Shown here: piece after piece, positions 1-64,000 of the stretch
Position numbering within the stretch: position 1 is the first letter of the stretch
How the letters are laid out: each line of letters opens with the position of its first letter
Made by a program: the position numbers and the translations under genes
The notes under the pieces: generated by a model
The model's input: only the letters and a program-made list of their open reading frames with translations
What the model was told of the DNA's origin: nothing
The model's database searches: none
From: a virus
Direction: 5' to 3' (one strand)
IMG/VR virus record: IMGVR_UViG_3300028558_000016
Coordinates: 278,014-342,013 of that record
DNA: 64,000 nucleotides

Positions 1-1119
1 CTTGCAACGCTTTCTCATGGACCCGGTTCAGGAGTTAAGTGTCTTTATTTTGCAACAACCTCAAGAATAATCAGAGTAGACCTTGCAAATATTACCGCAG
101 CTTCTACAACTTTCGTATCAGACTCGATGGTTGAGGTTCCACCAGGATCTTCGACAACATATCCTTTGACTGCAGTAATGTCTCATGTTTTATATTCTTC
201 GATGATCGACAGACTTGTAATTCTTACGACCTCAGCAGCAGGACAAAGAGGTTATGTTACACAATACAACACGACCTCAGCACAATTCGATCACATATTT
301 TTAATAGATGACAAGAACCAGGATCAATCAACTGCTGCGGTAGGATCAATTCCTTATCCATCTCTTTCAAACACGCAGATGGTAGGAGGGATGCTAAATG
401 GAAGAATGTTTATTGTAAGAAACTCTGCTGCGGCAACTTTAAACCAGATGTACAATCTTCCAATAGGAGCACATTGGGCTTATACTTCTACATCAAATCA
501 GGTCTTGATAACTCCAAGCATTCCAACAACGAATGCCTTGAAATTCTATAGACTTTATGTAAACGAGATAAAAAGATTAGGAACAGATCCTTATGTAATT
601 CAACCGGAACCTTACAAAATGTATGCAAGAACTTCTGGTATTTCTACAAATTTAGGAACATGGACTCTCATAAACGATGATGGAGATCTTTCAGGATTAA
701 CACCTACTTCCGAAATACAAATCAAATTGGAATTCAACATTCTTGGAAGATATTGCATTCCTTCGAGAATAATGTCTTTGGCAGTCGTCTTTGAAGACAC
801 CACGACGGATTCACACTATGAACCTTCTATCGCGAACTCGAATGTTTCTACAAACGTATTCGCCTTCAGACAATCAACGGCTTTCGGATCAAACATCCCT
901 AACTTAAGGATTCAATTGTTCAACGCTGTAACAGGAGTTCCTATAATAGATGACAACGTAACGTCTTCAGCTTTTGGAACTTTCCAGTATTCTTCTAACA
1001 ACGGATTATCGTGGAATGCATGGAGCAATACCCAGGATGTTGTAGGAAATTACATAAGATATACAGCAACTTCTCTGCCAGGATCTACGAGAATTAGAGC
1101 TCTATTGACGCAAGCATAA
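1..1119 (+). CDS. Structural protein, probably tail-fibre/baseplate-associated; 5' end lies outside the window
   Basis: ORF 127..1119 has no in-frame stop back to nt 1, so the true start is upstream. Ser/Thr/Asn-rich and sits immediately before the fibre gene array. Confidence 0.45.
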   Translation, partial: LATLSHGPGSGVKCLYFATTSRIIRVDLANITAASTTFVSDSMVEVPPGSSTTYPLTAVMSHVLYSSMIDRLVILTTSAAGQRGYVTQYNTTSAQFDHIFLIDDKNQDQSTAAVGSIPYPSLSNTQMVGGMLNGRMFIVRNSAAATLNQMYNLPIGAHWAYTSTSNQVLITPSIPTTNALKFYRLYVNEIKRLGTDPYVIQPEPYKMYARTSGISTNLGTWTLINDDGDLSGLTPTSEIQIKLEFNILGRYCIPSRIMSLAVVFEDTTTDSHYEPSIANSNVSTNVFAFRQSTAFGSNIPNLRIQLFNAVTGVPIIDDNVTSSAFGTFQYSSNNGLSWNAWSNTQDVVGNYIRYTATSLPGSTRIRALLTQA

Positions 1120-1137
1120 AAATAAAATATTAAAAAT

Positions 1138-1287
1138 ATGCCAGTAGATGATATAGTTTTCCAAAGCAATCCACCATTCATTTTAGAAGTTCCCGCACAG
1201 ACACCAGGAACAATAAGAGCATTATCGCTTGATGGAGTATTCGATTTTACAAATGCTACTGAAATAATAACGATTCAAATCAGCTAA
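1138..1287 (+). CDS. Small hypothetical protein (49 aa)
   Basis: ATG 1138 to TAA 1285-1287, overlapping the next start as TAATG; no motif recognised. Confidence 0.2.
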   Translation: MPVDDIVFQSNPPFILEVPAQTPGTIRALSLDGVFDFTNATEIITIQIS

Positions 1288-2678
1288 TGATTAGATTAGA
1301 CACCATAAACAAATCACTAAGGATCTTCTCAGATGCCACAGCAACGACAACAGAACCAGTCTTTGTTACGGCATTCGATGACATCAATTCCACGACTCCG
1401 GTGTTAACGCCTGGAAGCAGTGATGGTGCAACTGTTGGAAATACTCCACAAACTGCAGTAGCTTCTCCGGTAGCTTCCATCTACAGAAATGTAAAATATG
1501 TAAACGTATTCAACAGTGACACAGTTTCACACGTCATCACCGTTGAACTATTAAACAATGCTACCACCAGAACCTTAATAAAAGTAACACTTAAAACGAG
1601 TGAGCAATTAATATACAATGATGGAGATGGCTGGGGAGTTATCACAGCTTTAGGAGAAAAGAAAGTAACCGGTGTTTCAGGATTCAGTGGATTCTCAGGA
1701 GTTTCTGGAATTGGAACCTCAGGATTTTCTGGATATTCTGGAGTAAGCGGCTTCTCAGGTGTTTCAGGTTTTTCTGGAATTTCTGGATATTCCGGTGTTT
1801 CTGGATTCTCTGGAACCTCAGGATTTTCTGGATATTCTGGAGTAAGCGGTTATTCTGGTGTCAGCGGATTCTCTGGTTATTCTGGAGTTTCTGGATTTAC
1901 TGGAGTCTCCGGACAAACAGGTGTTTCGGGTTTCTCTGGAATTTCTGGTCAATCTGGCGTTAGCGGATTCACAGGAGTTTCTGGATTTTCCGGCTACACA
2001 GGCGTTTCAGGTTTTACGGGTGTTAGCGGATTTTCAGGCATTTCTGGTGATTCAGGTGTTAGTGGTTTTACTGGATATTCTGGAATTTCTGGATACAGCG
2101 GAACTTCCGGTTTCTCTGGATATTCTGGAATAAGTGGAACTTCAGGCATCTCAGGTTTTACAGGAGTAAGCGGTTACACAGGTGTTTCAGGTTTCACGGG
2201 AGTCAGCGGATTCTCTGGATATTCTGGAGTGTCGGGCTATTCCGGAACTTCAGGATTCTCAGGTTATTCCGGTACTTCCGGCTTCACAGGAACCTCAGGT
2301 TTTTCTGGAATTTCTGGAGATCCTTCTCTTGGATTAATCACAATGAGAGCATCAAGAGCTTCAGCAAATACCACAAACATTTATCTGAGAGATATGGATG
2401 GCAATCCAATGAACCAAGCTCCTTTGGTGATGCCATACAATGGAACGATAATAAATATTTCTGCATCATCTAACACTGCTGGTCCTGGCGCATGGTCTGC
2501 AGAAGTAAGAGATAATGGAACTTTAATAGCAGGAGCAGTGATAAATATGACAGCAGTTCAAACATCAAACTTTGGAACATATTCGGTGAACGTTAATGCT
2601 GGTGCACTTCTAATGATATTCATGACAGGAACTTCCATAGATAGACCTGCAATAACAGTATTAATAAAGAGAAGATAA
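1287..2678 (+). CDS. Collagen-like (Gly-X-Ser)n tail-fibre protein with C-terminal globular domain
   Basis: About 72 uninterrupted G-X-S triplets ([11 protein letters not shown]...) from aa 128 to 344, flanked by non-repetitive N- and C-terminal domains. Confidence 0.8.
   Translation: MIRLDTINKSLRIFSDATATTTEPVFVTAFDDINSTTPVLTPGSSDGATVGNTPQTAVASPVASIYRNVKYVNVFNSDTVSHVITVELLNNATTRTLIKVTLKTSEQLIYNDGDGWGVITALGEKKVTGVSGFSGFSGVSGIGTSGFSGYSGVSGFSGVSGFSGISGYSGVSGFSGTSGFSGYSGVSGYSGVSGFSGYSGVSGFTGVSGQTGVSGFSGISGQSGVSGFTGVSGFSGYTGVSGFTGVSGFSGISGDSGVSGFTGYSGISGYSGTSGFSGYSGISGTSGISGFTGVSGYTGVSGFTGVSGFSGYSGVSGYSGTSGFSGYSGTSGFTGTSGFSGISGDPSLGLITMRASRASANTTNIYLRDMDGNPMNQAPLVMPYNGTIINISASSNTAGPGAWSAEVRDNGTLIAGAVINMTAVQTSNFGTYSVNVNAGALLMIFMTGTSIDRPAITVLIKRR
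1668..2320 (+). repeat. Coding 9-nt-periodic tandem repeat array (G-X-S triplets)
   Basis: Reiterated tctggaNNNtcaggtNNN units inside ORF 1287..2678. Confidence 0.8.
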
Positions 2679-2686
2679 ACATATAA

Positions 2687-4924
2687 ATGGCTCCATATTT
2701 TAAAATAACTACAACAGGAACAAGCCCATCAACGGTCATTTTATATGATCTTGGTGAGAGAACTTTTACACATCCTACTGTAGATTTAGATCTTCTTTTA
2801 GAATTTTCTTTAGAAGAAATCCAGAATTCTCTGGATCTTATTACTGCAATAGATGCTGGAAGATTAACGGCAAATTTAGACGGAACATCCGTAACTACTG
2901 CCGATCAATTCTATGCAAACCTCACGAGCGTTTCAGGATATTCTGGAATAAGTGGAACTTCAGGATTCTCTGGATACTCAGGGGTTTCTGGATATTCTGG
3001 AACTTCTGGAATAAGTGGAACATCAGGAATTTCTGGATATTCCGGAGTTTCTGGTTACACGGGCGTTTCAGGTTTTAGCGGCGTATCAGGTTTTTCTGGC
3101 GTAAGCGGATGGTCAGGAACATCGGGAATTTCTGGGTTTAGTGGAATTTCTGGATGGTCGGGAACAAGCGGAATTTCAGGAACCTCTGGTATTTCAGGAA
3201 CTTCAGGAGTATCCGGATTTTCAGGAACCTCTGGATATTCTGGAACTTCCGGCTTCTCAGGTTACTCAGGAACCTCAGGTTTTTCTGGATATTCTGGAAT
3301 AAGTGGAACATCAGGAATCTCCGGATTTTCTGGAGTTTCAGGTTTCACTGGAGTATCTGGTCTATCGGGTTTCTCTGGAAAAGCAGACAGATATTTAACT
3401 TCCTCAACAACTTCTTTAACGATACCTGTTGGATCTCCAGCAGTGCAAACATTAACCGTTGAAGCAGGATTAGCATATTCAGTTGGACAAGGCATTGTAG
3501 TTGCAAATGATTCAACACATTTATTCACAGGAGAAGTTCAATCTTACAATAATGTTTCTGGAGTTTTAGTTGTTATAGTTCAAACAGAATTAGGAACAGG
3601 AACATTTACTTCATGGACAGTTAACCTCGACGGAGTTCAAGGCGTTCAAGGAAATTCCGGTATTTCTGGATTTTCTGGAATAGCCGTATCAGGTTTCTCT
3701 GGATATTCTGGTGTTAGCGGTTTTAGTGGAGTTTCTGGATTTACAGGAGTTTCTGGTTATTCTGGCTTCACAGGAGTTTCAGGATTCAGCGGATATTCTG
3801 GTGTGAGCGGTTACAGTGGAACATCAGGATTTTCTGGTGTTTCAGGTTTTTCAGGTTACAGCGGAGTCTCTGGATTTTCTGGAGTTTCAGGTTATTCTGG
3901 AACATCAGGCGTTAGCGGATTTTCAGGAATTAGCGGATATAGTGGAACTTCAGGTTTCACAGGAACTTCAGGCGTATCAGGTTATTCAGGCGTATCAGGT
4001 TTCACGGGAGTCTCCGGATTTAGTGGATATTCTGGTGTTAGCGGATTCACAGGTGTGAGCGGTTATTCCGGATTTTCTGGTGTGAGCGGTTACAGTGGAA
4101 CATCGGGTTACTCAGGAACTTCCGGTTATTCTGGAACTTCTGGTACATCCGGTTTTTCGGGAGTTAGTGGATATTCTGGAGTTTCAGGATTTACCGGAGC
4201 TTCAGGTGTCTCTGGATTTAGCGGTGTTTCTGGTTACAGTGGAACATCAGGATTTAGTGGATATTCTGGAGTGAGCGGATATAGTGGAACTTCCGGTTTC
4301 TCTGGATATTCCGGTGTTTCAGGTTATTCTGGAGTTTCAGGATTTACCGGAGCTTCAGGTGTTTCAGGATTCACTGGAGCAAGCGGTGTTTCAGGTTTTT
4401 CAGGCGTGAGTGGATTCTCTGGATATTCTGGAGTTTCTGGATTCTCAGGTACATCTGGAAAGAGCGGATTTTCTGGAGTTTCTGGAAATCCTCCGACATC
4501 TTCTTATGCAGAAATGTACATGACTGGTAATGGAACTGCGACAGCAGTTGTTACTGTTTCTGTTCCATTAAAAGTTGCAGGAACTACGACAGCAGGAGAT
4601 AAGACTTCTGATTGGACCCATGCTTCTAATAAGCTAACATATACCGGAACAACTACACAGGAGTTCTTCTTGAATGTTTCTTTCTCAGCAAATTCTGCTT
4701 CGGCTTCAAAGAGCTTTAGCTTCTTTGTTTACAAGAATGGTTCAGCTGTTTCAAAGTCTCAGATCAATAACTTCTTAAGAAGTTCTGGTGATGATTTTGC
4801 TGGAGGCGTTTCATGTTTGATCTCTTTAGCAACAAATGATTTTGTTGAACTGTGGACACAGAACAATACTTCGGCATCGGATGTTACGGTATCTTATATG
4901 AATTTTAACCTTACAAGAATATAA
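2687..4924 (+). CDS. Collagen-like (Gly-X-Ser)n tail-fibre protein with two repeat blocks
   Basis: Two G-X-S arrays separated by a non-repetitive segment; C-terminal globular domain rich in T/S/N/V. Confidence 0.8.
2927..3381 (+). repeat. Coding G-X-S triplet repeat array, block 1
   Basis: Tandem triplet-codon repeats within ORF 2687..4924. Confidence 0.75.
3631..4487 (+). repeat. Coding G-X-S triplet repeat array, block 2
   Basis: Tandem triplet-codon repeats within ORF 2687..4924. Confidence 0.75.
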
Positions 4925-4925
4925 A

Positions 4926-6950
4926 ATGAGGATAGCAGTTTTAAATAGCGACGGATTAAAGACCACACAGGACGATCAGCTTAAGTATTATTTTACTGTG
5001 GCAGATGGAACAGTTTTTCCAGGATCTCCTGCGATGACTGATGTTACTTCGCCAGATACTTTATATCTTTTCTTCAGATTTAATAGACTCGATTATTTTA
5101 TTTTTAAAGCTTCTGCTGTGTTATATGTGATTCCGAATTGGAATAGTTTGACATCGATTCAACAGGGTTATTATACGTCGAATTACATATTTCCAGGTGG
5201 CCATACTATATTAGATTATTATACGCAAACAGAAGTATATGAACTTAATCAGGATTTATTTTTAAGACCAGACGTAGTTTCTTTTGATCCTACGTTGTTG
5301 ACTGCTCCACTTGTCATACAGCTTCCAGATACTGGATTGACTGGAAAAATGATTACTACTCAGAACTTATCTGATGGTATCGGAGCATCGGGAGTTTCTG
5401 GATTTACGGGAGTTTCTGGTAAAAGTGGAGTATCTGGTTATTCTGGATTTACGGGAGTTTCTGGTTTTTCTGGATACAGTGGAGTATCAGGTTTTTCTGG
5501 ATATTCTGGAATAAGTGGTTACTCTGGAACATCCGGTTATTCTGGATTTACGGGAGTATCTGGATATTCTGGAGCTTCAGGAACATCCGGTTTGCAAGGT
5601 CCTAATGGACTTTCTGGTGTTAGCGGTGTTAGCGGTTATTCAGGAGTTTCGGGCTTCTCTGGGGTCTCAGGATTCAGTGGGTCTGGTGTTTCTGGGTTTA
5701 GCGGTTATTCAGGTGTTAGCGGTTTTAGTGGGTATTCTGGAGTTTCCGGTTTTTCAGGAACTTCAGGTGTTAGTGGATTTTCGGGGATCGGGACATCTGG
5801 ATTTACGGGGGTTTCTGGATTTAGTGGTTACTCAGGGGTTTCTGGTTTTTCTGGAATTAATGGAACTAATGGTACAAATGGAACATCTGGTTTTTCTGGT
5901 GTTAGCGGATATTCAGGAACTTCTGGAATAGGAACTTCAGGTTTTTCTGGAATAGGAACATCTGGTTTCTCTGGATATTCTGGAGTTAGTGGATATTCCG
6001 GAGTTTCAGGATACACTGGAACTTCTGGAGCAACTGGTCCAACAGGAACTTCAGGATTTAGTGGATATTCAGGTGTTAGTGGTTACTCAGGTGTTAGTGG
6101 ATTTACAGGAGCTTCCGGTGTTTCCGGTTTTTCAGGAGCATCTGGGAAATCTGGTTTCTCTGGTACTAATGGAACTAACGGTGCTGTTGGAACTTCTGGA
6201 ACTTCCGGATTTAGTGGTTACACAGGTGTATCTGGATTTTCAGGAATTAATGGAACTAACGGAACTTCAGGTTTCTCTGGAACAAGTGGAGTTTCAGGAT
6301 TTAGTGGTTTCTCTGGAAAATCTGGATTCTCAGGAACTAACGGAACAAATGGTGCTGCAGGTACTTCTGGAACTTCAGGTGTTAGCGGATTTTCTGGAGT
6401 CATTGCTCCTGTCTTGACGACCAAAGGAGATATATTAACTTTTTCAACAGTGAATGCAAGATTACCTGTTGGAACTAATGGACAGATATTGTTTTCGGAT
6501 TCTACACAAACTAACGGAATTAAATGGTCTAATGGAGCAAATGCACAATCATCTCCTACAGATCCAGCGACAACAGCTTCAACAACTGGTGTTATGATGG
6601 GATTAGCAGGAACTATCACACCGGTTACAACAGGAACTATAATGGTAATTATTTCTGGAGATTATGATATTACTGGAACAGGAGATTCAGGCCAAATTCA
6701 AATGAGAACAGGAACAGGAACAGCTCCTACAAATGGAGCTGCTTTAACAGGAACTACAAGAGGTGGTCTCGTTAAATTTTTAAATGGATCAAGTGCACCG
6801 GCTTCTTCAAAAAGAGAAGCATGGAGTTTAAATTGTATAATAACAGGATTGACAGTTGGAACAGCAGTATGGATCGATGTAAGTCAGGCTTCTCCATCAG
6901 GTGGTACTTTTAGAGCAAGGGACATAAGCATCTCAGCAATTGAAATATAA
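4926..6950 (+). CDS. Collagen-like tail-fibre protein with G-X-S/G-T-N repeats and C-terminal globular domain
   Basis: Long SGxSG array with interspersed NGTNGT stretches. Its N-terminal approx. 70 aa resembles ORF 6959..7618. Confidence 0.8.
   Translation: MRIAVLNSDGLKTTQDDQLKYYFTVADGTVFPGSPAMTDVTSPDTLYLFFRFNRLDYFIFKASAVLYVIPNWNSLTSIQQGYYTSNYIFPGGHTILDYYTQTEVYELNQDLFLRPDVVSFDPTLLTAPLVIQLPDTGLTGKMITTQNLSDGIGASGVSGFTGVSGKSGVSGYSGFTGVSGFSGYSGVSGFSGYSGISGYSGTSGYSGFTGVSGYSGASGTSGLQGPNGLSGVSGVSGYSGVSGFSGVSGFSGSGVSGFSGYSGVSGFSGYSGVSGFSGTSGVSGFSGIGTSGFTGVSGFSGYSGVSGFSGINGTNGTNGTSGFSGVSGYSGTSGIGTSGFSGIGTSGFSGYSGVSGYSGVSGYTGTSGATGPTGTSGFSGYSGVSGYSGVSGFTGASGVSGFSGASGKSGFSGTNGTNGAVGTSGTSGFSGYTGVSGFSGINGTNGTSGFSGTSGVSGFSGFSGKSGFSGTNGTNGAAGTSGTSGVSGFSGVIAPVLTTKGDILTFSTVNARLPVGTNGQILFSDSTQTNGIKWSNGANAQSSPTDPATTASTTGVMMGLAGTITPVTTGTIMVIISGDYDITGTGDSGQIQMRTGTGTAPTNGAALTGTTRGGLVKFLNGSSAPASSKREAWSLNCIITGLTVGTAVWIDVSQASPSGGTFRARDISISAIEI
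5381..6403 (+). repeat. Coding G-X-S triplet repeat array
   Basis: Tandem triplet-codon repeats within ORF 4926..6950. Confidence 0.75.
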
Positions 6951-6958
6951 ATACTAAA

Positions 6959-7618
6959 ATGAAGATAGCAAAACTTAAAACAACAGATGTCCAAGAAACA
7001 AGCCAAGGAATCTTGGACAATTATTATGCAGTTCAAGACACACACGTGTTTGATATAACAGAAGATGATGTTACTTCTGTGACCACTCTTTCTGTATTCA
7101 ATCAAGGATATGTGTTCGATTATCAAGTGTTCAGAGACTCGTTGATGACAAACATTGTTCCACAGTGGGCCAACATCTTATATGAGGACAGAAAGAAATG
7201 TGTTCAACATTACAAATATCCTGCAAACATAAGCCAGGAAGAATTCGATAATTACTTCACACAAGCTGACCACGAAAAGAACTGGAGCGTCATAACAACT
7301 TTATCAAGAGCGACAAGGCTTCAGAGATTGTTTGCCGCTTTCCAAAAAATTTCTTATGAATTGACGCAAGCACAGGTTGCTACAATATACATGACGACAA
7401 AGATGATGTTGATCGATTACTACTACGCGAATCTTCCACATATTTTATTTTGGATTCAGAACGGAGTTTATCCTCCAATGGGCATTAATTTTACGACAAA
7501 TGGTTTTCAACAAATGAGCGGCTTCTCTCCTACTTTGGAGATGCAACTCTTGGACATCCTCGTTAATGGTAATTATATAAACACCAGCAATGAGATAACT
7601 GGAATAAAAGTATTTTAA
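6959..7618 (+). CDS. Fibre-associated protein sharing the N-terminal domain of the collagen-like fibres, without repeats
   Basis: N-terminus MKIAKLKTTD..YY.V.D..VF parallels MRIAVLNSDGLKTTQ..YYFTVADGTVF of ORF 4926. Confidence 0.5.
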   Translation: MKIAKLKTTDVQETSQGILDNYYAVQDTHVFDITEDDVTSVTTLSVFNQGYVFDYQVFRDSLMTNIVPQWANILYEDRKKCVQHYKYPANISQEEFDNYFTQADHEKNWSVITTLSRATRLQRLFAAFQKISYELTQAQVATIYMTTKMMLIDYYYANLPHILFWIQNGVYPPMGINFTTNGFQQMSGFSPTLEMQLLDILVNGNYINTSNEITGIKVF

Positions 7619-7635
7619 AAGAACAAACCAAGACA

Positions 7636-8214
7636 ATGCAACTGTTTTTATCATCCGGCAAATCAACACCTCCACAAAAATATCTTGATCACAGATCAGA
7701 GATAAAGAATGGAGATTTACTTCTTTACAGAGGTTCAAGCTTAGTTTCAAGGGGGATACAATACTTTGATAAAGCATATTACAACCACATAGGCGTTGTT
7801 TGGATTCCAGAAAATTCCGGAAGAGTTCTTACGTTAGACATGTGGTCAGGTGGATTGACATGTCTTCCTCTTTCAAGAAGAATGTCAGGCTACAACGATT
7901 TTTGCATCTTGAGACCTAAGGTAGATGCTTCCATATCTTTCGAGGCTGTTAAATCTGTTCTTGGAATGTGGGATGGAAGAAGTGTTAATTATGATTTCGG
8001 TTTATTGCTGAGATTCATAATCATCAAGAAGACTGGAATAGACATAACAGGTCTAAGCGAGAAGGGAACTTACATCTGCAGCCAGTTCGCACAATACTAC
8101 TGTCAGCTGCTTGGAATAAACATCTTCGACGGCATCGACATGATCACTCCACAAGACTTTTTAAGGAAGATGGACTTGAACTTTTTTGACGTGCTTTTAC
8201 AAGAGAACAAATAA
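7636..8214 (+). CDS. Possible permuted papain-fold (YiiX-like) peptidase
   Basis: His-containing motif (YNHIGVV) precedes a Cys motif (GTYICSQFAQYY), as in permuted NlpC/P60-like hydrolases. Weak call. Confidence 0.3.
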   Translation: MQLFLSSGKSTPPQKYLDHRSEIKNGDLLLYRGSSLVSRGIQYFDKAYYNHIGVVWIPENSGRVLTLDMWSGGLTCLPLSRRMSGYNDFCILRPKVDASISFEAVKSVLGMWDGRSVNYDFGLLLRFIIIKKTGIDITGLSEKGTYICSQFAQYYCQLLGINIFDGIDMITPQDFLRKMDLNFFDVLLQENK

Positions 8215-8252
8215 TTATCAGGCGCGTATAACAAGAAAACGCGCCTGATACT

Positions 8253-9497
8253 ATGAGCATTCCAAAGCCTTCTAAAGAATCTGCTCTTCAACAGAGAGCA
8301 ATAAATCTGGAAAAGATCCACTACAAATTTCCAGAAGAAGATCCTGACATCATTCACTCGTTCATACAACACAATGGAACAACTCCGTCCCTTCATAAGG
8401 TGTGCGGTCCTTTCATCTATAACGAAGTCATCGACATCATTAAAACTTATTACGAAGGAAAAGAATTCGTCCAAGAATGGGAGATGGATGACGATTACCA
8501 CAAGTCATCAAGCTATAAAGTTCTTGATAATGGAAAATATACATTCATAAGAATAAAGAAGAGCTATCTTGCAATTGAGACTGATTATCTTATCACTGCA
8601 AAGAAGAACAAGTATAAGGATAAAAGATACGGTTGGTTGATCACGTCTGAGATAGAAATATTCTTTGATTTTCCAACAGGAAAACCGCAGGACCTCATTG
8701 ACAAATTAAAGAAGCTTGAGCTTGAGGTGAACAACGAACACAACAAGATCGGACTTATTTGCCAGGATACCGATGGTGGTTTATACACCAAGGACTTCCC
8801 ATTACTGAAGAACGATTTCGATTTCGATTTGAACCTTCATTACGGCTCTGGATTCTCTACGTTTCACGACATCACAATAAAGAGAATAGATGATTCCGAA
8901 AAAGGAATCATACTGTTGCATGGGACTCCTGGCACCGGAAAATCCTATTACATAAGGAGATTGATCAGAGACCTCATGCGAAGGAATAAGAAGATTCTAT
9001 ATCTTCCAAACAACATCGTCGATCTATTGGGAACCCCGCACTTCAATAACTTCTTATTGGACTTTGTTGATGATGCAATTGAATCAGGAAACAGAAAAGG
9101 TTTATTGATGGTCATTGAGGATGCTGAGAAGGTCCTATTAAAGAGAGAAAGCAATCCATACGGTGGTTCAGGCGTTTCAAACATATTGAACTGCACAGAT
9201 GGAATATTGAACGACTTCTTAAACATTCAGATCCTTGCCACGTTCAACACCAACATCGAGAACATTGATGAGGCTATTCTTAGAAAGAAGAGAGCCATCT
9301 CAGTTAAAGAGTTTGGAAAGCTTTCAATAGAGGATTCTCAGAAGCTTATCGACAGCTTGAACATCGAATACACCGCAACAGAAGAGATGTGTCTTGCCGA
9401 TATTTATTCCATTAAACAGGAAGAGGAAGACAAAATCTTATTAGGAGATAAAAAGAAAGCGACGAAGGTTTTAGGATTCGGTTCAGCAAAAAGATGA
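8253..9497 (+). CDS. Classic-clade AAA ATPase
   Basis: Walker A GTPGTGKS, Walker B LLMVIEDAEK, sensor region NCTDG, and second region ATFNTN..DEAILRKKR. Confidence 0.7.
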   Translation: MSIPKPSKESALQQRAINLEKIHYKFPEEDPDIIHSFIQHNGTTPSLHKVCGPFIYNEVIDIIKTYYEGKEFVQEWEMDDDYHKSSSYKVLDNGKYTFIRIKKSYLAIETDYLITAKKNKYKDKRYGWLITSEIEIFFDFPTGKPQDLIDKLKKLELEVNNEHNKIGLICQDTDGGLYTKDFPLLKNDFDFDLNLHYGSGFSTFHDITIKRIDDSEKGIILLHGTPGTGKSYYIRRLIRDLMRRNKKILYLPNNIVDLLGTPHFNNFLLDFVDDAIESGNRKGLLMVIEDAEKVLLKRESNPYGGSGVSNILNCTDGILNDFLNIQILATFNTNIENIDEAILRKKRAISVKEFGKLSIEDSQKLIDSLNIEYTATEEMCLADIYSIKQEEEDKILLGDKKKATKVLGFGSAKR

Positions 9498-9709
9498 AAT
9501 ACAAATACATAACGATAAGACAAGTTGATGGAGAGTTGTTTGAGCAACGTCCTGTCTTCAGGATCTTTAATAACAAAAGCAACGATCAGATAGGAATAAT
9601 TTCATGGTATAAGCCGTGGAAGGAATTTGTATTCTCTTCAAAGGAAAATTGCGTGTTCAACAACACATGCTTGAGAGACGTTCTTGATTTCATAGAAAAA
9701 CAAATATAA
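9494..9709 (+). CDS. Hypothetical protein
   Basis: ORF with ATGA overlap to the upstream gene; no motif recognised. Confidence 0.35.
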   Translation: MKYKYITIRQVDGELFEQRPVFRIFNNKSNDQIGIISWYKPWKEFVFSSKENCVFNNTCLRDVLDFIEKQI

Positions 9710-9710
9710 C

Positions 9711-10040
9711 ATGGAAGCACAAAAATTCTTAACAGACAAGAAGAAGAAATCATTCGTTGAAGAATTTCTTACGAATGGATTTGAGGATTTCTCTTTTGAG
9801 AACACCATGATGAAGGTCGTCAACGTGGACATTCACACATTGGTCGAAGGAGATCTAACCACAGTGATCATCACATACAAGGATGCTGTTGTCAACTTTG
9901 GAAAGCTTGAGGACAAATACTTCACCAAGCACATCCTCATTGACAAGAACCTTAACGTGTTGACTAACTTGACTTCAGAAGATGTGGTTTATTTAAAAGA
10001 ACTGTTTGACAGATTTAAAACCGAATACATCTTGAACTAA
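9711..10040 (+). CDS. Hypothetical protein
   Basis: ORF in the operon; no motif recognised. Confidence 0.4.
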   Translation: MEAQKFLTDKKKKSFVEEFLTNGFEDFSFENTMMKVVNVDIHTLVEGDLTTVIITYKDAVVNFGKLEDKYFTKHILIDKNLNVLTNLTSEDVVYLKELFDRFKTEYILN

Positions 10041-10333
10041 TGAACCCGACGAAGATATACCACCATACTGGAAAGCTTCCTAAGATCCACTGTGAACAAG
10101 ATTACAGGGACATTCGCATTTACATCAACAACATGTTGCACATCATAATACCTCGTCCAATTGTTTCTGAGGTGACCAAGGACAGCATAAGGCTTCAGTC
10201 CTATCTTGTTGGAAGCAGAGCAGCAAAAAGATATTTCATTGAGGTCGGTTCAGGCGAGAATGCAGACTATTACGGATACGACAACTTCGAGATGTGGAAG
10301 AAGGTATTGGAACTGCTTGATGAAAATATATAA
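10040..10333 (+). CDS. Hypothetical protein
   Basis: ORF with ATGA junction; no motif recognised. Confidence 0.4.
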   Translation: MNPTKIYHHTGKLPKIHCEQDYRDIRIYINNMLHIIIPRPIVSEVTKDSIRLQSYLVGSRAAKRYFIEVGSGENADYYGYDNFEMWKKVLELLDENI

Positions 10334-10336
10334 TTC

Positions 10337-10924
10337 ATGGAGTACAAAGAATTCAAGGATAAACACAAAGGGCAAAAGATCATGGTGGTTGGTTGTGGGA
10401 CTTCAACTGGAACGTTGACCAACCCACAAGACTACATCACAGTTGGCGTCAACGATCTATCGCGCCTCTTTCATCCCAACTACCTCGTTGTGTTGAATGA
10501 CAAATCAAGCTTTGAACACGACAGATGGCAATGGATCGAAGGAACACATTGCCCACACATATTCACACACATAAGAAATTTAGCAGTCAAGGAAGAATCA
10601 AGGATACCATTGCAGCTTGGAAGATATGGCGGAACAGACCTTAACAAGGATGCCGTCGATTACACTTCAAATTCCACCTACGTCGCCTGCATCATTGCGG
10701 CTTACATGGGAGCTTCCAAGATAGGATTGCTTGGTGTTGATTTCACTCTCAATCATTTCTTCGCACAATCAGGAGAGCATTCATTGGCTAAGAAGGCAAA
10801 CGTGATCAACATGGAATACGCAGCATTGAAGGTTGCGATGGACATGAAGGGAATAGAGTTTGTGAATCTTTCTCAAACGTCAAAGATTACTGCTTTGCCT
10901 AAGCAAACAATAGAAGAATTTTAA
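10337..10924 (+). CDS. Hypothetical Rossmann-like protein
   Basis: N-terminal IMVVGCGTS glycine-rich motif; family not identified. Confidence 0.4.
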   Translation: MEYKEFKDKHKGQKIMVVGCGTSTGTLTNPQDYITVGVNDLSRLFHPNYLVVLNDKSSFEHDRWQWIEGTHCPHIFTHIRNLAVKEESRIPLQLGRYGGTDLNKDAVDYTSNSTYVACIIAAYMGASKIGLLGVDFTLNHFFAQSGEHSLAKKANVINMEYAALKVAMDMKGIEFVNLSQTSKITALPKQTIEEF

Positions 10925-11012
10925 TATATAAACCGATTTTGCTTCTGTAAAGATACGGGAAGAAGTAGGGAATAGCTTTCACCTTCACTATGCCGTGGTT
11001 AAGACGATAATA

Positions 11013-11453
11013 ATGTCTCACGAGCGAACAGGTAGCCCCAGCAAAGTCTTTTTAAAAATAACATTTGATTCCATGCGAATAAAACTATTTGAAGAATATC
11101 TAAATGAAGGTGAAGATATTATTTCCAAGATCAAGACTGACATGGAATCTTTTAAGGTGGATGGTCAGCGACCACAAGGAGACTTATCAGTTGGAAAAGA
11201 TTCGGTTTCCGTTAGCTTCAAGCATGTTGGTAATTGGGTTCATGATGAAGAGAGACACAGCGAGGAAGAAACAGAGGATGAGGATTGGAGAGAGGATGAT
11301 GACCAAATGATTTGGGCACATGGAGAATATAAGAAGTATATGGCACAGTTTGATGAATGGGCAAAAGGAAAATCATGGTATTCAAAAGTAAAATTAGGAA
11401 TTGACACAGGTGAGAAAAACTGGACTGAGTTTTCAGTAACAATCAAAAAGTAA
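11013..11453 (+). CDS. Hypothetical acidic protein
   Basis: The track ORF begins at GTG 10995; ATG 11013 is the more plausible start. Asp/Glu-rich centre. Confidence 0.4.
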   Translation: MSHERTGSPSKVFLKITFDSMRIKLFEEYLNEGEDIISKIKTDMESFKVDGQRPQGDLSVGKDSVSVSFKHVGNWVHDEERHSEEETEDEDWREDDDQMIWAHGEYKKYMAQFDEWAKGKSWYSKVKLGIDTGEKNWTEFSVTIKK

Positions 11454-11464
11454 AATGATTTAGA

Positions 11465-11698
11465 ATGACGTACAAGGTTCAGAACAAATTCAGAATACGC
11501 GAATCATGTGGTGGATCTTATGTCGTAGTTTTCTTCTTCGAGAAGATGGTGGAAGTTACTCTGGAAACCTTGTTGGATGAATGCCCTATAGAACAATACT
11601 ACATCATCAAGGAGAAGAATCAGATCGCATTCAGACTAAAAAATTACGATGACTTTGATAAGATAGGAGATTTCGTGGAAATTAAGAACCCTCAATGA
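11465..11698 (+). CDS. Hypothetical protein (77 aa)
   Basis: ORF followed directly by an intrinsic terminator. Confidence 0.4.
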   Translation: MTYKVQNKFRIRESCGGSYVVVFFFEKMVEVTLETLLDECPIEQYYIIKEKNQIAFRLKNYDDFDKIGDFVEIKNPQ

Positions 11699-11714
11699 CT
11701 GAGGGTTTTTTTAT
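11687..11714. terminator. Bidirectional rho-independent terminator between convergent genes
   Basis: aaCCCTCAatgacTGAGGGttttttt on the plus strand; the minus-strand gene stop at 11711 abuts it. Confidence 0.7.
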
Positions 11715-12121
11715 TTTTTTGATATTGATTCTTCGAGTTCGTTTACCCAATCAGGCTTTGCAGATACAAGAACAACTATTTCATCTGTGTTTTCAACAAA
11801 CTCCAATGAATTTTCTTTAGAATTCAAATTCATTCCAAATTTTTTATTTATTACATTTATAAATTCTTTTTCTGTTTCATAGTGTTTTTTTATCCAAGCT
11901 TCATTTATTCTATCAAATTCAGTTTCTTTTAACAGATCTTCTTTTGGAAATACATTTCCGATCTCTTCTGTAGACATTTCATTTAATTCAGAAGTGATTC
12001 TTATCTGATAAGCGAGATCATCTGATATTTCCATAGAAAAACATTCCACATCTTTAATTTTTTCAATAAAAAATGGATCGCCTTCATTATCAGGATCTAA
12101 ATATATTTTAACTTGTTTCAT
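11711..12121 (-). CDS. Hypothetical protein (probable start at MKQVKIY)
   Basis: The track ORF extends to 12238. The internal ATG at 12121 gives an ATGA overlap with the upstream small gene. Confidence 0.4.
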   Translation of the reverse strand: MKQVKIYLDPDNEGDPFFIEKIKDVECFSMEISDDLAYQIRITSELNEMSTEEIGNVFPKEDLLKETEFDRINEAWIKKHYETEKEFINVINKKFGMNLNSKENSLEFVENTDEIVVLVSAKPDWVNELEESISKK

Positions 12122-12303
12122 TGTTCTTCTTCTCTTGCAAGCCATGCCCACAGAAGTCCAAGTGGAACTCCAAACATTCCTGCAATCATTAATGCCTTTT
12201 CTGTCGTAACATCTTTCCTTGCTAATGATCCTATGCATGATATAACCACCACAACAAGGAACACGCTCCAGTTAAACGATTTAAAGTATTTTATTATTTT
12301 CAT
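12118..12303 (-). CDS. Small membrane protein (61 aa)
   Basis: Two hydrophobic helices (VFLVVVVISCIG..., GMFGVPLGLLWAWL). Confidence 0.35.
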   Translation of the reverse strand: MKIIKYFKSFNWSVFLVVVVISCIGSLARKDVTTEKALMIAGMFGVPLGLLWAWLAREEEQ

Positions 12304-12731
12304 AATACGTCTTGATGTTTAAAATCGTCTTCAATGCTGTATTGCTTTATTTTTCTGTACAACGTTCTCTCGCTCATGGTAAGAAGCAAAGCCGCTTTCT
12401 TTCTATTTCCATTACATTGTTTCAATGCTCTTAAGACCAAGGTTTTTTCCCAATCAACACCCAAAGGAATTTCTTCTATGACGCTGAATGTTTCCATTTT
12501 TTTAAGATGAGGAGAATAGTCTGGATCGTTTCTCAGTATAGCATTTGCCAATTCATTATAATCGATCACAAGCTTGGTGTAATCAACTTTTGCGTCTCCT
12601 ACTATTTCAGGTCCATTGATCAGGTCCAATAATTGGTCTTCAGCAGCATCCTGTGTGATGTCTCTGTTTCTGAACTTGATAAGAATATTTCTTACCACAG
12701 CTGAATATTTCATTTCGTCAAATCCTGTCAT
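12300..12731 (-). CDS. DNA-binding protein with C-terminal Fis/NtrC-type helix-turn-helix
   Basis: C-terminus LVLRALKQCNGNRKKAALLLTMSERTLYRKIKQY matches the HTH_8 pattern. Confidence 0.45.
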   Translation of the reverse strand: MTGFDEMKYSAVVRNILIKFRNRDITQDAAEDQLLDLINGPEIVGDAKVDYTKLVIDYNELANAILRNDPDYSPHLKKMETFSVIEEIPLGVDWEKTLVLRALKQCNGNRKKAALLLTMSERTLYRKIKQYSIEDDFKHQDVL

Positions 12732-13069
12732 AACATTATATTACCTTCACTTCCATTTACTGTAACCACCTCATCGTTGAATGAACCTGGCATTATCATT
12801 GCAGTTGACTCTATTCCCATCATGACAACTGGTTTAAGGTTGGTGATGAACATGAAGCTCTTAGGACATAGTTTGTCTTTCCATAATTCTCCCAATTGAG
12901 GCTTTATGTTTGTCACAACTGTTCTTGTATCACCGTCTCCAAACTCAACTGTCAGCTTTAACAGCTTGGATGATTTTGGAACTTCTTCTGCATGGGTGAT
13001 GAATCCAACTTTAATCTCAAGCTTCTTTTCAAGCTCAAGGAATTCCGTAAATTCTATTTGTTCTTTCAT
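12728..13069 (-). CDS. Hypothetical protein
   Basis: ORF; no motif recognised. Confidence 0.4.
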   Translation of the reverse strand: MKEQIEFTEFLELEKKLEIKVGFITHAEEVPKSSKLLKLTVEFGDGDTRTVVTNIKPQLGELWKDKLCPKSFMFITNLKPVVMMGIESTAMIMPGSFNDEVVTVNGSEGNIML

Positions 13070-13070
13070 A

Positions 13071-14042
13071 TTATTCTGTTTCAGTTTCTTTTGTTATTTC
13101 TTTTACTGCTCCTTCTCCAAGGAACTCAATCACCTTCTCGAGGGTGAGATCACAATATTCGTCAATCCAATCTCCGATGTAATAAAGCTTTCTGCTTCCA
13201 ATAACAACCCCAAACAGGATTGGATCTCTTTTTCTTGCAGTCTCTATAATCTTTTCTTCAACGGTTTGTTCGCTTCCTTTTCCATCTGGATCGTAATGAA
13301 GCACGACGTAGTTGTCGAATATGTGGCGGTCATCTGCTTTAATCTTCTTCTCTGCAACGTCATCTGGAATGATCCTCACGAAGTTCTTTATCCAATCAAG
13401 GCGAAGAGCCTTAGGGGATTTCTTTATGAACTTAATTATGTTGTCTTCTGACAAGTACTTGGTCATTCCAATTGCATACAACTGAGCTTCGGCCCTGTAC
13501 ATCTCGATGTCAAATGCCATTGACTGCATCAACGATACTTGTCCAAGTTGTTTAAGCTTTTTAATTGCGGCATCGTAACCTTCTATTTTTTCTCTTACGA
13601 GAACGATTTCTTCCACGCTGTTCTTAACAGAGTTAAAGAATTCTTCTACAGACATTTCAGGTTGAGGTTCTTCTTCTGGCAGCTTGTGTATTTCCATGTT
13701 TGGCACTTGCGCCATGTCCTGCTCCATGCGTATTCGTTCTGCTTCCTTCTTCCTCTTGGACTTACCAAATATCCTTTCAATTATTCCGGGCTTGTTTCCT
13801 GAGTCTCCCATTCCTCCAGCCTGGAATGATCCAGACACAGTTGTTATTGGCCAACCAATAGGAGTGATAAACGAATCGCTTCCTACAACCAATTTGCCTT
13901 CAGGATTTCTTGTGATGTTGTTGTATATCATCATGTGAGCTCCTTCTTCCATTCGGTGTCTCCACTTAGGAAGTTGATAATCCACCTCGAATGCTTCAAA
14001 CACTCTTAATGATTTCTTGTCGTGTGCTAATGTGCTGCTCAT
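13071..14042 (-). CDS. Hypothetical protein (323 aa)
   Basis: ORF; no motif recognised. Confidence 0.45.
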   Translation of the reverse strand: MSSTLAHDKKSLRVFEAFEVDYQLPKWRHRMEEGAHMMIYNNITRNPEGKLVVGSDSFITPIGWPITTVSGSFQAGGMGDSGNKPGIIERIFGKSKRKKEAERIRMEQDMAQVPNMEIHKLPEEEPQPEMSVEEFFNSVKNSVEEIVLVREKIEGYDAAIKKLKQLGQVSLMQSMAFDIEMYRAEAQLYAIGMTKYLSEDNIIKFIKKSPKALRLDWIKNFVRIIPDDVAEKKIKADDRHIFDNYVVLHYDPDGKGSEQTVEEKIIETARKRDPILFGVVIGSRKLYYIGDWIDEYCDLTLEKVIEFLGEGAVKEITKETETE

Positions 14043-14272
14043 TTTATCCTTGCGTTAATTCGTTTAGTAATACGTTTGACCACCTTTTCCAATCCAGCCA
14101 TGTCTCCAAGTTCTTCCGGATTCTTCAAAGCTTTCTTAATTAAGTCAGGTTTGAAAAATGAAGGATCAACATCGCCCCAATCATCTTTCTTAAACTCATC
14201 ATAGATGATCTTGGATATTTCTTCTTCTGTGAACTGCTTCACTTCCTTTTGTTTTGTTCCTGGGAATGCCAT
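14039..14272 (-). CDS. Hypothetical protein
   Basis: ORF with overlap junctions. Confidence 0.35.
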   Translation of the reverse strand: MAFPGTKQKEVKQFTEEEISKIIYDEFKKDDWGDVDPSFFKPDLIKKALKNPEELGDMAGLEKVVKRITKRINARIK

Positions 14273-14718
14273 TAGTTCTTTTTATGTTTTGTTACTACCA
14301 CTTCAATGTCATTGAATTTTCCAACATTGGATAAGAGAGTTGAAACTTCGTTTGTGTCGTCGTCGCCCCAATATTCTATGTTGAGCTTCCAATCAGTAAG
14401 CGTTATGTTAACGTTCAAATGATTTTCAAATGCGTCATTTTTCTTCTGCTTGGTTGTTATGTAAAAATTTGCTTCTTTGAACGTAAGGTCTCTTGGATAT
14501 GGAAGTGATATTAGCTTCAACAGCTTTTCCTTTGTTGGTTCTTCTATTGCTGCTTCTATTCGAGACGAAACTTTATATGCCAACGTTGGGTGATCTGCCT
14601 GACGGGTTAGAACTCCTTCAACGCTTGTCACGAAAGCTTTTATGGAGCTTGGCTCAGGTAGAAATTTTAAGATTCCTTCCATTGTTGCGTAATTTGCTGG
14701 TGATATTACTTGAAACAT
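14272..14718 (-). CDS. Hypothetical protein
   Basis: ORF; no motif recognised. Confidence 0.4.
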   Translation of the reverse strand: MFQVISPANYATMEGILKFLPEPSSIKAFVTSVEGVLTRQADHPTLAYKVSSRIEAAIEEPTKEKLLKLISLPYPRDLTFKEANFYITTKQKKNDAFENHLNVNITLTDWKLNIEYWGDDDTNEVSTLLSNVGKFNDIEVVVTKHKKN

Positions 14719-14719
14719 T

Positions 14720-15211
14720 TTATTTTGCTTTAATTTTTAAATACTCATCATGCAAGTCTGCTAACACCGGTGCTGTCAAAAATAACAATCCAAACACTGC
14801 CAAGCTTATTATGCTTAATATAGGAGTTGATAATCCCAACGCTGCAAGCAATAACCATTTGGCCAAATATATTCCGCATACAACAGTTCTAATTCTCGAG
14901 GTCTTTCTTTGTCTTGGAGTTCCTCTTACAGCAGTCTCCATTCTATCCATATCCTCATGCATTTTTCTAAGAAGATCTTTCAACGCGGCATCATATTCCG
15001 CTTGCGTGTATTCTCTATTTGACATTGGTCCTGTTCCAGGTTTCTTTAAAAGAATTTCCTTTGCAGACAAAAGCTTTTTGAAGTTCTCTTCACTTCCACC
15101 TTTATCTGGGTGGTGTTTCATTGCAAGTTTCTTAAAGGCTTTATTTATTTCCTTTTCATCCTTGCATGTAGTTGGAAGTTCCAACAGCTTGTATGCATTT
15201 TCCTTCGTCAT
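14720..15211 (-). CDS. J-domain (DnaJ-like) co-chaperone with C-terminal membrane anchor
   Basis: YKLLELP...KAFKKLAMKHHPDKGG carries the HPD tripeptide of a J-domain; hydrophobic C-terminal segment. Confidence 0.7.
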   Translation of the reverse strand: MTKENAYKLLELPTTCKDEKEINKAFKKLAMKHHPDKGGSEENFKKLLSAKEILLKKPGTGPMSNREYTQAEYDAALKDLLRKMHEDMDRMETAVRGTPRQRKTSRIRTVVCGIYLAKWLLLAALGLSTPILSIISLAVFGLLFLTAPVLADLHDEYLKIKAK

Positions 15212-15213
15212 CG

Positions 15214-15897
15214 TTAAATATTGTCTGCTATTCCGTTGTCTACTTCGATTGTTATAGAACCGTCTAAAATTCCATCAACAAGTCCTTGAATATCTGCGCT
15301 TGGTCCGCTCCCATACGATTTGCCATACTTGCTTCCTTCCGGAATTTGAAAGTCAAATGATTTGGTGTAGGTCTTGCTCTGAATCTTTTCCTTCATGCAA
15401 TGAATTGTTTCTTCTGGAATCTCATGTATGTCACCAAGAACTTGCACAGCCTTTAATAATCCATCCATTGGATCATCTTCTCTTCTGGAATTTCTTTCTT
15501 GATTTGCTATTCCACATTCTGTTATTCTGTTCTTTTCAAATGCAGCTTCGATCCTTTCTATTTCATTTGCAGTATATCCGGTTAATTCAGCTTGTTGCAA
15601 TGCTACATCTTCTCTGTAGTTGAATCTTCCATTCCTTCTGAAATATTCTGAGTCTTGGACTTGACTTATGTTATCCTTGTTTATTCCGGTCAATACTCTT
15701 TCACGAATGACGTTCATCAATGCCACCCAAGCTCCAACGGTTCCTCCTGTTTTTGCGTCATAGTTATAAGTTCCTTGTGAGTATGCAATTAGATTTCCAA
15801 CAGCACAGTTGCAAGGAGACAAGTGTCTTAAATTTCCGTTCTCGTATGCGTCAACTAATATGTCAACGCTTCTTACGAATTGTTCAGGGTTTTTCAT
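15214..15897 (-). CDS. Hypothetical protein
   Basis: ORF; no motif recognised. Confidence 0.45.
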   Translation of the reverse strand: MKNPEQFVRSVDILVDAYENGNLRHLSPCNCAVGNLIAYSQGTYNYDAKTGGTVGAWVALMNVIRERVLTGINKDNISQVQDSEYFRRNGRFNYREDVALQQAELTGYTANEIERIEAAFEKNRITECGIANQERNSRREDDPMDGLLKAVQVLGDIHEIPEETIHCMKEKIQSKTYTKSFDFQIPEGSKYGKSYGSGPSADIQGLVDGILDGSITIEVDNGIADNI

Positions 15898-16520
15898 ATA
15901 TTGTAAAATAATCTGTTCTTAAACATCTCCAACATTTCTAATTTTCTTTTTTCTGTCAGTTCAGGAAGTTTTCCCCATTTCTTAGGAATGTCCTGATCAT
16001 CTTTTACGTCCCATGGTTTTCCAATCAACATCAATGAAACACAAACACCATCAATAGGTCTTACATAATGCCAACCCAATGGATCGAGCATCTCATAATA
16101 ATTATTTCCTGTCATTTCAACTTTTGCAATCTCTCTAACAACAACGGTGTGTTTATTCTCGTCTTCTCCAACCACCTTCAAAGCTTTGCTTACTTTATCC
16201 TTATGCTTTTCCCAATCAGAAGAATCTTGTCTCAACACATTTAATTCAACGAATCCTGGAGAGTGTCTCGTTCCTAATCCCATCTCATATTTTCCAGACA
16301 ACACATGCATTGCAGATGGCCATGGATGAGGATGGTATAAAGCTTCCTCTGGTTTGCATGGATGAATCACGTGCAACATCAATCGTGCATCAACGATTTG
16401 CGTCCACAGACGTTCAACTCTTGGATGGTGATAATTCACATCAAGAGTGTTCCATATTGATGGGTTCCTTAAAAGGTCCATCAATACGGTTTGCTCTATA
16501 TGTTTTAAGTCTTCGATCAT
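15894..16520 (-). CDS. Hypothetical protein, His-rich (possible cupin-like metal site)
   Basis: HVIHPCKPEEALYHPHPWPSAMHVLSG histidine cluster; weak. Confidence 0.35.
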   Translation of the reverse strand: MIEDLKHIEQTVLMDLLRNPSIWNTLDVNYHHPRVERLWTQIVDARLMLHVIHPCKPEEALYHPHPWPSAMHVLSGKYEMGLGTRHSPGFVELNVLRQDSSDWEKHKDKVSKALKVVGEDENKHTVVVREIAKVEMTGNNYYEMLDPLGWHYVRPIDGVCVSLMLIGKPWDVKDDQDIPKKWGKLPELTEKRKLEMLEMFKNRLFYNI

Positions 16521-16525
16521 ATTAA

Positions 16526-17761
16526 TTACATTAAGTGTGTATAGTCACCTGTGTAGCTTTGTTTGTATTTCCAATTAACAGTGTCGGCCGATTCAACACG
16601 GTACACAGTGTGCTTGATTGTGATTTTCGGTTTTTGTTTAGGTTCTTTTGTTGCTTTAGCCGGATCAGAAACTTCTTCAGATCCTTTTGCCACCCTGCGT
16701 CTTGCTTTTCTGATTGGTTTTCCATCTTCTTCTCTTGACTCAACCTTAATGGTGCAATAATCTATAACCTCTATGATTATTCCAAGGTTGTCGTTTCCTG
16801 CATAGAAATAGTTTCCAAGGATTTGTTCTTCCTCTACATCGATCTTACGAGGAGAAATCACGGCACCCTTTTTGAATTCAGTCAGATTTCCTTGTTCATC
16901 AACTATGGAGATGTTGAACTTGCCTGTTATCTTCTTAACGTTGAACACGTCTTTGAACATCGCAGTGGACTCATTGTGGATGTTGACCTCATCAATGATG
17001 GAATTAACTATGTCAACCGTTATGAGCTCAAGATTAGAAATGAACTTCATGCAATCATCCTTGAATTTCTTGTGGATGAGTCTGTCGTCTATGATCTCTT
17101 CAACAATCTCTGCTGGAAGATCTCCAAACGTTTTCAGGTAACGAATCCTTCCTGGGCGTTGTAATAAGTTTTCGTTTATGTATAGCTTATTTGTCGTAAG
17201 CATGAATGCTCTTCTGCAATCAGAATTCAGTGCTCCATCCATTATGGTTAGCATGTCAGCTTCTTCTCCGAACACCTTCTCATATTCGTCTATGAATATG
17301 ATGATGTCTTGTGGAATTGAGTTCAAGAAGAAATGGGATCCATCTATGAAGTGAGTCACCAAGATGATTGGCATCTTTAATTCGTTGCAAATTATCTTTG
17401 CCGTGACGGTCTTTCCAGTTCCTTTAACTCCATTGAAAAGCATTCCAAGATTTCCTTTAGTTGCACTGTAAGTCTTGGTTGCTCTTTTTACAAGCGCAGT
17501 TTCCAAACCATACAGCTTGTAATCGAAAGAAAAGAATTCTTCCTTCTTCTCGAGATAGAATCCGTAGATGTCTATTTCAAGAGTGTACACAGCATTTTCC
17601 AATTTTGGTTGCTGCTTTGCAAGGTCCTTGAGCCTGAACACGTCGCCGTTCTCATGCCAAACCTTGTCTACTCTTATACGGCGTTTTCCTCTTGGCGGTG
17701 CGTATTCCATTTTTAGTGCTGAAACATTTACTTCTCCTGTTTCTTCTGCTCTTGTGCCCAT
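16526..17761 (-). CDS. Classic-clade AAA ATPase
   Basis: Walker A GVKGTGKT, Walker B IIFIDEYEK, and TTN...NENLLQRPGRIRY second region of homology. Confidence 0.7.
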   Translation of the reverse strand: MGTRAEETGEVNVSALKMEYAPPRGKRRIRVDKVWHENGDVFRLKDLAKQQPKLENAVYTLEIDIYGFYLEKKEEFFSFDYKLYGLETALVKRATKTYSATKGNLGMLFNGVKGTGKTVTAKIICNELKMPIILVTHFIDGSHFFLNSIPQDIIIFIDEYEKVFGEEADMLTIMDGALNSDCRRAFMLTTNKLYINENLLQRPGRIRYLKTFGDLPAEIVEEIIDDRLIHKKFKDDCMKFISNLELITVDIVNSIIDEVNIHNESTAMFKDVFNVKKITGKFNISIVDEQGNLTEFKKGAVISPRKIDVEEEQILGNYFYAGNDNLGIIIEVIDYCTIKVESREEDGKPIRKARRRVAKGSEEVSDPAKATKEPKQKPKITIKHTVYRVESADTVNWKYKQSYTGDYTHLM

Positions 17762-17764
17762 AAT

Positions 17765-18160
17765 TTATATTTGTTTTAGTGTTAGTTTTCCGTCTTCGTC
17801 TCTTTCAATTGAATCTTTTGAATAGTAGCCATTTCCAATTTCGTAATCCTTTCCGTCTGTCATGAATACGTATTGTCCTATTTTAGGATCATTCTCGTTT
17901 TCAAATCTTGCTGCCATCTCAGGTAAAACCCATATCTTCTTCTTGATGGCCAATGCAATCTTCCTTAGTGCAATCTCATCAAGCGTTATGTCAAGGTCGC
18001 CAAACCAAACCTTCTCAAGTTTTCCATCAGACTCAGCGACTATGTTGGCGTTGAATACTGCTATGCTCTTTGGATTTTGTTTTCTATAACCAGACTTGCT
18101 TCCTGAGATCATTCTTCCATTTATTCCTAAGTGCTCAAGAAATATTTTATCCGTTTTCAT
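17765..18160 (-). CDS. Hypothetical protein
   Basis: ORF; no motif recognised. Confidence 0.4.
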   Translation of the reverse strand: MKTDKIFLEHLGINGRMISGSKSGYRKQNPKSIAVFNANIVAESDGKLEKVWFGDLDITLDEIALRKIALAIKKKIWVLPEMAARFENENDPKIGQYVFMTDGKDYEIGNGYYSKDSIERDEDGKLTLKQI

Positions 18161-18408
18161 TTGTCACATGAGTTGCCGACGTTGCTAATAGAATCTGACT
18201 TCCAAGTATATTTTGCTTCCTGCGTGATTATCTTTGACGAATCAATCTGCCAAACATATTTCGTTTGCATGGTTTGTTCGTGTGCCTGTTTTGTTTTTTC
18301 TTGTTCTCGTTTTACCTTTCCATCGGAAATAATATCCAATCCTATAATAGAAACAAAACTTGCGGCGACTATTCCTATGATGTAAACTATTGCTCTATTA
18401 TGTTCCAT
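18157..18408 (-). CDS. Small membrane protein
   Basis: N-terminal hydrophobic helix; ATGA junctions. Confidence 0.35.
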   Translation of the reverse strand: MEHNRAIVYIIGIVAASFVSIIGLDIISDGKVKREQEKTKQAHEQTMQTKYVWQIDSSKIITQEAKYTWKSDSISNVGNSCDK

Positions 18409-18776
18409 TACATTGTTGGGTTTTTAGGGGTTAAGAATCCACAGCTGTGCAACCTAACGAGATTGTCAACGTATGAAATTCCATTTTTCGTCAATTCATT
18501 TTCTGCTTCTTCTTTTCCGTTCATGCACACCCATAACGCGTATGGTTTATCTTCTTCATCTTGAGGATGAAATGCTCTTAGCTTTCCTCCAAACGCATTT
18601 ATTGGAATTGCTATTAAATGTATTCGACTATTAATGTCTCTTAGCATTTGTTCAGCCTCAGGCAAACTTCCATTTCCTTGCTTCAGTTCATCTACAAGAA
18701 TCTGTCCAACAAATCCAGCATGGTTGTTCTCCTGGTTGTTGACTGCCAAATTCATTCTATTGATTACGTCTTTCAT
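18408..18776 (-). CDS. Hypothetical protein
   Basis: ORF; no motif recognised. Confidence 0.4.
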   Translation of the reverse strand: MKDVINRMNLAVNNQENNHAGFVGQILVDELKQGNGSLPEAEQMLRDINSRIHLIAIPINAFGGKLRAFHPQDEEDKPYALWVCMNGKEEAENELTKNGISYVDNLVRLHSCGFLTPKNPTM

Positions 18777-19903
18777 TTGAAAATTTTTCTTATTCCATTA
18801 TTTAATTTCTCACACAGACCTGGTTCAACCTCTTCAGGAAGATTAAAATTGTTGTCATACAGAGTTTTAAGCTCCTTCAACTTGCTGTCGCAAGTGTCAA
18901 GCAATTCTTGCAATGAAACTTCTCCCTTGCGTATCTTAAGAAGCTCAGTGGCTTCCGGCCTGCGTGATACAATTCCTTTTCCAAGTGCAATGTCCGTTGC
19001 CATGTTGATAAGACGTTGCATGTGAAGCATATTCTTTCCATCAATCTTTTGTTCGTGACCTTGAACGTCCACCCATCTCGCTTCATTCTTTTCTTTTAAC
19101 CACGTTTGATAAGATCTGTATTCATCACAATGCAGCATCCAAGCGCTTTCATTAAACATTAAAACTGCAACAGGCTCTGCCTCTACGGAAACTTCTGACA
19201 CTCTCAAAGATGTCGATGACTCGTCATCGTTGGTCATTCCTCTTCCTTCGCCCACATATATTCCAAAGTTGTGGTGAGTATGTGGAAGTCTTACAAGACC
19301 TATTTTTGTTGAATCTATTAATGGATTCTTATCAAGCCATTCTTTAATGGTAATGGTTCCTTGCTTATAGGATACGTAGCAGAAATCAAGAATTGTTTTT
19401 CTCTCAAATCTTTCCTTTTCCCAATTCTGTTTCTTATTTTTTCCATGTGCCTTTGCGGTTTGCTCCATTGCATATCCGCTAAAACTCAGGAATGATTTCT
19501 TTGTTATGAACTTCTTGTGATTGAGCAGTATGCTATCCATCAAAGGATGTTTGTATACAATGCAATCCTCAGGTATGTCAAATATCTCAAGCGAGTTAGG
19601 ATTGTTCTTCTCAAGCATTTGAAGAAACTTTCTCAGCTCATAGAATTTCATCTCACATTCTTTTCCATCAGGTAGTTCAAATTTGCCGGTCTCAACCTCT
19701 TCCCAATCGGGAGTGTAGTTAAGATCTGAGAAATCCTCGTCAGGCATTATGAATATTCCTTTGTGATCAACGTCAGAGTCAGGACGGTTTGTTCCATACA
19801 TCTGCGAACCTGAGACGTACTCCAAAAGAATGAGGCCTTTTTTTCTGAGATCATCAACGGTGTATCTCCGTTTCTTTATTTTATTTTCCGTCTTTGCTAC
19901 CAT
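18773..19903 (-). CDS. Pol-beta superfamily nucleotidyltransferase (resembles 'predicted nucleotidyltransferase' proteins often linked to RNA-repair ligases)
   Basis: GSQMYGTNRPDSDVDHKGIFIMP is a GS...D.D nucleotidyltransferase signature; 376 aa with a helical C-terminal region. Confidence 0.55.
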   Translation of the reverse strand: MVAKTENKIKKRRYTVDDLRKKGLILLEYVSGSQMYGTNRPDSDVDHKGIFIMPDEDFSDLNYTPDWEEVETGKFELPDGKECEMKFYELRKFLQMLEKNNPNSLEIFDIPEDCIVYKHPLMDSILLNHKKFITKKSFLSFSGYAMEQTAKAHGKNKKQNWEKERFERKTILDFCYVSYKQGTITIKEWLDKNPLIDSTKIGLVRLPHTHHNFGIYVGEGRGMTNDDESSTSLRVSEVSVEAEPVAVLMFNESAWMLHCDEYRSYQTWLKEKNEARWVDVQGHEQKIDGKNMLHMQRLINMATDIALGKGIVSRRPEATELLKIRKGEVSLQELLDTCDSKLKELKTLYDNNFNLPEEVEPGLCEKLNNGIRKIFK

Positions 19904-20214
19904 GGTAGTTTTCCAAAATTGTCTTTATCGTTTTGTTTCATTTTTCCAGACTTCACCAAATCATTCTTGGCTGAGTCAATCACCATGCACGCAACATTCG
20001 TGCTGTCGGAGTGGTAGTAATATAAAAATTCTCCAAGTCGTTTTGCATCTGACTTAAAAAGAATCTTCAATGCTTCACCGCGAAATTCTTTTGCGACGAG
20101 CTTATTCACTATCTTCTCTAATTGGATTTTCAGCTTGCTGTTCACCACGGGTGGCTTTGGCGAATTCTTAATTTTGGCCAAAGCTTCTTTCATGGTATAA
20201 ACTTTCTTTCTCAT
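19897..20214 (-). CDS. Hypothetical protein
   Basis: ORF; no motif recognised. Confidence 0.4.
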   Translation of the reverse strand: MRKKVYTMKEALAKIKNSPKPPVVNSKLKIQLEKIVNKLVAKEFRGEALKILFKSDAKRLGEFLYYYHSDSTNVACMVIDSAKNDLVKSGKMKQNDKDNFGKLPW

Positions 20215-20248
20215 CAGTGATAATTAGAAACAAATATACTAAGAAAAA

Positions 20249-20279
20249 AGAAAATAAAAAACCCGCTTATCAGCGGGTT
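20249..20279 (-). terminator. Rho-independent terminator for the minus-strand operon
   Basis: ACCCGCTtatcAGCGGGT hairpin, followed on the minus strand by a T-run (aaaaataaaaaa on the plus strand). Confidence 0.65.
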
Positions 20280-20285
20280 AATTAA

Positions 20286-20531
20286 TTATGATTTAGGTGT
20301 TTCTGTGACTGGATCTTCTTTTTTGACCTCGACGAATTCTGTTGGTTTTACTAAGGTCAACTGTATCTTGTTGTTGGGGTCATTCTTATCAATGATCATG
20401 AGTATCAAATCCTTCTCTGACCATTCATTCATGTAGACCGTAACTTCTTCAAACGATAGAGAACCGTTATGTCCGAGTTCTATGACTGCGGTGCCTTTTA
20501 CTTCTTTTTGAATCTTGAGTTGAGCTGACAT
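20286..20531 (-). CDS. Hypothetical protein
   Basis: ORF; no motif recognised. Confidence 0.4.
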   Translation of the reverse strand: MSAQLKIQKEVKGTAVIELGHNGSLSFEEVTVYMNEWSEKDLILMIIDKNDPNNKIQLTLVKPTEFVEVKKEDPVTETPKS

Positions 20532-20752
20532 AATTTGCTTTTAAAATAGTTAATCACTGCGAATATAGGATTAGTTCCCGAGAAATAAAAATATAGACCA
20601 AAAAATAGTCCCGCTACACAATAGAAGATCCCAGTAGCTTTCCAATAGCTTCCTGTCGCATCCAGTGCCATTTTGAAAAGTACATCGAAGCCAAAGGGAT
20701 TGAAAAACATTCCCAACATCAGGCAGAGGATCGCTATTTTTTGTCTGCTCAC
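20498..20752 (-). CDS. Small membrane protein
   Basis: Two hydrophobic helices. Confidence 0.35.
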   Translation of the reverse strand: MSRQKIAILCLMLGMFFNPFGFDVLFKMALDATGSYWKATGIFYCVAGLFFGLYFYFSGTNPIFAVINYFKSKLCQLNSRFKKK

Positions 20753-20815
20753 TTAAACTATCGTATTCCATTTATGTTTGTTACTCCGTAGAGTGTTTTG
20801 TTTTCAACCTATATA

Positions 20816-21250
20816 TTAGTACAACCAGGGTTTTTCCGGAGAAACTCCAAGATCTTTACATGAGCAAGCAAATTTTCCATCCTTAAACGTCATCACGCAA
20901 TATCGGTCTGGATCATCGTGCAGATTAAATGTCTCGCCATACTTTTTAATCATGGCTTCATCTTCACTCATTAGCATTTCATGCTTTTGTTCGTCTGTGT
21001 ACTTGTCTGCTTCGATCTTGTTTGCTATGGCTTTTGATTTTAATTCCATCATCTTCTTTACAGTCTCATCCTCGTTAGAAGAAGCAAACACAAGTTCCTC
21101 AATTCCTTCATAACCGCAATAAACAATTACGTTTATATTCTTCTTGTCTTGATGGAACAAGTTCAATTGTGATGGATTGATCTGAGACTCGTTGTTTGAA
21201 AGTTTTGAATTTTCCCAAGGATAAAAATCCTTTATTGCTTGTGTGTTCAT
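20816..21250 (-). CDS. Hypothetical protein
   Basis: ORF; no motif recognised. Confidence 0.4.
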   Translation of the reverse strand: MNTQAIKDFYPWENSKLSNNESQINPSQLNLFHQDKKNINVIVYCGYEGIEELVFASSNEDETVKKMMELKSKAIANKIEADKYTDEQKHEMLMSEDEAMIKKYGETFNLHDDPDRYCVMTFKDGKFACSCKDLGVSPEKPWLY

Positions 21251-21567
21251 GCTCTGTTGTTGAATATTATGTTGTTCAATGGAATTCCTGCCTTGACGAG
21301 AGTTTTATAATCTATGGCAACAATTAATTCAATCTTCATGAATCCATTTTTAGGATTGTAATCTGTCACCTTTCCAACCACTTCATTTGAGTCATAGGCA
21401 GAATAGACAGGTCCATCGACTACGTCTCTCTTTAATAAGCCTGGGTCCGTTTTCACGAAATATTTATTTATCATGTGCATGCTTGAAGAATTTAGTTTAA
21501 ACAGAATCCCTTCTTGATGTTCACTGCTTTGCCCTTTACTATAAACTCTATCTTTTCCTTTTGACAT
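21247..21567 (-). CDS. Hypothetical protein
   Basis: ORF; no motif recognised. Confidence 0.4.
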   Translation of the reverse strand: MSKGKDRVYSKGQSSEHQEGILFKLNSSSMHMINKYFVKTDPGLLKRDVVDGPVYSAYDSNEVVGKVTDYNPKNGFMKIELIVAIDYKTLVKAGIPLNNIIFNNRA

Positions 21568-21649
21568 TGTTTTGCTTTTTCTAAGTAATCGGATGTAGGA
21601 AGTCCTATGACGCGTCTCACGGCAGTTAGTCTCTCGTACAAATCCAAGT

Positions 21650-21922
21650 CTATTGTAAATTTATCAGACATTCTTCTTTAGTGATTTCTTCTAAAGTATC
21701 TATCTCAGTTATGTTTATGAATCTCGTATGGTCCCAAGATATTTCTTTCCCACTTGGAAGATTTCCCCCATGGATTTCTTCTAACAAATATCCATCATGT
21801 CCTTTGCTTTTAACCACTTCCCTTACGGTGTATTCTTCCATTTGTATTGGACGTTCTTTGACGAACTTCATTGAATTTTCTCTAACGTTAGAGAAATCAT
21901 CATTAATGCACAAGACTCTCAT
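21650..21922 (-). CDS. Hypothetical protein
   Basis: ORF; no motif recognised. Confidence 0.4.
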   Translation of the reverse strand: MRVLCINDDFSNVRENSMKFVKERPIQMEEYTVREVVKSKGHDGYLLEEIHGGNLPSGKEISWDHTRFINITEIDTLEEITKEECLINLQ

Positions 21923-22619
21923 GTTTCGGTTGTGTTATTTCTATTAATTTATTTGCTACTTCCATTGTTGCTCTTACGTCGCCTTCACAATATGTTTTGA
22001 TCAGTTCAACTCCCTGTTCTCTCCAATAAGAACCATGTACCATTGAACCTTTTAATTCTCCTTTTGGAGTTTCAACATCGAATATTGCGCTCATTGTATC
22101 AAGCGACGTAAAGCTTTCCTTCCATGAACCATCGCTCCATACTTTAGCGATGTCAAAGAACTTAGTTTCCCATGGTTTCTTATCCCAAACGCTTATGATG
22201 TTTGGCGGAGTTATTCCGTTTGCAAGCATTCTTTTCCAAAGAAACGGTATGTCGAATCTTTCAATAGTGTGACCTCCAAGAAACATTCCTTTCTTGTCTG
22301 CATTGTTCATCACACCTGCACATTTTGTGAGTATTTCTTTTTCATTGAAGCCATAAAAAGAAGTTATTTTCATGTTCATTTCAGGATCATAATATCCAAA
22401 AGAAGCACATATAACTTTTCCATATTCAGCGTGTAATCCAGCTTTGTTTTCCCACAGTTCGTTGAGTGATAAATCACCGTTGCTTTCTTTATATTTCTCT
22501 TGCCACACCTCCCATAATTTTCCCATGCGAGGATTGTCTCTTAAGAACTCATCGTGTGTTGAAGATCTTCCAACAGTTTCGATGTCAAAGAATAAAATCT
22601 TTCTAATGTTAGTATCCAT
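21903..22619 (-). CDS. DEDD-family 3'-5' exonuclease (DnaQ/RNase T-like)
   Basis: Exo I motif ILFFDIETVG, Exo II-like HTIERFDIPFLW, Exo III YCEGDVRAT. Confidence 0.7.
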   Translation of the reverse strand: MDTNIRKILFFDIETVGRSSTHDEFLRDNPRMGKLWEVWQEKYKESNGDLSLNELWENKAGLHAEYGKVICASFGYYDPEMNMKITSFYGFNEKEILTKCAGVMNNADKKGMFLGGHTIERFDIPFLWKRMLANGITPPNIISVWDKKPWETKFFDIAKVWSDGSWKESFTSLDTMSAIFDVETPKGELKGSMVHGSYWREQGVELIKTYCEGDVRATMEVANKLIEITQPKHESLVH

Positions 22620-22673
22620 GTTTTTAAGTTTATCGTTTTATTAGTGAACACGCTAATGGTTTCAGAGTCTTTG

Positions 22674-22694
22674 TAACTTATTGAATATCAATAC
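22674..22694. promoter_or_regulatory. Palindromic operator-like site TTGAATATCAA (variant of TTGATwATCAA)
   Basis: tgtaacttattgaatatcaata is nearly identical to the site at 52334-52357; lies about 40 bp upstream of the promoter box. Confidence 0.45.
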
Positions 22695-22726
22695 TTTAAA
22701 ATGATTGTTTTTATAGGTGGAAATTA

Positions 22727-22740
22727 GTTAGTATATTTAC
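22727..22740 (+). promoter_or_regulatory. Promoter, gTTAGTAtATTTAC class (Bacteroidota -7 TAnnTTTG-like)
   Basis: One of six copies of the TTAGTAnATTTAC motif placed 15-45 nt upstream of a start codon; divergent region opposite the minus-strand block. Confidence 0.5.
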
Positions 22741-22762
22741 ATTGATAACAACCAACCAAAAG

Positions 22763-23296
22763 ATGAATAGAAAACACAAAAAAGGCGATGTCTTAGTTTT
22801 ATCTCCTGACGTCCAAAAAATAAGGAATGAAATCCTCGGCAAATGCGAAGATTTAAGTCCATTGGTAAACAAGATAGTTGAATTTGAAATCTACGATTCA
22901 ATTCACATCAAGAAGCAAAATGAAATTCACATGTGCCGGGTGATCGGACAAAAATTGCCTCCACGAAAAGGCGAAACACCTTTGCCAATAGACATCAGAG
23001 AATTTTTAATTCCTGAGACTGCACTAATCACCGCGAAAGATCATTTAATACACCTCACGAAAACAACAGAGCTCCAAGGCATTTACAAACATCTTATAAA
23101 GAATGCAAACAAGGATTTTGATTACTTGTTGTTTTCGCTGGAAATTTCTCAGCAAGCGCAAGGTGGCGCAAGATCTGGAATTGAAAATTGCGTAGGAAAA
23201 GAAATAGTAGAATTGTCCATGAGCATTTTTCCTAATGCAAGGCTTGGCGACATCATACCAGAAGAATATTACCAAAGATTTAATCAACCAAAATAA
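22763..23296 (+). CDS. Hypothetical protein
   Basis: The track ORF starts at TTG 22742; the first ATG (MNRKHKKG) is at 22763. Confidence 0.45.
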   Translation: MNRKHKKGDVLVLSPDVQKIRNEILGKCEDLSPLVNKIVEFEIYDSIHIKKQNEIHMCRVIGQKLPPRKGETPLPIDIREFLIPETALITAKDHLIHLTKTTELQGIYKHLIKNANKDFDYLLFSLEISQQAQGGARSGIENCVGKEIVELSMSIFPNARLGDIIPEEYYQRFNQPK

Positions 23297-23297
23297 A

Positions 23298-23474
23298 ATG
23301 GCAAAAGCAACAACAGTCGAAAATCAAAACGGAGGATTAGATCTTCTCGTTGAGAAAGATGCTGGTAATGAAATAAGAATTTCTACTGGCGACGAAAAAA
23401 ACAGTTTAAAGTTCTGGCAACACATGAAAGAATTGTGTGAAGGAGCTATTCATGAATTAAAAGACAAAGAATAA
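23298..23474 (+). CDS. Small hypothetical protein (58 aa)
   Basis: ATG at 23298 (MAKATTVENQ) directly after the upstream stop; the track ORF 23235 start overlaps the upstream gene. Confidence 0.35.
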   Translation: MAKATTVENQNGGLDLLVEKDAGNEIRISTGDEKNSLKFWQHMKELCEGAIHELKDKE

Positions 23475-23475
23475 T

Positions 23476-23838
23476 ATGACAATATATCATGGTACGGACA
23501 AAGAATCCGCAGAAAAAATACAACAGGATAAAATCCTGAAAGGCTCAGGAAGTTTTGGGCCTGGAATATGTCTCACACTCGAAAGAGCATTAAACTATTC
23601 AGCAGTCAAATGTGGAAAGCATGGTCCACAAGCAAAAAACATTGGACGAATAGTAATGATCGAAAATATTCCATCTCAAATATTGAACACCGCTTCAAAG
23701 GATGCTCCTGAAGGTTTCACTCTTAACGATGAGTTTGGAAAACCATCAAGAGGATTGCATTTACAAAAGGTGAGAATCCTATCCATCAAAGAAGCACAAT
23801 GCATGATGTCAATGGAACATGAATTTAATAGCAATTAA
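23476..23838 (+). CDS. ART-fold NAD+-binding domain protein resembling the C-lobe of Tpt1/KptA RNA 2'-phosphotransferase
   Basis: MTIYHGTDKESAEKIQQDKILKG...ICLTLE...GRIVMIE parallels the KptA segment [21 protein letters not shown]...HLS...PVILTV; no N-lobe R-H-R-R is seen. Confidence 0.3.
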   Translation: MTIYHGTDKESAEKIQQDKILKGSGSFGPGICLTLERALNYSAVKCGKHGPQAKNIGRIVMIENIPSQILNTASKDAPEGFTLNDEFGKPSRGLHLQKVRILSIKEAQCMMSMEHEFNSN

Positions 23839-23840
23839 AA

Positions 23841-24278
23841 ATGCAAAAATTTGAACGAATAGAAATTTCTGAAGAAAGAGCCAAACAGCTTGGAACAGAT
23901 GAGGTGTGGGTAAATGAAACTCATCAGGTAATTGTTTACAGAGATCCTAAAGAAGCTCCTGAGCTTCCACAAAATTCAAATCCAAAAGATTGGCCAGCGA
24001 TGATTTGGCTATCAATAAAACGTGTTGACAGGGAAGCGATGCATGATTGGAGAGAACTACAGGAAATAAAGAACATGATCGTCGGCCCAGAAAACGAAGC
24101 AGTAGAAGTTTATCCTGCTGAATCAAGATTGGTTGACACTTCAAACCAATATCACCTGTGGGTTTTTGCTGACAAGGAAGTAAGATTTCCATTTGGATTT
24201 ACTTCACGAGGTGTAGCTGATCCTGAACTTGCCGAAAAGATGGGTGCAAAACAAAGACCGTTTAATAAACATAACTAA
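23841..24278 (+). CDS. Hypothetical protein
   Basis: ORF; no motif recognised. Confidence 0.45.
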   Translation: MQKFERIEISEERAKQLGTDEVWVNETHQVIVYRDPKEAPELPQNSNPKDWPAMIWLSIKRVDREAMHDWRELQEIKNMIVGPENEAVEVYPAESRLVDTSNQYHLWVFADKEVRFPFGFTSRGVADPELAEKMGAKQRPFNKHN

Positions 24279-24526
24279 TGAGAGTAAAAACAAAATATGG
24301 AAATGGCACCTTGATTGGTGTTTCCTCCAACGGTGGAATAAATTTAAGTTTTAAAGTATTATTGGACAATACTTTTCCTTCTGATTTGCCTGAAGAAGAA
24401 AAAGAATTAAATGAAATCAAGAATGCTGAAAGCAGGATATACAATTGTTTATCTGTTGATGTATTAACTGATGATGGACAAGTAATAGAACTTGGAAAAG
24501 ATATAATAATTAAATTTGTAAAATGA
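24278..24526 (+). CDS. Hypothetical protein
   Basis: ORF with overlap junction. Confidence 0.4.
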   Translation: MRVKTKYGNGTLIGVSSNGGINLSFKVLLDNTFPSDLPEEEKELNEIKNAESRIYNCLSVDVLTDDGQVIELGKDIIIKFVK

Positions 24527-24855
24527 TGAAAGAGTCAGAAAAATTAAAACAACAATCAGCGGAAGAAGATAACGATCTTATTGCGATGGGTATTGGAAAG
24601 AAAATCATCCGCGAAGAACGAATAGAAAAGTTCGAGGAGAAATGGTTGAAGAAATTTCAATTGAAGTTTGGGGATAACATTAATTGGGTTCCTACAATGT
24701 ATTGTTATAGAATTAATGATAACGGAAAGATAATTGATTTCTATCCAAAGGCCAACAAGCTATTCATCAAAGAAAAGAATAATTGGGTTAAACCAGGATT
24801 AAAATTTTTAGTTAAAATGTATTTCACCGCTGACGAAATCAACGCTGCAATATAA
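24523..24855 (+). CDS. Hypothetical protein
   Basis: ORF with ATGA junction. Confidence 0.4.
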   Translation: MMKESEKLKQQSAEEDNDLIAMGIGKKIIREERIEKFEEKWLKKFQLKFGDNINWVPTMYCYRINDNGKIIDFYPKANKLFIKEKNNWVKPGLKFLVKMYFTADEINAAI

Positions 24856-24914
24856 AGAATTCGCTATTTTTTTGTATTTTTACTTAGTATGCTTACTGAT
24901 AAAAATCCAAAATT

Positions 24915-25235
24915 ATGGCAACACTACTGAAAGAAAAAACGAGGCACGTATTCATAAGTGCAATGAATTTTGTTAGAGTTAGATTATTTGAAGGAACAGA
25001 ATTAAATACGCCTGAGAAAAAAATCAGGGATGAAAAGGAAAAGGAAAAAGCTTTAGTTCATTATGAAAAGATCATGAAGAACATTGGTACATGTCAAAAT
25101 AAATTGCAAATTGATACAGCTCATGTAATGATAGATCAATTTTATTCAAGATATGGAAGACTGTGCCATGATAAGTATTTGAACCTACAAGAGAAGATGA
25201 ATGAACGCAAAGACCAATTATGCATGTACTTTTAA
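24915..25235 (+). CDS. Hypothetical protein
   Basis: ORF; no motif recognised. Confidence 0.4.
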   Translation: MATLLKEKTRHVFISAMNFVRVRLFEGTELNTPEKKIRDEKEKEKALVHYEKIMKNIGTCQNKLQIDTAHVMIDQFYSRYGRLCHDKYLNLQEKMNERKDQLCMYF

Positions 25236-25242
25236 TGTAACT

Positions 25243-25259
25243 GCTTGATTATCAATAAG
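25243..25259. promoter_or_regulatory. Palindromic operator-like site TTGATTATCAA
   Basis: ctgcTTGATTATCAAtaag is the inverted copy of the site at 52391-52409 (18/19 identical). Confidence 0.5.
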
Positions 25260-25261
25260 TT

Positions 25262-25295
25262 ATATTTCCATTATTTAATGGAAATATTTTTATTT
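25262..25295 (+). terminator. Hairpin plus T-run, probable terminator of the upstream gene
   Basis: ATTTCCATTAttTAATGGAAAT perfect inverted repeat followed by atttttattt. Confidence 0.45.
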
Positions 25296-25306
25296 ATGGC
25301 TAATTA

Positions 25307-25319
25307 TTAGTAATTTTAT
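25307..25319 (+). promoter_or_regulatory. Promoter, TTAGTAATTTTAt class
   Basis: Copy of the TTAGTAnATTTAC motif about 20 nt upstream of the PARP gene start. Confidence 0.45.
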
Positions 25320-25339
25320 AGTAAATAAATCAACCAAAT

Positions 25340-26788
25340 ATGGCAACAAAATCATCAACAATGTCCGGCGAGGACATTAAAAAAACAGCGATCGATAAAG
25401 GATTAAAGGTCGCAATACTCGTATGTGTGTCAGATGACAACAATAACAAGTATTTCAATATGTACGAACAAGGAGATGGAACTTACATGGTAATCCGCGG
25501 AAGAGTGGACGTTACCGAAATAATCGAAGGTCCATACCCAATGTCAAAATGGGATGTTCATTACAAGGACAAAACAAAAGCAAACAAAAAACCAAAACCT
25601 TACACTGATCAAACTCATTTGTTCTCTGAACAAAAGAAAAGCGATGGTGCAGGAAAGAAAAAAGAAAAATCATCGAACTTCCATTCAAAGAGAACTGCAA
25701 TGGTAATTGATTTCGTGAAACAACTTCAAAAATTCGCAAATCAATCGGTAGAAGAAAACTACACGGTATCAGCCGCAAACGTTACTAAGAAGCAAGTTGA
25801 TTTCGCTCAACAAACTTTAAATCAAATTAGCGACATGGTTAAGAAAGGCGCAGAGGTTGGTCCAATCAATGACAAACTAATGGAGCTTTATCAAATCATT
25901 CCTCGTCGTATGAAACATGTGAATAACCACCTCATCATTACAGATGAAATGGAAAAAACACTTGGTAAAGTTGAGAAGACCGACAAAGAAAAAATGAAAG
26001 AGGCGAAAGCTAAAACATATTCAATGAAGATTAAATCTGATGCCGAGTTACAAAAAGCGCATGACATGATTGCCGGTGAGCAAGATACTCTTGACGTTAT
26101 GGCAGGTCAGGTTGCTGTTGAAGAACAGGAAAAGAAAGATCACGTTGAAACCCCAGGTGCTAAAAAAGAATACGATTTATTGCACGCAATGAAACTTGAT
26201 ATGGAAGATTGCGATAAGTATGAAATTGCAATGCTTAAGAATATGCTTGATCAAAACGCTAAAGCCGGCCACGAAAAGAATTCAAACCTTTTCAAACGTG
26301 CATATCGCGTTAAGAACGATAGCACTGAAGTTGCTTACAACAATTTCATGGGTAAAGTTAAAAACAAGAAGAAGGAATTATTGTGGCATGGAAGTCGCAA
26401 TGAAAACTGGTGGAGCATTTTCCAACAAGGTTTAGTTCTTCGTCCTACCAATGCAGTAATCACCGGTAAGATGTTTGGTTACGGATTATATTTCGCTGAC
26501 AAGGCGCAAAAATCCATAAACTACTCTTCTTATTCTGGAGCATCACGCTCTTACACAGGGGGTTCATCAAGGAATGCAATTCTTGCGGTATATGAAGTTC
26601 ACCAAGGAGATCAATTGGTAATTAAACGTCATGAGCACTCACACTCACAATTGACTGATAAACAAATGGAAAAACACGGTAAAGATTCTGTGTTCGCTCA
26701 AGGCGGTTATGACCTTGTGAATAACGAATACATTGTGTACAAGCAACAACAATGTACTATAAAATATCTTGTTGAAATTGGGAACTAA
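25340..26788 (+). CDS. Poly(ADP-ribose) polymerase (PARP) catalytic-domain protein with N-terminal WGR-like and helical regions
   Basis: LLWHGSRNENWWSIFQQGL (H-G-S), GKMFGYGLYFADKAQKS (Tyr), and DLVNNEYIVYKQQQCTIKYLVE (catalytic Glu) align one-to-one with the PARP1 LLWHGSR/GIYFAD/LLYNEYIVYD motifs. Confidence 0.75.
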   Translation: MATKSSTMSGEDIKKTAIDKGLKVAILVCVSDDNNNKYFNMYEQGDGTYMVIRGRVDVTEIIEGPYPMSKWDVHYKDKTKANKKPKPYTDQTHLFSEQKKSDGAGKKKEKSSNFHSKRTAMVIDFVKQLQKFANQSVEENYTVSAANVTKKQVDFAQQTLNQISDMVKKGAEVGPINDKLMELYQIIPRRMKHVNNHLIITDEMEKTLGKVEKTDKEKMKEAKAKTYSMKIKSDAELQKAHDMIAGEQDTLDVMAGQVAVEEQEKKDHVETPGAKKEYDLLHAMKLDMEDCDKYEIAMLKNMLDQNAKAGHEKNSNLFKRAYRVKNDSTEVAYNNFMGKVKNKKKELLWHGSRNENWWSIFQQGLVLRPTNAVITGKMFGYGLYFADKAQKSINYSSYSGASRSYTGGSSRNAILAVYEVHQGDQLVIKRHEHSHSQLTDKQMEKHGKDSVFAQGGYDLVNNEYIVYKQQQCTIKYLVEIGN

Positions 26789-27204
26789 TGGAAGAAAACA
26801 AAAACGATATAGAAGAAATCGACGGTGTCCAAGAAGAGAGGGGTGAATTCCCTCCCTTCTTTGGCTTGTTTAGAATGACAAGATTTGAACGTGTACTTCA
26901 TGCTTCCATCATTGGATTAATTGGAGCAGCATTCATCGCATACACTCTGTGGAGCAAAATCATTCCAGGACAAAACCCAACTAAGGAAATGCTACAGATG
27001 AATGATTGGTATGTTATACCATGTTTCGTATTATCTGTTTTGCTTCTGTTGTCTGGATTTCCAGTTGTAATGAAAGACAGAAGTTTTGGAAACATGATGC
27101 TTCAACAATTGCTTAGATGCTTCATGGCGATAATATGGATGGTCTTATATTTTGAAGCAAGTCAAATATTATTCATAATTTTTTACAGACACTTACCAGC
27201 ATGA
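26788..27204 (+). CDS. Membrane protein (3-4 TM helices)
   Basis: ATGA overlap with PARP; several hydrophobic helices. Confidence 0.45.
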   Translation: MEENKNDIEEIDGVQEERGEFPPFFGLFRMTRFERVLHASIIGLIGAAFIAYTLWSKIIPGQNPTKEMLQMNDWYVIPCFVLSVLLLLSGFPVVMKDRSFGNMMLQQLLRCFMAIIWMVLYFEASQILFIIFYRHLPA

Positions 27205-27701
27205 GTAAAGAAAAACATAATCATAAGGAAGGCTTTGAATGTGAAGCTTGCAAAATTGGAATGAAAGCAATGAAAGAAAAAGAAGCTGGATTCCTAAAAA
27301 ATCCAGGTTGGTTCGCTCATTATGTTCCAGATCCTACATATCCAAATGGAATGAATGTGCACACCCACGGTCTTGAAGAAAATTTCAAGCATCTTGATTT
27401 GCAAATATGTCTTGCTATGGATCAACGTATATGCCATCAAATTTTAAACAATGCCATTGGAGAAATAAAGGCAGGAAAGAAATTTGAGGCCGGAGAAAAA
27501 TACGATGATGTCATTGAAGCAAGTCCAGCATACAAAGACCTTAAACTAAAGGTTCTTTTCCTTGAAGCCGAGGAAGGTGGAAGAAAAGTTCTTCGCATGA
27601 TTTTTCCTGAAAAAGATGGAAGTTTTATGGGGCAAATGTCATCCAAACAAATGGAAGGTTGTAAGGTTCCAGAGGATTTAATCTTATATTATACGTTATG
27701 A
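27201..27701 (+). CDS. Hypothetical protein, DUF4262-like
   Basis: GWFAHYVPDP...MNVHTHGLEENFKHLDLQICL resembles the conserved core of an uncharacterised family. Confidence 0.35.
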   Translation: MSKEKHNHKEGFECEACKIGMKAMKEKEAGFLKNPGWFAHYVPDPTYPNGMNVHTHGLEENFKHLDLQICLAMDQRICHQILNNAIGEIKAGKKFEAGEKYDDVIEASPAYKDLKLKVLFLEAEEGGRKVLRMIFPEKDGSFMGQMSSKQMEGCKVPEDLILYYTL

Positions 27702-27931
27702 ATTCACACCTATTGATGACAGAAACTTCCAACATAGATTGGAAAGAAAACAGAGTTATTGACAATGATAAGCTTGAAAAAACGGTTATTCCATGGGAAG
27801 ATAACATTGAGGTAACCAATGGTCTTGATGGAGAAAAGAAGACAATTAAGATGAAAACTGTGTCTTTATATGAACATATTATGTTAAAAGATGGAAAAAA
27901 ATACAAAATATTGCACATGTTATCAAAATAA
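27698..27931 (+). CDS. Hypothetical protein
   Basis: ORF with ATGA junction. Confidence 0.35.
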   Translation: MNSHLLMTETSNIDWKENRVIDNDKLEKTVIPWEDNIEVTNGLDGEKKTIKMKTVSLYEHIMLKDGKKYKILHMLSK

Positions 27932-27995
27932 TGTGTAATTTAGCACTATAATTAAAATTAAAATAATAATATAAACAACAAAAAAAGAAACAATT

Positions 27996-28817
27996 ATGAG
28001 TACAACAGCCACAAAAAAAATCGACAAGGATGCTGTTTTTAAAACAGCAGTTAAATTAATGACTGACAATGGAAAAACTTCTTCATTGGAAGTAAAAGAA
28101 GAATTACGTAAAGATGGGTATTGGGCAAAACAAGAACCCGTTCGTGATTTGCTTCGCGAATTAAAAAGTGAACACAATTGGAACGTGAATGATGTTGGTC
28201 ACATTGAATATTCTCTTCCAACAGCAACATCCGCAGCAACAACCGGTCCTTCTCCAATTGAAGGTGACATCATCGATTTAATCGTTGAGACAACCAACAT
28301 TGACGAAGATGATGTTGAAACTACAAGCATTCTTACTACAGATCTTTCAATGGACCATCTTGATATTATTTCATTGCAAATGGCCATCGACAAAAAATTC
28401 AGTGTTGACTCTTCTAAAGATTGGAACAATATCAACACCGTTGACGATGTTATTAAGTTGGTGGAAAAGCTTACAGCCGGAACTCCTTTTGCGAAAGCTC
28501 CAACTACTTCTTTACATTCAGTTATGAATCCAAAAACAACTGGAAAACCAAGAAAACCAAAAATGGTTATTAATGATTCTCAAAATCCATCAACGGATCC
28601 TCGTGTTACAATCAACATTGATTACAAGAAGATTGTTACAGGCACGAAAGATGCCAAAGACACATGTGATGGAAAAGACTGGTATGTTTCTAACAAAGGA
28701 ACTGATCCGGTAATTTATGATCAAAAATACAATTCCAACAACGTGAGAACCGTATATGCTCGTTTGAAAGGAATTAAGATACAGGAAGTTCGCGCAGCTC
28801 GCGTTGAACATCTATAG
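27996..28817 (+). CDS. Hypothetical protein with an acidic segment loosely resembling a carrier-protein DS(L/M)D motif
   Basis: DLSMDHLDIISLQMAIDKKF is vaguely ACP-like; weak. Confidence 0.35.
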   Translation: MSTTATKKIDKDAVFKTAVKLMTDNGKTSSLEVKEELRKDGYWAKQEPVRDLLRELKSEHNWNVNDVGHIEYSLPTATSAATTGPSPIEGDIIDLIVETTNIDEDDVETTSILTTDLSMDHLDIISLQMAIDKKFSVDSSKDWNNINTVDDVIKLVEKLTAGTPFAKAPTTSLHSVMNPKTTGKPRKPKMVINDSQNPSTDPRVTINIDYKKIVTGTKDAKDTCDGKDWYVSNKGTDPVIYDQKYNSNNVRTVYARLKGIKIQEVRAARVEHL

Positions 28818-28872
28818 GAAAACGGTAAACCCATGGTTGCCATGGTTGGTTGTCCTTTGGGTATTATCGTGA

Positions 28873-28904
28873 AAGGGTGGGAGGAAACTTCCACCCTTTT
28901 AATT
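28873..28904 (+). terminator. Rho-independent terminator
   Basis: aaGGGTGGgaggaaacttCCACCCtttt. Confidence 0.55.
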
Positions 28905-29280
28905 TTCCATGACTTTAAGAAGTATATAGCTTTAAATAACCAACACAGTCATGGCCAAAGCAAAAGCAGCCTCCACCAACTCAGTAAGGGCTTTAAACAG
29001 TTCAAAGAAGAACAGACCCGGAGTTCATTCCAAAAAGAAGAATTCAAGTCTTAAATCATCTAAAAACTATAAAAAGGCATATAGAGGACAGGGTAGATGA
29101 AACATTGTTTTGAGATTAGGGTATAGCTTTAGAAGGTTGCATCCAGCAAAAACAACTATCGTCTATGGCTTCGGCCTTCGATGATCCTACGACCTAAGCA
29201 ATCTGTGTTAGTTTCATTTGTTTTATTTTTATTAAAAGTGTAAGAGTCCAGGCCCCGTAAGGCCTGGATTTCTTATTTTT
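28905..29280 (+). ncRNA. Candidate structured non-coding RNA region
   Basis: About 370 nt without a credible ORF. Contains a GGCttcgGCC UUCG-tetraloop hairpin and ends in the strong hairpin TCCAGGCCccgtaaGGCCTGGA plus a U-run (29246-29275). Confidence 0.25.
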
Positions 29281-29299
29281 CTTATAAGTAGATTATTGG

Positions 29300-29307
29300 T
29301 ATATTTG
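29300..29307 (+). promoter_or_regulatory. Promoter -7 box TATATTTG (TATATTTGCA class), near-leaderless
   Basis: Exact Bacteroidota -7 consensus 7 nt upstream of the ATG at 29315. Confidence 0.45.
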
Positions 29308-29314
29308 CATTATA

Positions 29315-30472
29315 ATGCAGATACCTAAAGACATAGCAGAAATTCAACAAAAATTCATCGCCGCTGGAAAAGAAATTTTCCTCGTTGGTGGATGTGTTCG
29401 TGATTTCAAGCTTGGTCTTGAGCCCAAAGATTTGGACATGGCAACCAATGCCTTTCCAGAAGAAATTGAAACCATCCTCAAAGGAGTTGAGATGGACCTT
29501 ACAGGCAAAAGTTTTGGAGTCATGCGGGTTCGCAGTGAGTTCGATCCAAACGGATACGAAATTGCCACATACAGAGAAGATGAGAGTGCTGGAAGAAAAC
29601 CGACCGTAAAGATCGGATCAACCATGGAAAACGATGCGTGGAGAAGAGACTTCACGATCAACGCTCTTTACTATGATATTTCCAACAAGACTATAATTGA
29701 TCACACTGGCGGGCTCAATGATTTAGAAAACAAAATCATTCGTGCTTGTGGCGATCCTGCGAAAAGAATTAACGATGATGCTTTGAGAATGCTTAGGGCA
29801 GTTCGTTTCAAAAATACTATTGGTGGAACTATTGATGTTGACTTGCATAATGCAATGTTGGCCAATCCTGTTTTACAAGGTCCAGACAAAGATGGAAATA
29901 TAGTACCAATATCACAGGAGAGAATAGCTGAGGAATTCCTTAAAGGTCTTTCCAAAAGCTACAACATGGATCTCGTTGACCAATATGTGAAAGATTTAAT
30001 GACATACCAATTTCTTGGACAAGTGTTCAGAGGACTTCACGTAAATGATAATTTTACATGCAACTCAAGAAAGCCTGAGATAATGATTGCGGATCTTTTA
30101 CGTTTTAATACGAATCACAAGGATTTATTTAATAAGCTTGTTTATGATTGCAAATTCAGTATTGATATTGCCGAAGGAGTTATTTTTCTTTTGAGCCTTG
30201 AAGATATTGATGAGGACAAAGTGTACAAGCTAAGAAAAAGAATGGACAGCAAAACCAAATTAAATAAGGATGATCTTATTATTTATTCAGGTTTAATGGT
30301 AGAGAATGGAATGATTGGAAGAGTTGCTTATGTACATGCATTCACTAAATATTCCATAACAACAAGCGGAGATGAATTAAAAGAAAAGGAAGGATTTGTT
30401 GATGGAGCAGAACTTGGAGCAGAGATAGCAAAAAGAGAGAAAAACAATTTTTTAAAAATATTTACACAATGA
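29315..30472 (+). CDS. cca: tRNA nucleotidyltransferase (CCA-adding enzyme / poly(A) polymerase head-domain family)
   Basis: FLVGGCVRDFKLGLEPKDLDMAT (GGxVRD...DxD) and RRDFTINALYYD motifs of class II CCA enzymes. Confidence 0.75.
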   Translation: MQIPKDIAEIQQKFIAAGKEIFLVGGCVRDFKLGLEPKDLDMATNAFPEEIETILKGVEMDLTGKSFGVMRVRSEFDPNGYEIATYREDESAGRKPTVKIGSTMENDAWRRDFTINALYYDISNKTIIDHTGGLNDLENKIIRACGDPAKRINDDALRMLRAVRFKNTIGGTIDVDLHNAMLANPVLQGPDKDGNIVPISQERIAEEFLKGLSKSYNMDLVDQYVKDLMTYQFLGQVFRGLHVNDNFTCNSRKPEIMIADLLRFNTNHKDLFNKLVYDCKFSIDIAEGVIFLLSLEDIDEDKVYKLRKRMDSKTKLNKDDLIIYSGLMVENGMIGRVAYVHAFTKYSITTSGDELKEKEGFVDGAELGAEIAKREKNNFLKIFTQ

Positions 30473-31161
30473 ACGAATCAAAAGACTTAAAAAGTTTAAT
30501 AGCATCCTTGCAGGAAGGAAGCGAGTTTTGTGATTTCATGATAACAAAGCTTCTTCACATGGATGGGTCCACCGATGCCGATCTTAAAAAAGATTACAGA
30601 AAACTCTTTAAAGAAGGAGGAGCTGATGCTTTTAAAGATGACATGAAAAATGGAAAGAAATTAAAGTATACAGAAGAAGAGCTTGAAATGATCGAGGAAA
30701 AAATAAATGAAATTTTTCCAGAAGGTCATGAGCCACTCACAACAACAATGATACCATTCGGTTTTTATCTTGGACAATTATTAAGAAAGAAGATACCAGG
30801 TGCTGAATGGAAAGTGACAGATGAGGTTAACAAGAAAAACAGTATATGGGATGTCTTTATTGAATTTAAAAATTCTGACGGATATACCATGCAGGCTAAA
30901 CCGTTCATGCGCGTTGATAAATTTTGGAGAAGGAGAGAAGATAAGATGTCAGCATTCGTTAAGATGATTGAAATGACATCTGAAATTAAAATGGATCCTG
31001 AGTATTGGAATAAACGCGCAGATGATGAAGGTTGGATTGAAACCGCTAACGAAATGTCGTTCAGGGTTTTTCAAGGAAGCAAGAAAGATAAAATAGATGG
31101 AGATTTCTCTAAAGCAAAGGGAATGTTTCATAACGGAAAATTTGGAGATGGAAAATATTAA
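30469..31161 (+). CDS. Hypothetical protein
   Basis: ORF with ATGA junction; no motif recognised. Confidence 0.45.
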   Translation: MNESKDLKSLIASLQEGSEFCDFMITKLLHMDGSTDADLKKDYRKLFKEGGADAFKDDMKNGKKLKYTEEELEMIEEKINEIFPEGHEPLTTTMIPFGFYLGQLLRKKIPGAEWKVTDEVNKKNSIWDVFIEFKNSDGYTMQAKPFMRVDKFWRRREDKMSAFVKMIEMTSEIKMDPEYWNKRADDEGWIETANEMSFRVFQGSKKDKIDGDFSKAKGMFHNGKFGDGKY

Positions 31162-32488
31162 TAAAATAAAAGACATACACTCGAGTGATGCCTATGGAAT
31201 TCTGGTAGAGACTGGATGTGGTCTTGCGGTATCTAATGAATTGCTTGAAGTCAGCGGTGCATCTAATACGGTTTATTTTGCTGAATGTCCATACAGCAAG
31301 GAATATCAAACATTCAAGTATGGCGAAACCAATGCGAGAGCGGTTTCAATGGAAAACATAAAGCACATAATGAATTATCATAAAGCTTTAGATAAACCAG
31401 AAAACGTTAACTTCATTTATGCTTCATCCTTTCAAGTAGGAGAACACAACGATAAATCAACTCATGGATGGATAGGTCTTTCATTAAAAGAAGATGACAG
31501 ACGTTATTTCCACATCTCAATACATGAGTCATTAACACGAAAACAATACATCGATAAAATATCTAAGATAGGAATTGACATTTTACATTTTTACATAAAC
31601 AAATCAACTGGTACAAATTTCATACCGAGCAATTGTTGCATTGACATAGTACTTAATGGAAAAGGTGAACAGGTCAATTTAACTGATATGTTTGTTTCTC
31701 TTAGATATGAAGACGATGAAAACTTCTTATGCTTCAAAGAAGGAAAATTAGTTAGAATGGAAGATCTTTTCAGAGATCAAAAGAACATAGTATTATTCAA
31801 GGGAAGCTTTAATCCAATCCATGCCGCTCACATACACACTGCACAATTAGCAAAGGATGAATATGGAATTGAACCTGTGTTTGTTATTAGTTCTTCAGTG
31901 TATCAAAAAGGATGGATAGAACCTGAGGATCTTAAGAACCGAGTGGAAACATTAAACGAACTTGGCTATCCTGTTATAATAACTAAAGATGGTTACTTTA
32001 ACAAGAACACGTCCTATATTAGACGTAAATTCAAACAACCTTTGATATACGTAGTTGGTTCGGATACATTAAACAGAATATTGGAAAGCTCATATAACAT
32101 TTTAAATCCAGAACTTAGCGAGAGATATAATCATTACGTCAATCAATTGATTTCCATGAAGCCTGAGAATGAACTGATAACAGACGAAGAATTGGATGAA
32201 ATAGAAAAAATGGCATTACAACATTATTTAAGAAGATTCAAAGAGGATTTCAAAGATGTAAAATTCTTCGTTGTAAATAGACCAGGGAGCGAATTGCACG
32301 AAGATGCAAAACGAATAGAAGAATTTTATTCAATGGTTGAAGAACATCCTGAGTATTTCCATATAAGCTCAACTAAAATTCGTGCCATGCTTATAGCTGG
32401 AGATTATGAGACAATTAAAAAATTGATACCAGAAAAAATATTTGAAAAGTATATTAACCAAAAAACAAACAACCATGTCAACAACTAA
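31148..32488 (+). CDS. Fusion of a CinA/PncC-like (NMN deamidase-like) domain and NMN/NaMN adenylyltransferase
   Basis: N-terminal domain VETGCGLAVSNELLEVSGASNTVYFAECPYSKEYQ parallels the PncC segment [35 protein letters not shown]. C-terminal domain GSFNPIHAAH is the (H/T)xGH nucleotidyltransferase motif. Confidence 0.55.
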   Translation: MENINKIKDIHSSDAYGILVETGCGLAVSNELLEVSGASNTVYFAECPYSKEYQTFKYGETNARAVSMENIKHIMNYHKALDKPENVNFIYASSFQVGEHNDKSTHGWIGLSLKEDDRRYFHISIHESLTRKQYIDKISKIGIDILHFYINKSTGTNFIPSNCCIDIVLNGKGEQVNLTDMFVSLRYEDDENFLCFKEGKLVRMEDLFRDQKNIVLFKGSFNPIHAAHIHTAQLAKDEYGIEPVFVISSSVYQKGWIEPEDLKNRVETLNELGYPVIITKDGYFNKNTSYIRRKFKQPLIYVVGSDTLNRILESSYNILNPELSERYNHYVNQLISMKPENELITDEELDEIEKMALQHYLRRFKEDFKDVKFFVVNRPGSELHEDAKRIEEFYSMVEEHPEYFHISSTKIRAMLIAGDYETIKKLIPEKIFEKYINQKTNNHVNN

Positions 32489-32774
32489 AACAAAAAAGTC
32501 AAAGAAAGAAAAAATTGAAATCAACAACTTCACAATCCATCGTTCGATGGGAGAGAGTTTTGATTGGAAAAAACTCGATCTTAAAAAGAAACACATTGAA
32601 GCTCTTAATGAAATAGGAAATTCAGGAAAGTTAAAAGGCAAAAAAATAACCATCAGCGAATACTTTGAAAGGTATCTTAATGGAAAAGGTCTTAAACACG
32701 AAGTGACATCTATGAAATCCAATAACATGGAATTTACAGACACGCTTTTAATAACAAGAGTTAAAGTAAATTAA
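32475..32774 (+). CDS. Hypothetical basic protein
   Basis: ATG 32475 (MSTTKTKK) is the more plausible start than the track start 32442. Confidence 0.4.
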   Translation: MSTTKTKKSKKEKIEINNFTIHRSMGESFDWKKLDLKKKHIEALNEIGNSGKLKGKKITISEYFERYLNGKGLKHEVTSMKSNNMEFTDTLLITRVKVN

Positions 32775-32784
32775 AAATTAAAAC

Positions 32785-33144
32785 ATGGCAGCTTTTTACA
32801 TATTGTTAGGAGTTATGTGTGGAGTAGTTGGAATTTTCATATTCGGTTATTATGCTTCAAAGAAGGATAACAAAAAATTTGATGCAACCGAAACAATGAA
32901 TAAAACTGTAACTGAAAGCTCAGGCCCAATTTGGCCTGAGCCTGGTTACATGAGCGAACCTATATGGCAATCAACAAGGATTGAAACAACGTTCGTCAAT
33001 GCTGGAAAAGGTTCAGAAAAAAAGTCAGACAAGAATGCAAAAGAAAAACCTCTTGAAGACCAATTGAAAGAAGCTCTTGAAAATGAATGGTACGAAAAGG
33101 CTGCAGAAATTAGAGATAAAATTAATAACGCTAAAACCAAATAA
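32785..33144 (+). CDS. Membrane-anchored protein with C-terminal UVR-like motif
   Basis: N-terminal TM helix; C-terminus LEDQLKEALENEWYEKAAEIRDKI resembles the UvrB/UvrC UVR motif. Paralogous to the C-terminus of ORF 47966. Confidence 0.4.
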   Translation: MAAFYILLGVMCGVVGIFIFGYYASKKDNKKFDATETMNKTVTESSGPIWPEPGYMSEPIWQSTRIETTFVNAGKGSEKKSDKNAKEKPLEDQLKEALENEWYEKAAEIRDKINNAKTK

Positions 33145-33990
33145 ATGTATAACATAAAATACCCGGTCGCATTCCACCCAGTGGATATGGCCATAACAAG
33201 AATACACGAAGGAAGAATACAAGTTCTCCTTGCGCAAAAAGTAAAAGACACAGAAGGTGGAGCTAACATTGTTAGATTCCCTGGAGGTTTCCTTGATGTG
33301 TGTGACTCGTGTGCTGAAGAAGCAGCATTGAGAGAAGCAATGGAAGAAACAGGAATGAGATTTGGAAACTCTGCTATGGCAGATTATTTCATCGGATACT
33401 TTGCTAAGAAGAAACCATTTACCGATAAGTTGAACAAACTTATAGAATCAAACGGTGATGCAAAGGAAATAACTGAAACCATCAACCAATTGCATGCAAT
33501 CAAAATATCCGATGATGCTTTAGCATGGTTGAGAACAAGAACAACTTACATTGGTTCAACTAAGATTGATGATGCAAGATATGCTGACACAGATCACAAA
33601 GTAATCACAAGCTTTTATGAGCTACATCCAAATCCAAAATTCGATAAGGATGGTGAAGGTCCATTTGATGACATCGCAAGAACAAAATGGTTTTTCCTTT
33701 CAGACATTAAAGAAGAAATCATGCACAAGTCGCATGTTCCATTGTTCAACATGTTATTTGAAAAATACAAAGCAGAGAGACTTGCAGACAACGTGTTTAA
33801 CGCTGCTGAAGAGGTATTCAAATCAACAGAGGAAATGTTCAACACCTTCAAAAAAGAAACTGATGAGATTTTTGATGGAATAAAAAAGAAAATGCCTGAA
33901 TACGAAAAGAAAGTGGATGAAGCAATGCAAGGCATGGGAAAGAAAATGGATAAGTTCTTTAGCGGTTTAGAAGATATTTTAAAATCTTAA
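33145..33990 (+). CDS. Nudix hydrolase with C-terminal helical extension
   Basis: GGFLDVCDSCAEEAALREAMEETGM contains a Nudix-box-like REAMEETGM (REUxEExGU). Confidence 0.6.
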   Translation: MYNIKYPVAFHPVDMAITRIHEGRIQVLLAQKVKDTEGGANIVRFPGGFLDVCDSCAEEAALREAMEETGMRFGNSAMADYFIGYFAKKKPFTDKLNKLIESNGDAKEITETINQLHAIKISDDALAWLRTRTTYIGSTKIDDARYADTDHKVITSFYELHPNPKFDKDGEGPFDDIARTKWFFLSDIKEEIMHKSHVPLFNMLFEKYKAERLADNVFNAAEEVFKSTEEMFNTFKKETDEIFDGIKKKMPEYEKKVDEAMQGMGKKMDKFFSGLEDILKS

Positions 33991-33993
33991 ATC

Positions 33994-34269
33994 ATGATAG
34001 ACATCACAAAACTAACAGATGAGGATAAGGACCGTTGGGTTGCTTATACTGGAAAAGGACCCGACAATGAAGAAGTTGGAGCCATAAGTTCTTGGAACGA
34101 CAAATTCATTTTTGTTAAGTATGTTTCAGGACAAGGTGGAACAGATAATGGAGTCGCTACAAAGCCAGAAGATCTAAGGTTCTTGTCAGAGGAAGAAGAG
34201 GAAGATCTTCCTGAATATTTGAATGCGCTTGAAGAAATGGAAGACGATGAAAACGAAGAAGAAAATTAA
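33994..34269 (+). CDS. Small acidic protein
   Basis: C-terminal Glu/Asp run. Confidence 0.35.
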   Translation: MIDITKLTDEDKDRWVAYTGKGPDNEEVGAISSWNDKFIFVKYVSGQGGTDNGVATKPEDLRFLSEEEEEDLPEYLNALEEMEDDENEEEN

Positions 34270-34287
34270 CGTAATAAAAACAACAAC

Positions 34288-36081
34288 ATGAAAAGATCAA
34301 CTAAACATTTCGGAGATTATTCCGATGCGGAGTTAAAAAGCATGAGTCCTGAGCAACTCATTGCTATCATCTTGGAAGGTCAGAACGATGATAACTTCAT
34401 CATCATGACAGACTCTTACAAAATGACTCATCACCTGCTTTATCCTAATGGATTAAGAAGGGTTTACTCATATATGGAACCACGCGGCGGCGAAATGCCT
34501 TACACCGTATTCTTTGGATTGCAGTATTACATCAAAAGGTATCTTGCTGGAAGAAGAATCACCAAAGAGAAAATCGAAGATGCACGTCAAGCAAACATTG
34601 CACACTTTGGATTTGATTGCTTTGATGATACAATGTGGTATCACATATTAAATAAGCACGATGGTAAACTTCCATTGAGAATTAAAGCTATTCCTGAAGG
34701 AACTCCGATCGCTGTTAAGAATATCGTGATGGATATGGAAAACTTAGACCTTGATAATTGTGCAGCATTGACAAACATCACAGAAACATTGTTAATGAAA
34801 ATCTGGGCAACATGTACTGTCGCAGCTTACAATAGAATCATCAAGGAATTAATAACAAAGAATCACGCGATCACTTCAGACCTTCCAGCATTCTTGATTG
34901 ATTACATGCACCATGATTTTGGTTACAGAGGAACTTCATCAGAAGAGACTGCACGCTTAATGGCTGCGGCTGCAATGACAAGTTTTAAAGGAACTGACAC
35001 AATGGGCGGTTTAAGCTTAATCAAGAAATATTATTCTCCTGATGGAGCAACATGGTCTGAATGCATGGCAGGTTTCTCTGTTATTGCGTCTGAACACTCA
35101 GTTGTTTGTTCATACGGTGGAAGACACAAAGAAGCGAAATCATACCTTGACATTATAAACAAGGTTAAGAACCATCCTAAAATTAAGATAGCAAAACCAT
35201 TGAGCGGAGTAATTATTCTATCTTTGGTGTCTGACACTTATAACATCTACAATGTGTCTAAGAAAATTCTTAAACAATTGGAAAAAGAATTTATTGGATG
35301 GACAAACGATAACGGCATTCCAATTAAGATTGTTATTCGTCCTGACTCGGGAGTTCCTGCTAACGTGTTATTTGGATATAACGATGTTGTTAAAGGAATG
35401 GTTGCTGACAAAGATGCTTTAGCAGTAGCACCAATCGACCTTTGCAAAAGAGTTGCAGATGACATGTCGATAACTTTAGAAGAAGGAACAGAGCTTGTGA
35501 CCAAAGGAGTATTTGAAATACTGTTCGATGAATTTGGATCAACAACAAACACTAAAGGTTACAGAGTATTCCATCCACAAATAGGAGTATTACAAGGTGA
35601 TGGCGTTAAGTATACTGTCATCGATGAATTCCATGAGATCATGAAAACGAAAGAATACATGATAGACATCATGATGCTTGTTGTTGGTTCAGGCGGAAAA
35701 AATCTACAGGCTCACGATCGTGATGAACAAAAATGGGCAATCAAAGCAACTGAGGTTGGCATCGATAATGACTCAGTAATGGGTGGTATAGAAACAGTTC
35801 AAATAGAAAAAAATCCAATCACAGATCCTGGAAAGAAATCTAAAAAAGGAGATCTTAAGCTTGGCAAGAAAATGCTTAAGGTAGGCCCTGATTACGATTT
35901 CACAAAAGAATGGATGAACTTTAAAACCTTCCAAGAAGGTGAAGAAGGATTTGATACTGTAACAAACCTTTTAGTTCCTGTATTTGAAATGGGAGAAATC
36001 CTCGTTGAATACGATTTTGAAGAAGTGAGAGCGAACAGTGCGGTAGTATATCCTCAAATTAAAAAAACGGCTTTAGCCTAA
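34288..36081 (+). CDS. nadV: Nicotinamide phosphoribosyltransferase (NadV/NAMPT)
   Basis: FIIMTDSYKMTHHLLYPNGLRRVYSYMEPRGG closely parallels the NAMPT segment [31 protein letters not shown]; 597 aa. Confidence 0.85.
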   Translation: MKRSTKHFGDYSDAELKSMSPEQLIAIILEGQNDDNFIIMTDSYKMTHHLLYPNGLRRVYSYMEPRGGEMPYTVFFGLQYYIKRYLAGRRITKEKIEDARQANIAHFGFDCFDDTMWYHILNKHDGKLPLRIKAIPEGTPIAVKNIVMDMENLDLDNCAALTNITETLLMKIWATCTVAAYNRIIKELITKNHAITSDLPAFLIDYMHHDFGYRGTSSEETARLMAAAAMTSFKGTDTMGGLSLIKKYYSPDGATWSECMAGFSVIASEHSVVCSYGGRHKEAKSYLDIINKVKNHPKIKIAKPLSGVIILSLVSDTYNIYNVSKKILKQLEKEFIGWTNDNGIPIKIVIRPDSGVPANVLFGYNDVVKGMVADKDALAVAPIDLCKRVADDMSITLEEGTELVTKGVFEILFDEFGSTTNTKGYRVFHPQIGVLQGDGVKYTVIDEFHEIMKTKEYMIDIMMLVVGSGGKNLQAHDRDEQKWAIKATEVGIDNDSVMGGIETVQIEKNPITDPGKKSKKGDLKLGKKMLKVGPDYDFTKEWMNFKTFQEGEEGFDTVTNLLVPVFEMGEILVEYDFEEVRANSAVVYPQIKKTALA

Positions 36082-36082
36082 T

Positions 36083-36562
36083 ATGGAAAAACAAGTAAAA
36101 ATATCTCAGTCTGTTGCCATCTTGATTGATGGCAACAACATTGAGATCAGCATACATAAGGATGCAGAGAAAGATAACGTGATGTGTGATTTCGATAATC
36201 TCGTTCCCAAGCTTATTGGCGACAGATCATTAAATCGCTTGGTGTACTTCAGAGAAGGAAAAAGCATCTCGCCTAAATTGGCAGACAGACTCCATAAATT
36301 ATTTTATGGAGTTGTTAAGCCATGCAGGAAGAATGCTGACATTCGTTTAACCATTGAAGCCATACAACTTGCAAACAAAGTGGACACAATAATAATTATG
36401 AGTGGAGATTCTGATTACATTGAGCTTGTTCAACATTTGCAATCACAGGGATTAAGAGTTGAAATAGCCGGAGTCCAATCAAGCACTTCAAAGTCATTGA
36501 TTGAAGCGGCCGATTTCTTCCATCCAATAACTAAAGACGATTGGTTCACATTTAAAAATTAA
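36083..36562 (+). CDS. NYN/LabA-like domain protein (predicted RNase fold)
   Basis: VAILIDGNNIEIS at the N-terminus and IIMSGDSDYIELV...GLRVEIAGV. Confidence 0.6.
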   Translation: MEKQVKISQSVAILIDGNNIEISIHKDAEKDNVMCDFDNLVPKLIGDRSLNRLVYFREGKSISPKLADRLHKLFYGVVKPCRKNADIRLTIEAIQLANKVDTIIIMSGDSDYIELVQHLQSQGLRVEIAGVQSSTSKSLIEAADFFHPITKDDWFTFKN

Positions 36563-36567
36563 TTGAA

Positions 36568-36885
36568 ATGAAGCAAGACGAAGAAGAAGACCAAATCATT
36601 TGTATTTGTTCAAAAGAAAATTCGGCTCATACCATTGGTATAAGAGTTCCATGCCGTGGTCCAGGCTGTAATGCTCAGCTTTGGCTGAGTGACAGCACTA
36701 TTAATAGAATTAAAAAGGAAAAAACGGATGTTGATTTAACGAAAACACCTCCTACCCCATTGTGTATGGATTGTGGATTGAAGGCTTTGAAAAATTCAAA
36801 GGATTTTAAAATAGCTCCACCAACCACCGAACAGATGGAAGAAATATTAAAGGCAATGACAGAAATCGATGCTCAACAAAGATGA
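36568..36885 (+). CDS. Cys-rich zinc-binding protein
   Basis: CICS...CRGPGC...CMDC cysteine clusters. Confidence 0.45.
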   Translation: MKQDEEEDQIICICSKENSAHTIGIRVPCRGPGCNAQLWLSDSTINRIKKEKTDVDLTKTPPTPLCMDCGLKALKNSKDFKIAPPTTEQMEEILKAMTEIDAQQR

Positions 36886-37501
36886 CATAATCAAAGCAGC
36901 AGGAGTCCATCCATTAAAGGTTAAAAACATTTACGTGTTTGGATCTCGGGTATATGGAACCGCAACAGCGGACTCTGACTATGACATCATTGTTGTTGCT
37001 AATTCCATGGATGAAAAGAGAGAAGTTGTTTATAAGGATCTCAATATCCATATTCATACTCCAGATAAATTCATTAGAGATCTCAAACAGCTTGACATGC
37101 ATAACCTCGAGTGCATCTTTGCTCCAGAAGGAGCAAAGATATTGGAAAAAGTAAATTATGTCGATGCTAATTTTAAGATCAATCCAGACCAAATGAAATA
37201 TGCTGCAATGAGCCAATCATTCAACAGGTTTCACACGGCCAAGGTGAAAATTCTCGATGGAGATTTTCACAGAGGAATTAAAAGCTTATTTCATTCATTA
37301 AGGATATTATTGTTTTCGATGCAAATACTTCGTAATGGAAGGATCGATGATTTTTCAGAAGCTAACAAATTTTGGGCCGACATCAAGATAGACATTCAAC
37401 TTACAAAAAATATCACCAACGAGGAAGAGATGTGGAGATATTTCAAAGATAAATATCTTCCACAAAAAATTGAATTAGAAAAACGATTAAAAGAAATGTA
37501 A
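36869..37501 (+). CDS. Minimal nucleotidyltransferase (MNT/KNTase-like) with C-terminal helical domain carrying an Rx6H HEPN-like motif
   Basis: YVFGSRVYGTATADSDYDIIVV is the GS...D.D nucleotidyltransferase motif. RGIKSLFH fits R(x4-6)H. Confidence 0.5.
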   Translation: MLNKDDIIKAAGVHPLKVKNIYVFGSRVYGTATADSDYDIIVVANSMDEKREVVYKDLNIHIHTPDKFIRDLKQLDMHNLECIFAPEGAKILEKVNYVDANFKINPDQMKYAAMSQSFNRFHTAKVKILDGDFHRGIKSLFHSLRILLFSMQILRNGRIDDFSEANKFWADIKIDIQLTKNITNEEEMWRYFKDKYLPQKIELEKRLKEM

Positions 37502-37502
37502 T

Positions 37503-37904
37503 ATGAGAGTATTAGTAATGGGACCACCTGAAAAAGAGTCCATCAAAAAAGTAAAAGAATTCGCAGAGAGCCATGTTTTAAACTTCGATGATCTGCTTGA
37601 TATTAAAAATGGCGCTGAACCTTTTGTTGGAAACAGAAAAGGACATTCTTGTATCATCCCGCAAGATTTCAGAATTGTGTTTTCTGTTGAAATGCATCCA
37701 AGAAAAGATGGAAAAGGATTCACAAAATTAAGAGTGATGTCGATGTCAGTTCCTGCTGAGGGAAAACTTCCGAGTGTTGAAGCCGTTCAAATGGTTTTAC
37801 CTGAGCTTGGATTCACTTCAAAATTTGAAGACTCTTATGTTACAATGGAGAATGATGCAAAAGGAGAACCTGTTGCCATAGTAGTAATGGAAGAATTCAA
37901 ATAG
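37503..37904 (+). CDS. Hypothetical protein
   Basis: ORF; no motif recognised. Confidence 0.4.
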   Translation: MRVLVMGPPEKESIKKVKEFAESHVLNFDDLLDIKNGAEPFVGNRKGHSCIIPQDFRIVFSVEMHPRKDGKGFTKLRVMSMSVPAEGKLPSVEAVQMVLPELGFTSKFEDSYVTMENDAKGEPVAIVVMEEFK

Positions 37905-37905
37905 A

Positions 37906-38409
37906 ATGAGACCTATAGATCATAACGACACCTTATTGTACTTTGAAGAAGAAACTGGTTTTCTTTATAAGAAGAAGAAATATAGCGGCGCAGATTATTT
38001 TTCTCCGTTAAATTTTTGTACTTTAGAGTGTACACCTAAAAAAGATAATCATGGCAACACAATTAACACCGTCAAAGAAGCAATTCAAGAACATACAGGA
38101 AATATACAACTACGCAGAGAACCAAAACGACAACCTGCACGTTGGGGACTTAGACCATACGTCAGCCTGCGAGATAGAACACCGAGACGGGTCCAAGTTT
38201 TATTTAACCAATGTTCACATGGAATTGGTACGGTTCACAACAAAAACATTCGACGAAACTGTGTACATAGCATACTCGGAACATCACCAACCACTCGTGT
38301 ATATGGAATCGGACCTCGTGTCAGAACCAAAAATAATCCCATTAGGAAAGAAGAAGCTCGTAAAAAAGAAATAAGATTTCCAATATCACATGGGACGAGA
38401 AAATTTTAA
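37906..38409 (+). CDS. Hypothetical protein; ambiguous frame (ORF 38051..38374 in the +1 frame looks more protein-like downstream of about 38050)
   Basis: The first roughly 50 codons look genuine, then the frame becomes Arg-rich and atypical. The overlapping +1 frame has normal composition, and an A-rich heptamer ccuAAAAAAg sits at the junction. Confidence 0.3.
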   Translation: MRPIDHNDTLLYFEEETGFLYKKKKYSGADYFSPLNFCTLECTPKKDNHGNTINTVKEAIQEHTGNIQLRREPKRQPARWGLRPYVSLRDRTPRRVQVLFNQCSHGIGTVHNKNIRRNCVHSILGTSPTTRVYGIGPRVRTKNNPIRKEEARKKEIRFPISHGTRKF

Positions 38410-38845
38410 GCTATTAATACGTAATTTAAGAACGATGGAAACAACATGCGGGATATTTTTATTCTTAAAAAACGGAAAACTGTTGTTGGGACACGTAACA
38501 AACACTCAAGACAAATGGAGCATTCCGAAAGGACTTCCGGATGATGGAGAAGAATTGTTCGATGCAGCCAAACGAGAGATGTTCGAGGAGTCAAACATAG
38601 AATACGATAAGCTTAAGATAAACACCATTGTAAACAACCAATATACTTATTATAAGAATGGAAAGAAGAAGCTGTTCTCATTAACAGTTCACACTCATAA
38701 TGAGGAAAAAGATTTTGATTTGAAATGTCATTCTTTGGTAAATGATGATTTTCCTGAAATAGATGGATATAAATTTGTCACAATAAAAGAAGCATTGGAT
38801 ATGGACATCCAAGAAACACAAAAAGAAATATTAAGAAATATATGA
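38390..38845 (+). CDS. Nudix hydrolase
   Basis: GLPDDGEELFDAAKREMFEESNI fits Gx5Ex7REUxEEx(G/N)U. Confidence 0.65.
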   Translation: MGRENFKLLIRNLRTMETTCGIFLFLKNGKLLLGHVTNTQDKWSIPKGLPDDGEELFDAAKREMFEESNIEYDKLKINTIVNNQYTYYKNGKKKLFSLTVHTHNEEKDFDLKCHSLVNDDFPEIDGYKFVTIKEALDMDIQETQKEILRNI

Positions 38846-39348
38846 ATAAGCTCGAATATAGAATGTATGGAATAGTTCCTTACAACATTTCAGAAATACA
38901 AAAAGGAATCCAATTTGGACATGCTGTTGTAGAATACTCGTTGAAGTATTTTAAGAACGAAGACTTTCAACAGTGGGCCAAGAAGCACAAAACATTCATG
39001 GTTATGAATGGAGGAACAACCAATATGGGAGAAGGAACAATTCAAGGAAGACCCGATTGGATGGTTGAAGAACTTAAAGGGTCATTAAATAAATACGCCG
39101 ATTTACTTTCCAAAAATAAAATCAAATGCGCTTATTTCTTTGAGCCAGACTTAAATGATGCTTTAACTGCCGCGGTATTTCTTGCAGATGAAAGAGTTTT
39201 CGACAAGATTAAATATCCTGATTATGTTCCTCTTTCTTTTGATTTAGCAAAAAATGATCCACAACACGAGAAAGAATGGGTCAAATCTATAGGAGGAAAA
39301 CAAAATGTTTTCCTTCGTGAATTCATATCTAAACTAAGATTTGCATGA
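38842..39348 (+). CDS. Hypothetical protein
   Basis: ORF with ATGA junctions on both sides. Confidence 0.4.
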   Translation: MNKLEYRMYGIVPYNISEIQKGIQFGHAVVEYSLKYFKNEDFQQWAKKHKTFMVMNGGTTNMGEGTIQGRPDWMVEELKGSLNKYADLLSKNKIKCAYFFEPDLNDALTAAVFLADERVFDKIKYPDYVPLSFDLAKNDPQHEKEWVKSIGGKQNVFLREFISKLRFA

Positions 39349-40031
39349 AAACGACAGACAAATACGTATTATTTTATACTGAGGTATTTTCTCAGTGGCA
39401 TCCTTCCAATTTTGAAGTAGGAGGTAAAAAATTCTGCACAGCAGAACAATTCATGATGTATTTCAAAGCATTAACGTTCGGTGATCAAGAGATTGCAGAC
39501 AAGATATTAGCAACAAATAGTCCACGTGAACAAAAGAAACTTGGACGCGCTGTTAAAGGATTTGATGCTGTTAAATGGAATGCAATAGCCAAGGAAGTTG
39601 TATTCAAAGGAAACAGAGCTAAGTTTCAACAGAATCCAGAAATGTTCGAACAATTAATGGCAACAGGACACAAAGAACTTGTTGAAGCTTCCCCTTATGA
39701 TACTATATGGGGAATAGGCTTTGATGAAAATGCTCCTGAAGCTCTTGATAAGTCAACATGGAATGGAACAAATTGGCTTGGCGAAGTATTAACAAAGCTT
39801 AGAGATGTTCTTAGAAGAGAACAGACAATTCAAAACATAGTGAAACATGGTGAAGCTGAATTGGAAAAATTTGCCAGGGATTATCCAAATGACATAGGAC
39901 GATTGTATGAAAGCTATAAAAAATTGAAAACACAATCTTGGTCTGAAGATTTTTTAAGAGGATATTTAGGAGCTATAACAGATTTAATTATTATTAAAAA
40001 AGGACATTGGGGAGACTCATTTGTAAAATAA
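39345..40031 (+). CDS. NADAR-domain protein (YbiA-like; NAD/ADP-ribose N-glycosidase family)
   Basis: VLFYTEVFSQWHPSNFEVGGKKFCTAEQFMMYFKA...LGRAVKGFD...KFQQNP...LVEASPYDTIWGIGFDE parallels the E. coli YbiA pattern. Confidence 0.7.
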   Translation: MKTTDKYVLFYTEVFSQWHPSNFEVGGKKFCTAEQFMMYFKALTFGDQEIADKILATNSPREQKKLGRAVKGFDAVKWNAIAKEVVFKGNRAKFQQNPEMFEQLMATGHKELVEASPYDTIWGIGFDENAPEALDKSTWNGTNWLGEVLTKLRDVLRREQTIQNIVKHGEAELEKFARDYPNDIGRLYESYKKLKTQSWSEDFLRGYLGAITDLIIIKKGHWGDSFVK

Positions 40032-40225
40032 TGGGAAATAAAAACAGATTATACAGAAATACCGATGATTGTTTTATCGGTGGAGTTTGTTCTGGAATAT
40101 CAGACAAGCTTGGAATAGATCCAACATACGTTCGTGTATTGTGGGCTCTTTTCATATTCCTATTTGGATATGGATTATTGTTATACATCCTCCTATGGAT
40201 TATAATGCCTGAAAATGAAAACTAA
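40031..40225 (+). CDS. PspC-domain membrane protein
   Basis: LYRNTDDCFIGGVCSGISDKLGIDPTYVRVLWALFIFLFGYGLLLYILLWIIMPE matches the PspC consensus; TAATG junction with the NADAR gene. Confidence 0.6.
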   Translation: MGNKNRLYRNTDDCFIGGVCSGISDKLGIDPTYVRVLWALFIFLFGYGLLLYILLWIIMPENEN

Positions 40226-40487
40226 ATACGTCATAACTTTCCTTTTGAGCCTGACGATCTGTTTGTGTTCAGTATTGTATTTCCAATTTTATTGGATGTT
40301 ATTCATGCCTTTATTGGCCACAAATTTATTTCTTCCATTCTATATGATGGATCTTAAATCGGTAGAAACAAAGATGGAAATAATATTCTTCTTCTTGGTT
40401 CCGTTTGCAAGCGTTTTGTGGATTTTTGTAGATGGACTTCCTGGAACAATTTCTTACTTTGGAGATAAATGGAAAGAATTGAAATGA
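40215..40487 (+). CDS. Membrane protein
   Basis: Multiple hydrophobic helices. Confidence 0.4.
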   Translation: MKTKYVITFLLSLTICLCSVLYFQFYWMLFMPLLATNLFLPFYMMDLKSVETKMEIIFFFLVPFASVLWIFVDGLPGTISYFGDKWKELK

Positions 40488-40654
40488 CAGCTTTATTAAT
40501 CATATACATTATCGGTGCCTTGTTATTTCTATTCCTACTTTCATTAGATGCCAGCGCATTTAAACCTAAACATATAATACTAATAACAGTATTTTGGTTT
40601 CTGTGGTTGCTTTACTTCTTGGTCATTTCAGTGACGCACTTCAAGAGAAAATAA
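40469..40654 (+). CDS. Small membrane protein
   Basis: Two hydrophobic helices. Confidence 0.35.
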   Translation: MERIEMTALLIIYIIGALLFLFLLSLDASAFKPKHIILITVFWFLWLLYFLVISVTHFKRK

Positions 40655-40668
40655 TAGATATATAAGTC

Positions 40669-41592
40669 GTGAAAAGATTCCACGATTATAGCACATTCAA
40701 CGGCCTTGAAAATCTAAAACAGATTGTTGCCAAGAAAGATCCTTCCATGAGCGAAGACCTCATGAAGGCACTATTTCCATTAAGAGATAAGAACATTGGC
40801 AAAACATTGAAGGACATCATAAAGAGATTTGAAAAATCCGCTGAATACGATACACCGAACAAATGGTTCAGTCCAAACAAGTATAACACTTTTATGGAAT
40901 ACTTTCAAAGAGGATTAACCGACAAGAAGAAAGAAGAAATAGAAGCAACCATAGATCAATATCTCATGGTCATGCCTTCTGAATCAAACATTGAATCAAT
41001 AGGAAATTTCTCAGACACTTCATCGATATTAAGATTGAAGAAACCGACTAAAGACGTAGTTAAGGATTTAATGGATTTTGGAATAAGTGATGTGAGCACA
41101 TTAAACTTTATAAGCCTAAAGCTTCTCAAATGTTATTACCACAGGGTGCATTGCCCAGTAAGCGGAACTATACAAAAGATAACATTCATTGGAAGAGAAG
41201 AACCGTTGTTTGGAGACAATTCCCTATGGGTGGTTGAATTCAATTCAGAAGAAGGAAGAATTTACATGCTTGTAGTTGGAGAACTTTCTATACAGGATTT
41301 TAATTTCAACTTCAAAGAAGGAGACAAGGTTAACAAATTTGAAGAGCTCGGAAAATTCAATTGGGGTTCTCAGCTCGTTTTAATATATGCAAAAGATTCA
41401 TTCGTAAGCGAACCGTTGATCATAGAAAAGGAGAAATATTTTGTTGGTGATGGAATATTTAATAAGACAAAAATAGTTCAAGGCGATATTCTTAATTCAA
41501 TGCCAATTGACCAGATAGGAAATGGACAAAGAAACGGAACAATATACGGAGATGATATTTTAAAAGCACCAACAGGAGCAAACATATTTTAA
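40669..41592 (+). CDS. Phosphatidylserine decarboxylase-like protein
   Basis: GTG start. C-terminal LGKFNWGSQLVLIY resembles the PSD self-cleavage motif LGxFxMGSTVIxLF. EYFQRGL resembles the PSD FFxRxL motif. Length 307 aa. Confidence 0.45.
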   Translation: MKRFHDYSTFNGLENLKQIVAKKDPSMSEDLMKALFPLRDKNIGKTLKDIIKRFEKSAEYDTPNKWFSPNKYNTFMEYFQRGLTDKKKEEIEATIDQYLMVMPSESNIESIGNFSDTSSILRLKKPTKDVVKDLMDFGISDVSTLNFISLKLLKCYYHRVHCPVSGTIQKITFIGREEPLFGDNSLWVVEFNSEEGRIYMLVVGELSIQDFNFNFKEGDKVNKFEELGKFNWGSQLVLIYAKDSFVSEPLIIEKEKYFVGDGIFNKTKIVQGDILNSMPIDQIGNGQRNGTIYGDDILKAPTGANIF

Positions 41593-41930
41593 TGGAACAA
41601 GCAAAGATCGATAAGATAAACAGCATAATCGCAGATGCAAAGAATAAAATTAAATTTCTTGAATGTGACGGTTCAACGAGAGTATTTGATTACCTTCTAA
41701 CTAAGAATAACATCAAACATACTGTAATGGTTGGAACTGCATCACTGGAAGATAAAGAGATGCTACATTATTGGATCAAAATTGATGACATGATATTGGA
41801 CCTAAAATCAAAGATGTGGTTTGGAGATGAAGCCTCAGAAGGATTATTCAAAACAAGCAAGGTCAAGTATAACGGTAAACCAATAGAGCTAAATACCTCC
41901 GAATTGATGTACCATATTTTAACAAGTTAA
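41592..41930 (+). CDS. Hypothetical protein
   Basis: ATGA junction; no motif recognised. Confidence 0.4.
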   Translation: MEQAKIDKINSIIADAKNKIKFLECDGSTRVFDYLLTKNNIKHTVMVGTASLEDKEMLHYWIKIDDMILDLKSKMWFGDEASEGLFKTSKVKYNGKPIELNTSELMYHILTS

Positions 41931-41955
41931 ATTTTCGAGGCTCAAAAATATCTTT

Positions 41956-41963
41956 TATATTTG
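41956..41963 (+). promoter_or_regulatory. Promoter -7 box TATATTTG, near-leaderless
   Basis: Exact TAnnTTTG 5 nt upstream of ATG 41968. Confidence 0.4.
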
Positions 41964-41967
41964 TTGC

Positions 41968-42195
41968 ATGAGCAATGAATTAATAAGAATACTTAAAGAC
42001 ATAACACATGACAATGAAGAAAAAAGACTTCAAAAAGCGAGTGAATGTTCTGATGGAATAAGCTATTACAATTGTAATGCTTTACCAATGGTAGATCAAT
42101 TAGCAAATGAACTTTCCAAGTTGTCTGAAGTTGAATTGTCATTGGCCTTAAGAATTCTCGTTAGAAAGACTCAGAAAAAGGCCCAGAAAAAATAA
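41968..42195 (+). CDS. Hypothetical protein (75 aa)
   Basis: ORF; no motif recognised. Confidence 0.4.
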   Translation: MSNELIRILKDITHDNEEKRLQKASECSDGISYYNCNALPMVDQLANELSKLSEVELSLALRILVRKTQKKAQKK

Positions 42196-42220
42196 ATTTT
42201 TTAGTTTCAGAAATAGTTCC

Positions 42221-42228
42221 TATATTTG
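42221..42228 (+). promoter_or_regulatory. Promoter -7 box TATATTTG (TATATTTGCACTGAT, identical 15-mer to the site at 60345)
   Basis: Exact 15-nt repeat of the Smr-gene promoter; no ORF follows. Confidence 0.45.
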
Positions 42229-42235
42229 CACTGAT

Positions 42236-42566
42236 CATAGTTAAATGGCTTTATGCAATATATGTGTAGCTGTTCTACCTTCATCAGATGCAAGGACAAA
42301 AATTTAGGTGCGGTTATCTCCTTGCTAAACTATCGCATAGGTCAGGATTGCATTGAGAAATGCAATTGTATGGACAGACTTTAGGTATGATCATAATTTT
42401 AGAAACAAAAAAGGTATATAAGAATATAACAAGTCATGAAAACAACATTGTCATTAAGTCTAAGTTTGTCGCTATCCTTATCAGGATGGACTAACCGGGC
42501 TATGTGATAATTTCTGACTAATAAGAAATTTGAATGAACCCGGTGGAAACATCGGGTTTTTTATTT
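42236..42566 (+). ncRNA. Candidate small RNA between a promoter copy and an intrinsic terminator, upstream of the tRNA cluster
   Basis: About 330 nt with no ORF of 60 aa or more. Internal perfect hairpin ATTGCATTgagaAATGCAAT. Ends in the terminator aACCCGGTGgaaaCATCGGGTtttttt. Confidence 0.35.
42537..42566 (+). terminator. Rho-independent terminator
   Basis: ACCCGGTG gaaa CATCGGGT followed by tttttt. Confidence 0.6.
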
Positions 42567-42575
42567 TATACACAT

Positions 42576-42658
42576 GCCCATGTGGCGGAATTGGTAGACG
42601 CGCCGGTCTTAGGAACCGGTGCCTTTAAGGCGTGCAGGTTCGAGTCCTGTCATGGGTA
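42576..42658 (+). tRNA. tRNA-Leu (anticodon TAG), class II
   Basis: GCCCATG acceptor, AATTGGTAG D-loop, anticodon loop CTTAGGA, long variable arm, GTTCGAGT T-loop; no encoded CCA. Confidence 0.8.
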
Positions 42659-42739
42659 CAACGTGGTGAAAGTACATTCAGACTGTACCATCAGATTTTA
42701 GCTACTGATGAAGCATTTGTGGTGATGCTGCTGCGAATT

Positions 42740-42826
42740 GGTGAGATGTCCGAGTGGTTTAAGGAGCAACCCTGGAAAGGTTGTATACGGGAAACCGTAT
42801 CGTGGGTTCGAATCCCACTCTCACCG
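42740..42826 (+). tRNA. tRNA-Ser (anticodon GGA), class II
   Basis: GGTGAGA acceptor, 3-bp D-stem with GAGTGGTTTAA loop, anticodon loop CTGGAAA, long variable arm, discriminator G. Confidence 0.8.
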
Positions 42827-42836
42827 CAAATAAAAT

Positions 42837-42920
42837 GGAAGGTTGGTAGAGCGGTCTATTGCACCAGTCTTGAAAACTGGAGATCCTACGGGGTCCGTGA
42901 GTTCGAATCTCACACCTTCC
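42837..42920 (+). tRNA. tRNA-Ser (anticodon TGA), class II
   Basis: GGAAGGT acceptor, D-arm GTA/GAGCGGTCTAT/TGC, anticodon stem CCAGT with loop CTTGAAA; very similar to E. coli tRNA-Ser(UGA). Confidence 0.8.
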
Positions 42921-42926
42921 GCAATT

Positions 42927-43014
42927 GGAGAGCTACTCAAGTTGGTTAAGAGGCGCGTTTGCTAAACGTGTAGGACGAGAAATCGTTGGGTGGGTTCGAA
43001 CCCCACGCTCTCCG
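42927..43014 (+). tRNA. tRNA-Ser (anticodon GCT), class II
   Basis: GGAGAGC acceptor, anticodon loop TTGCTAA, long variable arm, discriminator G. Confidence 0.75.
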
Positions 43015-43025
43015 CAGAAAATTCT

Positions 43026-43108
43026 GCCCCCATGGTGGAATTGGTAGACACGCAGGACTTAAAATCCTGTGCCCTTAGGGCGTACGAGTTCGAGTCTCGT
43101 TGGGGGTA
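43026..43108 (+). tRNA. tRNA-Leu (anticodon TAA), class II
   Basis: GCCCCCA acceptor, anticodon stem CAGGA/TCCTG with loop CTTAAAA, long variable arm. Confidence 0.8.
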
Positions 43109-43115
43109 CATAAAT

Positions 43116-43197
43116 GCCGAGTTGGCGGAATTGGTAGACGCGCTGGTCTCAAACACCAGTGACGAAAGTCGTGTGGGTTCGAGTCCCACACTCGGTA
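43116..43197 (+). tRNA. tRNA-Leu (anticodon CAA), class II
   Basis: GCCGAGT acceptor, anticodon stem CTGGT/ACCAG with loop CTCAAAC, long variable arm. Confidence 0.8.
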
Positions 43198-43213
43198 CAA
43201 GAAGAAGAATAAA

Positions 43214-44677
43214 ATGGAAAATGATAAAAAATATTGCTTGGTGATGTTTCCTTATCCGTCTGGAGATGGATTGCACATTGGACATTGCTACAACTACTTG
43301 ATAGTTGATAGCTATTGTCGTTGGATGAAGAGAAAAGGAATTGAAGTGTTTCAACCATTTGGTTATGACGCTTTCGGTTTGCCTGCGGAGAATTATGCGA
43401 TCAAGCATAACAGAGATCCAAAAGAAGTCACCTATGAAAACATAGAAAATTTCAGAAGGCAGATGAAGAGATTGGATACTAATTATGAAGAGAAGTTAAT
43501 TACAGCTGATCCATCTTATTTCAAATGGACACAATGGTTGTTCACAAAGATGTTGGAGAAGGGAATTGCTTACAAGAAATTTCATCCAGTAAACTTTTGT
43601 CCATCTTGCGCAACAGTGATTGCCAATGAGCAGGTGAAGGAAGGAAAATGTGAGAGATGCAATTCAGTTGTTGAGATGAAAAACTTGAATCAATGGTTCT
43701 TCAGAATAACAGACTACACAGATAGGTTGATCAAGAACTTGCAATGGTTGGATTATCCCGAGAAAACCAAGAAGCAACAATTACATTGGTTGGAGAAGAT
43801 GAAAGAAAACAAGATCGATTGGTGTGTGTCAAGACAGAGAAAATGGGGATGTCCAATTCCTGTTGAAGGAGAGGAAGATACTTTGGACACATTTGTTGAC
43901 AGCTCATTTTACTACTTGAGATTCTTGACGGATTCTGAAGATGAATTCTTGCCAAGAGAAAAATATAAGCAGGTTGATTTGTACGTCGGAGGAAATGAAC
44001 ATGCTTGCATGCATTTGATTTATGCAAGATTTGTGAACATGTTCTTGTATGACTTGGGAATTGTTGAACAAGAAGAACCGTTCAAGAAGTTGATTCATCA
44101 GGGAATGATCAAGATGAATGGAACAAAGATGTCCAAGTCTATCGGCAATGTTGTTAATCCGGATGGGTATGATCCAGATGAATTGAGATTTTACTTGATG
44201 TTCATTGGACATTATTTTGATGGCGGAGATTGGAACGATCAAAACATTGTTGGCATAAGAAAATTCTTTGCACGATGGGATAAGCTTACTTTTAGAGAAG
44301 CAAAGGAAGGAATTGAATCTATGGATTTGACTGAATTTGAAAACCAGATCGATGGTTATGTGAAAGCTTTCAAGTTCAATAAGGTTGTTAGTTCATTCAT
44401 GGAATTTTACAACAATAATAGCAGCAGAAACTTTGACAAGGAAACCAGATTGAAGTTGAGAAGAATGTTGGAGTGTTTTGCGCCAACAAGATTTTCTAAA
44501 GATGAAAGGCCTCCAGTTGGCATGGATGAATTAAGAAGAAAATCCAATGAGTTGTCTGAGAACGTAAACAAGATTGAAGTAATGGTTAATAAAATTTTTA
44601 AAGATGTTGAACAAAAAGAAAATATCACCGGAATATCCGAGAATACCTCACTTGATGGGGAAGTCAAATCTGTATGA
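43214..44677 (+). CDS. leuS: Leucyl-tRNA synthetase-like class I aaRS catalytic core, apparently lacking the CP1 editing and C-terminal domains
   Basis: PYPSGDGLHIGHCYNY (HIGH) and MNGTKMSKSIGN (KMSKS). Only about 265 aa lie between the two motifs and 487 aa in total, against about 860 aa in bacterial LeuRS. Zinc knuckle CPSC...CERC present. Confidence 0.8.
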   Translation: MENDKKYCLVMFPYPSGDGLHIGHCYNYLIVDSYCRWMKRKGIEVFQPFGYDAFGLPAENYAIKHNRDPKEVTYENIENFRRQMKRLDTNYEEKLITADPSYFKWTQWLFTKMLEKGIAYKKFHPVNFCPSCATVIANEQVKEGKCERCNSVVEMKNLNQWFFRITDYTDRLIKNLQWLDYPEKTKKQQLHWLEKMKENKIDWCVSRQRKWGCPIPVEGEEDTLDTFVDSSFYYLRFLTDSEDEFLPREKYKQVDLYVGGNEHACMHLIYARFVNMFLYDLGIVEQEEPFKKLIHQGMIKMNGTKMSKSIGNVVNPDGYDPDELRFYLMFIGHYFDGGDWNDQNIVGIRKFFARWDKLTFREAKEGIESMDLTEFENQIDGYVKAFKFNKVVSSFMEFYNNNSSRNFDKETRLKLRRMLECFAPTRFSKDERPPVGMDELRRKSNELSENVNKIEVMVNKIFKDVEQKENITGISENTSLDGEVKSV

Positions 44678-45308
44678 CGATGACATTGAGATCAATGTTG
44701 AGTTAGGGTTTGATGCCTTTGTACAAGAGAAGGTTGATGGAGCAAACTGTGGAATCAGTTGGTTCGATGGACCCATTCTCAGAAACAGAACCCATGTGTT
44801 AAGAAAGGGATTTGAAAGAGACACTCCAGCAAAGAAACAATTTGTTCCAGCTTGGAATTGGTTGCATGAAAGAGAAGATGACTTGAAGGAGATGATGAAG
44901 AAGTGGAATGGACAGATAACTGTTTATGGAGAGTGGATGCTTGCAAAACATTCTATTGGATATGAGAAGCTTCCAGATTATTTTCTTGCTTATGACATTT
45001 GGTCGTGTGAAGAAAACAAGTTTGTTTCTCCGAAGGAATGCAAGGAACTTTTGAATGGGACTGGCATAAGATGGATCGAAGCAGAAAGAATAAGCATTCA
45101 ATCGTTCTCTGATTTGAAGTCAGTTCTTGATGTTCCCTCTAAGTACAGAGATGGAATTAAAGAAGGAATAGTTATCAAGAAAACTGACGAAGACGATAAG
45201 TGGATAGAGAAGACTTTCAAGGTTGTTAGAAAAGATTTTGAAAGGGCTGATGAAAGCTGGAATAAGAAAAAGCTTGAAAAGAATAAGCTGATAAAGAGGA
45301 GTGCCTGA
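44655..45308 (+). CDS. Minimal ATP-dependent polynucleotide (probably RNA) ligase, nucleotidyltransferase domain only
   Basis: Motif I EKVDGAN (KxDG), motif IV EGIVIKK, motif V KVVRKD. The track ORF starts at 44604 inside leuS; 44655 is the internal ATG. Confidence 0.5.
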   Translation: MGKSNLYDDDIEINVELGFDAFVQEKVDGANCGISWFDGPILRNRTHVLRKGFERDTPAKKQFVPAWNWLHEREDDLKEMMKKWNGQITVYGEWMLAKHSIGYEKLPDYFLAYDIWSCEENKFVSPKECKELLNGTGIRWIEAERISIQSFSDLKSVLDVPSKYRDGIKEGIVIKKTDEDDKWIEKTFKVVRKDFERADESWNKKKLEKNKLIKRSA

Positions 45309-45380
45309 GTGGCTGAAAGGACCGGTCTCGAAAACCGGCACACCCAAAAGGTGTCGTGAGTTCGAATCTCACCTCCTCTG
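45295..45380 (+). tRNA. tRNA-Ser (anticodon CGA), class II
   Basis: AGAGGAG acceptor (A1-U72), D-arm CCT/GAGTGGCTGAA/AGG, anticodon loop CTCGAAA, long variable arm, discriminator G; overlaps the last 14 nt of the ligase ORF. Confidence 0.75.
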
Positions 45381-45419
45381 CATTTTTTAATTTGATGATT
45401 TTTTTGTAAATTCACTATC

Positions 45420-45725
45420 ATGAATGATGAAGATAAAAAAATAAAGGGATCATTGTTTTTCTTGTACATCGGCAAGCTTAAAGAATTGGGTTTGATAGAA
45501 GGTGGCGCAGGAGATTTGACCATGAAAGGTTTTGACATTGCCATTGATGCCTATAACAGTGGACATAGATTGTCAGATGAGGAGATTAGTAATTTTCTCG
45601 AAGCCGCTCCTGGAATGGACGATGACGACACAATAGAGGCAGCATTTGGAATGATAGCCAAGATGCAAGAAATTGGATTTGATGGAATGAAAGAATTGGT
45701 TGAACGAGTAAAGAAAACATTATGA
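45420..45725 (+). CDS. Hypothetical acidic protein
   Basis: ORF with ATGA junction to Sir2. Confidence 0.4.
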   Translation: MNDEDKKIKGSLFFLYIGKLKELGLIEGGAGDLTMKGFDIAIDAYNSGHRLSDEEISNFLEAAPGMDDDDTIEAAFGMIAKMQEIGFDGMKELVERVKKTL

Positions 45726-46432
45726 AAAAGAAATTAGTGGTGTTTAGCGGTGCAGGAGTTTCTGCTGAGAGCGGAATTCCTACATTCAGAGATTCAAATG
45801 GTCTTTGGGAAAACCATAAGATGGAAGATGTTGCTACTCCAGAAGGATGGGAGAAAAACAGAGAGCTTGTTCTCAACTTCTACAATCTTATGAGAACGAA
45901 ACTCAAAGCAGTTGTTCCGAATAAAGCTCACAATATAATTGCAGAGCTTGAAGAACATTTTGAAGTTACAGTCATCACACAAAACATAGATGACTTGCAT
46001 GAGAGAAGCGGCTCAAAGAAGGTCATACATCTTCATGGAGAATTAATGAAGAGCAGAAGCACATTTAATCCAAATCTAAAATACGAGTGTACTGGAAATA
46101 TAAACATAGGTGACAAATGTGAGAAAGGTTCTCAATTGAGGCCTGACATAGTTTGGTTTCATGAAAATGTTTATCACCTTGACACTGCGGCTGAATTGGT
46201 AGAACAGTGCGATATTCTTCTTGTTGTTGGAACTTCATTAAATGTTTGGCCTGCAGCAGGATTGTTATATGTGACGAAACCGGAAACTGAAATATATTGC
46301 ATTGATCCAAAAACAGTTGTTGGAAGTGATATTCAAGTTACTCACATAAAGAAGAAAGCGAGTGAAGGGATGGAGAAATTTAAAAAGATTATTCTCGAGA
46401 AAAAAGATAAGAAAGAAAATTGCTGTTTATAA
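45722..46432 (+). CDS. Sir2-family NAD-dependent protein deacylase / ADP-ribosyltransferase (sirtuin, CobB-like)
   Basis: FSGAGVSAESGIPTFR, TQNIDDLHERSG, catalytic His in IHLHGEL, and VVGTS are canonical sirtuin motifs. Confidence 0.8.
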   Translation: MKKKLVVFSGAGVSAESGIPTFRDSNGLWENHKMEDVATPEGWEKNRELVLNFYNLMRTKLKAVVPNKAHNIIAELEEHFEVTVITQNIDDLHERSGSKKVIHLHGELMKSRSTFNPNLKYECTGNINIGDKCEKGSQLRPDIVWFHENVYHLDTAAELVEQCDILLVVGTSLNVWPAAGLLYVTKPETEIYCIDPKTVVGSDIQVTHIKKKASEGMEKFKKIILEKKDKKENCCL

Positions 46433-46436
46433 TAAT

Positions 46437-46518
46437 GCCCAGGTGTTGGAATTGGTAGACAAGCACGGTTGAGGGCCGTGTGCAGTAATGCGTAGGGGTT
46501 CGAGTCCCCTTCTGGGTA
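46437..46518 (+). tRNA. tRNA-Leu (anticodon GAG), class II
   Basis: GCCCAGG acceptor, anticodon stem CACGG/CCGTG with loop TTGAGGG, long variable arm; the next ORF starts 2 nt after its 3' end. Confidence 0.75.
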
Positions 46519-46519
46519 C

Positions 46520-46732
46520 ATGGAATTAATAGGAAAAAAATTCACAAGAAAAGATAGAACCTTCGTAGAAGATTTGCTCAAGAGCACAACAGTGTACACC
46601 ATAGAAGAATCAAAAAAGAAAGGTGTTTTAGTTGTTAGATGGGATAAGGACGGAGAGTCGGCTCATACAACATGCTCAATAAAAGAAGCTGAAAAAAACG
46701 TGAAGAAGGGAAAATGGGTTTTACAGCCATGA
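46520..46732 (+). CDS. Hypothetical protein
   Basis: ORF immediately after the tRNA. Confidence 0.35.
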   Translation: MELIGKKFTRKDRTFVEDLLKSTTVYTIEESKKKGVLVVRWDKDGESAHTTCSIKEAEKNVKKGKWVLQP

Positions 46733-46911
46733 TTTCGATGGAACCTAAAAATATCTATATTAAGGATAAGAAAGATTTCAGGAGAGTTGAACACCTTCTT
46801 AATGGAAGAGTGTTCTGGAGAGAGAAGAAAGATGACATTAGTAAAGTAGAAATAAAAATAGCATTTCCAAGTAAATACACGAGAAATATTGTTAAATCTT
46901 TAAAAGACTAA
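46714..46911 (+). CDS. Hypothetical protein
   Basis: ORF with overlap. Confidence 0.35.
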   Translation: MGFTAMISMEPKNIYIKDKKDFRRVEHLLNGRVFWREKKDDISKVEIKIAFPSKYTRNIVKSLKD

Positions 46912-46912
46912 A

Positions 46913-47368
46913 ATGGCAAAGATCAGCGAGGAAGATAAAATAGAATTAGAAGAATACACAAGGCTTAGAGATTTTCATCTCTCTGAATATAAAAGATACA
47001 AAGGTTTATTGGAAAATAAAAGGACAAGCACGAAGGTTGTCTATAATCCAACCACCGATGCAGCAAAAGTTTATTGGAAAGAAAAGAAAAAGATGGACTG
47101 TGATGCAGTCTATTCGATCTTGATTAATAAGAAGGAAGAAATAGGAACCGGAGAGCTCTGTGATGTTTTAAACACAAAAATGGAATACATCAACAACAAA
47201 TATGATTCCATGACTTTCGCTGGAATTCTTGGTAAGCATTTAAAGGAGGATGATAGGATATATTGTTATATGGGGCAAGTTAATGGAAGAAGATCCACTA
47301 TATGGGGATTGAATGAATGGAAGAAAACAAATCCATCTGTGATATTAAAATTCAAAAAACCAAAATGA
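46913..47368 (+). CDS. Hypothetical protein
   Basis: ORF; no motif recognised. Confidence 0.4.
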   Translation: MAKISEEDKIELEEYTRLRDFHLSEYKRYKGLLENKRTSTKVVYNPTTDAAKVYWKEKKKMDCDAVYSILINKKEEIGTGELCDVLNTKMEYINNKYDSMTFAGILGKHLKEDDRIYCYMGQVNGRRSTIWGLNEWKKTNPSVILKFKKPK

Positions 47369-47384
47369 CCATGATATATAAATC

Positions 47385-47765
47385 ATGGATTATATTTTCA
47401 CAATAACAGAAACTGACGAAGATAACGTAGATTCTTCATTCGCAGCTCTTCATGGAAGACTTGAACACTGGTTCAACCTCACTCAGAAAACCTATACAAC
47501 TTACAGAATAGCAGATAATGTTCCAACTGTAACAACCGTTCTCGTATGGGAAGAAAACATCGCAAAGATTTACTACTATAAAAACCTTGAGATAAACAGA
47601 CTTGAGCGACAGCTTCTGTTAGAAAAAACAAGGATGCATGAGATAAATTATTTTAAGGCTTACATGAGAATAGGTGCTGATGAAACCAATGCCACGATAG
47701 AGGCACAAATGGCACAGACCAACGCTGATCTAACATATCTGAAAAATTACAATCCTAATTTATGA
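47385..47765 (+). CDS. Hypothetical protein
   Basis: ORF; no motif recognised. Confidence 0.4.
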   Translation: MDYIFTITETDEDNVDSSFAALHGRLEHWFNLTQKTYTTYRIADNVPTVTTVLVWEENIAKIYYYKNLEINRLERQLLLEKTRMHEINYFKAYMRIGADETNATIEAQMAQTNADLTYLKNYNPNL

Positions 47766-47920
47766 CGCACGACGAAGATTGCCCTAATTGTGGTGAGCTT
47801 GTTGAAGTAGAGATTTGGGAAGAGGGAGAATGCCCGAGATGTTCTTCCCGCTATTGGTGGGAAGAAATATTTGATGAAGATGATTACGAGACAACAGATC
47901 CTATTTTAGTTTGGGAATAA
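47762..47920 (+). CDS. Small zinc-ribbon protein (52 aa)
   Basis: MTHDEDCPNCGELV...ECPRCSS; ATGA overlap with the upstream gene; not in the ORF track (under 60 aa). Confidence 0.4.
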   Translation: MTHDEDCPNCGELVEVEIWEEGECPRCSSRYWWEEIFDEDDYETTDPILVWE

Positions 47921-47965
47921 TATTGATTTTTTTTACTATATTAGCTAATAATCAACTGAAAACCC

Positions 47966-48448
47966 ATGGAGCGTAATTACGTGTTATTCATATTCAATAA
48001 TTCTAAGGATGAATTCCTTAAGGAACCAAAAGAACTTAAAATACTACAGCAAGTAACGGTAGGAGATATTAGAGGAGCAAGCTGTGGTCCAATCAACATG
48101 TGTTTCTTTCCAAGTGAACACAGCAAAGAAGAAATTTCCGATTTGTTAGTAAAAGATGGAATTCATTTTCTTCTTGTGGATGATCAAGATTCTGAACATT
48201 CATACCCAAAACACATTCGTAGCATGTTATCCGGAAAAATGGATCACACCGCTGTCAGAAAGATAGAAATAGGTGGTGGAATGGAAATTACTGAACCAAA
48301 GAAATTATCATTGGAAGATCAACTCAAAGAAGCTTTAAAAGAAGACGATTTTGAGTTGGCCGCAGTATTACGTGACAAAATAGCCAAAGCAAAATCCCCA
48401 GAACCTAAGACAGGAAAGGGCTCAACCCTAAGGCAACTTTTTGATTAA
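47966..48448 (+). CDS. Hypothetical protein with C-terminal UVR-like motif
   Basis: LSLEDQLKEALKEDDFELAAVLRDKIAKAK; paralogous to the C-terminus of ORF 32785. Confidence 0.4.
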   Translation: MERNYVLFIFNNSKDEFLKEPKELKILQQVTVGDIRGASCGPINMCFFPSEHSKEEISDLLVKDGIHFLLVDDQDSEHSYPKHIRSMLSGKMDHTAVRKIEIGGGMEITEPKKLSLEDQLKEALKEDDFELAAVLRDKIAKAKSPEPKTGKGSTLRQLFD

Positions 48449-48481
48449 AATCTTTTTAATTTTAATTGATTTTTAGTATAT

Positions 48482-49225
48482 TTGTTCTCTGTGATAGAGA
48501 TAAAATGTATATTAAAATACGATCCTGTTCCATTATCTGGAAAAGCAGAAACCATGTGCAAACCTTGGTGGATGATCGCAACATGCGAAGGAGATCTCAC
48601 TGAATATTATGCATGGCTTCTTAAAAAACGAACAGGATTAATTCTCCAACGCCCTGCATGGGGCGCACATATCTCAGTCATAAGAGGAGAAGAACCACCC
48701 AACAAAGAATTATGGAAAAAATACCAGGACAAAGAAGTCACTTTGCTCTATGATCCAAACGTCAGAACAAATGGAGATCATTGGTGGATGAGAGTCCATT
48801 GCAACGAACTTCTTGACATAAGAGAAGAATTAGGTCTTCCAAGATTTGGAGCATTAACTTTACACCTCACGTTAGGAAGACCAATCCCAAGACACGAAGA
48901 AGCATCAGATTATTTCCATACAGTTTTTAAATCATTCGCTCCATCGGCGCCAATAAGACCATACATGACACAAGAAGAAGCTTTAAAGAATTTGTCTTTG
49001 CCTCCAATGGAAGTAAAGCATAAAGAATTAAAAACACCTGAACATTCAGACTCTATGTTCAGAAAGGAATGTCCAAACTGTGAGACTGGATTATTGATGA
49101 TGAAAAGAAATCAGTCAACGCTCGCTCTTGAAAAAGATGATAATTGCACTTATTGTGGAAGACGATTCACTTACACTGACATAAAAGAAAACTCAGTAAT
49201 ATTAGAATATAATGAAAAAGCTTGA
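48482..49225 (+). CDS. 2H-superfamily phosphoesterase (LigT/CPDase-like) with C-terminal zinc ribbon
   Basis: Two H-x-(S/T) motifs (AHISVIRG and LHLTLGRP) plus C-terminal CPNC...CTYCG. Confidence 0.5.
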   Translation: MFSVIEIKCILKYDPVPLSGKAETMCKPWWMIATCEGDLTEYYAWLLKKRTGLILQRPAWGAHISVIRGEEPPNKELWKKYQDKEVTLLYDPNVRTNGDHWWMRVHCNELLDIREELGLPRFGALTLHLTLGRPIPRHEEASDYFHTVFKSFAPSAPIRPYMTQEEALKNLSLPPMEVKHKELKTPEHSDSMFRKECPNCETGLLMMKRNQSTLALEKDDNCTYCGRRFTYTDIKENSVILEYNEKA

Positions 49226-49586
49226 AACAAAAGATATAGAAAAAAATGGTGTAGCAGTGGAAAATTACGAAGGGGTATTATCTTACATCTGTGAAGACGT
49301 TAATCGTAGTATAAGACTTACTACTTTCCTCAAAGACGAACTATCATCCATTTTTGGTACACACAACACAAAATACAAAGGTGACGAGTATAATTTTCAC
49401 GTATGGATAATTGAGTTCGAACAAGAAATATTTCAGATTTTCACAGCTAATGGTAAAGGAACTTGTTTCTCTATTGTGGATCCAACATTCTCGTTCGATG
49501 ATGATGGACAACCGGACGGTAAATCTGACGTATGTTTAAGATTCCTAAAAGACATGGACATGAAACTTCAAAAGCTAATAAAATGA
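49212..49586 (+). CDS. Hypothetical protein
   Basis: ORF; no motif recognised. Confidence 0.4.
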   Translation: MKKLETKDIEKNGVAVENYEGVLSYICEDVNRSIRLTTFLKDELSSIFGTHNTKYKGDEYNFHVWIIEFEQEIFQIFTANGKGTCFSIVDPTFSFDDDGQPDGKSDVCLRFLKDMDMKLQKLIK

Positions 49587-49587
49587 A

Positions 49588-50535
49588 ATGAAAGAAATAA
49601 TATTACCGGTAGGACTTCCTGCAGCAGGAAAATCCACAATAGTAAATGATTACGTCAGCCAGGGGTTTGCTAAACTTTCGAGAGATGAAATTGGAGGAGG
49701 TCTTGAAGTAGACGGAAAAGTAAATACAAAACTCAAGGATTGGATCCGAATGGGCAAGGAACAAATAATAATGGATGCTACTTACATGACTAAGGAAGTT
49801 AGGAAGCATGTTATAGACATTGCGAAGAAGAATGGATATAAAGTAACATGCGTTCACATTGCAACATCAATAGAAGATTCTCAATTTAATGCAGTTTCGA
49901 GAATGATCAACAGGCATGGAAAACTATTTCAACACGCAGACGATTATACCAAGGCAAAAGATCCTAACATGTTTCCAGTTGCTGCCTTATACAAAGCGAA
50001 TAAAATAATCGAAAAGCCAACCATGTCAGAAGGATTCGACGAGGTTAAAATAGTTCCTTTCAAAAGGAAATTAAACGGCTACACAAACAAAGCAATATTA
50101 TTTGATTATGATGGAACACTAAGACAGACTAAAAATGCCGATTCATTATATCCAACAGATCCAAGCGACATTGAAATTCTTCCTGGGAGAACTGAAAAGA
50201 TCAATGAATTGAAAAAAGAAGGTTACATCATACTCGGTGTTTCAAATCAAAGTGGTGTTGCTAAAGGAGTATTGACTTACGAAATGGCCGATAAGTGTTT
50301 CAAGAAAACAAATGAGCTTTTAGGTGTTGACATCGATTACAGATTTTGTTCTCACAAGGTTCCACCTATCACATGTTATTGCAGAAAACCAGGAGTTGGA
50401 TTTGGGGTTGAGTTCATCGAGAAATATAAATTGGATCCATCACAATGTATCATGGTTGGAGATATGAAATCCGATGAGACCTTCGCAAAGAGATGTGGTT
50501 TTAAATTTGTTCACGTAGATAAATTCTTTAAATGA
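49588..50535 (+). CDS. pnk: Polynucleotide 5'-kinase / 3'-phosphatase (T4 Pnk-like)
   Basis: N-terminal P-loop VGLPAAGKST and C-terminal HAD motif ILFDYDGTL (DxDGT); same domain order as T4 Pnk. Confidence 0.7.
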   Translation: MKEIILPVGLPAAGKSTIVNDYVSQGFAKLSRDEIGGGLEVDGKVNTKLKDWIRMGKEQIIMDATYMTKEVRKHVIDIAKKNGYKVTCVHIATSIEDSQFNAVSRMINRHGKLFQHADDYTKAKDPNMFPVAALYKANKIIEKPTMSEGFDEVKIVPFKRKLNGYTNKAILFDYDGTLRQTKNADSLYPTDPSDIEILPGRTEKINELKKEGYIILGVSNQSGVAKGVLTYEMADKCFKKTNELLGVDIDYRFCSHKVPPITCYCRKPGVGFGVEFIEKYKLDPSQCIMVGDMKSDETFAKRCGFKFVHVDKFFK

Positions 50536-50687
50536 AGAAGAGCGATGAAGAAAAAATCAAAGACTTAAACTATGCTATAAAAGTATTTGAGAAAGCTTTA
50601 AAGGATGGAGGTTCTCCTGAAGCAGTTGAATGGGGAAAAAAATATCTCGAAAAGTTAAAGAAGAAAAAATTAAAACTAAAAAAATAA
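50532..50687 (+). CDS. Small Lys-rich protein (51 aa)
   Basis: ATGA overlap with the pnk stop; not in the track (under 60 aa). Confidence 0.25.
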   Translation: MKKSDEEKIKDLNYAIKVFEKALKDGGSPEAVEWGKKYLEKLKKKKLKLKK

Positions 50688-50693
50688 ATTATT

Positions 50694-51044
50694 ATGACAG
50701 AAGTTTTAGACAAATACGTGAAGTTCCTATGGGAACGTTTCATGGCAGACATGGATGTGCTAACGAATGTTTGGATGTACATTCCGCTTTTAATACCATT
50801 CATCTTCTACATGATATTCTTTGTCATCAAATGGTGGATCCTTCTTTTTCCAATAACCCTGCCTATAAGCATATTGAAAGGATTCTTCAGTGTAAAAATA
50901 AGAAATCAAAATGGAGTTTCCACTAAAAGTGAAATATTAAAAGAGATGAGCGATGACCTTGAAGATGTGGGTGTTCACCCAGACAAAAGTTACAAGGTCA
51001 TCATGGAATGGAAGAAGAAATTCAGGATAGCTCGAAAAGATTAA
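50694..51044 (+). CDS. Membrane protein
   Basis: Two long hydrophobic helices; preferred over the overlapping ORF 50630..50926. Confidence 0.4.
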   Translation: MTEVLDKYVKFLWERFMADMDVLTNVWMYIPLLIPFIFYMIFFVIKWWILLFPITLPISILKGFFSVKIRNQNGVSTKSEILKEMSDDLEDVGVHPDKSYKVIMEWKKKFRIARKD

Positions 51045-51523
51045 AGCTTCTTTGTTATGACATGGTCTTCTATGTCCTCAAAGTTATCGTTGAACTTAAT
51101 TCTTTTCTTCTTAAGATATTCCTTGACAGATCCTATTCGTGTAAATCCCTCTCGGTAATAAAAACTGAGAGGTTTTCCTTCTTTATTTACGTATGAATTT
51201 ATTTTCTTGCATCCGGCTTCCTTAGCAATCGAACACAGAAATTTCATAACTTCTTTTCCTTCTCCTTTATTTCTGTGTTGTGGAAGAATACCGAGCCAAC
51301 CGAGCCAAAGCTCTTTTGTGTCAAAATCGAGAGAATATAAACCACATACTCCTATGGTTTCTTTCTTATCATTCTTGATCAACCAAACCTCCCAAAATTT
51401 TCCATCATCCACACATTTGCACCACATCTTCATAGTTTCTTTGAAGGACTCTCCAAAGTCAGCCATAAGTCCTGTAGTCAAACATTTGTACTGTCTGATA
51501 TTTCTTGACTGAATAAATTTCAT
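51041..51523 (-). CDS. GNAT-family N-acetyltransferase
   Basis: WLGWLGILPQHRNKGEGKEVM is the Q/RxxGxG/A acetyl-CoA motif. Confidence 0.6.
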   Translation of the reverse strand: MKFIQSRNIRQYKCLTTGLMADFGESFKETMKMWCKCVDDGKFWEVWLIKNDKKETIGVCGLYSLDFDTKELWLGWLGILPQHRNKGEGKEVMKFLCSIAKEAGCKKINSYVNKEGKPLSFYYREGFTRIGSVKEYLKKKRIKFNDNFEDIEDHVITKKL

Positions 51524-51525
51524 TG

Positions 51526-52266
51526 TTAACTTTGTTTAAAGTACCTAAATAGATGCGCAGACATAACATAGGTAATAGCAAGTCCGATTCCGATAATGGT
51601 GAAAGACTTATCTATTCCTGCGTCGCCATTAACAAATATATTAAAATCGTACAAACCGTGATAAAAAGTTGCCGCACAAATACCAGCAAAAGTATGACAC
51701 ATCATCCTGAAACGTGGGTGAATTGATGATAGCATGTTCTTAGGCGAATCGTTGTCAATTCTGCCGAGGGCTACGAAGTATCCGAGCATCAAACCACAAA
51801 TCATGTGAACTAAGACTGAACTGAAAGATCTGATAAGAAGAACATCGCCCCCATAGATCTGGGCGTAAAGAATATTTTCAGAAACAGCAAAACCACAAGA
51901 AATAGACATCGCATAAAACATTATTGATGAAGGGTGATCAACCATCTTTTTGTTTCTGTACCAATCAGTGAGTTTGAACATCGAGAATTTGCTCATCTCT
52001 TCAAGAGCACCAACCTTGACGAATGCCGTCGCAAAAAGCGCAATCATCATGTTCTTGCTCATTGGTTCATCCCAATTTGGGAACATGTAGTGAACTGCAT
52101 TTACGAGTATCGTTGATAGAACTCCCATGCAAAAATAAAGTGATGCGGTTCTCCATCTAATTGTAAATGGTGGTGCTGTGATGTAAACTATTATAGAGTA
52201 AATCAAAGCTGGAAGGAACGTGAAAATAAATGAGATCACGTTGTTGTCGTCAAACATTGAATGCAT
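51526..52266 (-). CDS. PrsW-like intramembrane metalloprotease
   Basis: ALEEMSKF (EExxK), GFAVSENILY (FxxxEN) and HGLYDFN (HxxxD/N) lie on predicted TM helices. Confidence 0.5.
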   Translation of the reverse strand: MHSMFDDNNVISFIFTFLPALIYSIIVYITAPPFTIRWRTASLYFCMGVLSTILVNAVHYMFPNWDEPMSKNMMIALFATAFVKVGALEEMSKFSMFKLTDWYRNKKMVDHPSSIMFYAMSISCGFAVSENILYAQIYGGDVLLIRSFSSVLVHMICGLMLGYFVALGRIDNDSPKNMLSSIHPRFRMMCHTFAGICAATFYHGLYDFNIFVNGDAGIDKSFTIIGIGLAITYVMSAHLFRYFKQS

Positions 52267-52339
52267 GGAAAATAAACCTTTATTTTATATATTCAAAATG
52301 ATTTTATTGATTATATGTATTATTTCCAAGACGTTGTAA

Positions 52340-52360
52340 CTTATTGATAATCAATAGATT
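52340..52360. promoter_or_regulatory. Palindromic operator-like site TTGATAATCAA
   Basis: tgtaacttattgataatcaatagatt shares 22 nt with the site at 22674. Confidence 0.5.
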
Positions 52361-52390
52361 GCTTCGATCATTTTCCATCTATAATTTTAA

Positions 52391-52409
52391 CCTATTGATA
52401 ATCAAGCAG
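52391..52409. promoter_or_regulatory. Palindromic operator-like site TTGATAATCAA
   Basis: cctattgataatcaagcag is the inverted copy of the site at 25243. Confidence 0.5.
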
Positions 52410-52461
52410 TTACAAAATTGTTATTAAATATTGATGAAATTATTTTTCCATGTCACAAATA

Positions 52462-52475
52462 GTTAGTAAATTTAC
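52462..52475 (+). promoter_or_regulatory. Promoter, gTTAGTAaATTTAC class
   Basis: Motif copy 45 nt upstream of ATG 52520. Confidence 0.5.
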
Positions 52476-52519
52476 TATATCAAATTAATCATTTAATTAT
52501 AAACTCTAAAAACAAAAAA

Positions 52520-53167
52520 ATGTCAACAACTAAAAAACCAGGAGCCGGATTATTAGGCTTAGCGAAAAAAACAGTAAAAACAACTGCTGCTAAAAAAGAC
52601 AACAAAGAAGTAATTACAGTTTCGGATAAAACCGTTTCTGATGCAATTGACACTTATATTAAAAACAAAAAGATCGCCGACGAAGCTGCCGCTGCAATGG
52701 CTGCCGCTTCTGAAATCGTGAAAAGCGAAGGTGGTAAAAAAATCTTCATCGAAGAAATGGAGAAAACCGGTCGCTCAAAAGAATCATTCATTCTTGCCAG
52801 CCAAAATGGAAACAGCTTAATGTATGTTGTTACCGACGCTTACAAACGCGCAAACTTGGATGAAGAACGTGTTGAGTACTTACGCAAAATGTTTGGCGAA
52901 GAAATCATCACAGACAAAAACGAATTCATCGTTAATCCTGAATTAATCGATGAGCATGGTGAAACACTTTGCGAATTAATTAAAAATTGTCCTAAGTTTA
53001 CCGATGAGGTTAAAGAAAGCCTTATCCAATTGAAACAATCGTTCACAATTGCAAAAGGAACTAAAGATAAAATGCGCGACATCGCAAAAGCTTCCAATAC
53101 AACTGTTGAAACAGTGTTTGAAGAAGTTCAACCAACATGTCAAGTGAAAGTTCGCGGTTCAAAATAA
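52520..53167 (+). CDS. Hypothetical protein with basic Lys/Ala-rich N-terminus
   Basis: ORF; N-terminal KKPGAGLLGLAKKTVKTTAAKK. Confidence 0.45.
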   Translation: MSTTKKPGAGLLGLAKKTVKTTAAKKDNKEVITVSDKTVSDAIDTYIKNKKIADEAAAAMAAASEIVKSEGGKKIFIEEMEKTGRSKESFILASQNGNSLMYVVTDAYKRANLDEERVEYLRKMFGEEIITDKNEFIVNPELIDEHGETLCELIKNCPKFTDEVKESLIQLKQSFTIAKGTKDKMRDIAKASNTTVETVFEEVQPTCQVKVRGSK

Positions 53168-53751
53168 TCCGCGGAATTTCCAAAATCAAGGGAAGGTTCG
53201 CCATGGACCTTCCCTTTTTTTATTTCACAAAACTAAAAATGATAAAAATGAATAACGAAATTGAAAAAGAAGCAACAAAAGAAGCACTCATTGATGGATT
53301 ATACAATGCATGTGAGGATGTTTGCAAGACACTCACCATTGATGAAATCATGGAAACCATAGAGGAATCCAAAAAAAGAATTAAAGATCACCTGCTGTTA
53401 CTCCCATATAGCAAGAAGGAACAAACTCCATATCTTGATTGGGCTTTTGAGGATTTTGGTTACAGAGGAGGAATTACCGCTGAGGTTATTGACAAGCTTG
53501 CTCCGCACACAATTATCGCAAAAGGAGAAATTGAAAATTCCGAAAAAGGATTATTCATGGTAAATTCCAATATTGGAAAAAAATTATTGTGGGTGGCGAA
53601 AAAAGGTGGTGGAGATGATTGGGCCATTTACACTTTTTGGGCAGAAAAAGGTATTGATTATGTTCTGAAACATGGGGATAAAGTTAGCAAATACAATGTG
53701 CACAAACTTGTTCCTGTCGATGACGAAGCATTGAAAATGTATAGAAGTTAA
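53137..53751 (+). CDS. Hypothetical protein
   Basis: ORF overlapping the upstream gene end. Confidence 0.4.
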   Translation: MSSESSRFKIIRGISKIKGRFAMDLPFFYFTKLKMIKMNNEIEKEATKEALIDGLYNACEDVCKTLTIDEIMETIEESKKRIKDHLLLLPYSKKEQTPYLDWAFEDFGYRGGITAEVIDKLAPHTIIAKGEIENSEKGLFMVNSNIGKKLLWVAKKGGGDDWAIYTFWAEKGIDYVLKHGDKVSKYNVHKLVPVDDEALKMYRS

Positions 53752-53826
53752 ATCCGTAGTATGGTGCGTGGGGGAAAGCCCCCGACTCGTGTTATCATTT
53801 TCACGGTTTGAAACATACGGATAGTA

Positions 53827-53856
53827 AAACGGCCTCAATGAGGCCGTTTTTATTTT
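53827..53856 (+). terminator. Rho-independent terminator
   Basis: ACGGCCTCaatGAGGCCGTttttatttt. Confidence 0.7.
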
Positions 53857-53869
53857 ACATGAAAAGTTA
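53856..53869 (+). promoter_or_regulatory. Promoter, gTTAGTAcATTTAC class
   Basis: Motif copy 32 nt upstream of ATG 53901, directly after the terminator. Confidence 0.5.
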
Positions 53870-53900
53870 GTACATTTACCTGAAATCAAAAGATAACAAA

Positions 53901-54176
53901 ATGGCAACTATCATTAAAGCTGACGGCTCAGAAGAAAATCTTGTTTTGGAAAAAACAACCTCATTGAAAACATTGCAAAAAGCAGTTGGAGGTTATATCG
54001 AACTTTTACATACCAAAGATGGAAGATACATGCTCTGCAATGAAGATGGAAAAAGCATGAACCTTTCTCCAAACGAAAAAGCCACAGAGTTATGGGCTGG
54101 GCAAAACGAGATAATTCTCGGAGATGTTGTTGTCTGTGATAGAATTGAACTTGATAAAGGAGAAGGAGATGAATGA
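53901..54176 (+). CDS. Hypothetical protein
   Basis: ORF; no motif recognised. Confidence 0.4.
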   Translation: MATIIKADGSEENLVLEKTTSLKTLQKAVGGYIELLHTKDGRYMLCNEDGKSMNLSPNEKATELWAGQNEIILGDVVVCDRIELDKGEGDE

Positions 54177-54531
54177 AGAATTGACCATAAAGGAAACAAT
54201 CGTTTATGACGTTGACAAACAAAATGCAAGTGTTGTAGCTGGAGAAAAACCGAGGTCGTGGACAACATGGGAAGGCAGACGATTGACTGTTGACCAAATT
54301 GACCACCAACATTTGTCAAACATATATTGGTTCAATGTGCTATTGTATAACAGAGTTTATTTGTTCATTGTTGAAGAACTTCAAAAAAGATTTAATTCAG
54401 TTCTTCTTCCATACAGACCGGATGTCAGATTTGACAACGAGATAAGAAGCCTTGATAAAAAAGGATTCTTATATGAGGGCGGAAGGTTGATCATGTATAA
54501 CGGAGTTGTTATAGGAGAAATTAAAAAATAG
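54169..54531 (+). CDS. Hypothetical protein
   Basis: Internal ATG 54169 preceded by AAGGAG; overlaps the upstream stop by 8 nt. Confidence 0.4.
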   Translation: MNEELTIKETIVYDVDKQNASVVAGEKPRSWTTWEGRRLTVDQIDHQHLSNIYWFNVLLYNRVYLFIVEELQKRFNSVLLPYRPDVRFDNEIRSLDKKGFLYEGGRLIMYNGVVIGEIKK

Positions 54532-54535
54532 TAAA

Positions 54536-55051
54536 ATGGAAAACACATTGGTTCAATTTAATGTTAACGATCACGTTCTTGTGAAACTTCTCGATGATGG
54601 AATTATTGCTTTCATCAAACACTACAATCAATATGCTTTAAAGAAAGAAGACAAGTTGACCATCACTGAATTTGTAAAGAGAGCCGACAAGGATGGATAT
54701 TATGAAATTCAAATGCATGAATTCATGTCAGTGTTTGGAGAGCATGTTTCTAATACAATGGATTTTAGATACTTCGAGCCGAACATTTATTTCAACAAGA
54801 AAGACCTTCATCAAAAAGAAGTGAAAGCTGTTGAAGGATGGAGCGCCCAGAATTATCACGGATTTCAAGTTGATCTTCCCGATGGATATTATGAAGGAGT
54901 TTGGGGTGGCGGAGAAGTTGATATTATCAATTTGAATATTAAAGGAAGAGAATCAACTTATACATTCAAAACTTCCGTTGAAGTAAAATGTACCAATTGT
55001 CCAGTGAAAGTGACAGTCGTTAATAAAAGAGCTTACGTATACGAACCTTAA
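54536..55051 (+). CDS. Hypothetical protein
   Basis: ORF; no motif recognised. Confidence 0.4.
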   Translation: MENTLVQFNVNDHVLVKLLDDGIIAFIKHYNQYALKKEDKLTITEFVKRADKDGYYEIQMHEFMSVFGEHVSNTMDFRYFEPNIYFNKKDLHQKEVKAVEGWSAQNYHGFQVDLPDGYYEGVWGGGEVDIINLNIKGRESTYTFKTSVEVKCTNCPVKVTVVNKRAYVYEP

Positions 55052-55060
55052 AACAAGAAT

Positions 55061-55327
55061 ATGAACAAATGCTTATGTGATGGAAAAGGATGGATTAGAA
55101 TGCCTGGAACAAAGGCCCTGATTTATTGCCCTGACTGTGAAAAGCCAAGGATCCTCAAAAGAATGATAAAATCTGGAACCAAGATAGTAAGCCCTGTGTT
55201 TGGTACAGGAGAAGTGGTGGAAGATGGAAAGGCGGCAAAAAAGACCATAAAAGTGAGGTTTTCCAAGCAGGATAAAGATATTGACCTGGATAGGACAGAG
55301 GTGGCCTACGTCTATGACCAGGCTTGA
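55061..55327 (+). CDS. Small zinc-finger protein
   Basis: CLCDGKG...CPDCEKP cysteine pairs. Confidence 0.4.
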   Translation: MNKCLCDGKGWIRMPGTKALIYCPDCEKPRILKRMIKSGTKIVSPVFGTGEVVEDGKAAKKTIKVRFSKQDKDIDLDRTEVAYVYDQA

Positions 55328-55356
55328 CTTCCGGGCATTTTTTTATGTGGATAAAA

Positions 55357-55370
55357 GTTAGTATATTTGT
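55357..55370 (+). promoter_or_regulatory. Promoter, gTTAGTATATTTGt class (exact TAnnTTTG)
   Basis: Motif copy 20 nt upstream of ATG 55390. Confidence 0.5.
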
Positions 55371-55389
55371 AGTATAAAACCAACCAGAT

Positions 55390-56070
55390 ATGATACAGTA
55401 TAATGAGTTCAGATACATTTTTCCACCACGTGCGGAAAATGCTCTTTCACCTGATGCGTTGAAAGATTACGATAACGGAAAATATATTGCCCAACCAAAA
55501 CTTGATGGCGATTGCATGTTGATATTCACAAATGGAATAGAGACACGCATTATGGATCGTCACAAAAAAGAATTCTTGAAGAACATCAAGATGACTCCAA
55601 CACTTCAAAAGCTTCACAGAGAAACTGACAATGGAACAAAAAATAAATGGATGATCCTTGTTGGTGAGCACATGATCAAATCAAAAAAGAATGCCGAAGG
55701 TAAAACATGGAATGAGAAGTATGTTATTTTTGACATCATTGCTTTTGATGGAATTCAGTTAGTAGGCAAAACATTTCAGGAGAGACAAGAACTTCTCGAT
55801 AAGCTTTTTGGAAAAGAAGAAGTTGCATTGACAAAAACTGGAACATATAAGGATAAATTCCTTTATGCAACGGAAATTGAAGACGTGTTTCGCGTTAAAT
55901 CATTCCGTGATTGTTTTTCTGCTCTTTGGAGCGATTTGACAAAGATTGACATGTACGAAGGTCTCGTTATAAAAAGAGCCGATGCAAAACTTGAAAATGG
56001 AAGCACACAAAAGAACAACATAAATTCACAATTAAAATTCAGAAAGGCCACTTTAAATTATCCACATTAA
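55390..56070 (+). CDS. Minimal ATP-dependent polynucleotide ligase (nucleotidyltransferase domain only)
   Basis: Motif I AQPKLDGDCML (KxDG) and motif IV YEGLVIKRADAK. Confidence 0.5.
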   Translation: MIQYNEFRYIFPPRAENALSPDALKDYDNGKYIAQPKLDGDCMLIFTNGIETRIMDRHKKEFLKNIKMTPTLQKLHRETDNGTKNKWMILVGEHMIKSKKNAEGKTWNEKYVIFDIIAFDGIQLVGKTFQERQELLDKLFGKEEVALTKTGTYKDKFLYATEIEDVFRVKSFRDCFSALWSDLTKIDMYEGLVIKRADAKLENGSTQKNNINSQLKFRKATLNYPH

Positions 56071-56537
56071 TGAGCAAGGAAAAAACAGTAAAGGCACATG
56101 AGACGAAATTAATAACCGCAAGGGAATTATTTTCCATGTCATACGCAACGCGTGAGCTTTATACACCGGACAAAATTGAGTCCATGAAAAAGAAAATAAT
56201 CGAAAGACTCAAGCTGAAAATGTCGAGCGTTGAATTTTTCGAGAATGAAGGAATAATTTTTTATTCATCAACATTCAAGGAAGAAAAAGGTCCAAACAAA
56301 GGAGATCAATTAACCACCATCAATTATCTAAAGGATTATTCCGTAATGAGTGGTGGCGAATTATGGAAATTCGGTTACATCAACAAGAAGACAGGACAAA
56401 TAACTCTTCTTTTTGGCGGTCATTGCGTGGCCAAAGGAAGACAAGAAGCATTTAAGTATTTTGAAATAGCAAAAGTAGTAACAACCAGTAAATTTGAAAA
56501 CTCAGCAGACTTAATTCCGTTTGCTCATAAAGATTAA
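56070..56537 (+). CDS. Hypothetical protein
   Basis: ATGA junction; no motif recognised. Confidence 0.4.
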   Translation: MSKEKTVKAHETKLITARELFSMSYATRELYTPDKIESMKKKIIERLKLKMSSVEFFENEGIIFYSSTFKEEKGPNKGDQLTTINYLKDYSVMSGGELWKFGYINKKTGQITLLFGGHCVAKGRQEAFKYFEIAKVVTTSKFENSADLIPFAHKD

Positions 56538-56541
56538 AACC

Positions 56542-56928
56542 ATGAAAAAACTTTTATTCATTCCGTTAATTTTCCTTTTCGCATGTGGAAAGGAAGTAGT
56601 CCTAAACAAGGATTTCATCACCATCGACAACATTGAAAAGAACGATGATAATTCCTTTGAAATAAGCTTGAAAGCTCCGGCTGAAAGCGGAGGTTCAATG
56701 CCTGATGTCCATTTCACTTCCAAATTCAGATTTCAAGCCGGTGATACTCTTTGGTCGAGATACCAATTGAAAGAGTATAACATTGACAAAATAACTCAAG
56801 CCAATATTGAAAATGCTTCTTTGAAAGATTCTTTACAGAAGATAAACATGCTTCTTAAAAAAGCTGAATTGGAAAATGAGCTTTTAAAAGATCATTACTT
56901 TTCAACATTACAACCAGCATCAAAATAA
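56542..56928 (+). CDS. Lipoprotein
   Basis: MKKLLFIPLIFLFACGKE signal peptide with lipobox Cys; the track start 56521 is upstream of this ATG. Confidence 0.5.
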   Translation: MKKLLFIPLIFLFACGKEVVLNKDFITIDNIEKNDDNSFEISLKAPAESGGSMPDVHFTSKFRFQAGDTLWSRYQLKEYNIDKITQANIENASLKDSLQKINMLLKKAELENELLKDHYFSTLQPASK

Positions 56929-56929
56929 T

Positions 56930-57148
56930 ATGAAACATAAAATCAAATCAATCAAAGAAAAAGTTCCTCAATTAACTACATTGCCAGACGGCCTTTATAA
57001 TGGAGTTTGGGGCGGATATGTTATAGAAGTTAAGTACAAAGACAAAACTTTTGAATTAGAAACAGAAGAAGGGGTAAGAGGTATGGACATAAAAGTTGTT
57101 GTTGAAGTTAAAGATGGTGTTCCATCATTCGATGAAGTCAATTCTTAA
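56930..57148 (+). CDS. Hypothetical protein
   Basis: ORF; no motif recognised. Confidence 0.35.
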   Translation: MKHKIKSIKEKVPQLTTLPDGLYNGVWGGYVIEVKYKDKTFELETEEGVRGMDIKVVVEVKDGVPSFDEVNS

Positions 57149-57159
57149 TTCTTAAAAAC

Positions 57160-57840
57160 ATGTTTGATCAATTACAAGAATTTTTATATGTCATTGTAGC
57201 TTGCATTTCAGCCTACATCATTTATCAAGTATATCAGTTTAGAAAACTCCTTTTATTAGCAGGAGTTTTCGCTGTTTTAGGATATATCGGTTACTTGATA
57301 TATGGTCAACGAATGTTGACAAATGAAGTGGCACAAAAGACCACTGAAATAAAAGAGAAATCGAATGAACTCCAACAAATAAAAAAGACGCTTGCGGAAG
57401 AAGATTTTAATAACACAAGATCGCTTGGTTATCGTTTAAACAATCCTGGAAACATACGCAAATCTTCGACAACATTTAAAGGCGAGGTGGAAAGTCCTGA
57501 AGCTTTCAAGCAATTCAAATCTATGAAGTATGGATTTAGAGCCATGACATCCTTGCTCCACACCTACATAAATAGCGGTTTCAATACAGTGGAAACAATA
57601 TTAAACAGGTATGCGCCATCGAGCGATGGAAATAATCCTGTGAATTATACAAAGTCAGTTATTAAATTAGCCAATGTTCGTCCAGACCAGGCTCTATCAA
57701 CTCCTGATTTTAAAAATGGAAATATGCTCAACATCATGTATGCTATGACGAGAGTTGAACAAGGATATTCTCCTAACATTCATGATCTCCATGAGGGTTA
57801 CATGATGTATGTGAGAGAAATTAATTTACAAGTAGAATAA
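57160..57840 (+). CDS. Membrane-anchored protein with conserved NNPGNIR motif
   Basis: Two N-terminal TM helices then a globular domain (GYRLNNPGNIRKS). Confidence 0.4.
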   Translation: MFDQLQEFLYVIVACISAYIIYQVYQFRKLLLLAGVFAVLGYIGYLIYGQRMLTNEVAQKTTEIKEKSNELQQIKKTLAEEDFNNTRSLGYRLNNPGNIRKSSTTFKGEVESPEAFKQFKSMKYGFRAMTSLLHTYINSGFNTVETILNRYAPSSDGNNPVNYTKSVIKLANVRPDQALSTPDFKNGNMLNIMYAMTRVEQGYSPNIHDLHEGYMMYVREINLQVE

Positions 57841-58160
57841 TGGAAAGAATAATAATACCAGAAAAAGATTTCAACAAGCTTACAAAAGATGAGCTCATGA
57901 ATTGTTTTGCATTAGTAACACATGATGGCTCAGACCAATATGTTTCAGGATGGAAAGTAATCATTGATGATTGCATGCAAGAAGCACGTGAAACAAAATC
58001 TAACGCAGAAGCCACAAAATTTATAGCTGCTCGAACAAATTTACAGTTGCTTGATAAGTACTATGAGCAAAATTCAGATCTTAATGGAAATAATCACGAA
58101 TTGTTATTGGCCAAAATAATTAAAGGAATTCCTAAACTGTACGTAATACAAATCGACTAA
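57840..58160 (+). CDS. Hypothetical protein
   Basis: ATGA junction. Confidence 0.4.
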   Translation: MERIIIPEKDFNKLTKDELMNCFALVTHDGSDQYVSGWKVIIDDCMQEARETKSNAEATKFIAARTNLQLLDKYYEQNSDLNGNNHELLLAKIIKGIPKLYVIQID

Positions 58161-59246
58161 ATGAAAATAGAAGCCGGAAGTAAAGCAAAAATCTATTGCC
58201 TATCTGACAAACCAGAAGGTGAAATAATTTCAGTGACGGACACCACAGCAGTAATTAAGATTGACCGTGGAGTTCTAACTGTTGACATGGATGACATCGT
58301 GGAAGGCGATGAATTCCTAAAAGTATTAAACTACAGATCCATAGAGGAAGAAAAGAATGAGCCTGAACCTAACAGTCCAGAAAAATTCGCAGATGACATG
58401 ATGGCAACTGTACAAGCCTTGAAGGAAGATGACAAAGACATTTATAAGTTGTTCATGCACTTCATAAGAACTTCTGACACTGTAAAGAAAGATGGAATAA
58501 TATTTCCTCTGCCATGCATATTTGAAATGCCATCAGGAAAAACCCTCGAAGGACTCGAAGATAAAATTAACACAAAGGCCACGATCGCGATGGCTGGATT
58601 GGCTTTACCTGTTCCACAGGTTTATGCTTCTGCTTCAGGCATAATTAAAAAGGAAAATCCGAAGGAAATAATATTTGCCACATTCATTGAAAATAAATTG
58701 TCTGAAGGAAAAATAGATCCAAAATATTACAGAGTTCTTTGCATATTCAGGATGAAAAGAAATAAGTGGATGTATGGCGTCATGGGATATAACACAAAAG
58801 AAGATCTCGTAAATCAAGAGCCTGATTGGAAGAACGAAGCATGGATCGAAAAGATGAAAGCTCTTCTTGGTTCAGGTGGTGCAATTCCTATTCCAGAAAA
58901 AGTTGGAACTGCGTATGGCAACAAGATCGACATAAAGATTTGGAGAGAGAACAGCCAAGGTTATTTTTATGAAGGAGATGTCGTTCTGGAAAAGCTCGAT
59001 AAGAAGACTCAGAAGTATGTAAAGGAAAATAACCTCGATCTTAAATTCAGTGATCCGGATAACAGAACTAAGATAATGGATTTCTTCAAGAGCAAAGACA
59101 TGACACTTGATTTCATGGACACTGGGACTGGTTCATTCGTTAACCTTATGGTATCAAACAAAGGATTCATGTTCATGGACAGAAGAAGTAAAACAAGAGC
59201 AATCCTCGAAGCAATAGAAGCAGTAGCAAACGAAAAGAAAAAGTAA
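58161..59246 (+). CDS. Hypothetical protein (361 aa)
   Basis: ORF; no motif recognised. Confidence 0.45.
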   Translation: MKIEAGSKAKIYCLSDKPEGEIISVTDTTAVIKIDRGVLTVDMDDIVEGDEFLKVLNYRSIEEEKNEPEPNSPEKFADDMMATVQALKEDDKDIYKLFMHFIRTSDTVKKDGIIFPLPCIFEMPSGKTLEGLEDKINTKATIAMAGLALPVPQVYASASGIIKKENPKEIIFATFIENKLSEGKIDPKYYRVLCIFRMKRNKWMYGVMGYNTKEDLVNQEPDWKNEAWIEKMKALLGSGGAIPIPEKVGTAYGNKIDIKIWRENSQGYFYEGDVVLEKLDKKTQKYVKENNLDLKFSDPDNRTKIMDFFKSKDMTLDFMDTGTGSFVNLMVSNKGFMFMDRRSKTRAILEAIEAVANEKKK

Positions 59247-59247
59247 T

Positions 59248-59562
59248 ATGAAAACAATAGTAGTAAAAGTTGAAGTAAAAACCGACAGGGTACAGGACTT
59301 CATAGATGCAACAATTGAAAGTCAAACAGCAACAACAAAAGAACCTCGTTGTTTGTCTTACACAATTTTGCAAGACGAAAAAGAGAAACACAAATTCACT
59401 TTGGTGGAAACTTACAAGAACGATGCGGCCATAGAAGAACACAAGGCAACACCTCATTTTTTAAAGTGGAGAGAAGTGGTTCAGGAAATGATGGCATGTC
59501 CGAGAGTGAGTTCTAAACACGATTTCATTGATTGGAAGAACAGCTCAGTAGAAACACTGTAA
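59248..59562 (+). CDS. ABM-domain (antibiotic biosynthesis monooxygenase-like) protein
   Basis: CLSYTILQDE...YKNDAAIEEHKATPHFLKW follows the ABM/Dabb pattern. Confidence 0.45.
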   Translation: MKTIVVKVEVKTDRVQDFIDATIESQTATTKEPRCLSYTILQDEKEKHKFTLVETYKNDAAIEEHKATPHFLKWREVVQEMMACPRVSSKHDFIDWKNSSVETL

Positions 59563-59563
59563 C

Positions 59564-59583
59564 TTGTTGATTATCAATAGATT
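59564..59583. promoter_or_regulatory. Palindromic operator-like site TTGATTATCAA
   Basis: cttgTTGATTATCAAtagatt, about 40 bp upstream of the promoter box. Confidence 0.5.
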
Positions 59584-59617
59584 AGAATTGAATAAGCATT
59601 TTTAAATGTGATGGAAA

Positions 59618-59631
59618 TTTAGTAATTTTAC
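59618..59631 (+). promoter_or_regulatory. Promoter, TTTAGTAATTTTAC class
   Basis: Motif copy 25 nt upstream of ATG 59656. Confidence 0.5.
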
Positions 59632-59655
59632 TATGTAAATCAATAACAAACCAAC

Positions 59656-60270
59656 ATGGCCAAAGTAAAAGAAGTTGCTCCTAAAAAGGACGAGAAAAAA
59701 GTAAAAGTAGCAGAAACTAAAAAAGTTGAAGCTAAAAAAGCAGTTGAAAAACCTGCAAGCGAAATGACCTTTGAAGAAAAGGTTGCAAAGAACGAAGAAT
59801 TCCAAGCAAAAAAACGCGAAATAAAAACCCGTATTGAAGCTGCTAAAAAAATAGAAAACGATGTTACTGTTTTTGAAATAAGCTTGAAACAAGTTCAGAA
59901 TGAAGAAAGAAAATGGTTAGAGAGTTTTGCCAAGATGCTTGAACCTGAAATCAAGAAAAACGGTTTCATTTATAAGTTGTTCAAACGTGGAGAAAAAACT
60001 TTGATCTACGCACAACACGATAAACGTGATGCTGAAGATGGTGGTGGAATTAGCGAAACACCAATTGCTTACGAAGTTTTCTTAAGCAAGATTTCTCCTC
60101 CAAAAATTGCATTCAAAAAACCATACGACGCATACGAGATGTTTCCTGGAAATGGCGTGTTTGGAATTTGGGCATGGACATGTTCAACAATCGAAAGAGC
60201 TGAAGAACGTTTCACCAACCTTGAAAAAGGTGACATCGCAGAAAGCGAAGCTGATAGCGATGAAGAATAA
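59656..60270 (+). CDS. Hypothetical protein with histone-H1-like Lys/Ala-rich N-terminus
   Basis: AKVKEVAPKKDEKKVKVAETKKVEAKKAVEKPA low-complexity basic region. Confidence 0.45.
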   Translation: MAKVKEVAPKKDEKKVKVAETKKVEAKKAVEKPASEMTFEEKVAKNEEFQAKKREIKTRIEAAKKIENDVTVFEISLKQVQNEERKWLESFAKMLEPEIKKNGFIYKLFKRGEKTLIYAQHDKRDAEDGGGISETPIAYEVFLSKISPPKIAFKKPYDAYEMFPGNGVFGIWAWTCSTIERAEERFTNLEKGDIAESEADSDEE

Positions 60271-60313
60271 TTGAGTGGATGACCGGGAAGTTTTACTTGC
60301 TGGGCTCAAACTG

Positions 60314-60342
60314 AAAGCCTGAAAGAAATTTCAGGCTTTTTT
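60314..60342 (+). terminator. Rho-independent terminator
   Basis: AGCCTGAAAgaaaTTTCAGGCT 9-bp stem followed by ttttttt. Confidence 0.7.
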
Positions 60343-60344
60343 GT

Positions 60345-60352
60345 TATATTTG
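60345..60352 (+). promoter_or_regulatory. Promoter -7 box TATATTTG (TATATTTGCACTGAT), near-leaderless
   Basis: Exact consensus 5 nt upstream of ATG 60358; the 15-mer is identical to the site at 42221. Confidence 0.5.
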
Positions 60353-60357
60353 CACTG

Positions 60358-60600
60358 ATGAGAAGAAGAAAAAAGAAAATACCAATCACAAATGATCTTG
60401 ACCTTCATGGCATAAAACACCGTGACGTTGAACTCATTGTTGAGGACCATGTTCTTCTACACAAACCTCCTTTTAAGATAATCACAGGTCATTCTACGAC
60501 CATGAAGAAGCTCACCACAGATGTTCTTGAAAAACATCAATACAAATACCAGGATGGTGTTTTAAACAACCTCGGATGCATCCTCGTCATATCTGAATAG
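60358..60600 (+). CDS. Smr-domain protein (small MutS-related nuclease domain)
   Basis: LDLHGIKHRDVELIVEDHVL....IITGHS fits the Smr consensus LDLHG...IIHGKG. Confidence 0.55.
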   Translation: MRRRKKKIPITNDLDLHGIKHRDVELIVEDHVLLHKPPFKIITGHSTTMKKLTTDVLEKHQYKYQDGVLNNLGCILVISE

Positions 60601-60646
60601 AAACTTCATCGTCTGTCATTCATATAAGTAGTAAATCATTTCAATT

Positions 60647-61891
60647 ATGATAAACATACTTATCGACGGCAATTTTATAAGTTTTTCTGAATTCTCATTG
60701 TTCTGCAATTATGGAAAAACAAAAGATCCCTTAAAGAAAGAAAGGGATCAAGTGGCATTCATCCAAGGATTATCAAACAGATTATTCTACATTCTAAACG
60801 GTCTTCCCAAAGGTGGAAGAGTCGTGTTCTGTCTTGACTCGAGATCTTGGAGAAAAGATTTCATGGACAAATACAAAGAGAGCAGGGAAGATGCTAATGG
60901 AAATAAGGGCATCATGGACACAGACACCAAGCAGATCTTTTATAGTCTTCTCGCTGAATTCGGCGAGGTGCTTCAAAAAGCTGGAATAATTTCTTCAAAG
61001 GTACAAGGTGCTGAAGGTGATGACTTGCTTTTCAAATGGGCAAAGTTCTTCAATGACAGAGGAGAAAATTGCATCGTAATATCCGGTGACAAGGACATGA
61101 CTCAAACAGTCGTTGGCCCAGAAGAACCTTGGACAGTAGTTTGGTCAAACAAATCAAACAACAACAAATTATATTCCATGCCAGGTTGGCAAGACACTAT
61201 TGAACAAACAACAAGCAACACGATATTCGAGTTTGACATGGCTGGAGACAATGATTCTCTTTCAAGAATGATAAGAGACTCAGGAGCAGCGATGCAAGTC
61301 ATGGACACAGACTTTTATATTTTGCACAAGATCTTAATTGGTGATGATGGTGATGATGTGCCTTCTTCTTGGAAGGTCAAAACCACTACAGCAAAGGGAG
61401 AAGAAAAATGGGTGAGAGTTACAGACGGAAAAGCCAAAAAAATCATCGATGTCATAACAGCTCCTAACGTTGATCAATCCCTTAGCGCAAGGGAATGGTT
61501 GGATGTTATTTTAAAGTCCATCAATCCACAAGCAAAATCAATTTTACCCTATTTCAATGCTGGTCTTTCTGTTGACAAGAGAATGGATGAAATTGCTGGA
61601 ACTCTTTTAAGAGTCATGGGAGATGTCGATGATAAGGAATTAAGAAAACAAGTCATAGAAAACATAAAGAGGAATGCAAAGCTCGTTTGGCTGAAAGATG
61701 AGATGCTTCCTTTTAATGTCAACGAGATGATAAACGATAATATTGATAAATCAATAAATGAAGTACCAGCTCCTAACAGAACAAAATGGAATAAGATGGC
61801 ACTTCTTGATGGATCAAGATTTGGAAAGGTAAAGATAGCACCGAGAGGATTTGATCCTTTCAGCCTGATAAATTTGCCTGATGAAGATTAA
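60647..61891 (+). CDS. 5'-3' exonuclease / flap endonuclease (T4 RNase H / T5 D15-like)
   Basis: N-terminal ILIDGN, GAEGDDLLFKWAKFF and IVISGDKDMTQ are PIN-like 5'-nuclease metal-site motifs. Confidence 0.7.
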   Translation: MINILIDGNFISFSEFSLFCNYGKTKDPLKKERDQVAFIQGLSNRLFYILNGLPKGGRVVFCLDSRSWRKDFMDKYKESREDANGNKGIMDTDTKQIFYSLLAEFGEVLQKAGIISSKVQGAEGDDLLFKWAKFFNDRGENCIVISGDKDMTQTVVGPEEPWTVVWSNKSNNNKLYSMPGWQDTIEQTTSNTIFEFDMAGDNDSLSRMIRDSGAAMQVMDTDFYILHKILIGDDGDDVPSSWKVKTTTAKGEEKWVRVTDGKAKKIIDVITAPNVDQSLSAREWLDVILKSINPQAKSILPYFNAGLSVDKRMDEIAGTLLRVMGDVDDKELRKQVIENIKRNAKLVWLKDEMLPFNVNEMINDNIDKSINEVPAPNRTKWNKMALLDGSRFGKVKIAPRGFDPFSLINLPDED

Positions 61892-61976
61892 AAGTTAATA
61901 TGTTGTTAAGAACAGCAAAAAATGATTATATTAGCTTGTGTTGATAAACTGATGTTTAACAAAAAATCAAAAACAA

Positions 61977-62243
61977 ATGAGTAAAAAAAGCAGCTCTTCA
62001 AAGAAGAGCAACAGCTCTAAAAAGAGCAAGACTGATGTTACCGCATTAGGAACATTAACCAGAAGCACGGACAGAAGTAAATTCACTGAAAACACATGGG
62101 TTGTTTTTAGAGGTCCATCTGGAGAAAGAAAACCAATGTTGTTCAGCGGAAAATTAAGCCGTGACAGAGTACGTGGCGCTTATGCCAAGATCACTGGAAC
62201 GTCTCACGATCGCACAAGATCAAGGAGATTGAGAAATTACTAA
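61977..62243 (+). CDS. Small basic protein (Ser/Lys/Arg-rich)
   Basis: MSKKSSSSKKSNSSKKSKTD...; possible nucleic-acid-binding or internal virion protein. Confidence 0.4.
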   Translation: MSKKSSSSKKSNSSKKSKTDVTALGTLTRSTDRSKFTENTWVVFRGPSGERKPMLFSGKLSRDRVRGAYAKITGTSHDRTRSRRLRNY

Positions 62244-62378
62244 GAAATAGGGGAAAGTGAAACGGTTGGAACTCGACTAAGGAGTGGTGTTGAAACTCCT
62301 GTGCAACCAGGATGACCGTTGCCTTCGCAAGAAGTTTAATTGAAGACACCTTATAGATCTTTCCCGCCAATTGGAAAA

Positions 62379-62410
62379 GCTTGCAGAAATGCAGGCTTTT
62401 TTTATTTATT
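62379..62410 (+). terminator. Rho-independent terminator
   Basis: GCTTGCagaaatGCAGGC (one G-U pair) followed by tttttttattt. Confidence 0.5.
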
Positions 62411-62468
62411 TTTATTACAAGGAAGTCATTCCGGGTTTGAATATATACAAAAACAAACTCAGCCTGTA

Positions 62469-64000
62469 ATGACTCTTAAAGAATTATTTGACCTAAAAGA
62501 GGTATTAAGCACTGACTCTATTTCGACCACGAGGCTAACAGTCAATGATAACTTTTCCAAACTTAGAAAAGGATTATCGGCTTTAATAGACACACTTCAG
62601 GTAAACGAAGGGCCAAACATCGTAGTAGATTCAGTTGCAGCCACAGACATTGTGGCCAATACTTTTTCAACACCTCTTCCAAAAGGAGGAACATATAAAT
62701 TCACTGTAAATTCAAACGGTGAGATAACTGCAACAAGCGTTCTTGGAAAGGTTGTCGTAGAGACACCAAGATTAAGGCTTGATCCAGATCCAACCCTCAT
62801 TGCTTTTCAAGCGGGTGAGATTCGTTGGAGCGGAACAGATTTCGTTGGATGGAATGGAACTCAATGGATTTCGTTTACGGCCGGAGCAAACATTGTTATC
62901 ACTGCAGGCCCTCTCGTAGTAAATCAACTTTATACAATAGTATCATACGGTGCAGGCGATGACTTCACAAACGTGGGCGCATCTTCTAATGCAGCCGGAG
63001 TCATATTTGTTGCAACCGGAATAACTCCTACAACATGGACAAACGGTTCCGTTCTCGCAAGCAGCAACGGAGAAGCAAACACATCAAGCAATGTTGGAAC
63101 TGGAATAGGATCAGCACTTCCTAAAGCAGGAGTAAATCTTCCATTCAAATCATTTGCAGCAGGCGCAGGAATATTTTTAGACAACGTAACAGATCCTAAT
63201 ACGATTGTGATCAGCAACGTTGGTGCAACATCTGGTTACTCAGGAACTTCTGGAACATCAGGAAGATCTGGTTACTCAGGATTAAGCGGTTACTCAGGAA
63301 GCATTGGAGCAAATGGTACATCAGGTTTTAGCGGTTATTCGGGAGCTCCAGGTCTTTCTGGATTCTCAGGAATAGCAACATCTGGATATTCTGGAACATC
63401 AGGTTTTGGAAGTTCTGGATTTAGTGGTTACTCAGGAGTTTCTGGAACAAGCGGTTTTTCTGGAGCATCAGGAGTAAGCGGTTACAGTGGAACATCTGGT
63501 CAAGAAGGTCCAATTGGACCTGCAGGTGTTGCGGGTGGAATTGGTCCTGCTGGTACATCAGGAACATCAGGATTTTCTGGTTACTCAGGACAAGCTGGAG
63601 CACCAGTTCTTGGTCCAGCAGAAGATGGAAGTTATCTTGACGGATTCTGGACAGACTTAACTCCATTAACTCCAATCGGAACATTTGCTGATAGGGTGAA
63701 CGAAATAATGCTTGCATTACTTCCTCCACCAGCACCAGCTCTTACAGATTGGAGTCAAACAACTTTAGCGCTTTCAGTTCAAGGAAAATTAAGCTTTGAC
63801 AACTTGAGTCCTATCATTGGTTACAATAACGCAAGCTCTGCAACGCCACCAGTATTTGTGGATGGAGTGTTTGTGCTTTCAGGAAAAAGACTTGGAATAA
63901 CTCAACAGGTTGGAGGTACAAAACTTTCAGGAGTGTTGAATTATCAAGTCGTAACAGGACCAGGAGTTCCAACACCAGCATATCCAGCACAAACATTTGG
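62469..64000 (+). CDS. Tail-fibre protein with N-terminal fibre-like domain and collagen-like G-X-S/G-P-A repeats; 3' end lies outside the window
   Basis: Open frame from ATG 62469 to the window end (not in the track because there is no stop). NDNFSKL N-terminal motif typical of phage fibres. SGYSGTSG...GPIGPAGVAGGIGPAG repeats at 63232-63605. Confidence 0.65.
   Translation, partial: MTLKELFDLKEVLSTDSISTTRLTVNDNFSKLRKGLSALIDTLQVNEGPNIVVDSVAATDIVANTFSTPLPKGGTYKFTVNSNGEITATSVLGKVVVETPRLRLDPDPTLIAFQAGEIRWSGTDFVGWNGTQWISFTAGANIVITAGPLVVNQLYTIVSYGAGDDFTNVGASSNAAGVIFVATGITPTTWTNGSVLASSNGEANTSSNVGTGIGSALPKAGVNLPFKSFAAGAGIFLDNVTDPNTIVISNVGATSGYSGTSGTSGRSGYSGLSGYSGSIGANGTSGFSGYSGAPGLSGFSGIATSGYSGTSGFGSSGFSGYSGVSGTSGFSGASGVSGYSGTSGQEGPIGPAGVAGGIGPAGTSGTSGFSGYSGQAGAPVLGPAEDGSYLDGFWTDLTPLTPIGTFADRVNEIMLALLPPPAPALTDWSQTTLALSVQGKLSFDNLSPIIGYNNASSATPPVFVDGVFVLSGKRLGITQQVGGTKLSGVLNYQVVTGPGVPTPAYPAQTF
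63232..63605 (+). repeat. Coding G-X-S / G-P-A triplet repeat array
   Basis: Same repeat type as 1668-6403, within the partial fibre gene. Confidence 0.7.

Follow-up and report, generated by a model that had tools for sequence, protein, structure and literature searches.

The closest described relative of the protein reported herein is the LeuRS of Mycoplasma mobile (MmLeuRS, 3ZIU, 637 aa), a naturally CP1-less cellular housekeeping enzyme that gave both the best sequence match (E=1.8e-92) and the best fold match. In MmLeuRS, CP1 is replaced with the 9-mer KEEIDGKIT and the leucine-specific domain (LSD) with GKDG, and the enzyme still aminoacylates, with a kcat/Km of approximately 0.24 compared with 2.2 s-1 uM-1 for E. 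coli LeuRS (EcLeuRS) (PMC3643597). Deletion of the C-terminal domain (CTD) abolishes aminoacylation by the T. thermophilus and E. coli enzymes, and its truncation weakens tRNA binding by M. tuberculosis LeuRS (PMC3561953). Sulfolobaceae LeuRS-I and haloarchaeal LeuRS2 are additional, non-canonical copies in which the editing and C-terminal regions have degenerated and whose part in charging is doubtful (PMC9437257); these proteins are archaeal-type, cellular and near full length, and their CP1 is disrupted, whereas CP1 is deleted in the phage protein. Engineered delta-CP1 and delta-CTD enzymes and LeuRS urzymes (for urzyme-minihelix work, see PMC11229368) share with the phage protein the idea of a core acting on the acceptor stem alone, but these are laboratory truncations of very low activity, whereas the phage protein is natural and held by selection. 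Up to 15 aaRS per genome were reported in huge phages by Al-Shayeb et al. (2020, PMC7162821), who proposed that these enzymes aminoacylate variant tRNAs of the phage and that the genes for tRNA ligation counteract cleavage by the host. No domain-stripped LeuRS is described in the main text of that paper on huge-phage aaRS, and no description of a phage mini-LeuRS was found in the literature searched.

In the present study, a 64-kb viral window (the whole stretch of DNA analysed) was found to carry a LeuRS gene, herein termed mini-LeuRS, together with the following features.

29315..30472, plus strand: CCA-adding-type nucleotidyltransferase (PolyA_pol head domain)
42576..42659, plus strand: tRNA-Leu(UAG), 84 nt, type II, G1.U72, A73, no encoded CCA
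42740..43015, plus strand: three tRNA-Ser genes (GGA, UGA, GCU), starting at 42740, 42837 and 42927
43026..43109, plus strand: tRNA-Leu(UAA), 84 nt, G1.U72, A73
43116..43198, plus strand: tRNA-Leu(CAA), 83 nt, G1.U72, A73, ending 15 nt before the LeuRS ATG
43214..44677, plus strand: mini-LeuRS gene, 487 aa, ATG start; Rossmann core, ZN1, shortened anticodon-binding domain and tail
43271..43285, plus strand: LHIGH signature, residues 20-24, nearly invariant in the family
43598..43660, plus strand: ZN1 zinc knuckle, C129-x2-C132-x13-C146-x2-C149
43793..43816, plus strand: EKMKENKI linker in place of CP1, residues 194-201 (8 residues)
43817..43849, plus strand: DWCVSRQRKWG, the class Ia core motif after CP1, residues 202-212
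44126..44140, plus strand: KMSKS loop, residues 305-309, preceded by KMNGT, which replaces the LSD
44243..44497, plus strand: shortened helical anticodon-binding domain, residues ~344-428
44498..44677, plus strand: lineage-specific C-terminal tail, residues 429-487, overlapping the start of the next ORF
44604..45308, plus strand: RNA ligase (PF09414), its start overlapping the LeuRS tail
45295..45381, plus strand: tRNA-Ser(CGA)
46437..46519, plus strand: tRNA-Leu(GAG), 83 nt, G1.U72, A73
49588..50535, plus strand: polynucleotide kinase/3'-phosphatase (tRNA/RNA repair)

The ORF and its HIGH and KMSKS motifs are exactly as described in the first-pass annotation, and the similarity to LeuRS is far beyond chance, as judged from the matches to tRNA-synt_1 (Pfam; E=3.6e-38), leuS_bact (NCBIfam TIGR00396; E=6.6e-120) and LeuRS sequences in the PDB (1e-92). 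The score against TIGR00396 is under the equivalog cut-off (401.6 vs 548.4 bits). The AF2 model is confident and compact (pLDDT 86.9, pTM 0.82), and its fold matches are LeuRS structures, of which 3ziu is the best (TM 0.78, normalised to the query). On the evidence of sequence and model, the mini-LeuRS is a bacterial-type class Ia LeuRS core with HIGH, KMSKS and a complete Rossmann fold. The two motifs are separated by 280 residues rather than the approximately 265 given previously. Eight positions of the DWCVSRQRKWG motif (D202, W203, S206, R207, Q208, R209, W211 and G212) are invariant among 50 family members.

The active site was compared with that of EcLeuRS, in which the leucyl-adenylate pocket comprises L41, Y43, H52, D80, E532 and H533 (PMC13454842). 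The corresponding residues F12, Y14, H24, D52, E262 and H263, mapped through the motif register rather than a solved structure, are invariant or nearly so in the 50 members, and the pocket is intact, with MFPYPSG, D52, E262/H263, HIGH and KMSKS all kept. The zinc knuckle is retained, as had been noted, with the same spacing as the Cys159-x2-Cys162-x13-Cys176-x2-His/Cys179 motif of PMC13454842. EcLeuRS N168, E169 and Q190 contact the tRNA acceptor stem (PMC13454842); their counterparts N138 and E139, inside the knuckle, and Q160, just downstream of it, are also invariant or nearly so. R148 (EcLeuRS R178) is invariant, and EcLeuRS W177 is replaced by E147. The zinc-binding ZN1 lid is intact in sequence and model and keeps the acceptor-stem clamp residues of EcLeuRS. 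The core type, the CP1 insertion point after ZN1, HIGH/KMSKS, the Leu-AMP pocket and the ZN-domain tRNA contacts are common to the canonical bacterial LeuRS (E. coli, T. thermophilus) and the mini-LeuRS, which is flanked by tRNA-Leu genes with A73.

By contrast with the canonical enzyme, the mini-LeuRS lacks CP1 (hence post-transfer editing), ZN2, the LSD and the CTD. CP1 (approximately 195 residues) is reduced to the 8-residue linker, with no PF13603 match, and to approximately 4 residues in relatives (ENLN in L075, a syntenic relative). In the domain-coverage comparison, the family lacks the CTD and its proteins stop at 'FAP'; the anticodon-binding domain of the mini-LeuRS ends at CFAP, right before the bacterial 'FAPH..LW' helix. 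The loss of CP1 and the CTD reported earlier was confirmed, but the list was incomplete: ~35 residues at the N terminus, the LSD, the insertion that bears ZN2 and the final anticodon-binding-domain helix are also absent. MmLeuRS, which has ZN1 and the catalytic motifs in common with the phage protein and carries GKDG at the place of its MNGT, keeps the N-terminal helix, a ZN2-equivalent insertion (about 40 residues, placed between query positions 229 and 222 by the alignment to 3ziu), a complete anticodon-binding domain and the CTD, whereas the phage family, at ~420 aa about 215 residues shorter, is without all four. According to the domain-coverage tables, CP1-less LeuRS forms of 570-650 aa likewise keep a ZN2-region insertion, a complete anticodon-binding domain and the CTD.

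An ORF of approximately half the length of a bacterial LeuRS, scoring under the equivalog cut-off, might be a pseudogene, a gene fragment, or an assembly or frameshift artefact of a normal leuS. This reading is effectively refuted and we regard it as exceedingly improbable: the ORF is uninterrupted and bounded by a tRNA upstream and the RNA ligase gene downstream, the same architecture occurs in >100 independent assemblies, purifying selection on the core is strong, and AF2 folds the protein compactly and with confidence. A frameshift with the missing domains in adjacent frames, the scenario by which the first-pass annotation could have failed, was rejected when five full-length or CP1-less LeuRS were compared with the 64 kb using tblastn, which returned only the two collinear in-frame pieces of the ORF and no CP1 or CTD homologue elsewhere in the window. 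Hence, by all of these sequence comparisons, the mini-LeuRS is a naturally occurring LeuRS that lacks CP1 and the CTD, and no artefact.

The missing parts might also be supplied in trans, and the mini-LeuRS would then be the catalytic part of a split or partner-assisted enzyme, charging only with a separate phage or host tRNA-binding protein. The lethality of CTD loss for charging in the tested bacterial LeuRS and the alpha/beta LeuRS of A. aeolicus, in which the CTD of the beta subunit binds tRNA-Leu (PMC3561953), offer a rationale and a precedent, and proteins without a characterised function number in the hundreds in these phages. An Aquifex-type split LeuRS carries a second gene for the end of the anticodon-binding domain and the CTD, but no such gene was found for the mini-LeuRS within the window, nor in LR745206 (635 kb) or LR756501 (735 kb), both complete genomes, at the sensitivity of tblastn-detectable homologues. 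CP1 and the anticodon-binding-domain end plus CTD of P0123, the nearest full-length LeuRS, had no match in those two genomes, and a tblastn search of these domains against 50,697 phage records matched only bacterial leuS in contaminated records. No conserved partner gene emerged when all ORFs within 6 kb were clustered across 55 loci. A partner may be non-homologous or encoded far away; overall, we consider the split arrangement possible but unlikely. The only recurrent neighbour cluster in these 55 loci was an antisense ORF within the mini-LeuRS gene itself.

The first-pass annotation had stated that there is no C-terminal extension; however, a tail of 59 residues (429-487), absent from most family members, is present. 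For this tail, AF2 predicts a single long helix (437-471) with a disordered stretch after it, and the tail's dN/dS of 0.40-0.45 is ten times that of the core (0.036, mini-LeuRS vs L075). That the tail is a degenerate CTD was considered and rejected, as it scored 0.4 bits against a CTD profile on which genuine CTDs score 24-51 bits, and the single-helix prediction and the tenfold higher dN/dS also count against it. The tail thus appears to be a weakly constrained, lineage-specific extension and not a CTD remnant. Separately, MAFFT and one BLAST extension loosely placed the tail against the CTD.

The mini-LeuRS belongs to a family with a typical length of ~410-430 aa (median 423 aa), comprising >120 clusters at 64-87% identity. 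Members were found on ~55 IMG/VR viral contigs, the largest of 608 kb, using an alignment-based search after a single-sequence search gave nothing, and cellular genomes (185,579 species) almost entirely lack the family. These searches indicate a virus-restricted family, unlike the cellular MmLeuRS, and the core dN/dS indicates strong purifying selection. The closest annotated relatives are in the 'Mahaphage' genomes LR745206 (635 kb) and LR756501 (735 kb), and the 735-kb phage encodes an independently reduced 508-aa LeuRS form. A P-loop kinase-like domain is fused to one of the members (P0099). From BLAST similarity, by which the relations among full-length, CP1-less, partial-CP1 and mini forms were judged, CTD loss may have happened more than once.

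Four tRNA-Leu genes are present as previously described, three directly upstream of the mini-LeuRS gene and one downstream by the present mapping, but four interleaved tRNA-Ser genes had been missed; therefore, the array holds full leucine and serine decoding sets, all type II. None of these tRNAs encodes CCA, which makes the CCA-adding-type enzyme relevant. RlaP-like nucleotidyltransferases are also found in the island. The gene is probably co-transcribed with the array. A promoter and terminator scan was uninformative: it returned 16 promoter-like sites vs 15.3 expected, and the sole terminator-like hairpin on the plus strand (42536-42559) shortly precedes the first tRNA. The tRNA-Leu array layout is also observed in L075 and in 12 of 58 IMG/VR loci, and the 508-aa LeuRS of the 735-kb phage is likewise beside a tRNA-Leu array, so this synteny recurs in two differently reduced lineages. 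In most of the more distant members this adjacency is absent, 46 of the 58 loci having no tRNA-Leu within 6 kb. Leucine accounts for about a third of the tRNAs flanking family genes in the IMG/VR loci, and 62 of the 65 flanking tRNA-Leu genes have A73; tRNA-Leu genes with A73 are enriched beside mini-LeuRS genes. In addition, 23 of the 65 are only 74-78 nt long and keep the leucine acceptor signature. Pairing of an aaRS with its cognate tRNAs recurs in these genomes, since a GlnRS in locus L001 adjoins tRNA-Gln genes; that GlnRS (532 aa), like the other aaRS in the same loci, looks full-length, unlike the mini-LeuRS.

Herein, we propose, with slightly more confidence than doubt, that the mini-LeuRS is a catalytically competent, editing-less minimal LeuRS of a virus-restricted family of typically ~420 aa. 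First, the enzyme would activate leucine to Leu-AMP and then transfer it to A76 of tRNA-Leu. Second, recognition would occur mainly at the acceptor end, with its A73 discriminator, via the core, ZN1 and the KMSKS loop; contact with the elbow or variable arm is not expected because there is no CTD, and post-transfer proofreading is not expected because there is no CP1. Third, the gene would serve the phage tRNA-Leu inside a tRNA-maintenance island of CCA-adding-type enzyme, RNA ligase, kinase/phosphatase and RlaP-like nucleotidyltransferases, and would sustain leucine decoding for the translation of phage proteins once the host's supply of tRNA or aaRS has been depleted, attacked or shut down. 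The term 'error-prone' used earlier would be plausible by analogy with M. mobile LeuRS. Several results weigh against this proposal: the absence of the CTD, the ZN2 region and the N-terminal helix, the sub-cut-off score, the many loci with no nearby tRNA-Leu, and the lack of any gain of positive charge in the family (median pI 6.1, net charge -5) that might offset the lost RNA-binding domain.

Because CTD deletion kills charging in the tested bacterial LeuRS (PMC3561953), decoy and other-adenylation readings remain, in which the mini-LeuRS is an adenylate-forming paralogue that does not charge tRNA and either makes Leu-AMP for use on a different acceptor or in signalling, or binds tRNA-Leu as a shield, decoy or sensor. 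There are known LeuRS paralogues that form Leu-AMP and bind tRNA without charging it (PMC9437257), and the joint absence of the CTD, CP1, ZN2 and the N-terminal helix, the lack of a tRNA near most of the more distant members and the P0099 fusion are consistent with such a role. Yet the acceptor-stem contact residues of the ZN domain and the DWxxSRQRxWG motif are conserved, tRNA-Leu synteny occurs in two lineages, and a pure decoy would need no intact HIGH, KMSKS or adenylate pocket, all held here at a dN/dS of 0.04; we therefore find a non-charging paralogue rather doubtful. Of the three functional options offered in the first-pass annotation, whose structural claim stands and is extended, a stripped-down LeuRS serving phage tRNA-Leu fits best, because the adenylate site and ZN-domain contacts are intact, purifying selection on the core is strong and the tRNA-Leu synteny is recurrent. 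A further and speculative idea, which we judge unlikely, is that huge phages run a pared-down leucine decoding based on the acceptor end only, in which a ~420-aa LeuRS would read A73, often with G1.U72, having given up both proofreading and the recognition of the elbow and variable arm. The phage tRNA-Leu would then be free to lose the long variable arm, as the short genes might reflect, and the compact pair would be in part shielded from the host and might even be error-tolerant by design.

If active alone, the mini-LeuRS may be the smallest natural LeuRS and would provide a natural test of the minimal protein needed for tRNA-Leu charging. For aaRS enzymology, a strongly selected bacterial-type LeuRS of ~420 aa would test the minimal determinants of charging and life without LeuRS proofreading, and for synthetic biology, a compact LeuRS with a short-arm tRNA-Leu could make a useful small, possibly orthogonal pair. 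For phage biology, reduced LeuRS genes are embedded in tRNA supply-and-repair islands, and the forms compared herein suggest that huge phages reduce synthetases stepwise, rather than merely copying those of the host, and that the intermediates persist on viral contigs.

The open reading frame at 43214-44677 encodes a leucyl-tRNA synthetase (LeuRS)-like protein (mini-LeuRS) with the following elements.

Features of the mini-LeuRS gene and protein
43214-44677, plus strand: mini-LeuRS ORF, ATG start, 487 aa
Residues 20-24: LHIGH
Residues 129-149: CPSC...CERC zinc knuckle
Residues 305-309: KMSKS

The 487-aa length and the retained zinc knuckle reported in the first-pass annotation are both present in this frame; the gap between the HIGH and KMSKS motifs, put there at about 265 residues, is 280 residues. 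Class I synthetase catalytic families, and no others, were detected with Pfam, and the top NCBIfam model was leuS_bact (E=6.6e-120), at 401.6 bits, below the cut-off of 548.4. The naturally CP1-less Mycoplasma mobile LeuRS (MmLeuRS, PDB 3ziu) was the top match in the PDB sequence search, followed by the T. thermophilus, N. gonorrhoeae and E. coli enzymes, and was also the top Foldseek match in the PDB (TM 0.78, query-normalised) for an AlphaFold2 model obtained from a 50-sequence alignment (pLDDT 86.9, pTM 0.82). The missing parts were defined by alignment with full-length LeuRS of Acinetobacter and S. aureus, bacterial sequences present in "phage" records through contamination from the host. 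In this alignment, both the CP1 editing domain and the entire C-terminal tRNA-binding domain (CTD) are absent, as had been proposed, CP1 (about 195 residues) being replaced by EKMKENKI. [quoted passage not shown] A frameshift with the missing domains in adjacent frames was rejected, as a tblastn search of the 64-kb window with five LeuRS proteins returned two collinear in-frame segments, both within ORF 43214-44677, and nothing else. The CP1 of P0123, the nearest full-length relative, and its anticodon-binding-domain end plus CTD gave no match in either of the complete phage genomes with reduced LeuRS genes (635 kb and 735 kb), and we regard an artefactual origin of the short protein as having negligible probability.

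Part of the 487 aa is a weakly constrained extension that inflates the length of the protein. When the gene was compared with that of its syntenic relative L075 (protein 86% identical over the core), dN/dS was 0.036 for the core (residues 1-428), an approximate value with dS saturated at about 2.3, and 0.40-0.45 for the tail (residues 429-487). This tail, overlooked when the protein was described as lacking a C-terminal extension, is predicted by AlphaFold2 to form one long helix, is limited to the closest relatives (P0001 to P0004), is encoded by a gene end that overlaps the next ORF, and gave no match to a CTD profile; therefore, the functional unit is the ~420-aa core.

The mini-LeuRS belongs to a conserved, virus-restricted family. 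A search of 5.8 billion proteins recovered at least 120 clusters, 64-87% identical (median length 423 aa, many on 200-440 kb contigs), and the mini form was observed on about 55 IMG/VR viral contigs, the longest of 608 kb. Among 185,579 bacterial and archaeal species, one genome each, the best 80 loci included a single mini-form match, on a 2.9-kb Bacteroidota MAG contig; at most of the others the match spans about 2 kb and thus includes CP1. Two "Mahaphage" genomes carry the best annotated relatives, a 422-aa protein with 64.5% identity in LR745206 and a 508-aa protein with 34% identity in LR756501; Bacteroidetes hosts were predicted for the >634 kb genomes by Al-Shayeb et al. (PMC7162821). 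Clustering at 50% leaves a single representative, P0121. Family members are labelled "leucyl-tRNA synthetase" or "class I tRNA ligase family protein" in public databases, nothing more specific, and no description of this architecture was found in the literature searched. One family member, P0099 (616 aa; NCBI and JGI sources), carries an N-terminal fusion to a dephospho-CoA-kinase-like P-loop domain (PF01121/PF13238).

Viral contigs carry LeuRS in several degrees of reduction.

LeuRS forms on viral contigs
778-1021 aa: full-length LeuRS (L063-L070)
618 aa: CP1-less, CTD present (L054)
508 aa: CP1-less and CTD-less, ZN2 present (L002)
520-531 aa: shrunken CP1 of about 110 residues, without ZN2 or CTD (L059, L062, P0094, P0122)
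About 410-430 aa: mini form (L001, L005, L044, L047, L058, window)

In the alignment, the shrunken CP1 keeps TTKPKT and GTGYVMGVPNDDKRD. The four proteins of this form, which retain the Thr-rich and GTG..D motifs, look like evolutionary intermediates, in which a miniature editing site might still be present. By BLAST similarity, the 508-aa form clusters with CP1-less, CTD-keeping forms and the ~420-aa family with partial-CP1, CTD-lacking forms, and this separate grouping suggests that the CTD was lost more than once. On L054, a 134-kb viral contig, the stop of the 618-aa LeuRS is followed some 2.5 kb downstream by a tmRNA gene (10291-10652), whose tag peptide is GETQFAMAA.

Many genes in the window are linked to tRNA/RNA maintenance or to NAD.

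RNA-maintenance and NAD-related genes in the window
18773-19903, minus strand: RlaP-like nucleotidyltransferase
25340-26788: PARP-like catalytic domain
29315-30472: CCA-adding-type nucleotidyltransferase
31097-32488: NMNAT-like cytidylyltransferase
33145-33990: Nudix
34288-36081: NAMPT
36869-37501: RlaP-like nucleotidyltransferase
39345-40031: NADAR
44604-45308: RNA ligase
45722-46432: Sir2
48482-49225: 2H phosphoesterase, weak match
49588-50535: PNK/phosphatase
55390-56070: ligase/capping-type nucleotidyltransferase

The RNA-repair genes (both RlaP-like genes, CCA-adding-type, ligase, 2H, PNK and ligase/capping-type) are consistent with the mending of host-cleaved tRNAs, and the dense NAD/ADP-ribose set beside the tRNA island looks like a module for NAD+ salvage and counter-defence. 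Elsewhere in the window, three consecutive large ORFs at 1287-6950 (463, 745 and 674 aa) are packed with collagen triple-helix repeats (Pfam E-values down to 2e-63) and are presumably fibre or surface proteins, and a phosphatidylserine-decarboxylase-like ORF (40669-41592; PF02666, E=2.4e-17) keeps its position in the syntenic contig L075.

Eight tRNA genes, every one within 42576-46519 and with a long variable arm, were predicted by ARAGORN: the four tRNA-Leu genes already noted (UAG, UAA, CAA, GAG) and four tRNA-Ser genes (GGA, UGA, GCU, CGA), complete decoding sets for both six-codon amino acids. None of the eight encodes CCA, and a need for the CCA-adding-type enzyme is therefore probable. 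A gap of 15 nt separates the end of the tRNA-Leu(CAA) gene from the mini-LeuRS start codon downstream of it. No plus-strand terminator-like site was found between the array and 47000, a result that fits co-transcription. Among the tRNAs flanking mini-LeuRS genes, about a third are tRNA-Leu, and A73, the major bacterial LeuRS identity element, is present in 62 of the 65 unique tRNA-Leu genes. The tRNA-Leu/LeuRS arrangement recurs in L075 and beside the differently reduced 508-aa form; in L001, GlnRS adjoins tRNA-Gln genes.

These tRNAs have further peculiarities. First, a G1.U72 wobble tops the acceptor stem in all four window tRNA-Leu genes and, across loci, in 37/65 phage tRNA-Leu versus 13/136 other tRNAs; because some bacterial tRNA-Leu isoacceptors also carry it, it may be inherited instead of phage-specific. 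Second, 23 of the 65 Leu-anticodon genes are only 74-78 nt, with a short variable loop and an ordinary D-arm, type I-like (L002 5012-5164; L006 5776-5850, 7888-7962; L008 4803-4877, 5019-5177; L011 3949-4206, 4580-4654; L019, L020, L073; L075 7794-7867); like the long genes, they carry A73 (21/23) and G1.U72 (15/23). To our knowledge, a long arm is otherwise universal in bacterial tRNA-Leu. Third, long-variable-arm tRNAs of 82-91 nt with non-A discriminators and, in some cases, a Leu-like D-arm bear anticodons of normally short-tRNA amino acids: Gln (L001 9131-9212), Asn (L039 4378-4464, L015 4279-4365, L024 9425-9512), Cys (L011 3173-3256, L013 2869-2955, L024 10456-10542), and Thr, Met, Ile, Val, His and Arg (L015, L024, L027, L039, L071). 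These long-armed genes suggest that tRNA bodies and anticodons have been extensively exchanged within the arrays of huge phages.

Among 50 family members, MFPYPSG, H21/G23/H24, D52, N138/E139/Q140, R148, Q160/W161, E262/H263, K305-M306-x-K308, DWCxSRQRxWG and the four zinc cysteines are invariant or nearly so. The mini-LeuRS zinc motif (C129-x2-C132-x13-C146-x2-C149) has the same spacing as the LeuRS motif Cys159-x2-Cys162-x13-Cys176-x2-His/Cys179 (PMC13454842), which fixes the register with E. coli LeuRS. In the E. coli aminoacyl-transfer complex, Asn168, Glu169 and Gln190 of the ZN domain, together with editing-domain residues 286-298 and the KMSKS loop, lock the acceptor stem, and Leu41, His52, Asp80, Glu532 and His533 bind the adenylate (PMC13454842); the former three correspond to N138, E139 and Q160, and the latter five to F12, H24, D52, E262 and H263. 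Thus, the core parts handling the tRNA 3' end, beyond the adenylation site alone, are conserved, and the flanking tRNAs point the same way. An adenylate-forming paralogue that charges no tRNA is unlikely beside these residues. A second core-only phage gene may exist: L028 1682-2524 encodes a 280-aa class II (Asp/Lys/Asn-type) catalytic core (PF00152, E=1.5e-15) without an anticodon-binding domain, and in 7 loci its homologues lie upstream of mini-LeuRS at a distance of about 4 kb, although it may instead be an AsnA/EpmA-type paralogue.

Neither T. thermophilus nor E. coli LeuRS aminoacylates once its CTD is deleted, and the M. tuberculosis enzyme binds tRNA less well when this domain is truncated (PMC3561953). 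MmLeuRS is active without CP1 and LSD and mischarges Ile (PMC3643597), but it retains the CTD that mini-LeuRS lacks. No compensating positive charge was seen in the mini-LeuRS family. An enzyme needing a partner for tRNA binding would accommodate this loss; no neighbouring gene is conserved across mini-LeuRS loci, and no CTD-like ORF was found by tblastn in the window or the complete 635-kb and 735-kb genomes, and we consider such dependence rather unlikely. With moderate confidence, we consider the mini-LeuRS most likely to be a stand-alone minimal LeuRS without editing, which would serve the phage tRNA-Leu.

Follow-up and report, generated by a model that had tools for sequence, protein, structure and literature searches.

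A probable RNA repair gene set and two stand-alone nucleotidyltransferase proteins in an accessory island of a huge phage

The window, the whole 64,000-nucleotide stretch of viral DNA analysed here, probably carries a conventional jumbo-phage RNA repair set within an accessory island, with one small ligase-like protein (Lig1) inside the set, another (Lig2) apart from it, and a 120-aa protein that is not Tpt1. The source is a huge phage with a genome of at least 482 kb, whose kin are "uncultured phage" genomes of 595–735 kb; it is related to Mahaphage-type genomes. The island is one of translation and NAD+ metabolism, and the window holds NAMPT, NMNAT, Nudix, NADAR, PARP and Sir2 genes. The first-pass annotation had listed a Pnk, a 2H enzyme, two ligases, a CCA-type enzyme and a YHGT protein, and all of these genes are present with their motifs. 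Of the roughly 25 ORFs in 44655–56070, over which it drew the toolkit, just 4 are members of the set, and the interval is not an operon. The repair genes are spread across ∼37 kb (18.8–56 kb) on both strands and form no conserved cluster.

Lig1 (44604..45308, forward strand) is a 234-aa stand-alone nucleotidyltransferase (NTase) RNA ligase of the PF09414 (Rnl2/3/5) superfamily. Its match to PF09414 (96.3 bits, E 3e-27) lies above the curated Pfam threshold (cut-off 27), and it also matches PHROG RNA ligase families, the best at 2.4e-14. Motif I is represented by K43 in EKVDGAN, motif III by YGEW, motif IV by EGIVIK (aa 187–192) and motif V by FKVVR. The 95 homologues are each ∼230 aa with invariant motifs, and a 39-sequence alignment showed K43, E110, D131, E187/G188/K192 and K206 (motifs I, III, IIIa, IV and V) to be invariant. 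A ligase is indeed present where one had been placed at 44655, but its true start is the ATG at 44604; the 17 residues thereby added hold the invariant P9 and H16 and the near-invariant R13 of the family, and this conserved N-terminus requires the earlier start.

When compared with solved structures, the Lig1 family profile matched the Aquifex ligase 3qwu (1.8e-5), the Rnl5 member NgrRnl (2.4e-5) and Rnl3 members (4e-3 to 7e-3). The match on NgrRnl is limited to NgrRnl residues 217–334, and only positions 33–249 of the 341-position phrog_548 profile are aligned with Lig1. With 38 residues ahead of motif I and ∼25 after motif V, Lig1 therefore has neither the N-terminal domain of Rnl5 nor the C-terminal domain of Rnl2, and none of the flanking modules of Rnl3. 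Membership of the Rnl2 family proper was ruled out by the missing signature C-terminal domain after motif V, and membership of the Rnl5 family (DraRnl/NgrRnl) by the missing signature N-terminal domain before the NTase. In all characterised RNA ligase families a flanking domain is needed for overall sealing, and its deletion abolishes nick sealing (PMC4408790); since Lig1 has no such domain, its full ligase activity is an assumption.

Lig1 sits within a tRNA cluster, between a LeuRS-like gene and tRNA-Ser. ARAGORN located six tRNA genes at 42576..43198 on the forward strand (Leu-tag, Ser-gga, Ser-tga, Ser-gct, Leu-taa and Leu-caa) and two more, Ser-cga at 45295–45381 and Leu-gag at 46437–46519. 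All eight window tRNAs are Leu or Ser by ARAGORN (six of them at the Rfam gathering score), bearing out the class II tRNA set described earlier, with Pnkp and Lig1 in and around the cluster. Similar Leu/Ser clusters occur in the relatives L006, L011 and L013. The Pnkp gene lies 4.3 kb downstream of Lig1. In L017 a Lig1 homologue (38% identity) is the third gene of an operon that reads HAD_SAK_2, His_Phos_1, ligase, unknown gene and AAA_33 kinase, and phage homologues also occur amid genes for aminoacyl-tRNA synthetases, a Pol-beta NTase and IF3. Lig1 thus has the gene neighbourhood of an RNA repair ligase, with end-healing kinase/phosphatase genes nearby.

Pnkp (49588..50535, forward strand) is a predicted bifunctional polynucleotide 5'-kinase (aa 1–160) and 3'-phosphatase (aa 167–315, a DxDGT HAD-IIIA domain). 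Its description as a T4-type enzyme with a P-loop and DxDGT is confirmed: the domains found by Pfam (AAA_33, 7e-8, aa 5–98; PNK3P, 9.9e-11, aa 169–302) and NCBIfam (HAD-IIIA, 1.3e-24) follow the T4 order, N-terminal kinase then phosphatase, with GLPAAGKST at aa 9–17 and FDYDGTL at aa 172–178. Residues 1–242 align with pseT of the T4-like phage PM2 at 30% identity, with G9, P11, G14, K15, S16, R32-D33 and D173/D175/T177 kept. In the T4 kinase the catalytic Asp is D35, and the substrate-binding residues are R38 and R126. R32-D33 of Pnkp align with the R-D of pseT, and the position of T4 R38 is Gly in Pnkp and not conserved. An RxxxR segment, SRMINRHGK, is present, and MAFFT leaves it unaligned to the pseT motif, the two proteins being 31% identical overall.

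The 2H phosphoesterase (48482..49225, forward strand) comprises a compact 2H domain (aa 1–135) and a C-terminal CxxC...CxxC zinc-ribbon extension. Its identification from two HxS/T motifs stands as far as these motifs go (H63-I-S and H128-L-T, both His invariant in 31 homologues), but the match to PF22547 (2H-SAK; E 8e-4, 20.1 bits) falls under the gathering score of 27. Twenty of the 31 homologues match 2H-SAK at E < 0.01 (best 5.5e-6), and the window protein matches phrog_12204 at 8.9e-33; the PDB, searched with the family profile, gave no match. Homologues were found in many jumbo phages, and the one in Salmonella phage Munch lies 2 kb from a gene annotated as RNA ligase and has a homologue of the CCA-type enzyme ∼4 kb away. 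Between 2H and Pnkp is a 124-aa ORF (49212..49586, forward strand) to which no function is assigned; it shares its first 14 nt with the end of the 2H gene, stops one base before the Pnkp start codon and has no Pfam or PHROG match. L011/L012 preserve this arrangement: a 2H gene (66% identity to the window protein), then a small ORF with no detectable similarity to the 124-aa ORF, then Pnkp (85% identity).

The CCA-type enzyme (29315..30472, forward strand) is a class II tRNA nucleotidyltransferase, of the CCA-adding type or a poly(A) polymerase. It contains the PolyA_pol head domain (PF01743, 1.1e-32) and matches the PHROG tRNA nucleotidyltransferase phrog_2244 (1.5e-51). Both NCBIfam models score below their curated cut-offs (CCA, 147.8 against 290; PcnB, 160.3 against 305.65), so these cut-offs do not tell the two activities apart. 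As CCA is encoded by none of the eight phage tRNA genes, maturation of the phage's own tRNAs explains this enzyme equally well. The first reading overlooked a pair of RlaP nucleotidyltransferases, as well as the Sir2 gene next to Lig1. The larger RlaP (18773..19903, reverse strand) matches PF10127 (3.2e-18, 66.8 bits, cut-off 23) and phrog_388 (2.2e-41), and the second, smaller RlaP-like Pol-beta nucleotidyltransferase (36869..37501, forward strand) matches NTP_transf_2 (6e-9) and RlaP (4.3e-6, 27 bits, cut-off 23). The Sir2-family NAD+-dependent enzyme (45722..46432, forward strand; PF02146 2.8e-45; NCBIfam deacylase 1e-60, below cut-off) is encoded downstream of Lig1, between tRNA-Ser(cga) and tRNA-Leu(gag). 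Phage sirtuin-centred RNA repair neighbourhoods have been proposed (PMC9503650, section 3.7.3).

Together, these proteins could act along a familiar route. Host ribonucleases would cut tRNA or other RNA to leave 2',3'-cyclic phosphate and 5'-OH ends; Pnkp would phosphorylate the 5' end and take off the 3' phosphate, and the 2H enzyme, encoded next to it, would open the cyclic phosphates. Lost nucleotides may be put back by the RlaP and CCA-type nucleotidyltransferases, after which Lig1, as a minimal Rnl2/3/5-superfamily ligase, would seal the 3'-OH/5'-PO4 break using ATP, through lysyl-AMP on K43.

Lig2 (55390..56070, forward strand) is a 226-aa protein made up of an NTase alone, of the kind seen in ATP-dependent DNA ligases; it has motifs I–V, among them motif I as PKLDGD (K37) and motif IV as EGLVIK (aa 190–195). 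It matches PF01068 (4.6e-12, above threshold) and PF01331 (5.3e-11), and its predicted structure is clearly nearer to DNA ligases than to RNA ligases in fold; membership of an RNA ligase family was rejected on fold and sequence profiles. Of the two ∼230-aa ligases in the first-pass annotation, Lig1 alone belongs to an RNA ligase family; classification of the kind it had suggested places Lig1, by profile, in PF09414 outside Rnl2 and Rnl5 proper and Lig2, by profile and modelled fold, with DNA ligases, without an OB domain. The chain stops 8 residues past motif V, the predicted structure is a single domain, and the OB-fold and motif VI are missing. None of the 53 Lig2 homologues has room for an OB domain or exceeds 250 aa. 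Minimal ATP-dependent DNA ligases (Chlorella virus ligase, the Lig E type, the LigD ligase domain), in contrast, keep the OB domain with motif VI. A partner is possibly supplied in trans; no conserved downstream partner was found in the relatives compared. An NAD+-dependent DNA ligase is encoded 1.3 kb from one homologue, and the window has a 5'-3' exonuclease gene 4.6 kb downstream of Lig2. From its profiles and modelled fold, the most likely substrates of Lig2 are DNA or hybrid nicks. No evidence placing it in an RNA pathway was found, and an RNA role is possible given that relatives keep it syntenic with the tRNA cluster, 2H and PrsW.

L013/L014, from two samples, are a natural deletion variant: the syntenic region read there contains neither the LeuRS-like gene nor Sir2 nor any tRNA-Leu gene. 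Lig1 (aa 54–109) and Pnkp (aa 213–315) survive only as remnants, with 2H and Lig2 intact, which fits one dispensable Lig1–Pnkp module and an independent Lig2. Against a conserved cluster, the Lig1 and Lig2 homologues of LR745206 and LR756502 are 75–82 kb apart, and a search for Pnkp at E ≤ 1e-5 gave no homologue in these genomes.

The 120-aa protein (23476..23838, forward strand; YHGT ... GPGICLT) is a stand-alone ADP-ribosyltransferase (ART) fold, predicted with a pLDDT of 96.7, and the structure that it resembles most closely is the NAD+ lobe of Tpt1. The catalytic tetrad of Tpt1 is Arg-His-Arg-Arg, with three of the four residues in the N-terminal RNA lobe. As YHGT begins at residue 3, the 120-aa chain has no such lobe, and the family alignment contains no conserved Arg before the GPGxCLT strand that could be the fourth. 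None of the 28 family members matched the Tpt1/KptA Pfam model at E up to 1, the family profile reached only a non-significant 0.16 at best against the PDB, and inspection of the upstream ORF (23235–23474) by eye revealed no Tpt1 N-lobe R-H motif region. Identity with Tpt1 was rejected, the RNA lobe with three of four catalytic residues being missing; on sequence and predicted structure, the protein would appear unable to remove a 2'-phosphate by itself. The proposed Tpt1-like step tying RNA repair to the NAD+ island is unsupported, because only the NAD+ lobe is present. Should RNA repair have an NAD+ link at all, the Sir2 gene next to Lig1 is no weaker a candidate than the ART-fold protein.

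These findings also bear on the fuller model of the first reading, in which both small ligases repair RNA at different breaks, and the 2H enzyme makes a 2'-phosphate that the ART protein clears with NAD+, coupling repair to the salvage island. Jumbo phages often have several non-redundant RNA ligases and sometimes KptA, the NAD+ genes are in the window, and relatives keep Lig2 in synteny with the tRNA cluster and 2H; set against the DNA-ligase character of Lig2 and an ART protein devoid of the RNA lobe, the fourth Arg and any Tpt1/KptA match, this model is very improbable. It is improbable, too, that Lig2 is a new RNA- or hybrid-joining or 5'-adenylylating enzyme derived from a DNA-ligase-type NTase, working with 2H and the class II tRNA cluster, for which a conserved upstream 215–240-aa protein may replace the OB domain. 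That idea draws on L006, which keeps the order tRNA(Leu/Ser) cluster, 2H, PrsW, orf52520 homologue and Lig2 (54% identical), on the orf52520 family lying directly upstream of Lig2 in L006 and L015, on the survival of Lig2 where Lig1 decayed, and on Lig2 catalytic motifs that are all invariant across homologues. The synteny may, however, reflect common descent only, since the distant homologues in L004 and L016 have neither tRNAs nor the partner gene; the orf52520 family has no recognisable domain, and the Lig2 fold is clearly nearer to DNA ligases.

It could also be that no coordinated system exists and the genes are independent accessories, the CCA-type enzyme and LeuRS-like protein serving the phage tRNAs, and Pnkp, Lig1 and Lig2 providing general end processing, including DNA repair or replication. 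T4-type Pnkp works on DNA ends too, the tRNA genes encode no CCA, the genes are dispersed with variable linkage between relatives, and one Lig1 homologue adjoins a metallophosphoesterase gene and has DNA polymerase III alpha genes within a few kb. We consider this unlikely, given that Lig1 homologues repeatedly adjoin end-healing enzymes and translation genes, that the 2H–Pnkp adjacency is conserved, that Lig1 and Pnkp decayed jointly in L013/L014 and that the window has two RlaP genes. The conventional repair set, with Lig1 in and Lig2 apart, is the reading we prefer.

T4 Pnkp and Rnl1, directed against PrrC, are the prototype of the jumbo-phage RNA repair repertoire. That repertoire, in which tRNAs, Rnl, Pnk-HAD, 2H and a CCA enzyme come with an NAD+ link, has been described (PMC7824862, section 3.4.9; PMC9503650, section 3.7.3; Iyer et al., 2021, 2022), and the same repair concept is already in Al-Shayeb et al. 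(2020). The window shares with it phage tRNAs, an ATP-dependent RNA ligase, a kinase–HAD phosphatase fusion, a 2H phosphoesterase, RlaP and CCA-type nucleotidyltransferases, and NAD+ salvage and ADP-ribose-processing genes. It differs in its scattered genes, with no operon arrangement, and in having no RtcB, true KptA/Tpt1 or Macro domain among the scanned window ORFs; its ligase consists of an NTase domain alone and is neither an Rnl1 nor a full-length Rnl2. At the level of single proteins, the 120-aa protein resembles Tpt1/KptA in its NAD+ lobe and an ART fold that opens with the YHGT strand, but has 120 aa against ∼180 and lacks both the N-terminal RNA-binding lobe and the Arg-His-Arg-Arg tetrad. 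The window 2H has two HxS/T motifs at compact-domain spacing, like 2H-SAK and LigT (ThpR), and its family-level match, PF22547, is the 2H domain of 'Swiss Army Knife' RNA repair proteins; unlike those multidomain proteins it is a stand-alone ∼135-aa domain, which in this lineage carries a zinc-ribbon tail as well. The PF09414 NTase domain is common to Lig1 and the Rnl5 (NgrRnl, DraRnl/DRB0094), Rnl3 (Pab1020, MthRnl) and Rnl2 (T4 gp24.1) enzymes, and the nearest solved relatives of Lig1 by profile include NgrRnl and Rnl3-type enzymes. The overall gene-set concept is not new, and the sole unusual element is the two stand-alone NTase proteins.

Both small ligase genes named in the first-pass annotation are present in the sequence with the motifs ascribed to them, and their products were classified by profile and structural comparison. 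Lig1 begins at 44604 and not at 44655 as first annotated, because the first 17 residues hold positions conserved across the family. The 234-aa protein is a PF09414 RNA ligase (Pfam, 3e-27), and the nucleotidyltransferase (NTase) motifs are all invariant in an alignment of 39 homologues of about 230 aa. Single-sequence searches of the PDB returned only noise for Lig1 and Lig2 alike, and family profiles were needed. The Lig1 family profile reached E 1.8e-5 with the Aquifex 3qwu ligase, 2.4e-5 with the Rnl5-family member NgrRnl and 4e-3 to 7e-3 with archaeal Rnl3 enzymes; T4 Rnl2 was not among the matches at E values up to 10. Lig1 lacks the N-terminal domain of Rnl5 and the C-terminal domains of Rnl2 and Rnl3; characterised enzymes stripped of these flanking domains lose overall sealing and retain step 3 alone (PMC4408790).

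The genomic context of Lig1 supports a role in RNA repair. Its neighbours in the window are a LeuRS-like gene on one side and tRNA-Ser(cga) on the other. Of its homologues, one of 38% identity stands in the order HAD_SAK_2, His_Phos_1, ligase, unknown gene, AAA_33 kinase, one of 51% identity has aminoacyl-tRNA synthetase genes, a Pol-beta NTase and IF3 around it, and another adjoins a metallophosphoesterase gene. With its last four codons and stop, Lig1 shares 14 nt (45295-45308) with the 5' acceptor stem of tRNA-Ser(cga), so that a joint transcript cut at the 5' end of the tRNA would lose the Lig1 stop codon. In the close relative L011, the Lig1 homologue is 80% identical, but a 72-nt segment (3623-3694) within it has the opposite orientation to that in the window, which introduces a stop codon and abolishes motif III. 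As either misassembly or genuine inactivation could account for this, the case was left out as evidence. A further PF09414 RNA ligase, with a weak match to an intein splicing domain, lies at positions 1-370 (minus strand) of relative L015, about 7 kb from its Lig2 homologue.

The tRNA genes of the window (42576-43198, 45295-45381 and 46437-46519) are all Leu or Ser (8 of 8), in agreement with the class II set described earlier. The same holds for every identifiable cluster tRNA in three relatives (L006, 642-2922; L011, 953-1961 and 5830-5912; L013, 5407-5681), all of the long-variable-arm class II type. Within the L006 cluster, ARAGORN also predicts a tRNA (2553-2641) whose anticodon has four bases (taaa); it may resemble a frameshift suppressor or may be a miscall. 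Three tRNA-Leu genes directly precede the LeuRS-like gene (43214-44677, plus strand), whose 3' end overlaps the start of Lig1 by 74 nt. Its 487-aa product carries HIGH and KMSKS motifs and matches TIGR00396 with 401 bits in four stretches, below the cut-off; at roughly half the length of bacterial LeuRS, it appears to be without the editing and C-terminal tRNA-binding domains.

The genes and motifs of the predicted end-healing enzymes are likewise present. Pnkp (49588-50535) contains GLPAAGKST and FDYDGTL, combines an N-terminal P-loop kinase with a C-terminal HAD-IIIA/PNK3P phosphatase (Pfam, NCBIfam) and aligns to pseT of a T4-like phage across the kinase and the beginning of the phosphatase. 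The 2H phosphoesterase (48482-49225) has both motifs, H63-I-S and H128-L-T, with both histidines invariant in 31 homologues; its own Pfam 2H-SAK score is 20.1 bits, below the 27-bit threshold, and 20 of the 31 family members match the model. The gene annotated as a CCA-adding enzyme (29315-30472) encodes a clear Pol-beta head domain but falls below the CCA and PcnB equivalog cut-offs. Several genes had been overlooked: two RlaP nucleotidyltransferases (18773-19903, minus strand, 3e-18; 36869-37501, E 4e-6), a Sir2 gene directly after Lig1 and tRNA-Ser, and an NYN RNase, NADAR, two Nudix proteins, NAMPT and NMNAT. The last six lie in a dense NAD+/ADP-ribose island on the plus strand (25340-40031), which comprises a PARP catalytic-domain protein (25340-26788), an NMNAT-like fusion (31097-32488), the Nudix proteins (33145-33990 and 38390-38845), NAMPT (34288-36081), the NYN RNase (36083-36562) and NADAR (39345-40031).

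A link from RNA repair to this island through a Tpt1-like step, as proposed in the first-pass annotation, is unsupported. The 120-aa ADP-ribosyltransferase-fold (ART) protein concerned (23476-23838) has no Pfam, NCBIfam or PHROG match. An exhaustive search gave 29 homologues, mostly stand-alone, sharing YHGT and GPGxCLT. The predicted fold matches the NAD+ lobe of Tpt1 best, and the two best PDB matches of the family profile are Tpt1 as well, aligned at YHGT with a non-significant E of 0.16-0.19. The resemblance is thus real at the level of the fold, but membership of Tpt1 fails: the protein has no N-terminal RNA lobe, where three of the four catalytic residues reside, and the family does not conserve the Arg that is the fourth. 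By alignment reading, the usual ART catalytic Glu position is not conserved either. A 79-aa ORF just upstream was considered as the other half of a split Tpt1; by inspection it nowhere resembles the Tpt1 N-lobe. We would expect the ART protein to bind NAD+ or ADP-ribose, or to transfer to another acceptor. Sirtuin-centred RNA repair neighbourhoods have been proposed as a parallel to KptA (Iyer et al. 2022, PMC9503650), and should repair be coupled to NAD+ in this phage, Sir2 would be no less plausible a link than the ART protein.

Lig2 (226 aa, 55390-56070) proved to be of a different type. In Pfam its matches are to NTase models of DNA ligases and capping enzymes, in NCBIfam to NHEJ and DNA ligase models. 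Its AlphaFold model is confident (pLDDT 94.7), and the top 50 Foldseek matches are all ATP-dependent DNA ligases. Comparison of Lig2 with ATP-dependent DNA ligases gave values of 14-17.7, with Snurportin 15, with capping enzymes about 11, and with the RNA ligases REL1, Rnl2, Rnl3, NgrRnl and Rnl1 10.8, 10.7, 10.3, 10.0 and 8.2, respectively, placing it nearer to DNA than to RNA ligases. Hence, of the two minimal RNA-repair ligases originally proposed, only Lig1 belongs to an RNA ligase family. Unlike DNA ligases, Lig2 is without the OB domain that defines them, since the protein ends 8 residues past motif V and no homologue exceeds 250 aa. No conserved OB partner was found for Lig2. The ORF just downstream (56070-56537) was considered as a separate OB domain; it has no Pfam or PHROG match and is kept only in the close relative L013, being absent from L006, L004 and L016. 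A conserved protein family of 215-240 aa (window 52520-53167, plus strand; L006 5203-5925; L015 6211-6930; L013 11062-11736) directly precedes Lig2 in L006 and L015; in the window and L013 it stands a few genes off. It has no Pfam, PHROG or PDB similarity and no recognisable domain, and may be a functional partner of Lig2.

The genomic context of Lig2 is mixed. L006 keeps its synteny with the tRNA cluster, 2H and PrsW; an NAD+-dependent DNA ligase lies 1.3 kb from the homologue in L015, the window has a 5'-3' exonuclease gene 4.6 kb downstream of Lig2, and remoter homologues have unrelated genes around them. In a search for a canonical DNA ligase in related huge phages, with the L015 NAD+-dependent ligase as tblastn query, no huge-phage record was among the best 15 of 922 matches. 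Lig2 is best regarded as an enzyme of the DNA ligase type, and not as a second RNA ligase.

The arrangement in relatives bears on whether these genes form one system. A close relative (L011/L012) has the order tRNAs, LeuRS-like, Lig1, Sir2, then further on 2H, small ORF, Pnkp, GNAT, PrsW. L013/L014 represent a natural deletion variant, with one arrangement in two independent samples: Lig1 is a dead remnant (aa 54-109, without motif I; L013 5689-5952), Pnkp is reduced to aa 213-315 (9098-9406), both the same in L014, and no LeuRS-like gene, Sir2 or tRNA-Leu genes occur in the region read, while 2H, PrsW and Lig2 are intact. Since Lig1 and Pnkp have both decayed and 2H and Lig2 have not, the pattern fits Lig1 and Pnkp forming one dispensable module of which Lig2 and 2H are independent. 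In the window, strong terminator-like hairpins at 53188 and 53826 part the Lig2 block from the Lig1-2H-Pnkp block; promoter-like sites did not exceed shuffles (55 vs 48.5 ± 6.4). Between the Pnkp and Lig2 blocks stands a minus-strand pair, a GNAT acetyltransferase and a PrsW-family intramembrane protease (51041-52266), kept at the same position in L011 and L013, with PrsW alone in L006.

Megablast of 43000-56500 found no near-identical DNA in the phage collection, and the window's relatives are detectable at protein level only. In a protein-level search, both small ligases match only huge "uncultured phage" genomes, namely those of Al-Shayeb et al. 2020: LR745206 (635 kb) and LR756502 (642 kb) match Lig1 and Lig2 at 44-46% identity, LR756501 (735 kb) is matched by Lig2 only (40%) and LR756511 (595 kb) by the ligases at 24-36%. 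A 482-kb metagenomic contig carries the exact Lig2 protein. The Lig1 and Lig2 homologues lie 75-82 kb apart in LR745206 and LR756502, and no Pnkp homologue was detected in either genome at E 1e-5 or better; both observations count against a tight system. Any host or clade for the window is an inference. Collagen triple-helix repeats abound (Pfam Collagen, E down to 2e-63) in three successive large ORFs at 1287-6950 (plus strand; 463, 745 and 674 aa), which presumably encode virion fibre proteins.

Taken by family membership, the set probably corresponds to the published jumbo-phage RNA repair scheme. Pnkp, perhaps with 2H, would heal 2',3'-cyclic phosphate and 5'-OH ends; the replacement of lost nucleotides would fall to RlaP and CCA-type enzymes, and Lig1 would seal the break. 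For the CCA-type enzyme, a housekeeping explanation is equally good, because no phage tRNA gene encodes CCA (0 of 8 in the window). No characterised family of RNA or DNA ligases is known to do without a flanking domain. We consider it unlikely that Lig1 and Lig2 are natural stand-alone NTase ligases, carrying out all three steps without a flanking domain or with one supplied in trans; Lig2 could on that reading be a new RNA- or hybrid-joining enzyme, or a 5'-adenylylating one, and not a DNA nick sealer. In relatives about 54% identical, Lig2 is accompanied by a Leu/Ser tRNA cluster, 2H and a conserved protein without known function. Our literature search found nothing on OB-less ligases, nor on SAK/2H phrases, among the available papers.

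As a system, little here is new: catalogues of jumbo-phage RNA repair already list tRNAs, Rnl, Pnk-HAD, 2H, RlaP, CCA enzymes and NAD+ metabolism as parts of such sets (PMC7824862; PMC9503650), and ligation of cleaved tRNAs was already noted for the very group of huge phages to which the window's relatives belong. What is added is a corrected annotation, in which one ligase domain is of RNA type and the other of DNA type, Tpt1 is absent and two overlooked RlaP genes are included, and the recognition of two families of bare NTase domains, both widespread and as yet uncharacterised. The stand-alone architecture of Lig1 and Lig2 is the sole part that might repay experiments; if active alone, such proteins would be of interest to ligase enzymologists and perhaps useful as very small ligases. 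Both families resemble the "ancestral stand-alone NTase" postulated for the ligase/capping-enzyme superfamily.
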